The notes below the pieces were generated by a model that saw nothing but the letters and a program-made list of their open reading frames with translations, was not told the origin of the DNA and did not search any database. Shown here piece by piece: positions 1-35,198 of a stretch of DNA of 35,198 bases; the stretch's first letter is position 1; each line of letters starts with the position of its first letter. Position numbers and translations under genes: made by a program. This DNA is from a virus (Duplodnaviria > Caudoviricetes), in IMG/VR virus record IMGVR_UViG_3300030372_002033, positions 1-35,198 of that record. The stretch is one strand, 5' to 3'.

Positions 1-391
1 CTTTGTTGATTTGAACACGCTCATAGTTTAAGATATTGTTTAATTCTGTGTAAAACTTTCTAGCTGTAGGATCTTGCTTAGATATTCCTTCAGGCACAAT
101 CCAGGCTAAGTTACTAAAATTGCCACCTAAAGCATTATCAAAGGCATCTATCTCAACCTTAGCTCTTCTAAAGTCTGCATCAGTTAAAGGAGAATCAGCG
201 TTCCAGGGCTTTTCTAGTCTCTGTTCTATTAACCATTTTATATTATCAACAGAAGCTTGATTGTTAAAGCCAGTATCTTTGTATGAAAATCTATCTTTTA
301 TATTCTTTTTAGACTTCCAATACTCATACATCTCACTCATCATGTCCATTCTTTTCTGCTTATCTACATATATAGGATTACATAAGCCCAT
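1..391 (-). CDS. Putative virion cargo/ejection protein, N-terminal part (runs off the window edge)
   Basis: Not in the ORF track. The ATG at 391-389 overlaps the TAA of the 2979-aa gene (TAATG). The frame is open to position 1: MGLCNPIYVDKQKRMDMMSEMYEYWKSKKNIKDRFSY...LNNILNYERVQINK. Function is inferred from position only. Confidence 0.8.
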   Translation of the reverse strand, partial: MGLCNPIYVDKQKRMDMMSEMYEYWKSKKNIKDRFSYKDTGFNNQASVDNIKWLIEQRLEKPWNADSPLTDADFRRAKVEIDAFDNALGGNFSNLAWIVPEGISKQDPTARKFYTELNNILNYERVQINK

Positions 392-3300
392 TAACAACCC
401 TCCCCTGTTTGATCTTTTGCCCAATCCCAATAATCATTCTTCTTAGCTTCTTGCCTTACAGGAATTAATGAACCGTCATTACCTCTTACAGTCTGTATTG
501 GACTTCTTCTATTATCTATTACACCATTCATTTTATCTATTAATATAGGTGATGAATAAAATACATTTAAATGTTTAGCTATAGTTCTATATGAATTAGC
601 CATATCACCTAGCTCTGTATAATCAAATCTATCCATACTCCCTCTTTCGTAACTGCTAGCATCTATCTCAGTTTCCTTACCAGCAGCATAATGTTCAACA
701 TTTTTTATAAGCTCTCTAACAAAATCTCTAGCATTATTATTTTCTGCCCATTGTAAAACTGTTTTATACAGATGTTCATTAGTTTTATATGCAGGTCTCT
801 CATGCCCCTTAGCATCCCTATAATAATAAGAAGGAGTTACTTGAGGTTGCAATACATATCTAAGTAATAACTTCATTGGATCAGTTCCTTGCACTAAAGG
901 TAGCCATCTATCTACAAACTCAGCCATACTCCTACCCTCTTTAGCACTATTGATAGCGAATAAACCTTCACTCAACACTCTATTAGATAAAGCATTCTCT
1001 ATAGTCTTGCTATAGTCACTACTAATTGAAGCTCTAAGCCTTCTAACATCGTCTCTAAAATCATTTATAACACCTTTATCTTTAATAAATAACTCAGGAC
1101 TTGTATCATTCCCATATGTAGCCTTAAATAAAGCATCTGAGTATCTAGCTTCATTGCTAGATTGTGATTTCATTTGCTTTGGATTTCTATCAATAATGTA
1201 AGAATATCCTCTATGTAAGCGTACTTTAGGACTATTACTATTAAATCTACCTACAAATTCTAACTGACCATAATCTAAAGATTTATTATCTACAGAAAAA
1301 TGAGTTAAATTTGAAGTTCCCTTTGGCTCTATATACTTAACATCTCCTCTAACTCTATAAATATCTAACATCCTTCCTTTTGAAAGGTGCGTATGCTTAT
1401 CAAAGTTCATACCGTCTTTAACATCTATATACTGAACATCACCTTTATCTATAACCATATTCTTAGCTATCTGTTGATCCATTATATCCATAGCTGTTTG
1501 TAAGTTTCTTAATCTTTCCTGAAGTTTGTCAACCTTAGTTGGATTAGCAAAGTTTTCAGCTCTAAAGTATTCCAAACTCCCAAATACATTATCATGCTGA
1601 CGATGAATTAATTCTCTAAGTATTCCATTATTTAAAGCATTACGTATTTCAGAACCAGCTTTCTCTTGACTAAAGGAATCTACATTCATATCTAAGTTTA
1701 GCCTTTTTGCAGACTCTAAAGGATCGTCACCAAAAAGCCTTGCTGTCTCTACAAAATTCTCTATATTCTTAACAAAGAACCCTGCTTTATTATATATATC
1801 AGTACCTGTCTTAGCAAGACCTCCATAGTTTGAGTCCCAGAAACCATTTGTACCAATCAATTCTTTCATCAACTTTCCACCAACAGATAGTTCAAATCCC
1901 TGATCTGGATTGTCTGGAGATACTTGTCTAGGATCAAGGCTAAAAATATTATCCATAATAGAGCCTTGTCTACCTTTGACTATATCCCAATATAAATCAT
2001 CTCTGTCTTTCCTTCTCTTAAAGTCTGTTGTCTTTCCATAAAACATTTCTGCATACTCTGATACAAGAGCGTCTTTCTCAGCACCTTGCATTCTTCCTAT
2101 TTTTCTAGCTAATTTCTGAGCTAAGTACCCTGTAGGATTTGCAAATAAATTTCTCATATCATAATAAGCTGACTTTATTTCAAAAGGCTCAGGAGATCTA
2201 CTACCTCTTTCATCCCAAGTATCATTCTGAATCATATTAGATTTCTTTAATGTTCTAAGTAGCTCATAAAAGACTTCTCTCTCTATTCTCTTATTTCCAA
2301 ATGTTCTATGATTATCTCCAAAGAAAGTTAAATCAGGATCACTATGCTTGTCAAAATTAGCATCCCCTGTTTCACCTGTATGAATATCTTTTTTACCAAA
2401 ATATAAAAAGTCTCTTAATTTATCCTGTGTAGATATAGCATCATGGATCCCACCATGTATATCTAAGCCATTCTGAACAGTATCATAAAACTTATCAAGA
2501 ACTTTCCAATTATCTGCTGTCATACCTTCATCTCTTATAAAGTCTTTTAATAGGTCATTACCTTTAAGCTTAAAGCCTAGCCTATTAAGCCAAGATATAG
2601 CATTTCTAGCTCCTATTATCTGACCAGTCATCATCTTAGCGCCATGAAGTTTAGCTGCATAATTTTGGAATCCAACTTGAGTAGCTTTCTCTCCAGCCTT
2701 ACCATTTATACCTATTCCAAATATATTTATATAATCACTGTTTAATACTTGACTTCTTTCCCACATTCTAAAGTCATCTTTACGACCATTCTCTTTAGCA
2801 AAAGATTTAAATATACTCCAAGGCATACTTGTATGTGTGAACAAGTGATCACCGTCATTATCTCTCTGCATAACTGTACGAAGATCGTGAACATTAACCT
2901 CTGTTAATCCATCCATACCTTCCATAATTTTCTCTACTCTAAATATAACTTTATCATGTCCTATCACTGGTATAGCATGAGACATAGAGCCAAAGTTCAT
3001 CTTTAATGCTTTATCTACCTTTAAATCAAATGTGCTAGTTATTCCATTAGAACCAACTTTAGTAATTATTTCACCATTCAATAATCTAAAAGCATCATGA
3101 TAGGTTAGATTATGAGCTTTAACCATTTTATCTAATCTTTTTAACTGAGCCTCTACTTTAGCCCTAGAAGATTTATCTTCCTTAATACCACCTGCATCTC
3201 TAAGTATATCATTACCTGTACGATCTGTACCTTTATATCTATAATTATTAGAACCAGGATGCTTTAAAGGATTTGTAGACTTGTCATAGAAAGTGCTATA

Positions 3301-6300
3301 ATATTCAAATTTATCCCCTTCTACACTAACAACAACATCTACACCATTAGCATCTCTATATATAAATCTTTCACCTTGTAGATTTGAAGTTACTCCTGTT
3401 ATAGAGTTTCCTAATTGCCTTCTCGCAGTATGTGAATTTAATCCAATACCTCCATAGTTAACAGTAGCCCTGTCATGTATTTCATTTCCTGCAGCTTTAT
3501 AAATCTCTGCATACAAAGGAACTGAAAGCTTTCCATCTATATTAGGTACAATAAAATTATCTTCTCCACCTCTCTGATTAGGAGCTTTAGACAAGTGTTT
3601 ATAGTTTGAGCTTCTTAGCAATCTCCTTAAAGCCTTTTGAGTTAAAGGATTGTTAGGCATGGCTCCATATGAGAATAGTAATTTAGTAAGACCAGTATCT
3701 CCTTTATCCATAGGATTACCTTCAGCTTTATTTATCTCATATAGCCATTCAGCTAACTTAGCACCATCTCTATGTACAGAGTCCCATTGTACAGCTACTT
3801 CTCTTAACTTGTTTTCAAATCCCATCCATACTGTTGCAGCTTTTATATTTGAAGCTGATTGAAAGTCAAATATAGAAGGAGATATAGCTACTCCACTTTC
3901 ATTTTTAGATGTAAAAGAAACTCCTATACTCTCAACAGGCAGCAACATCTTGTTAGAATTATCCATATTCTTAATAGTATTTTGCCACTTACCACTTGCC
4001 TGTGAAAGATCGAAAGGTTTGATTGGATTACCATCTATTGATGTTCCGTGTAATGTTTTAGCAGATGTTTCTCCTAGTGCTATATCTACATCTTTAGGCA
4101 TTTGTTTAGCTATATCGGGATGATATATAAGATATCCTTTACCAAGCAATTGGTTGTCTCCAGTAGAGAATATTATAGTCTTAGCTCCATTCGGGCTATT
4201 AGTAAAGTCTGTATCAAGCATTCCTTTCTGAGCCATAATCAATTTCATTGTTCTTTCAGATGCAAACTTAGCACCATCTAATAAGGAGCTTAATAAGCTT
4301 GGCTGGTCAGCAGCAGCTTTTTGCTGGGCTAAAGAAAGTTCTTTTAATAACCCTCCAGCTTGACCTATAATCTGAAGCTGTCCCATCTCTATGTTCTCTA
4401 TATTTAATGGATGCTTTTTACCACTAGATCCCTCTGATGCACCATCTCCTATAACGCCTACTGTAAATCCGCCATTATCAAGAATACGTTTAGCTTCTTG
4501 CTTAACAGCTTTATTAGGATGCCAGCTTTTAGCCCATCTAAGCACATTTTCATTCATTGGCTGGGTAGTACCACCATCTGATAAGAATCCACGCTTATAC
4601 ATATTTGCCTGTATCTTAGCTAGCTTTTCAGGATTTGCATTCCCTGCATATTCTTTAATTAATTTTTCAATTTCACTTCTTTTACCTGTATTATCAAGAT
4701 AAGGTAATAACATCTTCAGCTCTACATTTGCTCGTGAAGCATTAGACGCATCAAGAAGGCCTCCAAACATAGCTTTAAAGACATCTTTATCTTTACCACT
4801 AAGCCTAGATTCAATAGAGTCATATGTAGCTTTAAACTCAGAATTTAAAAGCTTTAAGTTACTTTCTGTAGCTACAAACATAGCCTTGTCCATGGGAGAT
4901 AATCTTAAATAAAATACATACTCTGTAGGATTCTTTAATATCTTCTTAATATCTGCTTCACTAATACCTGGATCTATAGATTTAAAGCTATCTATTATTT
5001 CTAATCTAGATCTATCTACATGTAAAGCATTATTTAAGAACGACTGTATCATGTCAGGACTTCCTATGGTATCTAGACTTGTATTTCTAAGCGTGCCATC
5101 CACATCTACACTAATAGTATCGTCAATAAAATGAATATTATATCCTTTTTTAGAGTAATATTCACTATTAGGATGACTTATAGCAGGAGCATTGTTATTA
5201 AATTCAATTATACCTCTCTTCTTTCCATCCTTAGTCATGCCTACAATCTTGAGTCTATTTACAGGCTTAGAATTATATATATTAGTCAATAGCTCTAGCG
5301 CATCTTTCTCTCTAAAGGTACTCCATTCTTTTTGCTTTTGAGATATGCTTACATCTTTTTGATCAAATATTTGTTTACGTATATTCTCATTAAGAGCTTT
5401 ATATGGATTGTTAATAAGAGCATCTCTAAATGTAGGATCAATATCTCCATCTTTATTAACAAGATTGTATTCTTTAAGTATTTCTTTTACAGATCTATGA
5501 TGCTCATGAGTTTTATGTCCAGCTTCCAAGGCTTCTGACATCTTAACTGCATCTGCATTTAATATATGGTGTTCATTATTTAATATTACAGCTCTATTAA
5601 CTCTTGTATCAACTTGTTCTAATAGATTTATAGCATCGCCAAAGAATCCATTCTGATTAACTTTATTTATAAGCTCAGATAATACCTCTACAGAGTCACC
5701 TTCTTTATCTCTATATAGTTTATGCCACTCTCTCGACATATTTTCTACAATTCTCATTGTTTCTGACTTATCTAGCCCTAAACCACTCTTGCCTAGCGCA
5801 GTTAAGTTTTCTATTTTAACAACTAATTCTCTTAACTTATTAACGCTTTCAGTTTCTTTTGAATAGATCTTCTCTAATGATGCTTGTAAAGGTCTAGTTA
5901 AAGCTTCATGTACACCAAATTCATCACCACTAATTTGTTCATTTTCACTAAGGCTCTTTTTAGGTGTTATGTTAAACTTCCCTGTCTCCCTGTCTATAGC
6001 ATCTATAAGCCTATCTATATCTATTATAGCTTGACTTATATCTTGCTTAGTATCTTCAGCCCTTGCTGTATTCTCTAATGCTTTTAATTCATTCTTTAAA
6101 TCATTAATAGTTTTAATAGGATCTTCTATAGGCTTCTTGTTTGTAGAAGGATCTAAAGTATCAATAAGGTCTGTTGTTTTATCATATATATCTTTTATTA
6201 ACTTCCTAGTTCCTGTCTTAGAAGCAGATGCAAGCTCTCCAAGAACTGCTTGAGTATTTACTATTAGGTCTGTAAAAGTTTCATTTCCCAGCATCTTAGC

Positions 6301-9300
6301 AGCTTTAATATAATCTTTAATATCGACAACATTCATTTGACGCTTACCATTTTCAACAAATGCAAAGTCAGTCCTTATAATAGCATCTTCTCCAAGGACT
6401 TTTTCAATAGTATCTACAGCCTTTTCGTATGCCTCAATATCTTTTTCAGACATATTTCTTGATTTTAACTCATTCATTACAGCATCTCTAGAAGGCATTG
6501 TCAGCTTACCCTCTCCATTAGGTATAGCTATATTAGCGTCTGCAAGCATAGAAACTAAATTTATAGCCCTTCTATCAAAACCCTTTGCTTTAAATATTCT
6601 ATTAATATAAAGCTCTCTTGTATGTGTAGCCCAATCTTGCTTCCATTCTCTAGGCAACTGTGTATTTAAATTCTTCCATTGATTTTGAGCTATAGATATT
6701 CCTTCACCAGTTAAAACTTTACCACTAGGATCCTTAGAGGAAACACCTACTACCTTCTTCCTTAATTCAAATAGATCTCTTAAGTCATTTAAATGCTCTA
6801 TCACTTGCTCATTAGCCTGAGCTTCTTTTTCATTCTTAGGGTCTTTAACAAAATCCTTAATAATATTCTTATAAGCATCTATAGACGATGCATACTTACC
6901 ATCAATCATAAATAATTTATCTAAACTCTCAGTTAAAGTCTTATCTCCCAACTTATCTCCTGATGGGAACTTTCCTGTAACTACATTATAAACTCTTTCA
7001 GAAGCTTCTATAACTTTAGCTTGCTTAAAGAACTCCATCATAGGATTTAACTTCCCGCCTTCTCCGACAGGGTCAAATTTTATATTCTTTAATCCACCAT
7101 ATTCTCCTGCAAGCATATCCATATGCCTATCAACAATCTCACGAGTCCTTTGATTAAATTCTATCTCTGTAAGTCCTGATTTCTTAACTAAAGCTTCATA
7201 ACTAATTGTTGATGCTTCAGCGCTTTCTCCAGTCCTTACAGTAGCTTCAGCAATATCTGCCAATGCACTTAAGGTTCTATTATAAGTATTAGCATCATCA
7301 ATATCTTTACCTTCTTTATTAGAAATAACATGGCTACCTATAACAACACCTTCTTTAGATACATCTACATTATATCCTAACTCAGACTTCAGCTCTGCAA
7401 GCATTCTCTTATATATATTTAAACCACGCTTTGCAGGTTCAAGAGTTAACTTAACTAAAGCTCCTTCAAATCCAATATCCTTAACAGTAGTACCATCTTC
7501 AAACTTAACATTTGATAGTTTTTCAGCTAATGTATTTAAAGTAGAGCGATCTAAGTTTTGAGCCCTAATAGGACTAAAGTCAGGATCTCCTGTCTTTTTA
7601 ATAATATTATATAAGCTAGACATTTCTAGTACTAATGCGTGATCAGGATTACTATAATCCCTACTATTAGCTGTAAACTCTGCACCTTGCACAGCACTAT
7701 CAAATATCTCAACAATTGAATTTCCAGCCTCATGTGTAGACATAGCAGCACCTAAGCCTTCATGTATATTCTTACCATCATGAAACCTTAATACATCTTG
7801 TACATTCTTAGTATCAACACCAAGTACATTTAAAGCTTCATGGTATGGTGTAAAATCAGCGAAATGTGCCCTTTGCTGGTCATATCCCCACTCACCCCTA
7901 CCTCTAGTCATAACAGCTGCCATAAACAAATGTGAGGCTATTTCTGGGCTTTCCATTGAACCCCAAGCATCTTTACTAACAACCCAAGGATTCATAGCTA
8001 GAACACCAACTCCCATTCTAGGAACAGAGCCTATAGTATCTTCTAACCATTTAGGCCCCCATGACTTCATAATATTCTGATTAACAGCTTTATTCATTTT
8101 ATTTAAAATAGTAATAGTATCATCTATTTTCATATCTGGTAAAGCCTTTAGTATCTCATCACCATTTTTATAAGTCTTATTTCCAGCTTTCCATGATGCA
8201 TCTGCTAATTTACTTCTACTTAATAGATCTTTCTTAGATCCTCTAACCATAACCTTTAATATATTCTTTACAACCTCATCTCCATGAGCTTCTTGTATAG
8301 CTTTATAGTTAGTGCTTTTAAATTGATTCATATATGCTTTAACACCTTGTGATGCAGTTGACATTCCACCAGCACCCATTCCTGCAATATTAGGTATCTT
8401 TCTAATAAGAGGGAATGCTAAAGCCATCTTTACCTCATGTCCTAAGGCACCTGTTAAATCAAAATCTTCATTATTAGCTAAAGATCTTATCTTTCCTGAT
8501 CCAAGTCCATGTAGTGATAATAACATCATATCTTGAGCCATCATGCCTAAGTACTTAGCTACAAAGTTATTTGCTGTATCTGGAATACGTCCTGTTAATC
8601 CACGAGTAGCCCATTCAGCTATATCATTAACATATCTTCCACCCTTAAGGCTTTCAACAAATTCACTAGATATTTTAGCAGCATCATTAATATCTATATC
8701 TGGCATACCTGCATCTTTAAATGCTTTTTGTACAGCTCTAGCTCCAGAAAGAGTTAGATTCTCACTAGCATCTAATGCAGCCTTACCTGTAGCATTTAAA
8801 TCTTTTATCCAAGTAATACCTAGATCATCCTGTGCAGCTTTATTTAAAGCATTAGCTACATCATCTTCAAACTTAACACCTTTCTTAGAAGCTTCTAATA
8901 TAGCTTTACTTTGTGCTTTGTTTAATGCCATTCCCTTAGTAGCTTCTTTTGCTGATTTCTGTATAAATTTATTACCACCAGCTTTTGCAATAGCTCTAGA
9001 TGTCTTTCCTAATAACCCAATTGGCCCCCAAGGAGCAAATAATGATGCACCTTCACCTAATATCCAACCAGCCTTTTCTCCACCAGTCATCTCTTCCCAA
9101 GGCTCTTCTCCAGTAGCTCCTGCTAGATCAGTAAGTCCTAAAGTCATACCAGATGTAAACCCTTCTCCAGCACTCCATAGAAAGTCCCCAACAGATCCCC
9201 AAGCAGTACCTTCATCTTCTACAGGTTCAGCTGGACTAAATCCAAAGTTAGGAGTTTGTGTAGTAGGTTGATTCCTTAAAGGTCTATCCCCACTCTTTAA

Positions 9301-9330
9301 TATATCATAGTATTCTTTAGGTAATGGCAT
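391..9330 (-). CDS. Giant virion protein; putative virion-associated single-chain double-psi-beta-barrel (DPBB) RNA polymerase
   Basis: 2979 aa. Motifs in order: YKRG (K1579-R1580), LLDGAKFAS (D1685), LGKGYL (K1731), ETSAK (K1758), HAIP...MQRDNDGDHLF (D2157-D2161), GAKMMTGQII, QNGLD (D2290). Gly/Ala-rich hydrophobic N-terminal segments. Lies after the tail and ejection genes. Confidence 0.72.
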   Translation of the reverse strand: MPLPKEYYDILKSGDRPLRNQPTTQTPNFGFSPAEPVEDEGTAWGSVGDFLWSAGEGFTSGMTLGLTDLAGATGEEPWEEMTGGEKAGWILGEGASLFAPWGPIGLLGKTSRAIAKAGGNKFIQKSAKEATKGMALNKAQSKAILEASKKGVKFEDDVANALNKAAQDDLGITWIKDLNATGKAALDASENLTLSGARAVQKAFKDAGMPDIDINDAAKISSEFVESLKGGRYVNDIAEWATRGLTGRIPDTANNFVAKYLGMMAQDMMLLSLHGLGSGKIRSLANNEDFDLTGALGHEVKMALAFPLIRKIPNIAGMGAGGMSTASQGVKAYMNQFKSTNYKAIQEAHGDEVVKNILKVMVRGSKKDLLSRSKLADASWKAGNKTYKNGDEILKALPDMKIDDTITILNKMNKAVNQNIMKSWGPKWLEDTIGSVPRMGVGVLAMNPWVVSKDAWGSMESPEIASHLFMAAVMTRGRGEWGYDQQRAHFADFTPYHEALNVLGVDTKNVQDVLRFHDGKNIHEGLGAAMSTHEAGNSIVEIFDSAVQGAEFTANSRDYSNPDHALVLEMSSLYNIIKKTGDPDFSPIRAQNLDRSTLNTLAEKLSNVKFEDGTTVKDIGFEGALVKLTLEPAKRGLNIYKRMLAELKSELGYNVDVSKEGVVIGSHVISNKEGKDIDDANTYNRTLSALADIAEATVRTGESAEASTISYEALVKKSGLTEIEFNQRTREIVDRHMDMLAGEYGGLKNIKFDPVGEGGKLNPMMEFFKQAKVIEASERVYNVVTGKFPSGDKLGDKTLTESLDKLFMIDGKYASSIDAYKNIIKDFVKDPKNEKEAQANEQVIEHLNDLRDLFELRKKVVGVSSKDPSGKVLTGEGISIAQNQWKNLNTQLPREWKQDWATHTRELYINRIFKAKGFDRRAINLVSMLADANIAIPNGEGKLTMPSRDAVMNELKSRNMSEKDIEAYEKAVDTIEKVLGEDAIIRTDFAFVENGKRQMNVVDIKDYIKAAKMLGNETFTDLIVNTQAVLGELASASKTGTRKLIKDIYDKTTDLIDTLDPSTNKKPIEDPIKTINDLKNELKALENTARAEDTKQDISQAIIDIDRLIDAIDRETGKFNITPKKSLSENEQISGDEFGVHEALTRPLQASLEKIYSKETESVNKLRELVVKIENLTALGKSGLGLDKSETMRIVENMSREWHKLYRDKEGDSVEVLSELINKVNQNGFFGDAINLLEQVDTRVNRAVILNNEHHILNADAVKMSEALEAGHKTHEHHRSVKEILKEYNLVNKDGDIDPTFRDALINNPYKALNENIRKQIFDQKDVSISQKQKEWSTFREKDALELLTNIYNSKPVNRLKIVGMTKDGKKRGIIEFNNNAPAISHPNSEYYSKKGYNIHFIDDTISVDVDGTLRNTSLDTIGSPDMIQSFLNNALHVDRSRLEIIDSFKSIDPGISEADIKKILKNPTEYVFYLRLSPMDKAMFVATESNLKLLNSEFKATYDSIESRLSGKDKDVFKAMFGGLLDASNASRANVELKMLLPYLDNTGKRSEIEKLIKEYAGNANPEKLAKIQANMYKRGFLSDGGTTQPMNENVLRWAKSWHPNKAVKQEAKRILDNGGFTVGVIGDGASEGSSGKKHPLNIENIEMGQLQIIGQAGGLLKELSLAQQKAAADQPSLLSSLLDGAKFASERTMKLIMAQKGMLDTDFTNSPNGAKTIIFSTGDNQLLGKGYLIYHPDIAKQMPKDVDIALGETSAKTLHGTSIDGNPIKPFDLSQASGKWQNTIKNMDNSNKMLLPVESIGVSFTSKNESGVAISPSIFDFQSASNIKAATVWMGFENKLREVAVQWDSVHRDGAKLAEWLYEINKAEGNPMDKGDTGLTKLLFSYGAMPNNPLTQKALRRLLRSSNYKHLSKAPNQRGGEDNFIVPNIDGKLSVPLYAEIYKAAGNEIHDRATVNYGGIGLNSHTARRQLGNSITGVTSNLQGERFIYRDANGVDVVVSVEGDKFEYYSTFYDKSTNPLKHPGSNNYRYKGTDRTGNDILRDAGGIKEDKSSRAKVEAQLKRLDKMVKAHNLTYHDAFRLLNGEIITKVGSNGITSTFDLKVDKALKMNFGSMSHAIPVIGHDKVIFRVEKIMEGMDGLTEVNVHDLRTVMQRDNDGDHLFTHTSMPWSIFKSFAKENGRKDDFRMWERSQVLNSDYINIFGIGINGKAGEKATQVGFQNYAAKLHGAKMMTGQIIGARNAISWLNRLGFKLKGNDLLKDFIRDEGMTADNWKVLDKFYDTVQNGLDIHGGIHDAISTQDKLRDFLYFGKKDIHTGETGDANFDKHSDPDLTFFGDNHRTFGNKRIEREVFYELLRTLKKSNMIQNDTWDERGSRSPEPFEIKSAYYDMRNLFANPTGYLAQKLARKIGRMQGAEKDALVSEYAEMFYGKTTDFKRRKDRDDLYWDIVKGRQGSIMDNIFSLDPRQVSPDNPDQGFELSVGGKLMKELIGTNGFWDSNYGGLAKTGTDIYNKAGFFVKNIENFVETARLFGDDPLESAKRLNLDMNVDSFSQEKAGSEIRNALNNGILRELIHRQHDNVFGSLEYFRAENFANPTKVDKLQERLRNLQTAMDIMDQQIAKNMVIDKGDVQYIDVKDGMNFDKHTHLSKGRMLDIYRVRGDVKYIEPKGTSNLTHFSVDNKSLDYGQLEFVGRFNSNSPKVRLHRGYSYIIDRNPKQMKSQSSNEARYSDALFKATYGNDTSPELFIKDKGVINDFRDDVRRLRASISSDYSKTIENALSNRVLSEGLFAINSAKEGRSMAEFVDRWLPLVQGTDPMKLLLRYVLQPQVTPSYYYRDAKGHERPAYKTNEHLYKTVLQWAENNNARDFVRELIKNVEHYAAGKETEIDASSYERGSMDRFDYTELGDMANSYRTIAKHLNVFYSSPILIDKMNGVIDNRRSPIQTVRGNDGSLIPVRQEAKKNDYWDWAKDQTGEGC

Positions 9331-10701
9331 TTATTCTATTTCCTCTAAAAATTTTTCAAAATCATCTTCTATGTATTCATCACGATCCGTAGAGATAAAA
9401 CCTCCAGGAGCATATGATTCAATACTATTTAATGAATCAACAACCTCTCCGCTATCTCCATAGGTTCTTAGTTTTTGTAAAGATTCATCAATATTAAAAT
9501 CAGTTGTAGTTATATTGCTATCATATGTAGGAATCTCTGGCTCTACAATTCCTACTCCAGATGAAGAAAGGCCTTTAAACTGCAGATAATCATCATAAAG
9601 ATCAGACCCTCCCATAGCAGCTTCCATAGCGTTAAAGTAAGGCCCATGCTCTTCTCTAGGCATTCCAGCAACAGCTTGATCATACATAGCAAATAAAGCG
9701 TTTTTATTATCAACCCCTGATATAGCTTCAACAAAGCTATTAAAGTCAGATTCTTCATTTGTTTCATTTATACCTGCTAGTTCTGAATCTAAAGCATTAA
9801 TAGCATCGTAGTTCCGTGATAAGTTTAAAAAGAATGCTGAAGTATTTTTATTTGTAGACAGTTCAGTTCTAACAGCATCTCCAATAGCTCCAGGTAAACT
9901 GTTTATACCAGACATAAAGTCTCCATATGGTTGCATAGCCATAAGTTGTATAGCTTGAACAAGCTCTTCACTAGGCTCTATCTTCTTTTTAGTTACAGGA
10001 TCTGTATATGTTAACCTTTCTACTAGATCCCCAGAATCCTCACCTTCTCCAAGTGTGTACATTCCTTGAATAATTCCATAATTACTTTCAGCATTAGCTA
10101 CTTGCCCTGCTTTCATGTGGTTAGTAATCTTTACAGCATCCGCAAACCTTTGAGTAGGATCTTTAGAGAAATATGCTTGATCTGCACCAGCTGTAGTTTC
10201 CCAGCCTAATCCACCTTCTTCCAATGCTTTTAAAGCATGCTCTTGAAAGGCTTCATATTCATGAGGATCTAATACTCTATTAGCACCAGCAAATTCACTT
10301 TGCATTTCTTTTAATGTAGAAGCTTGTGATCTTAGTGTAGATAGTCCAGCATCTAGGCTAGATTGATATTCACTTAATGTATTTAAGTTTTGAGTTATAG
10401 CATTCATATTAATACTGTTCTGCTCATCAACTATACTTATAATATCAGCTGCACCTTGAGTCATAAAGGATGGATCTACGTTATCGTATTTATCATACAT
10501 CTTTTCAGTAGCTCTAACTTGATCCTTCATATCATAGTATTCTTTTAATAAAATACTTTGAGTAGCTTGTGCTTTACGTTCTTCTCTATCTAAAGCTCTT
10601 TCTTCTTGAGCCATTTGCATTTGCTTGTATTGCATAATTAAAGATGGCATTTCATCTAAAAACTCTGCTAACGGACTCCTTTCTACTACTATCTCTGCCA
10701 T
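9331..10701 (-). CDS. Acidic alpha-helical protein, putative internal virion/ejection protein
   Basis: 456-aa ORF with an AGGAG RBS, no Cys and coiled-coil-like segments. Lies between the nozzle gene and the giant protein. Confidence 0.6.
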   Translation of the reverse strand: MAEIVVERSPLAEFLDEMPSLIMQYKQMQMAQEERALDREERKAQATQSILLKEYYDMKDQVRATEKMYDKYDNVDPSFMTQGAADIISIVDEQNSINMNAITQNLNTLSEYQSSLDAGLSTLRSQASTLKEMQSEFAGANRVLDPHEYEAFQEHALKALEEGGLGWETTAGADQAYFSKDPTQRFADAVKITNHMKAGQVANAESNYGIIQGMYTLGEGEDSGDLVERLTYTDPVTKKKIEPSEELVQAIQLMAMQPYGDFMSGINSLPGAIGDAVRTELSTNKNTSAFFLNLSRNYDAINALDSELAGINETNEESDFNSFVEAISGVDNKNALFAMYDQAVAGMPREEHGPYFNAMEAAMGGSDLYDDYLQFKGLSSSGVGIVEPEIPTYDSNITTTDFNIDESLQKLRTYGDSGEVVDSLNSIESYAPGGFISTDRDEYIEDDFEKFLEEIE

Positions 10702-10709
10702 AATAACTC

Positions 10710-11795
10710 CTATTTTACACTTTCAAGTTCTGCAATTTCATCATAAAATCTATCTTTTTGCCTTCTACCTTCTCCATACATTCCTTTTTGATATGATAAT
10801 GTATCTCTATATTTACCTAAACTTACTCCAGCATAATCAGTGCCTAAAGTACGAGTATCTAAATCTAATCCTTTAATTCCAAAGTCATATGCAGATTGCG
10901 CTCTTTCCGTTCCAAAATCATATGTAGATTGAGCCTGCCTTTGTCCAAAAGCAAAATTTCTACGTGCTGTATCCATTCCTTCAGATTGCCCTTTTGCCAA
11001 TTCTTTTAATTGAGTTTGCATTCCGTATTGAGCCCCTCCAGAGCTAGCAAGTCCAGATCTTGCCTGCATTGCTTGAGATTGTCCTAAAGCACCTTTTGCT
11101 CCAGCCCTATACTGTCTTCCTAAAGCTTGACTTGTATCTGAAAATTGATTTTGCATTCCTTCCATAGCAAAGTCTTTTGTTGCTCCAAGTTGCCTGTTTG
11201 TAAAGTCTAAATCACTTCCAAGTTGATCTCTTTGAACGTCTAAAGCATCCTTTCTTACATCAAGCTTATCATAATCTATTTGGCTTTGTTGTTGGTTTAA
11301 ATCATATTCTTGTTGAATAAAGTCAAAAGGCTTTTGTTCAAAACCTGTAAGATATTTATCCATGTCTGTTGCTGTAACTCCAAATTCTGTAAAAGCTTTC
11401 TCCACTTCACTTTCGCTCATAACATTTGGATTTGACCCAAATCTTTCTCTAGCACTACTCCATTCTACTTGAGCAAATGCATCTTCTACAGCTTTTCTTC
11501 TATCAAATTCTTCTTTGCTTTCACCTCCAATTAAAGACCCTAATGCATCTCCCCAATTCCATTCATCTCCTGCATTATATTCTTTTAGACCAGTATATGG
11601 ATTGATAGTACCAGCACCAACATCTTTAGCAAATTTTTCACCAGACTCTTTATCAATATCTATAAAAACAGATTCTAAAGCAGTTACATGGCTAGGCTGT
11701 CCATCAATTTCACGTATTTTTGTATCTCCAAATCTACCTAGCCTAGCTCTCTTGTCTTTATTTAATTTACGTGTATCTACAATTTTATTACTCAT
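10710..11795 (-). CDS. Putative ejection (DNA pilot-like) protein
   Basis: 361 aa with an AGGAG RBS and no Cys. N-terminal GRFGDT...GAGTINPYTGLKEY motif, then a Q/G/A-rich helical region with 7- and 11-residue periodicity. Confidence 0.6.
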   Translation of the reverse strand: MSNKIVDTRKLNKDKRARLGRFGDTKIREIDGQPSHVTALESVFIDIDKESGEKFAKDVGAGTINPYTGLKEYNAGDEWNWGDALGSLIGGESKEEFDRRKAVEDAFAQVEWSSARERFGSNPNVMSESEVEKAFTEFGVTATDMDKYLTGFEQKPFDFIQQEYDLNQQQSQIDYDKLDVRKDALDVQRDQLGSDLDFTNRQLGATKDFAMEGMQNQFSDTSQALGRQYRAGAKGALGQSQAMQARSGLASSGGAQYGMQTQLKELAKGQSEGMDTARRNFAFGQRQAQSTYDFGTERAQSAYDFGIKGLDLDTRTLGTDYAGVSLGKYRDTLSYQKGMYGEGRRQKDRFYDEIAELESVK

Positions 11796-11804
11796 CAGTT
11801 TCTC

Positions 11805-12947
11805 CTATCTATAAGAAGTTTTTGTGGACATATTTTTAAAGTCATCCACTCCCAAAGATTCAAATAGTCTTTTTTGCCATGAAGGTTGTTCATACTCTAA
11901 TGCGTTAATCATGCTAAAATCTTCAGGAGACTCAGAACCCCAGCCAGCATCTCCTCTATAATTAACAAGATTTTTATTCCTATTAATTGTATCTTTAATG
12001 TTAAAATTATCTAAAGGGCCTGCTGCATTAGTTCCTCTCCCTCTCAGATTAACATCTCTTGTTGGGGCAAACAACGCATTGCCAGCATTACTATTCCTAT
12101 ATTCTCTAGCCCTTTGATCTCCTTCCATAAATAATTCTTGAGATGTATTTCTCATTAATTCAGGAGTTTCTCCTGTAGCAAACAGTTCCCTAGTTCCACC
12201 TGTCTCAGGCCTATAAAAAGCTGCTTTTTGAGCTTCTCCATATACGTCTTGAGGTACAATAGAACTTCTAGAACCATATTGACCTATAGCCTTCCCTGTA
12301 TTAGGGTTTGTAATAGCTTCACTAAATCCAAGGCCACGTCTTGCGTCTCCAACTCCTAATGTTTGTCTTCCAGTTCCAACACCAACATTTTCAGTAAATA
12401 AATTTCTTTTTTGAGTGTCTAAGTTGTGAAGCATTGTTTCATCTCCATAAGGCATTTTTGCTCCAAAACCTATCCTAGAATCCGCAAAGTCTCTGGCTGC
12501 CTTAGCTTCCTTCATTCCAGCTACTTTCTTGCCTATAAAGCTATCTCCAAAGTCTAGTCCTTTAGCAGAATCTATCCCTGCTTTTTTTAACTTAGCTGCT
12601 TGTCCCATCCCAGCCGTTACTCCAGATTTTAATGATGATAATAAATTTTTAGATCCTAAAGCTCCTAATTCAGATTGAAGCTGTTCTCTATCTTCGCTAA
12701 AGAATTTACCTCCTTTTAAACTTCCTCCTGCAGCCCTAGAACCAATAGCTCCGCCTAAGGCAGAAGCACCACCTGTTAATAGTCCTAATGTAAGAGGGTT
12801 TACAGCTCCTCCAGTTAAAAGACCGACACCCAAGGTTCCAGCTGTACGGCCTATAGATCCCCATAAATCCTTTTTCCTAGCTTTTCTTTTTAAAGCCTTT
12901 TCTTCATCTCTTACATCTTTTCTTAATAAAGCCTGTGCATATCCCAT
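11805..12947 (-). CDS. Putative ejection protein with Gly/Ala/Leu-rich membrane-interacting N-terminus
   Basis: 380 aa, no Cys. The segment WGSIGRTAGTLGVGLLTGGAVNPLTLGLLTGGASALGGAIG resembles podovirus ejection/pilot proteins. Confidence 0.6.
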   Translation of the reverse strand: MGYAQALLRKDVRDEEKALKRKARKKDLWGSIGRTAGTLGVGLLTGGAVNPLTLGLLTGGASALGGAIGSRAAGGSLKGGKFFSEDREQLQSELGALGSKNLLSSLKSGVTAGMGQAAKLKKAGIDSAKGLDFGDSFIGKKVAGMKEAKAARDFADSRIGFGAKMPYGDETMLHNLDTQKRNLFTENVGVGTGRQTLGVGDARRGLGFSEAITNPNTGKAIGQYGSRSSIVPQDVYGEAQKAAFYRPETGGTRELFATGETPELMRNTSQELFMEGDQRAREYRNSNAGNALFAPTRDVNLRGRGTNAAGPLDNFNIKDTINRNKNLVNYRGDAGWGSESPEDFSMINALEYEQPSWQKRLFESLGVDDFKNMSTKTSYR

Positions 12948-12950
12948 GTT

Positions 12951-13142
12951 TTACCCCTTATCTAATACTTTTTTATATAATACATCATTATGTTTTACAT
13001 ACATAACTAATCCTTCATTGGTAGCTCTAAGCACCATTACACCATTTTTTAGATCTGACTTTTCTGGAGCACCTTCTAGTATTTGAGCTACTTCTTGCTT
13101 TTTATGTATAGAATTTCTTTCATGTCTAGTCATTCCCATCAC
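12951..13142 (-). CDS. Small hypothetical protein
   Basis: 63-aa ORF overlapping the stop of the nozzle gene. The true start may be one of the following Met codons. Confidence 0.65.
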   Translation of the reverse strand: MMGMTRHERNSIHKKQEVAQILEGAPEKSDLKNGVMVLRATNEGLVMYVKHNDVLYKKVLDKG

Positions 13143-15523
13143 TTAATCCCCTTTGTTCTATAGACTATAGAAATTGAATCAATCTCAAAATCAGCTGCTA
13201 TAGCATTTAATCCATCACCATGTAACTTTAATTGAAAGCTAGATACGTTATTTATAGATACAGATGGTTTTAATTCAGCTTTTAGCCAATCATCAGTACC
13301 TGCGTTTACTAAACATTTATGTGCAGCGCTACCCCCCGTTGTAGAACCATCTGAATTAATAGTAAAAAAATTTCCTGATAAAGCTCCTCCGTCTGATCCA
13401 TAGTTAACTTGCACATTGCTTGCATCACCTCTATAAGTTATATAGACTTTGTATATTTTCTTTCTAACTCCAGGCTGTCCAAAATCCAAATCTTTTGTTT
13501 GTATGTGCAATCCTGTACTTGATCCTGAGGCATCAGACCATTTTTTAGGCGTTCCAGTATCATCAGTTTCTATATAGATTAAATCACCATTCCAATCTGT
13601 TACAAAATTTGTAAACCTTATACTATCTGAACACTTACTATTTCCGTAAACCCAGCTTTGAGTGACTATATCATAAAGAAAGACATCTCCAGCGCTTGAA
13701 TGTGTGCAATCTTTCACAACTAGTATCTGCCTTTTGCTTGGAATGTATCCAATCATTGAATTTGCTGTAGCAAAAGTAGCCCAGTCACTTTCTTTTATTA
13801 TTTGTCTACCACCTTTTTCAAGTAAATTATTAACTCTTTGCCCATCATATAGATAGCAACCTTGCTCATTAACCCAAGCTATACCAAAATCAGTTTTGCA
13901 AGTTGCTGCAGGATGAGAAACCCCCTTATGGACAAATGTATCTTCTATAAATTCTAACTCCTGAGAAATATTTAAAAGTTCTAACTTTTTTTTCTTAAAA
14001 ATCAAAAGTCTGTCTGCATAGGCTTCAAGCTTAACTATACTATCTCCGTCATTTATACTTGCTTCAAGCTTTCTAACATCTGAAAATGTATCAAACTTAT
14101 TGATAGGGCTTTTAAATACAGCATCTCCATAAGTAGTTCCACCATATTGTACATTGCCTATGTAAGCCCTTCTATTTGATACTATTGCAGTTTTATATTT
14201 AGCTGTAGTAGAAGGCGCATCTTGAGGCATTGCATTAAGATCTTCCCATGTAAGTGAAGAAACAGAGTTTATTTCACCGACGCTTGCAGATACACATTGG
14301 CTATATTTTACAACCCATGGCACATAAGATCCAACAATTCCTTCCCTTACTCCATCTTTTAAACTAACGTCTAATAAATGATACCATTGTCCTGAGCCAG
14401 AAGATGTTTGCTTCCTCCAATAAACTCTACCTCCAGTTAACCTTGGATCGTATGGAGATGTTGCGTAAATATCTATGCCAGGAATAACTTCAGTACCGCT
14501 TATTGCAAATTCTGCAGAATCAAAACCCCCTCCATGAAATTCTCTAGGCAAAGATTCTTGAGAGCCAATAGCTCCAGGTTCTGCATCGTATACATAACTC
14601 ATAGCAAAATCATAATTTCCTGCAGGTATTGAGCCTCCACTACCTTCAGGGCCATCTGCTGTAAAATTTAAATGAAACCCATCTCCTGCTTTTGGAAAAA
14701 GAGCCCAGGTCTTACCATCCCATTCAGTTCCATCACTTGGAGAAACATCTGGAGTATCAATAACAGTGTCTCCTTGTCGTGCACTAGATCCTAAAGTTAA
14801 TGTTACTGCTGTTAAATCAGTTATTATTTTATCAGTTAATACAGTGTTGTCTACCCCGCCAGTAAATGCATGGGTTGTACCTGTAAATAGTCTAGTTTCA
14901 GTACTACTCCCTTGAGCTGATCCAGTAAGAGCTCCTTGAATTAAAACATTGTTTGGCATTTTTATTTCAGCATCTTTACAATACCATGCATTATAGGAAT
15001 CAGCAGTAGCAGTACCATCAAAATGAGATCTTTCTATATAACCATACCATTTATTTGTATTGGTGTTTCCAAACTCAGAATCACATACTCTTAAATTTCC
15101 ATCAACAAAATAAAAAACATCTTTTCTTTGTCCACCAGTATTATTAGTCATTCCAGTTATTGGATCACCCCAAGTAGTATCTTCTGCACTATATATAGAA
15201 ACATTTCCAGTTCCAGACCCATCTGGATCAGAAAAAGCTAAATAATCTGCTCCAGTTTCTTCATCACTAGAACCTGCAGAGCTTGTATGTCCATCAACTC
15301 TATCATGGCTAAATTGAAATAATCCATATCCTGGTTCAATAGAATTTGTCCTAGCAGCTGGAGGGCTCATAGTAGAAGCTGCCCCCATCATCCTTGTTTG
15401 ACCTATTTTATCAACCATTATATCTATAGCTTCATGTAATTCATTTTCAGCTATATCTCTAGCATCAGAGTTACTATTTATTCCACCATGAAAGGCTCTT
15501 ATATTATATATCTGTTTAGGCAC
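13139..15523 (-). CDS. Tail nozzle / tail tubular protein B-like (beta-propeller)
   Basis: 794 aa with a GTG start and AGAGG RBS. N-terminal FHGGIN motif and C-terminal TKDLDFG...KKIYKVY, as in podovirus nozzle proteins (T7 gp12/P22 gp10 type). Beta-rich and immediately upstream of the ejection genes. Confidence 0.75.
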   Translation of the reverse strand: MPKQIYNIRAFHGGINSNSDARDIAENELHEAIDIMVDKIGQTRMMGAASTMSPPAARTNSIEPGYGLFQFSHDRVDGHTSSAGSSDEETGADYLAFSDPDGSGTGNVSIYSAEDTTWGDPITGMTNNTGGQRKDVFYFVDGNLRVCDSEFGNTNTNKWYGYIERSHFDGTATADSYNAWYCKDAEIKMPNNVLIQGALTGSAQGSSTETRLFTGTTHAFTGGVDNTVLTDKIITDLTAVTLTLGSSARQGDTVIDTPDVSPSDGTEWDGKTWALFPKAGDGFHLNFTADGPEGSGGSIPAGNYDFAMSYVYDAEPGAIGSQESLPREFHGGGFDSAEFAISGTEVIPGIDIYATSPYDPRLTGGRVYWRKQTSSGSGQWYHLLDVSLKDGVREGIVGSYVPWVVKYSQCVSASVGEINSVSSLTWEDLNAMPQDAPSTTAKYKTAIVSNRRAYIGNVQYGGTTYGDAVFKSPINKFDTFSDVRKLEASINDGDSIVKLEAYADRLLIFKKKKLELLNISQELEFIEDTFVHKGVSHPAATCKTDFGIAWVNEQGCYLYDGQRVNNLLEKGGRQIIKESDWATFATANSMIGYIPSKRQILVVKDCTHSSAGDVFLYDIVTQSWVYGNSKCSDSIRFTNFVTDWNGDLIYIETDDTGTPKKWSDASGSSTGLHIQTKDLDFGQPGVRKKIYKVYITYRGDASNVQVNYGSDGGALSGNFFTINSDGSTTGGSAAHKCLVNAGTDDWLKAELKPSVSINNVSSFQLKLHGDGLNAIAADFEIDSISIVYRTKGIK

Positions 15524-15539
15524 TTTTTTCCTCTAATTT

Positions 15540-15628
15540 ATCGGGAGAGGTATACACAACAGTAAGCGAACTATCGCAGCATACATGCTGAGAAAACCAA
15601 GGAGGAGCGGTGTAGTCCCTCTCCCAAT
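15540..15628 (-). ncRNA. Candidate structured cis-regulatory RNA (multi-stem) upstream of the nozzle gene
   Basis: On the minus strand AUUGGGAGAGG pairs with CCUCUCCCGAU and UACAC with GUGUA, enclosing hairpins CAGCA-UGUA-UGCUG and GCGA-UAGU-UCGC. It is a GC-rich island in the largest intergenic gap. Confidence 0.5.
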
Positions 15629-15639
15629 TATAATCTATT

Positions 15640-15828
15640 TTACGACTTATTGATTGCATCTTTTAATACTTCCTCTACAGATGAATATAAAGCATCTAAT
15701 ATCTTAGCTTCAGTCTTTTCACCTATAAATGGTACATCAATATTTTCATTTAAAGCCTTTATTACATTTGCTTTCATTTCATCATTAAACAAATGTTCAA
15801 TAATAGCTTTCTTTATTATTTCGTTCAC
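15640..15828 (-). CDS. Small hypothetical protein
   Basis: 62-aa ORF coupled by ATGA overlap to the upstream gene. Confidence 0.7.
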   Translation of the reverse strand: MNEIIKKAIIEHLFNDEMKANVIKALNENIDVPFIGEKTEAKILDALYSSVEEVLKDAINKS

Positions 15829-16052
15829 TTTTTTGCTCTCCTTTTTGGTTTTGGTTTTTCACAACACTTGCATTTACAACTTGAATCTAGACTTTTAATT
15901 GTTCTCTTTAGAGCAAATACATTTAGCTCTAATTCATCAATTCTCTTGTCTGCATCGTTAGGATCTTCTACGTACGCAAGTATCTTCTCTAGTTTGAATT
16001 GTTTTGCTATTAAACTGACTATTGCTTTCGTTAACATACTTGAAATCATCAT
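15825..16052 (-). CDS. Small hypothetical protein (hydrophobic N-terminus, coiled coil, CKCKCC/basic tail)
   Basis: 75-aa ORF overlapping its neighbours at both ends. Confidence 0.7.
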   Translation of the reverse strand: MMISSMLTKAIVSLIAKQFKLEKILAYVEDPNDADKRIDELELNVFALKRTIKSLDSSCKCKCCEKPKPKRRAKK

Positions 16053-16312
16053 TTTCCCTTTCCAATTAACCGCTCTAATATACCAACAAGTGAGGTATAA
16101 CTTGCCTTTATTTCTTTTACATCGATAGTATGCTTTTTAAGGGCGTTAATTAGCCCTATAACGATACCTTCCAATCTACCGAATGATTCCCTCATCTCCC
16201 TCTGTAATTCGTTCTGTATGAACTGATTTTGCTTCCATATGAAGTATCCGAATGCCATACACATTGTGATTGGCACTCCAACTCTTTCTATTATTTCTAC
16301 AATATTGTCCAT
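16049..16312 (-). CDS. Putative holin-like membrane protein
   Basis: 87 aa. A single N-terminal hydrophobic helix (VGVPITMCMAFGYFIW) is followed by a coiled coil, the layout of BhlA/UviB-type holins. Confidence 0.55.
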   Translation of the reverse strand: MDNIVEIIERVGVPITMCMAFGYFIWKQNQFIQNELQREMRESFGRLEGIVIGLINALKKHTIDVKEIKASYTSLVGILERLIGKGK

Positions 16313-17091
16313 TATCCCTCAATCAATTCACCCCAAAGAGAGGTTCTACCATCTATTATTTGTATTATATGAACAGTGAATAAACCATTCTTATAATAAT
16401 CAACTATTGCAAAAGCATGAGCCCAGTTGATATTTCTATTGTCAAGCCATGAATTGGCTTCTGTACCCATATCTTTTAAACATCCTATACTCCAAGCTGC
16501 TTTAGGCCCATCCATATGAGTTGCCGTCATATGCTGTAAATCATGCCAATGCCCGTACATTATATTACATCCTAGTTTCCTAAGATGATTTGCTGTGTGA
16601 TATTGACCACCATACTGGTGACCATGATAAAAGTAAAGCTTACCTATCTTAAGGTGCTTACCAAACGAGTGATATTTATATCCTCTTTCTTTTAGCTTAA
16701 CAGCATTGGCAAATTTAAATTGTGGTAAATATGGATATGCCTCTACACACATATTTAACCAGTTATCATGATTACCTTCTGTAATATGTTTCTCTTTACA
16801 TTTGGCTTTATCTAAAGATTCATCTATCTGATCCATCCCTTCATTAACATCTTTGACATCTTTATTAAAGTCATCTATCAAATATTCTAAAGGTGGTTTC
16901 TGCTTTCTTTTAAATCTCCATGCAGAAAACGCATGAAACTCACCCACATCTCCTAGATCTACATACGCATCAGGCTTCACTATTTCTATTGTTCTTTTTA
17001 AACAATTTATAGCCTTCTGATCATGCAGAGGGAAATGCTTGTCTGGGGTCACTATTACTCTTTTGACTACTCCTTTATCCGCTTTAGCCAT
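16312..17091 (-). CDS. Calcineurin-like metallophosphoesterase
   Basis: All five motifs are present: PDKH, DLGD, EGNHD, YHGH, YGHWH. AAGGAG RBS. Confidence 0.92.
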   Translation of the reverse strand: MAKADKGVVKRVIVTPDKHFPLHDQKAINCLKRTIEIVKPDAYVDLGDVGEFHAFSAWRFKRKQKPPLEYLIDDFNKDVKDVNEGMDQIDESLDKAKCKEKHITEGNHDNWLNMCVEAYPYLPQFKFANAVKLKERGYKYHSFGKHLKIGKLYFYHGHQYGGQYHTANHLRKLGCNIMYGHWHDLQHMTATHMDGPKAAWSIGCLKDMGTEANSWLDNRNINWAHAFAIVDYYKNGLFTVHIIQIIDGRTSLWGELIEG

Positions 17092-17100
17092 ATTATCTCC

Positions 17101-17256
17101 TTATTTTAGTTCTTTTACTATTTTGAGGATAAGATATACTAATGTTGCTATCCCTACTAATAGGCTTACTATATCTGGTAGCCAGCCACTTACTGAAAGC
17201 CACCATCCACCTACTCCTGTTCCTGTTGTCTTTAATGTATCTATTGCGTCTATCAT
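17101..17256 (-). CDS. Small membrane protein, putative holin/antiholin
   Basis: Below the ORF-track cutoff. 51 aa: MIDAIDTLKTTGTGVGGWWLSVSGWLPDIVSLLVGIATLVYLILKIVKELK. AAGGA RBS, and it fills the gap exactly. Confidence 0.7.
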   Translation of the reverse strand: MIDAIDTLKTTGTGVGGWWLSVSGWLPDIVSLLVGIATLVYLILKIVKELK

Positions 17257-17263
17257 ATCTTCC

Positions 17264-20200
17264 TTATGTTGATGTATCAAATTTTAAAACTATTACAAAA
17301 TGGCTATCATATGGAGTATTAGTAGGATCAAAAGAAAAAACCATAATATCTCCTTTGCTAAAAGCATTTGTTACACTGCTAAAATCAAATTCATATGAAG
17401 TATCATCCACTCCCATATCTACAGTTACAGAGCTTGTAGGAGACAATGTAGAGGGAATTTCATACCCTGTTTCAGATGTTCTTAAATAAAAATTAAAATC
17501 ACTACTCCCACAAGCAGTTTCTGATCTAGCCATAACTTTTACCAAACTTCCATCGTATGGCGCTGTAAATACAAAGCTTTCACTAGCGCTTGTTATACTT
17601 GTTAAATCTCTTTGGGATTCTGCACCTGCTATAAATAAAAAAGAATTACTTGCAGTTGCTATATAAGCTCCCACTCTTATGAAATGAAAACAATTACTAT
17701 CTACATATTCTTTAACTCTATTTGCAGTTGATATGTTTGTAGAACTATTTCCTGACACAGCAGCCCCTATTCCAGTCATTTCAGTTCCACCTGCTATGCT
17801 AAACTTATCAGCGTCTAGTGAATCTACATTTGTAATATCATTATCACCAAAATCTACATTACCTGTCATAGTTCCGCCTGAAAGAGGTAATAATCCTAAG
17901 TCAGAAATAACCTCGTTTCCTGTACGACCTTCAAGACCATTTGCAGTAAATCGTGCATACTCATCATCATTAACGCTTCCACTATCTATTTTTACTGCAT
18001 TAGTATCAGCTATACCAAATGTGGGAACTGTAACTGTATTTGTAAATGTTATTTTATCAGAGCTTCTTGCAATACTGAGCCCTGTTCCAGCTTCTAAAAC
18101 AACAACGTCTGTTCCACTTCCACTTCCACCTGCAGTTAATACTATTTTTTCTTCGTCAGAATTATCCCCATCTGCACATGATACTGAGTAAGTTGTATTA
18201 GTATCGCTTCCACCTCCTGCAGCCCACACCACTTTACTATTGCCATTATCCCAAGTTAAAACTTGACCATCTGAAGGAGTATCTTGACCTATTTTTGAAA
18301 CTTCTCCAGCAGCATCTATTGTTATAGCTGCAGTTCCTCCTGCTTCTTTAATAGAGCCACCATCATCTATTATTAAATCTCCTTTAACTAAAAGATTTCC
18401 ACTTGAATCCCATGATCCTAAAGTTGTAGTATTGTCCTTAAATGTAATATCTCCACCGTCTGCATTTATCTCTATATCTCCAGCTACATCTAAAGTTAAG
18501 TTAGCATCTGTTCCACTACTAGCATCTACAGTAGTAAGTGTTGTAGCTCCATTAGCACCAGTAGCTAAAGTCATATAGTTAGTAGCGTCATATAAGCATT
18601 TAATATGAGTATTTGTATCAGCTCCTGTAGCCTGTAAGGATAATGCAGTGTTGTTTTGAGTGCCACTTGTGCCACCGATTACAGTTATTTCAGCACCTAT
18701 ATTATTAACAGTTCCAATCATTGTTGGAGTTGATGAATTTAAAGTTGTAGATATTCCTGTATTCGTACTCGTTTTTCCACTAGCAGTTGCAATAGTTTGA
18801 GTTACATTAAGAGATTGTGCTGTTGTAGAAGAGCCGCTACCTAGATTAGGGTTAAAAGCAGCCATAGTTTGTAATGCAGTACTTTCATCTTGTACAAATT
18901 GATTTCCATGCAACTTTAAGCTACCTCTAAGCATTTCAAGTCCATCTACTGTCATTTGAGTTGCTGCACAAGACAGTCCATAAATATATTTATAAGAACC
19001 TTGAGCTGTATGATTCGTACTAGCTACATACATATCAAGTCCATCTTCTCCAAAAGAGTTTTGAACTCTATGCCCCTTGCCTCCATAGAACGCAGAATTT
19101 GTAAAAACTTCAGCTGAAGCACTTGATCCTACTACTAAAGGAATAGTCCATGTATTATAAGCTACATCAGTATATCCTGAGCCATCTGAAGGATTAGGCT
19201 CTCCATCACTATCGACAGGTGTCCATTGTCCTTTCATCTTCCAATAACCCATTAAATTAGAAGCGTCTACAGCATTTGCAGCATAAGGATAGCCATTTGC
19301 GTATAATGTTACTGCTTGAGCACTTGTTAAAGAAGTTCTCCATACAGCAGTTTCTCCAATAGCTCCTGCAAACACTCCACTTGTGCCCCCTAAAACAAAT
19401 ACAGAATCTGCACTACCACTATGAGTTAAAGGAATAGCGTGCTCAATAGGAGATGTGTTTGACATGCCAGTTGATGTCATAGACATATTCATTTCTACTT
19501 TAACGCCATTTCTATATATAGTTAAACATTCTAGCCCAACACTGGAAATTTTTACTGTTTCATTTGCAGTAGCATCTGTTGTAAGTCCTGGCCCACCTGC
19601 TTCCACACTTGTCACAGTTATAGTAAGAGCATCTACAGCTTCTATTTTATGAATAACTTGACTAACTGTACCTAAATCTGGTAAAGCAATATGTATCATC
19701 ATTCCTACTACAAATCCATCTGTTACAAAGTTTCCATCTGACCTAGTAATAACTCTAGTACTTGCATTTACAGTTATTTTATTAACTAAATCTCCAGTTG
19801 TAACTTTTTTACTCATATCAAATACAGTTAAATAATGATACCATCTATTTTGAGCATAACCAGTAGCAGGAGTCTGTGGACGTTTAAAGTCAGGAGTTTC
19901 TATTAGAACTGGTTTTGTATGAGAATGTAAAGAACTAGCAGTTATATTGTCACGCATCTCAAACTCAATAGAGGTTCCTGTTGTATAAAACTTTATAAAA
20001 TTAGCATTGCATTCAGCTCCTGTATTAGTCGCTTTAACATACCAAGAAGTATCATCTGCATTTTCAGTATGATTTACCCATTGAGAAACGCTCCAATTAT
20101 CAGTTTCAAAAGCAGATATATGCCCTGTATGTAAAACTTGAAGTTGATCTTTAATAGTTGATGTAACCCATGCACTTGAAATATCCATTAAAGAAACTTT

Positions 20201-21919
20201 TCCATCAGGACTTACATATACTCCACCACTACCATCTGCTGTTTGGCTTTCTAAAAGTATTCCTTCGTTATCACTAATATAATTATTGTTAACATTTAAA
20301 GGAACTCTTAATATTTTAACTGAATCTGCTGCATTTCTGTAAGACGATCCCTTCATTCCAGAAGAAAGCGAAGGCCCATTAACTGCTGTAGCAGGATAAT
20401 CTGTACTTCTCCAGGGAACTGAATTTGAGACAATATTGCTATTCAAGGCAGACATTTTCCAATAAGTAACCAAGTTATGCTTTTGAATATTAATAGCATC
20501 ATAAGCATGTCCATTATCATAAATTTCTAAAACTTCTGTGCTAGTAAGATAAGTATTCCATATAGCTACCTCTCCAACCAAACCTCTTAAAGAATTTGAA
20601 GTATATCCGATATAAAAAGTTGAAGCTCCTGTAGAAAGTGCTGGTGGAAATTTATCAGCAAACCCAATAGAAAGACCTGCTGTCTGAGCATAACTAGCTA
20701 CATGCTTTTCTCTAAATGTATTGCATTGTATTCTAACATTATTGGAATCGCTACCAGAAGCGTTAAACGATCTTATAAAACTATAAGAACCTGAATTAGC
20801 AACAGTTAAACTTCCTGCTAAAACAGTTTTTAATACAAATACATTATTATTATCACTGTGGCTAGCACCAGAAATACTTATTCTCATACCAGGTTGAAAG
20901 CCATCATCTATAAAGCTTCCACTTGATCTTTCAACAACACTCGTTGAAGAAAAATCTAAAATATTATTATAAGAAACATCTATTGCATCATGGGCACTCC
21001 ATACAAGGTTGTTGCCATTAGATCCTGACAATAATGTACCATTTTTATATATTTTAACTTTTTTTGGCTCAGAAGCTAATAGTATATTTTCACTATTAGA
21101 ATCTACACCTTTGTTTGTGAAGACATGAGGAGTAGTCCCTCCATCAGAACTAACTATTAAATGGTCGCCAGGGCTAGTAATATCTACTATTTCTGTTATA
21201 GTATAAGTGCCATCGTTATTAGCACCACTACCATTATTTGTAGTTCCTGATATATTTAGAATATCTCCAACATGCCAATTACTGCCAGGATTGTATTCAT
21301 TATTGCTAGCAAAAAATATTCTTCCATTTGCATCTGTCGTATCGCTATCAGATACTTGATTAAAATAAAAAGGAATACTATTTACGCCAATTACAGAATG
21401 CTCTGCTGTTTCAGTTCCATCGTAAACTACAGTCCAATGATTCCATGCATTTAAATCTCCTACAACATCAGATGTATATAAATTTGTACTTACTAAAAAT
21501 CCTGCTGGTACAGAAGACCCATATCCATTCTCCCCAGTAGAAACCCAGTTTAATCTTATTTGCCTAGAGGATGTTAGCTTTAACTCTATATATTGAGTAG
21601 AACTAACATAGTATTTCCATAATATTTGCTCTGTAGAATCTGTAGTATTATAATGCCATAAAGAAATTGTAAATGCACTTCCTAAAGGAAACTCTATTAT
21701 TTCTCCACAGTTTAAATGATGAGTAGCACCAGTAAAAGACAATGCTCCTGTAGATGCACTTACAAAATTAGATGAGCCATCATCTTGAATAAGAACACCT
21801 TCATTTCCACCATCATTGGAGATATAGTTATCATTTAAAGCTATATTCTCTTTTATATTAGAGCCTACATCAAGCTTTTCATCAAATGTACCTGTAAATG
21901 GATTAAACTTGTATGCCAT
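17264..21919 (-). CDS. Large tail fibre/spike with two LamG (concanavalin A-like) domains
   Basis: 1551 aa, S/T/G-rich. N-terminal MAYKFNPFTG. LamG signatures occur twice (FTISLW..WNHWTVVYDG..IYKNG..GEVAIWNTYLT..LVTYWKM and WSVSQW..WYHYLTVFD..IYRNG..GETAVWRTSLT..LMGYWKM). Fibre motif PSDGQVLTWD. Confidence 0.85.
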   Translation of the reverse strand: MAYKFNPFTGTFDEKLDVGSNIKENIALNDNYISNDGGNEGVLIQDDGSSNFVSASTGALSFTGATHHLNCGEIIEFPLGSAFTISLWHYNTTDSTEQILWKYYVSSTQYIELKLTSSRQIRLNWVSTGENGYGSSVPAGFLVSTNLYTSDVVGDLNAWNHWTVVYDGTETAEHSVIGVNSIPFYFNQVSDSDTTDANGRIFFASNNEYNPGSNWHVGDILNISGTTNNGSGANNDGTYTITEIVDITSPGDHLIVSSDGGTTPHVFTNKGVDSNSENILLASEPKKVKIYKNGTLLSGSNGNNLVWSAHDAIDVSYNNILDFSSTSVVERSSGSFIDDGFQPGMRISISGASHSDNNNVFVLKTVLAGSLTVANSGSYSFIRSFNASGSDSNNVRIQCNTFREKHVASYAQTAGLSIGFADKFPPALSTGASTFYIGYTSNSLRGLVGEVAIWNTYLTSTEVLEIYDNGHAYDAINIQKHNLVTYWKMSALNSNIVSNSVPWRSTDYPATAVNGPSLSSGMKGSSYRNAADSVKILRVPLNVNNNYISDNEGILLESQTADGSGGVYVSPDGKVSLMDISSAWVTSTIKDQLQVLHTGHISAFETDNWSVSQWVNHTENADDTSWYVKATNTGAECNANFIKFYTTGTSIEFEMRDNITASSLHSHTKPVLIETPDFKRPQTPATGYAQNRWYHYLTVFDMSKKVTTGDLVNKITVNASTRVITRSDGNFVTDGFVVGMMIHIALPDLGTVSQVIHKIEAVDALTITVTSVEAGGPGLTTDATANETVKISSVGLECLTIYRNGVKVEMNMSMTSTGMSNTSPIEHAIPLTHSGSADSVFVLGGTSGVFAGAIGETAVWRTSLTSAQAVTLYANGYPYAANAVDASNLMGYWKMKGQWTPVDSDGEPNPSDGSGYTDVAYNTWTIPLVVGSSASAEVFTNSAFYGGKGHRVQNSFGEDGLDMYVASTNHTAQGSYKYIYGLSCAATQMTVDGLEMLRGSLKLHGNQFVQDESTALQTMAAFNPNLGSGSSTTAQSLNVTQTIATASGKTSTNTGISTTLNSSTPTMIGTVNNIGAEITVIGGTSGTQNNTALSLQATGADTNTHIKCLYDATNYMTLATGANGATTLTTVDASSGTDANLTLDVAGDIEINADGGDITFKDNTTTLGSWDSSGNLLVKGDLIIDDGGSIKEAGGTAAITIDAAGEVSKIGQDTPSDGQVLTWDNGNSKVVWAAGGGSDTNTTYSVSCADGDNSDEEKIVLTAGGSGSGTDVVVLEAGTGLSIARSSDKITFTNTVTVPTFGIADTNAVKIDSGSVNDDEYARFTANGLEGRTGNEVISDLGLLPLSGGTMTGNVDFGDNDITNVDSLDADKFSIAGGTEMTGIGAAVSGNSSTNISTANRVKEYVDSNCFHFIRVGAYIATASNSFLFIAGAESQRDLTSITSASESFVFTAPYDGSLVKVMARSETACGSSDFNFYLRTSETGYEIPSTLSPTSSVTVDMGVDDTSYEFDFSSVTNAFSKGDIMVFSFDPTNTPYDSHFVIVLKFDTST

Positions 21920-22113
21920 TATGATTTAGTCACCGTTTGTAAGTTTTTATCAGTATCGTATGCTAATGTCAGTGTAGCTATAGTTGTTCCACTAGCTCCA
22001 CCAGTTTTATAGGTTACTGTCTGTATATCTCCATCAGAGTTATATGCAAGATGTATATAGTCATACTTCTCAGGAGTTAGAGCGCTTAATGCTATTACCT
22101 TAGGCGATGGCAT
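21919..22113 (-). CDS. Small beta-rich virion protein (possible fibre-associated)
   Basis: 64-aa ORF with TAATG coupling on both sides and an internal repeat (LAYNSDGDIQTVT / LAYDTDKNLQTVT). Confidence 0.7.
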   Translation of the reverse strand: MPSPKVIALSALTPEKYDYIHLAYNSDGDIQTVTYKTGGASGTTIATLTLAYDTDKNLQTVTKS

Positions 22114-22469
22114 TAGAAGCTCTCTGTTACATTACTATTACCAGGATTATAATAAGCTTCCTTTTCTTCTAATATTAAAGCATCTGTTTGACCTTGTATA
22201 ACCCTAGTCTTTGGACTATATTTAGGCTCTGAAGCTATATCTGCAACCTCACCTGCCAACATCTTGCTATAAAGCTGATCTAAATGCTTTATTAAAGAAT
22301 GTGTAAACTTCATACCAGTCATATTAGTAGGAGCTTTAGTCTTAGCTACATCCTCTAATTCAGGTGTATGTTGTGCAGGTGTATTAGGTGGATGCATTGG
22401 AGCTTTAGCATTCCTACCTGCTGTAATATCTATATGTTGTCCTAATTTGTCAAACAAAGAATATGCCAT
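22113..22469 (-). CDS. Hypothetical protein
   Basis: 118-aa ORF with an AGGAG RBS. Confidence 0.7.
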   Translation of the reverse strand: MAYSLFDKLGQHIDITAGRNAKAPMHPPNTPAQHTPELEDVAKTKAPTNMTGMKFTHSLIKHLDQLYSKMLAGEVADIASEPKYSPKTRVIQGQTDALILEEKEAYYNPGNSNVTESF

Positions 22470-22477
22470 TATCTCTC

Positions 22478-22972
22478 CTATAAGTATTGAACGCCTATCT
22501 TAATATTTAATCCAGAAGCGGTATGATCAGGCGTCCCTGTGGTAATGCCAGCTATATATAAATTTTCATTTACTCCATTAGCTTTTACTACCATATTAAT
22601 ATCTTTAATGCTTGATATTCTATGATTATCAATATCATTAGCTGTATCAAAATATGTCATTGTAACACCTCCCGCTATTCCAGTATTATCAGCTATATTA
22701 GCGGTGGCATTAATAGTTCCAAAATCAGTACTATTTGTCGTAAAATATATTTCACAAGGAACCCCTTGATCATCAGCATCAATCATAGTAATACTTCTTA
22801 TCATACATGCATCATTTTTATGCCCAAATATTCCTTCAATTAATACTGGATTAAATAATACATCTGCATCTGCGTAAGTACTGGTATCCAATGTTGGAGT
22901 TACTGTAAAAACATCAAATGTTCTATTTAATGCTTGCTGAACAGAATATCTATGTAAATCTTTATTTGCCAT
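22478..22972 (-). CDS. Putative beta-rich structural protein
   Basis: 164-aa ORF with an AAGGAG RBS, within the tail module. Confidence 0.65.
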   Translation of the reverse strand: MANKDLHRYSVQQALNRTFDVFTVTPTLDTSTYADADVLFNPVLIEGIFGHKNDACMIRSITMIDADDQGVPCEIYFTTNSTDFGTINATANIADNTGIAGGVTMTYFDTANDIDNHRISSIKDINMVVKANGVNENLYIAGITTGTPDHTASGLNIKIGVQYL

Positions 22973-23024
22973 TTTTATCTCCTTTTTGAGTTTCCCCTAA
23001 GCACTGGCTGTGCGTGAACGGGTG

Positions 23025-23657
23025 TTATGTCATTGATTTAAAGCCTTGTACTATATAAGGCCCACGTTTAAGAGCAGAACTGCCCTTCTCTAGTTGTTTT
23101 TTAAATTCTCTCATGAAGAACTGCCTTCTATCAAAATCTCCTGCATCTTCGGCCATTTTGGCCTTTAAATAGTAAACTACAGCGTTAGCATGATATCTAC
23201 TAAGGTCTAATTCAAATGTCTCATCTTGCAAAACAGACACATCTTTTAATAATGTAAATGCCTCAGTAACAGATCCTCCATTGTATTTAGTTTTTAATAC
23301 TAAAGATGTAGAGCTAGATGTTGCAGCATTAACTATATGTAATCCGTTCCATTTTTCTGATCCAGTAATAACAATAGGTGTATTTATTGCAAAACTAGAA
23401 GATGGTATTGTTAAAGACAATAATCCTAAAGATTCTGTATATGCACTTACTGCAAGAGAATCATCTGCATCATTTATTCTATATGATGGAGTATATGCGT
23501 ATTGTATTTCTAAGCCATCTGTAACACTTTCAGTAGGACTTTTATACATTCCATATTCATCATTACTAGATCCAGCTAAAGCATCTTCTCTTTGTATTAT
23601 AGCTAGCTTGTTACCTTTTATATAATATGCGTATTTTCTTTTAGTTGCCATCTTCAT
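23025..23657 (-). CDS. Putative C-terminal half of a head-tail adaptor/tail ring protein
   Basis: 210 aa (start may be MATKR at 23651). GLEIQYAY...LDLSRYHANAVVYYLKAK...FMREFKKQL resembles the C-terminal helices of adaptor proteins. Confidence 0.55.
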   Translation of the reverse strand: MKMATKRKYAYYIKGNKLAIIQREDALAGSSNDEYGMYKSPTESVTDGLEIQYAYTPSYRINDADDSLAVSAYTESLGLLSLTIPSSSFAINTPIVITGSEKWNGLHIVNAATSSSTSLVLKTKYNGGSVTEAFTLLKDVSVLQDETFELDLSRYHANAVVYYLKAKMAEDAGDFDRRQFFMREFKKQLEKGSSALKRGPYIVQGFKSMT

Positions 23658-23922
23658 CCACTATTGCAGGTTCATATATAGACCTTGGTATTGATCTATA
23701 CTTTTCATCTTCATTGTTATGATGCTTACACCTAATATCAAGCACCTTTAAACAATCGTTTGGTAGATCATAAAATCTTTGATCTGCAGTTATGTCAATT
23801 CTTTGTGTAGTTACGTGGGTCTCTGAGCTAATATTAATCTCATCTAAAGCGTCTTTTATATAAGCAACGGCACGACCTGTTTGGGTCATGCCTGCTCTTT
23901 CCATTATTTCTTTAACCTTCAT
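23641..23922 (-). CDS. Putative N-terminal half of a head-tail adaptor/tail ring protein
   Basis: 93 aa. YIKDALDEI...DQRFYDLPNDCLKVLDIR is a Y-x-L-P-x-D adaptor/tail tubular A-like motif. Confidence 0.55.
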   Translation of the reverse strand: MKVKEIMERAGMTQTGRAVAYIKDALDEINISSETHVTTQRIDITADQRFYDLPNDCLKVLDIRCKHHNNEDEKYRSIPRSIYEPAIVDEDGN

Positions 23923-24112
23923 TAGACTCCTTTGGATTCATTTGATCTCCAACCTCAATAGCTCCTTCAGCTTTTAAAGACATTTTAGTATAATGATCTA
24001 TTTGCTTCAAAGCTTCTTGATGTTGTGCTACTAGATTTTCTCTAACTTCTTTCCATTCTAGCTTTTTAGACTCTTCTACTACTTCTGCATCTTTTATTTT
24101 CGCTTTACTCAT
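23912..24112 (-). CDS. Small coiled-coil protein
   Basis: 66-aa ORF with an AAGGAG RBS, following the tail fibre gene. Confidence 0.65.
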   Translation of the reverse strand: MSKAKIKDAEVVEESKKLEWKEVRENLVAQHQEALKQIDHYTKMSLKAEGAIEVGDQMNPKESNEG

Positions 24113-24122
24113 TGTCTCTCCT

Positions 24123-25868
24123 TTATGATGTTCTAACTTCTCTTAATTGTACTGTATAACCACAAGTATGGCTAGCAACAGGACTTGTCATTGTTAATAT
24201 TATACTACCTCCATTATCTGAAAGTACAGGATCAGCTATGTCAGTTGTTCCTTGTTCCCATAACGTAGCTACATCAAGTGTCCCTCCATGGGTAAAAGAA
24301 CCTCTTACACTCCAAGAATACCCAGAATTATTAGCTGAATTTCTTAAAACTACCAATAACTCCATTGCAACAACATGATAATCTTGAGCATCATCACAAA
24401 GAGTTAACTCATGAGTTGTTGAAGATGCAGCGTTCCATTCTCCTACATAAGAAACTATTCTTGAATATTCAGTAGTTGCTCCCCAGAAAATAGATTCATT
24501 GGTTGCAATATGTAAACTGTGTTGTGGATTAGATACACCTATACCAACATTTCCACCTGCCTTAATACGCATAACTTCTTCAGATGTCGTTACAGAACCA
24601 GCATCGGCAGAACCATCAGTTAGAAATATAAAATCTGACCTTCCATATGTTGCACTTCGTACTGCTCCAAACCAACATTTTACTCTTTCTGTAGCAGCAG
24701 TTCCACCACCAGAAGTTCTGAATCCTATTCCAGTATAACGTGCAGTAGCATTGCCATCAGTTGTATCACCTAAATTTTCTATCAAAAGGTCTTCAAAGGG
24801 ACTAAAAGTAGCACTATTTACCGTTTTACTTATATGAAGTTTAGAATTTGGAATAGTAACTCCAATACCAATTTTACCATCGTGCCTAATAACCATTCTT
24901 TGCGCAATTGTATTAGAAGCATTATCATCGCAGGTAAAAAACTTTAAATTAGTAGGAGCATCATTTGCACTACTGTCATCCCATGTTCCAGCACCTTCAG
25001 CAAGTATTTTAGCTCCAACTGTTGGAGGACTCGATATACTTGAATCAGAACCAAGAAAATAAATTGTTCCCAAATCTGTATCAGCACCTACAGTAGTATC
25101 TGACCCTTGTAAAGCTAGAGTTCCACCTCCAGTAGTTTGATCATCTGTACTATGGCCACTTTTTATATGTAAAGCATAGGTTGGTTCAATAGTGCCTATA
25201 CCAACATTTCCATTTTGTAAAATACTAAAAGCACCTGATGTATCCTCCATATTTATTACAAAATCTTCAGTCGTACCATCTAGTTTTAGCACAGCATAAT
25301 GTGAACCCCCAGAATCAGTTTTAGCTTGAAGCTTAATTTCTGAATCTGCACCATTATAATCATTTACTATACGAAGAGTACAATTAGCATTTGTAGTATT
25401 ATTATTCCAAATATCTAAGTTTTCCTGAGGACTAACTGTACCAATACCAACATTTCCGCCAGAAAAAGAAAACAGACTATCAGTACTAAAAGTCATAAGG
25501 TTTGAGCTATGGTTGTAATTAATTGAGCCAGGAGTTCCAGCTACATCTGAAAAATAAATACCAGCTGTTTCACCATTTGGGACTCCAAGTTCTAAGTAAT
25601 TATTAGCACTATCTTCAATAAATAAATTTGTATTTGCATGTGGAGTTACTCCAGAGTTAGCTGCATATAAATGTAAAAGCTTATCTGGAGCAGCAGTATT
25701 AATACCAATTCTATCTGTATTTAAATATAATGGAGTTGCATCATTGTCTCCAGTTTTTACTTGTACAGCATTTCCATCTGCTCCAGCTACTGTACTTCCA
25801 CTATTACCTTCAAGTTTTAATAAGCTTGTATATGTTGATGCTATTGTCTTTCCTGTTAAAGTTGCCAT
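24123..25868 (-). CDS. Tail fibre protein
   Basis: 581 aa with five (G/R)-[NKI]-[VI]-GIG-type repeats (RIGINTAAP, GNVGIGTVSP, GNVGIGTIEP, GKIGIGVTIP, GNVGIGVSNP), each followed by an L[HD][IL] motif. Confidence 0.85.
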   Translation of the reverse strand: MATLTGKTIASTYTSLLKLEGNSGSTVAGADGNAVQVKTGDNDATPLYLNTDRIGINTAAPDKLLHLYAANSGVTPHANTNLFIEDSANNYLELGVPNGETAGIYFSDVAGTPGSINYNHSSNLMTFSTDSLFSFSGGNVGIGTVSPQENLDIWNNNTTNANCTLRIVNDYNGADSEIKLQAKTDSGGSHYAVLKLDGTTEDFVINMEDTSGAFSILQNGNVGIGTIEPTYALHIKSGHSTDDQTTGGGTLALQGSDTTVGADTDLGTIYFLGSDSSISSPPTVGAKILAEGAGTWDDSSANDAPTNLKFFTCDDNASNTIAQRMVIRHDGKIGIGVTIPNSKLHISKTVNSATFSPFEDLLIENLGDTTDGNATARYTGIGFRTSGGGTAATERVKCWFGAVRSATYGRSDFIFLTDGSADAGSVTTSEEVMRIKAGGNVGIGVSNPQHSLHIATNESIFWGATTEYSRIVSYVGEWNAASSTTHELTLCDDAQDYHVVAMELLVVLRNSANNSGYSWSVRGSFTHGGTLDVATLWEQGTTDIADPVLSDNGGSIILTMTSPVASHTCGYTVQLREVRTS

Positions 25869-25890
25869 TTCAGATATCCTTACTAATGCG

Positions 25891-26436
25891 TTATCCTTTT
25901 GCTATTAAATATTCTATTTCTGTAGTTTCACTTGCACTACACTTTACATAAATATCATTACAATCAATAGGGGCAGATATACCCGATCTCTCGTCTCCAG
26001 CAGCACCTCTAATATTTATACTTCCCTCAGGAGGAATAATAATCAAATACTTACTGTTGTCATTGCCTTGTAATGATAATAATACTTCGTTTGTTAACCC
26101 TAAATTCTTTATATATAAAAATGCACAATCATTACTATCAGTTGATAATTGCGTAGCACTATCAGTTAATGCAACTCTTCCACTTTTAGTTGGATATAAT
26201 AATACATCTTCCCAATTTACATCTGTAAACTCTTCCCATTTATTTATCTCTCCATGAGTAGTTGAAGTCCATTTATCGCCCCATTGAGAAGCATCTATAA
26301 TAGCAGTTCCTTTTCCACCTAATGTTTTTCCCACTTCACTTTGAAATTCTTCATGTGTTACATTTGCTTCTTCCATCTCTTTAATCTGAGTTGGTATTAC
26401 ATAAGTACTAAATATTACTTTTCTTGCGTTTGCCAT
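25891..26436 (-). CDS. Putative tail/collar structural protein (paralog of 26436-26828)
   Basis: 181 aa. FLYIKNLG...YLIII...IYVKCSASETTEIEY is shared with the adjacent gene. Confidence 0.65.
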   Translation of the reverse strand: MANARKVIFSTYVIPTQIKEMEEANVTHEEFQSEVGKTLGGKGTAIIDASQWGDKWTSTTHGEINKWEEFTDVNWEDVLLYPTKSGRVALTDSATQLSTDSNDCAFLYIKNLGLTNEVLLSLQGNDNSKYLIIIPPEGSINIRGAAGDERSGISAPIDCNDIYVKCSASETTEIEYLIAKG

Positions 26437-26828
26437 TAATTAGCCTTATAATATTCTACTGTTGAGGTTTCTCCAGACGTACATTTAACCTTAATTACTG
26501 CAGAATTAGATAGTTGAGAAGCAAATGCTTCACTGCTTGATAATATAATAATATAAGTCGTTCCATCAACACATAGTAGCACATCGCTGTCACCTGTATT
26601 TTTAATATAAAAAAAGTCAGTAGAACTTGTTAAAGTAATAGATGCGCTATCAGTTACTGCAAAATTTTCTACCAAAGATCTTGAACCTCCTAATGTAGCT
26701 CCTCCTATATCTCCAGTTCCTGAAAACTTTTTACCAGCATCACTATCTAAATAATATCTATCTCCAGCACTATGCTGTTCTTGAGGTGTAGCATGATTTT
26801 TATATCTTACTCTATAAGTAGTAGCCAT
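26436..26828 (-). CDS. Putative tail/collar structural protein (paralog of 25891-26436)
   Basis: 130 aa. FFYIKNTG...YIIIL...IKVKCTSGETSTVEY. TAATG-coupled. Confidence 0.65.
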   Translation of the reverse strand: MATTYRVRYKNHATPQEQHSAGDRYYLDSDAGKKFSGTGDIGGATLGGSRSLVENFAVTDSASITLTSSTDFFYIKNTGDSDVLLCVDGTTYIIILSSSEAFASQLSNSAVIKVKCTSGETSTVEYYKAN

Positions 26829-28261
26829 TACCTAGCTCCTTGAGGTTGCTTAGGGGCAGCTATACCAAATGCTTCAGTATACTGCTGTCTCAATGTATTG
26901 TACTGAGCTTGTAATCCTTGCATCTTTGCACCATGCTCTTGAACTTGTCCTCCAATATCTGCTTGATATGCAGTTATTTCATTTTGAAATCTTTGCAATC
27001 TATTACTATATTCAGCTAATTCTTTCTGTTGAGACAAATCAGCATCTTTTTGAGCTTTTGCTGACGCTACTTGAAGTTCTTGTAAAGCTTCTTGAACTGT
27101 AGATTGATATGCAACATTTTCTTTATTAAAAGTATTTAAAGCATCTTGTACTCTAACTTGATACTCTGAAGTTTTAGCAGAAACATTAGAAAGTCTAGAT
27201 TGAACTTCTTGAGCAAATCCTTGAGCTTCTTGTATTGCTGTTTTTGTTATAAGATCTGTTTCTTGAACATGCAATGAAGCTCTTTGTAATTCAGAACTTG
27301 CAATACCAATAGCTGCCTGAACCATTTCTAAGTCTTCTTCTGTAGTAAGTAAAGAAATAGCATCATGTGTTGCAGCTCCTCCAGTAAGAGTTGCTCCATC
27401 GTCTATAATATTTTGAGCATTATCTAAAGCGTTTTTTATTTTTGTAAAATCTCCGCTAGAATAGTTACCAGAATCATCCCATACTCCTGTTTTAATATTA
27501 TCAACAGCAGCATTTAAAGCTGTCCAAGCAGTAGTTATAGCACTATATTGATCAGGGTAAGCTGTAGCCCATGCTGTTCCAGATACAGTTGTAGTTGGAG
27601 AAGTATAAGTAGGAGCAGTTCCTAAACTACCAGCTGTTTGCAATGTTACAGTTGCTCCTGAAAAACTAGGCGCAGAAGGAACATCAGGCGGTACAGCTGT
27701 AATTGATAAATTAGCTATCCCACCTATAGTTGCTTGCACCAATCTCATTGATGCATAAATTGTTACTAAATAAATTTTATCACTTGGAAAGTATTTTATA
27801 TCAGTATCATTATAAGCTAATGCTGTTCCACTTGCATCTACAGGAGTATTATTTACATAATATATCTTATAAGCATTTGGATCTGATCCAGGCACTGGAA
27901 ATACACTAATCTTTCCATCTTCATCTTGCATGTATGCAGGATTTGTTGCAGAGGCATAATTTAAACTATCTGGATCTGTAACATCATATTGTAATCCTAA
28001 AGATATTTTTCTGCACTTTCTCCATTGATTATTAGTGCCATCTTCACGGACAACAGTAACAATTTTAGCTCCATTTAAATCAGCACCATTAGATGCTTGT
28101 TCAGCTGTAGAAGCCATAAACATGTCTGCATCTTGAGGTCTAATAGCTAACCACTTATTAGTAACATCTATTACACCATCTTTTAAAAACTGCGAAAGCT
28201 CATCAGTATCAGATACTGTGAGCGAAGTTAAATCTTGAACTTGTTCTTGAAAAGTTGCCAT
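26828..28261 (-). CDS. Putative head-tail adaptor with long C-terminal coiled coil
   Basis: 477 aa, first gene after the capsid block. Adaptor-like N-terminal domain (NPAY..GKISVFPVP..KIYYV..YFPSDKIYLVTIYA), then a Pro/Thr linker and a Q/A-rich coiled coil. Confidence 0.6.
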   Translation of the reverse strand: MATFQEQVQDLTSLTVSDTDELSQFLKDGVIDVTNKWLAIRPQDADMFMASTAEQASNGADLNGAKIVTVVREDGTNNQWRKCRKISLGLQYDVTDPDSLNYASATNPAYMQDEDGKISVFPVPGSDPNAYKIYYVNNTPVDASGTALAYNDTDIKYFPSDKIYLVTIYASMRLVQATIGGIANLSITAVPPDVPSAPSFSGATVTLQTAGSLGTAPTYTSPTTTVSGTAWATAYPDQYSAITTAWTALNAAVDNIKTGVWDDSGNYSSGDFTKIKNALDNAQNIIDDGATLTGGAATHDAISLLTTEEDLEMVQAAIGIASSELQRASLHVQETDLITKTAIQEAQGFAQEVQSRLSNVSAKTSEYQVRVQDALNTFNKENVAYQSTVQEALQELQVASAKAQKDADLSQQKELAEYSNRLQRFQNEITAYQADIGGQVQEHGAKMQGLQAQYNTLRQQYTEAFGIAAPKQPQGAR

Positions 28262-28277
28262 TTATTATTCCTAAGGT

Positions 28278-28325
28278 GTCCACTCCCCCTAGAAGAGACC
28301 CCACATCTCTACAGAGGGAGTGAAC
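28278..28325 (-). promoter_or_regulatory. Long intergenic stem-loop after the capsid genes (processing, stabilising or attenuating element)
   Basis: Minus-strand GUUCACUCCCUCU/AGGGGGAGUGGAC plus AGAGAU/GUCUCU, with G-U wobbles. No U-tract follows it in the sense direction. Confidence 0.55.
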
Positions 28326-28338
28326 GATTTTAGTTTAT

Positions 28339-28785
28339 TTAAGCGTCAACAGCAACTATATCGTTAGCTATAGCTCCAAATCCATACGCAAACCAATAAG
28401 TTCCATCAGTATAGATTTCGATTGTAGCTCCTACAGTAGTTGCAGATGCGCCGAATGATATACCATCGACATCAGCAGTTGTCGCTTCAGTATGTCCTAT
28501 CTCAACAAATCTCATCACGTCATTATCGCCAGTGGTTCCACCACCAGCGACAACTCCATAACCATTTAGTTCTACAGATCCATCAATAGCACTACAAATA
28601 AACTTAGCTTGCCAGCCAGCCATATTTGTAGAAAGCTCTGGAAGATTTATAACATATGTACTCCCTGCTTGTTCTACAAAAAATAACTTACCAGAATCAC
28701 TTCTAGTTAATTGTTTTGCACTATCAATTTTCTCTACAACTTGAAGACCGTGAGAAGGATAACTTCCTATTTTTGCATTAGCCAT
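28339..28785 (-). CDS. Putative capsid accessory/decoration protein
   Basis: 148 aa. LTRSDSGKLFFV...INLP motif, paralogous to the upstream gene, directly after the capsid block. Confidence 0.6.
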   Translation of the reverse strand: MANAKIGSYPSHGLQVVEKIDSAKQLTRSDSGKLFFVEQAGSTYVINLPELSTNMAGWQAKFICSAIDGSVELNGYGVVAGGGTTGDNDVMRFVEIGHTEATTADVDGISFGASATTVGATIEIYTDGTYWFAYGFGAIANDIVAVDA

Positions 28786-28796
28786 TAGTCACCCCC

Positions 28797-29303
28797 TTAA
28801 CCTGCATTAATTGCAGCTATACCATCTGGATCAGTACCATCAGATACTAATGCTCCATTAACCATCCAAGCAGTATCATCTACAGCAATACATCTTACAC
28901 TATCACCAGCCTTGCCACCCAGAGTATCAGAATCGTGAACAAAGTCTAGATTATCATAACTAGCTACTGTACCAATAGCTGTAGCATGATCAATAGATTG
29001 AGCACTAGATTTAGTCTTAGTAGTTGAATTGACAGTTACTGTTCCAAAGAAACAATCGCCAGAAGATGCTAGAATAGTAGCTCCAGCAGTAGTATCTATC
29101 ATAAACACAAAGTCAAAAACCATTCCAGCTGCAGCTGAAGGTAAAGTGATTTCAATTGCAGCAGAATTAACAACTATTAACTTTCCTGCATCAGATGCGC
29201 TTAGTGTATGTGCGGCAGTTAACGTTAAAACGTCTTTTTTACCATCAGATACAAGATCTAATACATCATCAGTCTTATTTTGTCCGTATAAAGGATTTGC
29301 CAT
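28797..29303 (-). CDS. Putative capsid accessory/decoration protein
   Basis: 168 aa. LSASDAGKLIVV...ITLP motif, immediately after the major capsid gene. GGGAG RBS. Confidence 0.62.
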   Translation of the reverse strand: MANPLYGQNKTDDVLDLVSDGKKDVLTLTAAHTLSASDAGKLIVVNSAAIEITLPSAAAGMVFDFVFMIDTTAGATILASSGDCFFGTVTVNSTTKTKSSAQSIDHATAIGTVASYDNLDFVHDSDTLGGKAGDSVRCIAVDDTAWMVNGALVSDGTDPDGIAAINAG

Positions 29304-29314
29304 AATTTATCTCC

Positions 29315-30781
29315 CTATGTCCATAAAGCGTGAGTTTCTGGACAACACCATTCCATTCCCGCTTCAGTTAAGATTTGATCTACTCTACGATCGACCCCAG
29401 AGTTCTCTAAAGTTTGAACTCCTACGTAGATTCCAGTATCACGATTAATACCATTACCAACTAATGGACGATATGCACAATACTTCATGTTGATTCCAAG
29501 AATCTTAACATTAGTACCATCTAAATGCACATTACGTGCAATGTTCATATCACCGTATACAGTTGATATAGTAGTAATATCAATACCAAATACTTTTTTC
29601 TTTCCAGCTAATGAAAAATCAGCTCTATAGTTAGCAGATGATTCTACATTATTTCTAAAGTATCCAGATAATTTATGCAACCAATTGTAAACTGCTGTGT
29701 TGCAGAAGAATACAGTTGAAGCTGAATTGTTATATCTTGGATCCAACATTGCAGACATATCATCAAGAAAATCATCTTGAGACTTTGTTGCAATATCTAA
29801 TGAAAAAGCATTTCCATATTGGCTAATCCAATCTACAGCACCTTGAGTAGTGTTGTAAGTTGCATTTTGCTGGCCAAATAATAATGCATTTTCAATATCC
29901 CATTTATGCTCAATCAACTTTTGCTTCCAGATACGAGCCCACTCATTACCTTCGTACTTCAATACAGTAGCACGATCAGTATTATCCATTACACATGATG
30001 TTTTGAATATTTGAGTTTGGCCTGTAGCTGTTGAATATGGCTGATCATTCCAAGTTTCTGGATAACCACTTCCTTTAGAAAAGGCAGTACCAACAACATA
30101 ACAACGATATGGCTCAAGCCCTTCATTGGATCCTGCAAGTAAAGCTGCGCTTGGAGCGCCCATAAAATAAGTTGTAGCTGCGGTAGACTCACCTTTTACT
30201 ACTTTACAGTCTACAATCTTATAATTGGAAGTTATACCAGCCTTAACAGTATCAATCTTAACAACTAAATAATCAGAAACAGATTGATCATGTGAAGCAT
30301 TGTTAGCAGTTGTTATAGGAAGCTTTAATAACTGGCCTGGAAAAAGAAATTCTGGCTCAGTACCGCTATCACCTATACCATCAGCAGTTTGGCCATACGC
30401 CTTTCTCCTATTACCATTGCTCATCCAGTCAGTTCCAACTTCAAGAGAAATTGAATCTCCAGCCGCATCAGCAGAAGCGTTAATAGCAGTTGAATTTGCT
30501 ACGTTAGCTGTTCCTGTATTATTATCATGCTTATTAATATAAACATATCTTTTTGTGTATGATTCACGCTTTTCAGTAAATTTGAAAGTTGGATCATCAG
30601 TCGGTTTCTTAGAAACCATTGATACAAAACGAAAAAACGGATCTTGTGCCAAACTTAATTCAGATACTTTATCGCCAAAGTTATACTTTCTACGAAGAGC
30701 ACCTGTATTGACATCTGGCCCGTATTGTTCTGCAGGTTCGGCAGTATAATTACTACCGGTTACATTCAGAATATCAGACAT
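29315..30781 (-). CDS. Major capsid protein (HK97 fold, SU10/DUF5309-like)
   Basis: 488 aa, follows portal and scaffold. Motifs DPFFRFV, FKFTE, TQIFKT, EHKWDIENALLFG, TTQG, STVYGDM, LTEAG. AGGAG RBS. Confidence 0.88.
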   Translation of the reverse strand: MSDILNVTGSNYTAEPAEQYGPDVNTGALRRKYNFGDKVSELSLAQDPFFRFVSMVSKKPTDDPTFKFTEKRESYTKRYVYINKHDNNTGTANVANSTAINASADAAGDSISLEVGTDWMSNGNRRKAYGQTADGIGDSGTEPEFLFPGQLLKLPITTANNASHDQSVSDYLVVKIDTVKAGITSNYKIVDCKVVKGESTAATTYFMGAPSAALLAGSNEGLEPYRCYVVGTAFSKGSGYPETWNDQPYSTATGQTQIFKTSCVMDNTDRATVLKYEGNEWARIWKQKLIEHKWDIENALLFGQQNATYNTTQGAVDWISQYGNAFSLDIATKSQDDFLDDMSAMLDPRYNNSASTVFFCNTAVYNWLHKLSGYFRNNVESSANYRADFSLAGKKKVFGIDITTISTVYGDMNIARNVHLDGTNVKILGINMKYCAYRPLVGNGINRDTGIYVGVQTLENSGVDRRVDQILTEAGMEWCCPETHALWT

Positions 30782-30836
30782 CTGTCTATCTCCTATTTAT
30801 TTATTAAATCGGATAGACTATAAATTTTTTATAAGC

Positions 30837-31748
30837 CTAACCGAACAAGTTATCTACATCATTATCAAAGCCATTTATCAAATCAAACACTTCGTCTGAT
30901 TGTGATCTCTGCTGACCTTGACTGTTCGCTCCCGATGCGGAAGTAGGCATATTACGGACATTCTTCATTTGATTTAACATTTCTGCTTTTGTAGAATTAG
31001 CTACATTAGTATTGTTTTGATTTCGATTCAGTAAATAATTTACATCATCTAAAGTCATAACATGCTGTTGTGCCTTTTCTTTAAAAGAGTTAAACTGATC
31101 CTCTGACATATTGTTCTTTTGCATAAATGCTCTTTCTTCTGCAACTCTGGCTTGAGATTGCTGGATTTTTTGTGCTCTTTGTTTTTCAACATTAAGCATT
31201 TGTCCAACCCTCTGTTGTACCATTGAGTCAACATGTGCATTCATTACTTTAGCACTGTCAGAATCAGGGTCTGTTATATCGTTAGCGTCAAACACAAAAT
31301 CTTCATCAAGGCCTAATCGCTCTTGAACTGATTGTGCAGGTTTTCCACCATTTTTCAAGTAATCCCGTACATGATCCACTAATCCACTATCGTTTTTCAT
31401 TGCCTCTAAAACAGGTACAAAAGGTTCAACGCTTCTATACTGTTCAGACAACTTAACGGCCTCTCTACTAGAGTCTTCGTATCTTTTCTTCCAATCAGTG
31501 CCGTTATCTGTTGGAGGTTCCACATTCTCGGAGCCAACGCTTTGTGTATTGTGGGTTACCTGTTCGGAGCCACTTATTTCTTGTTGGGTTACCTCAGCGG
31601 TTTCATCTATGATACCACCATTGACTTGTTGTTCTAGATCATTAAAAAAAGTCTCAGAGCCTTCATTGGACTGTGCTTCTACAGCTTCAAAAGAATCTGC
31701 TTGCATTCCAATCTCAGGGTTACCTTGACTTTCTGTTGTATCTGTCAT
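30837..31748 (-). CDS. Capsid scaffolding protein
   Basis: 303 aa between portal and MCP. Acidic disordered N-terminus, DWKKRYEDSSREA motif, coiled coil and C-terminal PTSASG. Confidence 0.8.
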   Translation of the reverse strand: MTDTTESQGNPEIGMQADSFEAVEAQSNEGSETFFNDLEQQVNGGIIDETAEVTQQEISGSEQVTHNTQSVGSENVEPPTDNGTDWKKRYEDSSREAVKLSEQYRSVEPFVPVLEAMKNDSGLVDHVRDYLKNGGKPAQSVQERLGLDEDFVFDANDITDPDSDSAKVMNAHVDSMVQQRVGQMLNVEKQRAQKIQQSQARVAEERAFMQKNNMSEDQFNSFKEKAQQHVMTLDDVNYLLNRNQNNTNVANSTKAEMLNQMKNVRNMPTSASGANSQGQQRSQSDEVFDLINGFDNDVDNLFG

Positions 31749-31786
31749 CTTTTCTCCTTATTTAGCTTTACGTCAATGTGGATAGC

Positions 31787-34090
31787 TTAACTATTGTTGT
31801 TCTTACTATCCAAACTATTTTTTGCAGACTGTAACATGTTAGCCGCTTGCTGCTTTTGAGACTCTACATTATTAGACATTACATTCCGCAATAATTTTTG
31901 TTTTCCTTCAGTCTCAACAAACTCTTTACCCATTTGAGACTTAACTTCTTCTTTCTTTTTATTTATCTCTACATCAGCCTGCATTACTTTTTGCTTGATG
32001 CCAGCCTGTACCAGCTGTCTTTCAAGTGTTTCAATAGTACCTTCCTTATCCTTAACAGCTTCGGATAATTGTTGTACTTGGCCTTGTAGTTGTGAGTATA
32101 ATGATTTTCTTTTGACAATGTTTTCCTTGTTCTTTATATCTGTTTCTGCTAATACAGCTATATCATCTACAACTCCAAGTTGCATTAACTGTTTTAGCTC
32201 TTCTAAATAAGCCCATCTATTGACTGGTAATGTAGATCCTTGAACAACTCTTACATCATATTTAAGAGATTCAATATCCATTGACTTACCAATAGCTTCT
32301 CCCATATCATTGTAAACTGGTATGTTAATTTCTTGTTCTTGCTCTGCTTGAATAGCATTAGGCTGTATAAGTCTAAATCTTTTATAAGCAGTATATGTAG
32401 ATTGTGAAAACTGCAATACTGATTTACCTAATTGCCTCAATGCAGGTTCAATTGAAGTGGTCATCCATTGCTTTATCCTCCTAGTACCATATTCGTCTAA
32501 AGCTAACATTCCTCTATATGTTTCACCTGCTTGAGAGCTGTCTCCCATCATAGAGCTATATATCCCTGCTAAATATTCCATATCATTTTTTCCCTGTTGA
32601 ACTATTTGGAAAAATGCACTTGATAACGGAGCAGGCATAACAGGAGTAGGTCTTTCAACTCCAGGTCTGATAGGTAATAAAGCTCCAGGACTTGAAGAAT
32701 ATTTTTCCCAAGTCTCTGCATCAATAGATCCCTCTTCATACATCCACCTTAAACTAGATCCTAATGAAGCATTGTGCACCATTATCTGATGTGCCTTATT
32801 AATCTCTTGCTGCTTTCCAATTAAGGGCGATACAGCTGATATAGGATAAGGAGTACCTGTCCATTTGAAATGAAATGGAATAATAGGGTACTCAGTGATT
32901 GTATCGGGGAGAGTTGTTTCATATAACAGCTTATCGCCCGCAACGCAAGTTTGCTTAATTCTTGAAGAATAAAATTGAACTTTATCCACAACATTCTTAG
33001 CTATCTGTGGATCCTTCATTAATATATTAAATTCTTTTTCAGTAATTATCTTATTTTCAATCTTAGATGCTTCTGCTTGTAACTTACTCATACACTCTTG
33101 TGCATATGCTGCTAATTGCTGTTGCATCATTTGTTGTGCTTTTTGCATTTCAAGCTCATAACGCTCAGGTAACATTTCACCTTTCTGAACTGCCTCTTGC
33201 ATTTGTCTTTGCTGTTCTAGCATTTCAACTTCAGCTTCGGCTTGCATCTCCTGAACCATAACATCGCATTGCTGTTTTAATTGCTTTAATTGCTCTGGAT
33301 CTGGTGGTATACGATAGAATAAGCTTATATAAGACATCTTAATCTTTTCATATATTTCAAAGAACTCTACCAGTTGATCCATTTCACCAGTAGGCTTTAT
33401 TGCCCAATCTTCATCTTGAGTATCGTTATAAGCAAATAACTTCTGATCATCATCTCCTACAGATCTTGTAGAGTAGCTACTATTATGTTGCTCATTACTA
33501 TTAGATTGAGATATTTTTCTTTTATGGTCAGGAAAGATCTTCATTAAATGATTCTTAGGAAGAACCTTTCTAACCATTATATATGCTGCATCACTAAACA
33601 ACATGTCTCTTGACTTAGGGTCAATATAAACATCAAATGGTTCTGGCTGCTGTATAACAACCTCCCCTAATCCATTGTCAGCATCTTTATCCACAGTAAC
33701 TAATAAATATCCAATACCTTTAGTTACAGAATCGTTAATAGCATTAGTATATAATGTAGATCCATTTGAATTGTGCCATACATAATCTGTTAAATCAGAA
33801 AATACAGCTGCTACATCAGTATCGCTACCTTCAACTCCAATAGCTTGCCACCTAGGAGATTTAGCTGTTGCATAAAAATTAAGCATCTCTACTACAGGCA
33901 ATATCCTGTTAATAGTAAATGTAGGCATGCCTTGTTCTTCTAAAGCTTCCTTGTCATTAGCAGCTAACTGCTCATCATGGGCAAACTCATATCCTTTTTG
34001 ATTTATCTTTTGCCATTGCCTTCTAGTAGTATTATCTGCTAAGTGAAATAACTGCCTTACCTGATCTACTCTCTTTTTTGCTTTTGCCAT
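31787..34090 (-). CDS. Portal protein (P22-like, with C-terminal coiled-coil barrel)
   Basis: 767 aa downstream of the terminase. Motifs PTFTINRILP, GIGY, EPFDVYIDP, YPIIPF, QQEINK, YDVRV. Long C-terminal coiled coil. Confidence 0.9.
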   Translation of the reverse strand: MAKAKKRVDQVRQLFHLADNTTRRQWQKINQKGYEFAHDEQLAANDKEALEEQGMPTFTINRILPVVEMLNFYATAKSPRWQAIGVEGSDTDVAAVFSDLTDYVWHNSNGSTLYTNAINDSVTKGIGYLLVTVDKDADNGLGEVVIQQPEPFDVYIDPKSRDMLFSDAAYIMVRKVLPKNHLMKIFPDHKRKISQSNSNEQHNSSYSTRSVGDDDQKLFAYNDTQDEDWAIKPTGEMDQLVEFFEIYEKIKMSYISLFYRIPPDPEQLKQLKQQCDVMVQEMQAEAEVEMLEQQRQMQEAVQKGEMLPERYELEMQKAQQMMQQQLAAYAQECMSKLQAEASKIENKIITEKEFNILMKDPQIAKNVVDKVQFYSSRIKQTCVAGDKLLYETTLPDTITEYPIIPFHFKWTGTPYPISAVSPLIGKQQEINKAHQIMVHNASLGSSLRWMYEEGSIDAETWEKYSSSPGALLPIRPGVERPTPVMPAPLSSAFFQIVQQGKNDMEYLAGIYSSMMGDSSQAGETYRGMLALDEYGTRRIKQWMTTSIEPALRQLGKSVLQFSQSTYTAYKRFRLIQPNAIQAEQEQEINIPVYNDMGEAIGKSMDIESLKYDVRVVQGSTLPVNRWAYLEELKQLMQLGVVDDIAVLAETDIKNKENIVKRKSLYSQLQGQVQQLSEAVKDKEGTIETLERQLVQAGIKQKVMQADVEINKKKEEVKSQMGKEFVETEGKQKLLRNVMSNNVESQKQQAANMLQSAKNSLDSKNNNS

Positions 34091-34108
34091 TATATATCCT
34101 CTGTTATG

Positions 34109-34246
34109 TTATTGTGCGGGTTCTTCTTTATTCTCTTCTAATTTCTTTTCTATATCTTCTGGTGTAGGCTCGTCAATCAAAAGACCAAAGTCTCTAAACA
34201 ACCATTCTGTTAACATCTCAGCCATAACCTCTTTTACTTTTTTCAT
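34109..34246 (-). CDS. Small acidic hypothetical protein
   Basis: Below the cutoff. 45 aa: MKKVKEVMAEMLTEWLFRDFGLLIDEPTPEDIEKKLEENKEEPAQ. TAATG overlap with the upstream ORF and AAGGA upstream. Confidence 0.65.
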   Translation of the reverse strand: MKKVKEVMAEMLTEWLFRDFGLLIDEPTPEDIEKKLEENKEEPAQ

Positions 34247-34401
34247 TATCTTAATCCTTTCCCACCACGCCTTCGACCTTTACTCCCTTTGCCTCTACGC
34301 TTTCTATAAGTTTTTTGTAATTCCGAAAATTCGGACTTTATATATTCTGATTCCGAAAATTCGGGATTCAGCAATGCTGTAAATATAAGAAACTTTATCA
34401 T
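34246..34401 (-). CDS. Small protein with hydrophobic N-terminus and Arg/Lys/Gly-rich tail
   Basis: Below the cutoff. 51 aa: MIKFLIFTALLNPEFSESEYIKSEFSELQKTYRKRRGKGSKGRRRGGKGLR. ATGA overlap with the terminase stop. Confidence 0.65.
   Translation of the reverse strand: MIKFLIFTALLNPEFSESEYIKSEFSELQKTYRKRRGKGSKGRRRGGKGLR
34320..34364. repeat. 15-bp direct repeat of a palindromic unit (ATTCCGAAAATTCGG x2)
   Basis: Exact copies at 34320-34334 and 34350-34364. Each contains CCGAA-AA-TTCGG. Confidence 0.85.
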
Positions 34402-35198
34402 GCGGTTATCCAATTTTTTGCTTGAGGTTTTTGTTTATACCATCCATCCTTAGATTGCTGCATTCCTTGTGGAGGGTGAGAATACTTACATGCATAAGCT
34501 AAAGCATCTATAGTATCATCATGAGCCATACGAGGGCCAAATGTCATTATCTCTCTATGTAAATCATATTGAGTTTTCTTTATATGAACCTGCCCTACTG
34601 AAAATCTTTGAGCTAAAATCTCTTGAATCCTATCTCTCTTGCTCATTCTATTTCCAGGCTTTTCTTCTTTAAATGGTATAGTAAATTCATTTCGCCTTCT
34701 CATCTCAGCTCTTATAGCTTGGAATATAGGCTTAGACATTGATGTATCTTCAATTGTAAACAATGTCGGTTTGTAAAATTTAGCATAATCAAATATATAA
34801 TCAACTATTCCCTTTTTATCAGTTCCAGGTATTCCTAGCACTGGAAGAGTCCTATTCCTTATATAATCTAATATATATATGTTATTATCTGGGGTAACTG
34901 CTATAGCTAATATAACACTATAGTCAGAGTTTCTTCTAGCAGAGTCTGTAGCAGGATCAACCCCTACAAATATATTACAAGGCTTTGGATCATCTCCATC
35001 AGGAATAATATATGTAAGTCCAGTCTCTTCATCTTTAGTAAAACTACCATCCCAATACTTGACATGATCTCTATTAAATATAGAGTCTTCCTCGCTCTGT
35101 ACTTCCATCATATACTCTTGATAAAACTTTTGAGGAGTTCCACTATCTGCATAGAACTTCTTCTTACGAGCCATTTCTTTGTGACCAAACCATGAAGG
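34398..35198 (-). CDS. terL: Terminase large subunit, C-terminal nuclease domain (5'-truncated by the window)
   Basis: The frame is open to the window edge (PSWFGHKEM...). FYQEYM, then RNase H-like motifs FVGVDPA, DYS, IED and HDDTIDALAY. Upstream of the portal. Confidence 0.93.
   Translation of the reverse strand, partial: PSWFGHKEMARKKKFYADSGTPQKFYQEYMMEVQSEEDSIFNRDHVKYWDGSFTKDEETGLTYIIPDGDDPKPCNIFVGVDPATDSARRNSDYSVILAIAVTPDNNIYILDYIRNRTLPVLGIPGTDKKGIVDYIFDYAKFYKPTLFTIEDTSMSKPIFQAIRAEMRRRNEFTIPFKEEKPGNRMSKRDRIQEILAQRFSVGQVHIKKTQYDLHREIMTFGPRMAHDDTIDALAYACKYSHPPQGMQQSKDGWYKQKPQAKNWITA

What the first reader, a model, noticed from the sequence alone, without database searches (positions are those of the whole stretch)
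2440..4600. Putative virion-packaged single-chain two-barrel RNA polymerase hidden in a 2979-aa ejection-type protein
Seen: MQRDNDGDHLF (DNDGD at 2848-2862, residues 2157-2161), preceded 36 aa earlier by a Pro in HAIP. Upstream are KR (1579-80), LLDGAKFAS (1685), GKG (1730-32) and SAK (1756-58); downstream are GAKMMTGQII and QNGLD. Known: DPBB polymerases (beta' NADFDGD, QDE-1-type RdRPs, YonO, crAss-like phi14:2 gp66) use a DxDxD Mg-binding loop, and RdRP/YonO-type enzymes show DG...KG...SxxK motifs in this order. Inference: this is a highly diverged injected RNAP for early transcription or genome internalisation.
Basis: partly seen in the sequence, partly recalled or inferred. Interest (0 to 1): 0.9.

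Follow-up and report, generated by a model that had tools for sequence, protein, structure and literature searches.

The report
Injected two-barrel polymerase with relocated arginine
A 2,979-residue protein of an uncultured phage holds a core predicted to fold as a cell-type (two-barrel) RNA polymerase, is likely packed in the particle and injected into the host, and lacks the arginine that related enzymes use to pick RNA over DNA building blocks, likely replacing it with one beside the catalytic site.

Summary
Confirmed and extended. All motifs lie where stated. QxDxDGD is present in 46 of 46 homologues. An AlphaFold model of residues 1450-2450 (pLDDT 87) matches only two-barrel polymerases at the top: QDE-1 Z 17.3, phi14:2 gp66 Foldseek E 9e-8, and both barrels are covered. 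No sequence link to known enzymes. Packaging is inferred: the gene ends the virion operon; 60 of 60 full-length homologues have one cysteine, at the C-terminus, facing one at the start of the next protein; crAss cargo proteins show the same pattern. New detail: the R-x-P arginine that selects ribonucleotides (beta' R425) is Ala2119 here, and an arginine sits just before the first catalytic Asp: 90 sequences have this state, 12 the usual one, none mixed; one event on the tree. The phages (near-complete relatives 50-62 kb, no DNA polymerase found) fail the Crassvirales tests. The scan found this family and the cysteine rule before on other DNA; a word search of its notes found no mention of the arginine swap. 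No activity or virion data exist.

The parts
391..9330 (-). Giant gene, 2979 aa: N-terminal ~1450 aa of unknown fold, polymerase core, ~570-aa C-terminal part, single Cys as last residue
2110..4929 (-). Two-barrel polymerase core, residues ~1468-2407 (span aligned to solved single-chain enzymes)
4591..4596 (-). K1579-R1580 on the helix before the first barrel; likely counterpart of QDE-1 R671 (inferred from order)
3913..4488 (-). Basic barrel (beta-type), residues ~1615-1806, with D1685-G1686, K1717, K1731, K1758; likely QDE-1 D709, K743, K767 counterparts
   Evidence: (rows 6tg9, 6loe)
2770..3585 (-). Acidic barrel (beta'-type) with insertions, residues ~1916-2187
   Evidence: model range 467-738 matches largest subunits of cellular and viral RNAPs and isolated DPBB proteins
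2968..2976 (-). Pro-gate loop A2119-I-P2121: Pro invariant, the usual Arg replaced by Ala
2848..2868 (-). Catalytic loop Q2155-R2156-D2157-N-D2159-G-D2161, with the clade-specific Arg before the first Asp
2578..2667 (-). 30-residue helix 2222-2251, likely bridge helix
2461..2514 (-). Helix 2273-2290 ending in Q2286...D2290, likely trigger-loop base (QDE-1 D1116 counterpart, inferred)
394..396 (-). C2979, the only cysteine of the protein
2..391 (-). Start of the partner gene (869 aa in locus L001), overlapping the polymerase stop (TAATG); only cysteine is C4 (nt 380-382); cut by the window end
9331..12947 (-). Three cysteine-free genes (380, 361, 456 aa), likely small ejection proteins
13139..15523 (-). 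794-aa conserved gene upstream of the cargo block; tail-nozzle role is a guess from position, no database match
24123..35198 (-). Virion module on the same strand: terminase large subunit (cut), P22-like portal, 303-aa gene, SU10-type major capsid protein, tail fibre

Best explanation
The middle of this 2979-residue late-gene protein is predicted to be a single-chain two-barrel RNA polymerase that is likely packaged in the virion, likely tied by its only cysteine to the next cargo protein, and likely injected to transcribe early genes. Shown: the motifs, their conservation, gene order, the cysteine pattern, the missing R-x-P arginine. Predicted: the fold (two barrels, bridge and trigger helices). 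Inferred: Mg binding by D2157/2159/2161; NTP and RNA contacts by the four lysines; R2156 reaching into the pocket left by Ala2119 and taking over 2'-OH selection; packaging with the three small cysteine-free proteins; a C2979-C4 disulfide with the 869-aa protein so that both are threaded out in order; refolding in the cytoplasm and rifampicin-independent transcription of the first-entering DNA, perhaps also pulling it in. The N-terminal ~1450 residues likely play the part of phi14:2 gp67, fused to the polymerase as in Fpv1 and cr55_1.
For: Conservation. Model pLDDT 86.9, pTM 0.85 from 64 rows. Foldseek: all listed rows with E<=0.001 are gp66, QDE-1 or RDR2. Wide structural search: the six chains with Z>=8 of 48,161 are QDE-1 (Z 17.3, rmsd 4.9, 450 aligned), RDR2 (11.9), P74-26 gp62 (11.9), gp66 (11.4, rmsd 4.8, 565 aligned) and gp96 (10.6, twice); ranks 7-19 are beta'-type subunits. 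Context: same strand as terminase, portal, capsid and fibre genes; partner gene follows in 47 of 52 loci, the other 5 cut by record ends, then convergent replication genes, as for phi14:2 g067-g066-g065. Cysteines: one only, within the last 3 residues, in 60 of 60 proteins of 2800 aa or more against ~25 expected from the window's other genes; partner has exactly one within its first 12 residues in 38 of 40 (39 with a GTG start); gene just upstream 0 in 37 of 37. phi14:2 gp67/gp66/gp65, which are annotated as virion proteins by mass spectrometry, show the same ends-only pattern, as do 5 of 5 further gp66-positive genomes. Lack of cysteine marks ejected proteins in N4/DEV (PMC11445570, passages); a disulfide between Cys1715 of gp27 and Cys5 of gp26 is seen in the A4 pre-ejectosome (PMC12002296, passages).
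Against: No experiment, no cultured member, no known host. No sequence similarity to any solved or annotated polymerase; structural overlap is partial (Foldseek TMq 0.33 at best). The arginine called universal and the main guard against dNTPs (PMC7862312, passages) is missing. Residue correspondences to QDE-1 rest on order and spacing, not on a residue-level superposition. No hydrophobic segment was found in the protein, unlike the N4 enzyme's N-terminal domain. Cysteine avoidance shows passage through an oxidising space only by analogy.
Confidence: 0.8

Rival explanations
1. It is a two-barrel RNA polymerase but a non-virion one, made in the cell to transcribe middle or late genes (like YonO or P23-45 gp64).
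For: Fold matches P74-26 gp62, a non-virion enzyme, as well as gp66 (Z 11.9 vs 11.4). No second polymerase was recognised among the unassigned ORFs scanned from the complete relative G001 (31 proteins). No virion proteomics exists.
Against: It sits at the end of the structural operon, not among early genes; it is 3000 aa long; it is free of internal cysteines in 60 of 60 homologues while early proteins of the same loci have 1.4%.
Confidence: 0.07
2. The injected enzyme makes DNA or mixed DNA/RNA (a PolD-like or primase-like role), having lost the ribonucleotide-selecting arginine.
For: A2119 replaces the R425 equivalent, whose loss relaxes selection against dNTPs in E. coli RNAP (PMC7862312). 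No PolA, PolB or PolC family match in 9 of 9 relatives at least 90% complete, controls ringing.
Against: R2156 appears exactly where R-x-P is lost; Q2155, Q2286 and D2290, at positions of other ribose contacts, are kept; PolD matches weakly (Z 4.8); the phages encode a primase-helicase and may use host polymerase; sister lineages keep R-x-P at the same place in the same giant protein, one of them (L053) in the same gene order.
Confidence: 0.05
3. The core is a polymerase fold used without catalysis, as a structural or DNA-gripping part of the ejection channel.
For: Missing R-x-P arginine; no activity data; two thirds of the protein has no assigned fold.
Against: All three aspartates, the fourth acidic residue and four lysines stay fixed at identities down to about 20%, while flanks drift.
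Confidence: 0.03
4. The polymerase is real and injected, but the terminal cysteines bind a metal or serve assembly rather than forming a polymerase-partner disulfide.
For: One cysteine per chain could also pair between copies of one protein or ligate a metal; the infected cytoplasm is reducing (own knowledge).
Against: The cysteines face each other in gene order; where crAss-like genes are fused (Fpv1 4401 aa) only the far end carries one; the A4 structure shows such a bond between neighbouring ejection proteins.
Confidence: 0.25

Closest known systems
[quoted passage not shown]
   Same: Single chain, two barrels; top Foldseek match and longest aligned span (565 residues); place at the end of the late module before a convergent early module; ends-only cysteines shared with its neighbours gp67 and gp65; basal members of this family (P0080, P0085, P0087) have a DFDVD loop and R-I-P like gp66.
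   Different: No detectable sequence similarity; Gly in the fourth motif position (97 of 102) instead of Ile/Val; Ala/Ser instead of Arg in R-x-P and Arg before the first Asp; ~3000 aa with the upstream cargo likely fused; phage of 50-62 kb with unrelated capsid and portal sequences and no DNA polymerase found.
QDE-1 / RDR2, eukaryotic RNA-interference polymerases
   Same: Highest Z (17.3, rmsd 4.9, 450 aligned); same order of helix Arg/Lys, Asp-Gly, two Lys, Pro-gate, DxDGD, trigger-loop Asp.
   Different: 12% identity over aligned residues; QDE-1 keeps R962 in R-x-P; eukaryotic, not a virion protein.
Thermus phage P23-45 gp96 (virion, tape-measure-fused) and gp64/P74-26 gp62 (non-virion)
   Same: Two-barrel core inside a giant virion protein (gp96; no cysteine in 5002 aa); Pro 36 residues before the first Asp as here; Z 10.6-11.9.
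   Different: Both keep R-x-P; siphovirus with two polymerases; gp96 lacks a clamp.
N4/DEV virion RNA polymerase (Schitoviridae)
   Same: Giant three-part, cysteine-free ejected polymerase at the end of an ejection operon (PMC13434306, PMC11445570, passages).
   Different: T7-type fold, unrelated; has membrane helices in its N-terminal domain and no terminal cysteine.
Cyanopodophage A4 pre-ejectosome gp27-gp26
   Same: Disulfide between Cys1715 of gp27 and Cys5 of the neighbouring ejection protein gp26 (PMC12002296, passages).
   Different: The paper's main text does not mention an RNA polymerase; homology to the proteins here was not tested.

Membership tests
Two-barrel (DPBB) polymerase superfamily | Two double-psi beta-barrels forming the active site | tested here: met
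   Predicted model; separate barrel matches at model 166-357 and 467-738
Two-barrel (DPBB) polymerase superfamily | Conserved DxDxD metal-binding loop | tested here: met
   46 of 46; 65 of 67 long proteins, two ending before the site
Two-barrel (DPBB) polymerase superfamily | Basic residues of the other barrel (QDE-1 K743, K767) and its Asp (D709) | tested here: met
   K1731, K1758 at 1.00, D1685 at 0.93 of 68 rows; correspondence by order and spacing
Two-barrel RNA polymerases | Bridge helix and trigger loop after the acidic barrel | tested here: met
   Helices 2222-2251 and 2273-2289 inside the aligned span; Q2286, D2290 conserved
Two-barrel RNA polymerases | R-x-P (Pro-gate) arginine selecting the 2'-OH | tested here: not met
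   Ala2119; A/S in 90 of 102 distinct slices; present in 7 of 7 reference phage enzymes read. Lowers 'canonical member', not 'works like one'
Two-barrel RNA polymerases | Template-dependent, Mg-dependent RNA synthesis | not testable with these tools
   needs purified protein
Virion-packaged (ejected) polymerases | Gene in the ejection block at the end of the virion operon | tested here: met
Virion-packaged (ejected) polymerases | Suppression of cysteine | tested here: met
   0 internal Cys in 60 of 60 full-length proteins
Virion-packaged (ejected) polymerases | Presence in purified virions | not testable with these tools
   no cultured member found
Crassvirales | crAss-type major capsid protein and portal | tested here: not met
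   tblastn of capsid (14 records) and portal (16 records) lists no crAss-like phage at E<=1e-3; gp66 as control hits 141 records; Pfam gives SU10_MCP and P22_portal. Remote homology not excluded
Crassvirales | Genome near 90-100 kb | tested here: not met
   8 of 9 relatives at least 90% complete are 50-62 kb (G001 52,096 bp with terminal repeats); the ninth, 104 kb, holds two capsid genes
Crassvirales | [quoted passage not shown] | tested here: not met
   Gly 97, Val 3, Ala 2 of 102 (the locus-derived rows were selected on Gly)
Crassvirales | Own PolA or PolB (recalled as typical of the order) | tested here: not met
   0 of 9 near-complete relatives
Crassvirales | Bacteroidota host | tested here: inconclusive
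   No host found. Shine-Dalgarno-like AGGA/GGAG/GGGG before 17 of 20 window genes, read by eye, argues against (own knowledge)
PolD | PolD-type core with histidine steric gate and DP1 partner | tested here: inconclusive
   PolD row only Z 4.8; gate residue not mapped; no partner sought

The most novel reading that the evidence does not exclude
A widespread family of 50-60-kb phages outside Crassvirales injects a two-barrel RNA polymerase as the head of a disulfide-linked two-protein thread, and its largest clade has rebuilt the ribonucleotide selector: the arginine regarded as universal has moved from the Pro-gate loop to the catalytic loop. It would be a natural second solution to RNA-versus-DNA selection in the fold that all cells transcribe with. 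A bolder variant (about 0.05) is that selection is relaxed and the enzyme also makes DNA.
Probability: 0.4. Interest if true: 0.82.

Novelty: new variant of a known kind. Interest (0 to 1): 0.68.

Why it matters
Injected two-barrel polymerases are documented for crAss-like phages and P23-45. This family extends them to small phages with a different head module and is invisible to Pfam, PHROGs and PDB sequence searches. The arginine exchange makes a known question directly testable: how the two-barrel fold tells ribo- from deoxyribonucleotides and how easily that switch moves, which bears on the RNAP/PolD split. Sister lineages with the usual R-x-P give a natural control pair. The cysteine rule offers a sequence-only marker for ejected cargo and a testable model of ordered ejection.

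Tried and rejected
No Pfam or PHROG family for the giant protein or, beyond weak short hits, for 7 distant homologues. PDB sequence searches: single sequence and core profile found nothing significant; the full-length profile gave only helical-bundle matches at profile positions ~1000-1200. hhalign and hmmsearch of the core profile against gp66: not significant. tblastn of the core, of P0046 and of the partner against 50,697 phage records: no match. Host search: a motif pattern scan of genome contigs gave 7 matches, none with a profile match, all chance. ESM Atlas: nearest clusters unnamed; nearest named one RdRP at 0.84, a lead only; partner protein near an LPD39 cluster (28% of members), a lead only. 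Partner fold (pLDDT 70): no Foldseek match at E<=0.001 and best Z 7.2; a phiM1 ejectosome row (Z 5.7) is within noise. Complex prediction of the polymerase's last 300 residues with partner 1-330: no verdict, score 0.03. The 794-aa gene could not be confirmed as a nozzle. T7-type RNAP search had no ringing control, so uninformative. Sequencing runs: no RNA holder listed; 20 rows labelled marine/viral metagenome or metagenome, only the 2 possible source runs hold half the words, none laid. Literature: searches listed no paper on this family or on terminal cysteines of crAss cargo; the RNAP alignments of PMC10770324 are in an unreadable archive and may include relatives; its readable supplements had no DNDGDH, DFDGDH, DYDGDH, DWDGD or QRD; bioRxiv supplements and the gp66 residue table (an image) were not seen.
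Full report
Observation. The window is a 35-kb phage fragment (estimated 65% complete) whose long genes all lie on the minus strand: terminase, P22-like portal, SU10-type capsid protein, tail fibre, a 794-aa gene, three genes of 380, 361 and 456 aa, the 2979-aa gene (391-9330) and the start of one more. One DxDGD in such a protein is expected 0.105 times by chance, so the case rests on relatives and fold.

Relatives. A search with residues 1500-2400 gave 46 proteins, 45 of 2830-3103 aa and one fragment; all 46 carry QxDxDGD. An exhaustive search with residues 1450-2450 gave 69 representatives. In a 68-row alignment of the long proteins K1579, K1717, K1731 and K1758 are at 1.00, and G1686, P1738, P2121, D2126, N2146, Q2155, D2157/2159/2161 and D2290 at 0.97 or more; two rows end before the catalytic site. 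Four of the 46 are held by the Tara source, which points to a marine habitat. No Pfam, PHROG, PDB or GenBank-phage sequence match exists, while gp66 as a control hits 141 phage records.

Fold. AlphaFold2 on residues 1450-2450 with 64 rows gave pLDDT 86.9 and pTM 0.85. Foldseek ranks phi14:2 gp66 first (E 8.9e-8, TMq 0.33), then QDE-1 and RDR2. The wide search of 48,161 chains has six rows at Z>=8, all single-chain two-barrel polymerases: QDE-1 17.3 (rmsd 4.9, 450 aligned), RDR2 11.9, P74-26 gp62 11.9, gp66 11.4 (565 aligned), gp96 10.6 twice; ranks 7-19 are beta'-type subunits starting at model residue 426-473, and small DPBB proteins match model 166-357 and 467-738 separately. The best viral-library matches are unnamed proteins (TMq 0.67, 15% identity), then crAss-like proteins. 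Reading QDE-1 (PMC9508822, passages and sections 20 and 29) against the order of conserved residues gives K1579/R1580 = R671, D1685 = D709, K1731 = K743, K1758 = K767, P2121 = P964, D2157/59/61 = D1007/09/11, D2290 = D1116.

The missing arginine. The Pro 36 residues before the first Asp has the spacing of P23-45 gp96 and gp64 (36) and gp66 (37). All 7 reference phage enzymes read have R-x-P there and a residue other than Arg before the first Asp; QDE-1 has R962-S-P964. The arginine is described as universally conserved and the main determinant against dNTPs in cellular RNAPs (PMC7862312, passages). Here it is Ala2119. Among 102 distinct catalytic slices (chosen by the QxDxDxD pattern; 127 before removing duplicates) 90 have Ala/Ser at that place and Arg before the first Asp, 12 have Arg/Lys with Gly/Ala, none mixed; among protein-search hits alone 63 and 11 of 74. 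On a 55-row tree (115 rows thinned at 60% identity) the state changes once, on a branch with support 12 next to a long row. So this is one event, not repeated covariation. The likeliest reading is that R2156, lying between Q2155 (the N458 position) and the first Asp, fills the pocket and keeps ribonucleotide selection. It is untested. Three basal members have R-I-P and a DFDVD loop much like gp66, which ties the family to the crAss type.

Packaging. In 52 viral loci the order is fixed: several small genes, the giant gene, a 750-1050-aa partner (47 of 52; 5 cut off), then, where the locus reaches, convergent genes for a resolvase, DUF1599, DUF932 and a primase-helicase. phi14:2 has the same layout, with g067, g066 and g065 annotated as virion proteins by mass spectrometry. 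All 60 homologues of 2800 aa or more have exactly one cysteine, within the last three residues; 44 of 44 distinct locus proteins with a stop codon have one within the last four (the sets overlap). About 25 would be expected from the 0.83% of the window's other genes; the 794-aa family has 0.63% and early genes 1.4%. The partner has exactly one cysteine within its first 12 residues in 38 of 40; L017 gains one with a GTG start, L041 has none. The gene just upstream has none in 37 of 37. phi14:2 shows gp67 C-end, gp66 both ends, gp65 N-end; crAssBcn1, Fpv1, DAC15, C0526BW15 and cr55_1 follow, some with extra internal cysteines, one needing a corrected start and one with the cysteine 8 residues from the end. 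Fpv1 and cr55_1 have the two-gene form seen here. Cysteine loss is a reported mark of N4/DEV ejection proteins (PMC11445570, passages). After seeing the pattern I found that the scan had noted it for crAss phages; those notes led to the A4 structure with a gp27 Cys1715-gp26 Cys5 disulfide (PMC12002296, passages). The main texts of the gp66 preprint (parts 1-2 read, term search) and of the crAss001 atlas (passages) do not mention cargo cysteines. Against: no hydrophobic segment reached the threshold in the giant protein, and nothing experimental exists.

The phage. The capsid protein is 59-75% identical in 9 of 9 records at least 90% complete; eight are 50-62 kb, G001 has terminal repeats. Capsid and portal hit no crAss-like record. 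No PolA, PolB or PolC was found in 9 of 9, with controls ringing. No second polymerase family was recognised among 31 unassigned G001 proteins and 13 of G014. The host is unknown. I do not file it under Crassvirales; it works like the crAss enzyme.

Novelty. Eight paper searches listed no description of this family; the library is partial, and the alignments of PMC10770324 (parts 1-3 read, readable supplements searched) could not be opened. PMC7708050, PMC13434306 and PMC11348598 were seen as passages only. The scan reported this family before on other DNA; a word search for the arginine swap found nothing. Verdict: a new variant of the injected two-barrel RNA polymerase; polymerase fold about 0.97, RNA synthesis about 0.9, packaged about 0.87, arginine relocation about 0.6, disulfide tether about 0.65.

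Noticed in passing
L002:4617-4709, L008:14612-14704, L053:13987-14078 and 20 further loci: A conserved ~93-nt DNA element directly after the polymerase stop codon, before the partner gene, in 23 of the 52 loci (near-duplicates included; 9 of them built the profile), across distant lineages; absent from the window and from G001 and G014. No strong fold, no Rfam match; a ~30-aa ORF is open in some copies only. Unexplained.
   Followed up: partly
L070:13172-14790 (G014); G005 26168-27734: Adjacent JAB-domain and ThiF/E1-like genes in the early region of two relatives, preceded by a 435-489-aa unknown gene (in G014 with a radical-SAM/SPL-like gene between): a ubiquitin-like conjugation set, not seen in G001.
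   Followed up: partly
G001-G007, G013, G014: No PolA, PolB or PolC in 9 near-complete relatives; the three read have a primase-DnaB fusion and a resolvase-like gene or ERF protein.
   Followed up: partly
G013 (104,488 bp): Two capsid genes 57 kb apart at 60-62% identity to the window's: probably two related genomes joined in assembly.
   Followed up: no
window 16312-17091: Metallophosphoesterase gene inside the virion module, 96% identical in G001 and 84% in G014 while neighbours differ far more; phi14:2 also has one in its late module (g075).
   Followed up: no
window 17264-25868: Two large fibre-like genes (1551 and 581 aa) in a block that differs between relatives, likely the host-range module.
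   Followed up: no
window 9331-9330 and 393-389: The 456-aa gene's stop abuts the polymerase ATG, and the polymerase stop overlaps the partner ATG (TAATG): tight translational coupling of the cargo genes.
   Followed up: yes
P0080, P0085, P0087: Distant homologues with Val in the fourth motif position, like crAss enzymes, a bridge between this family and gp66.
   Followed up: partly
window residues ~40-530 of the giant protein (nt ~7740-9210): A second conserved block rich in Gly and Trp at the N-terminus, not folded or assigned.
   Followed up: no
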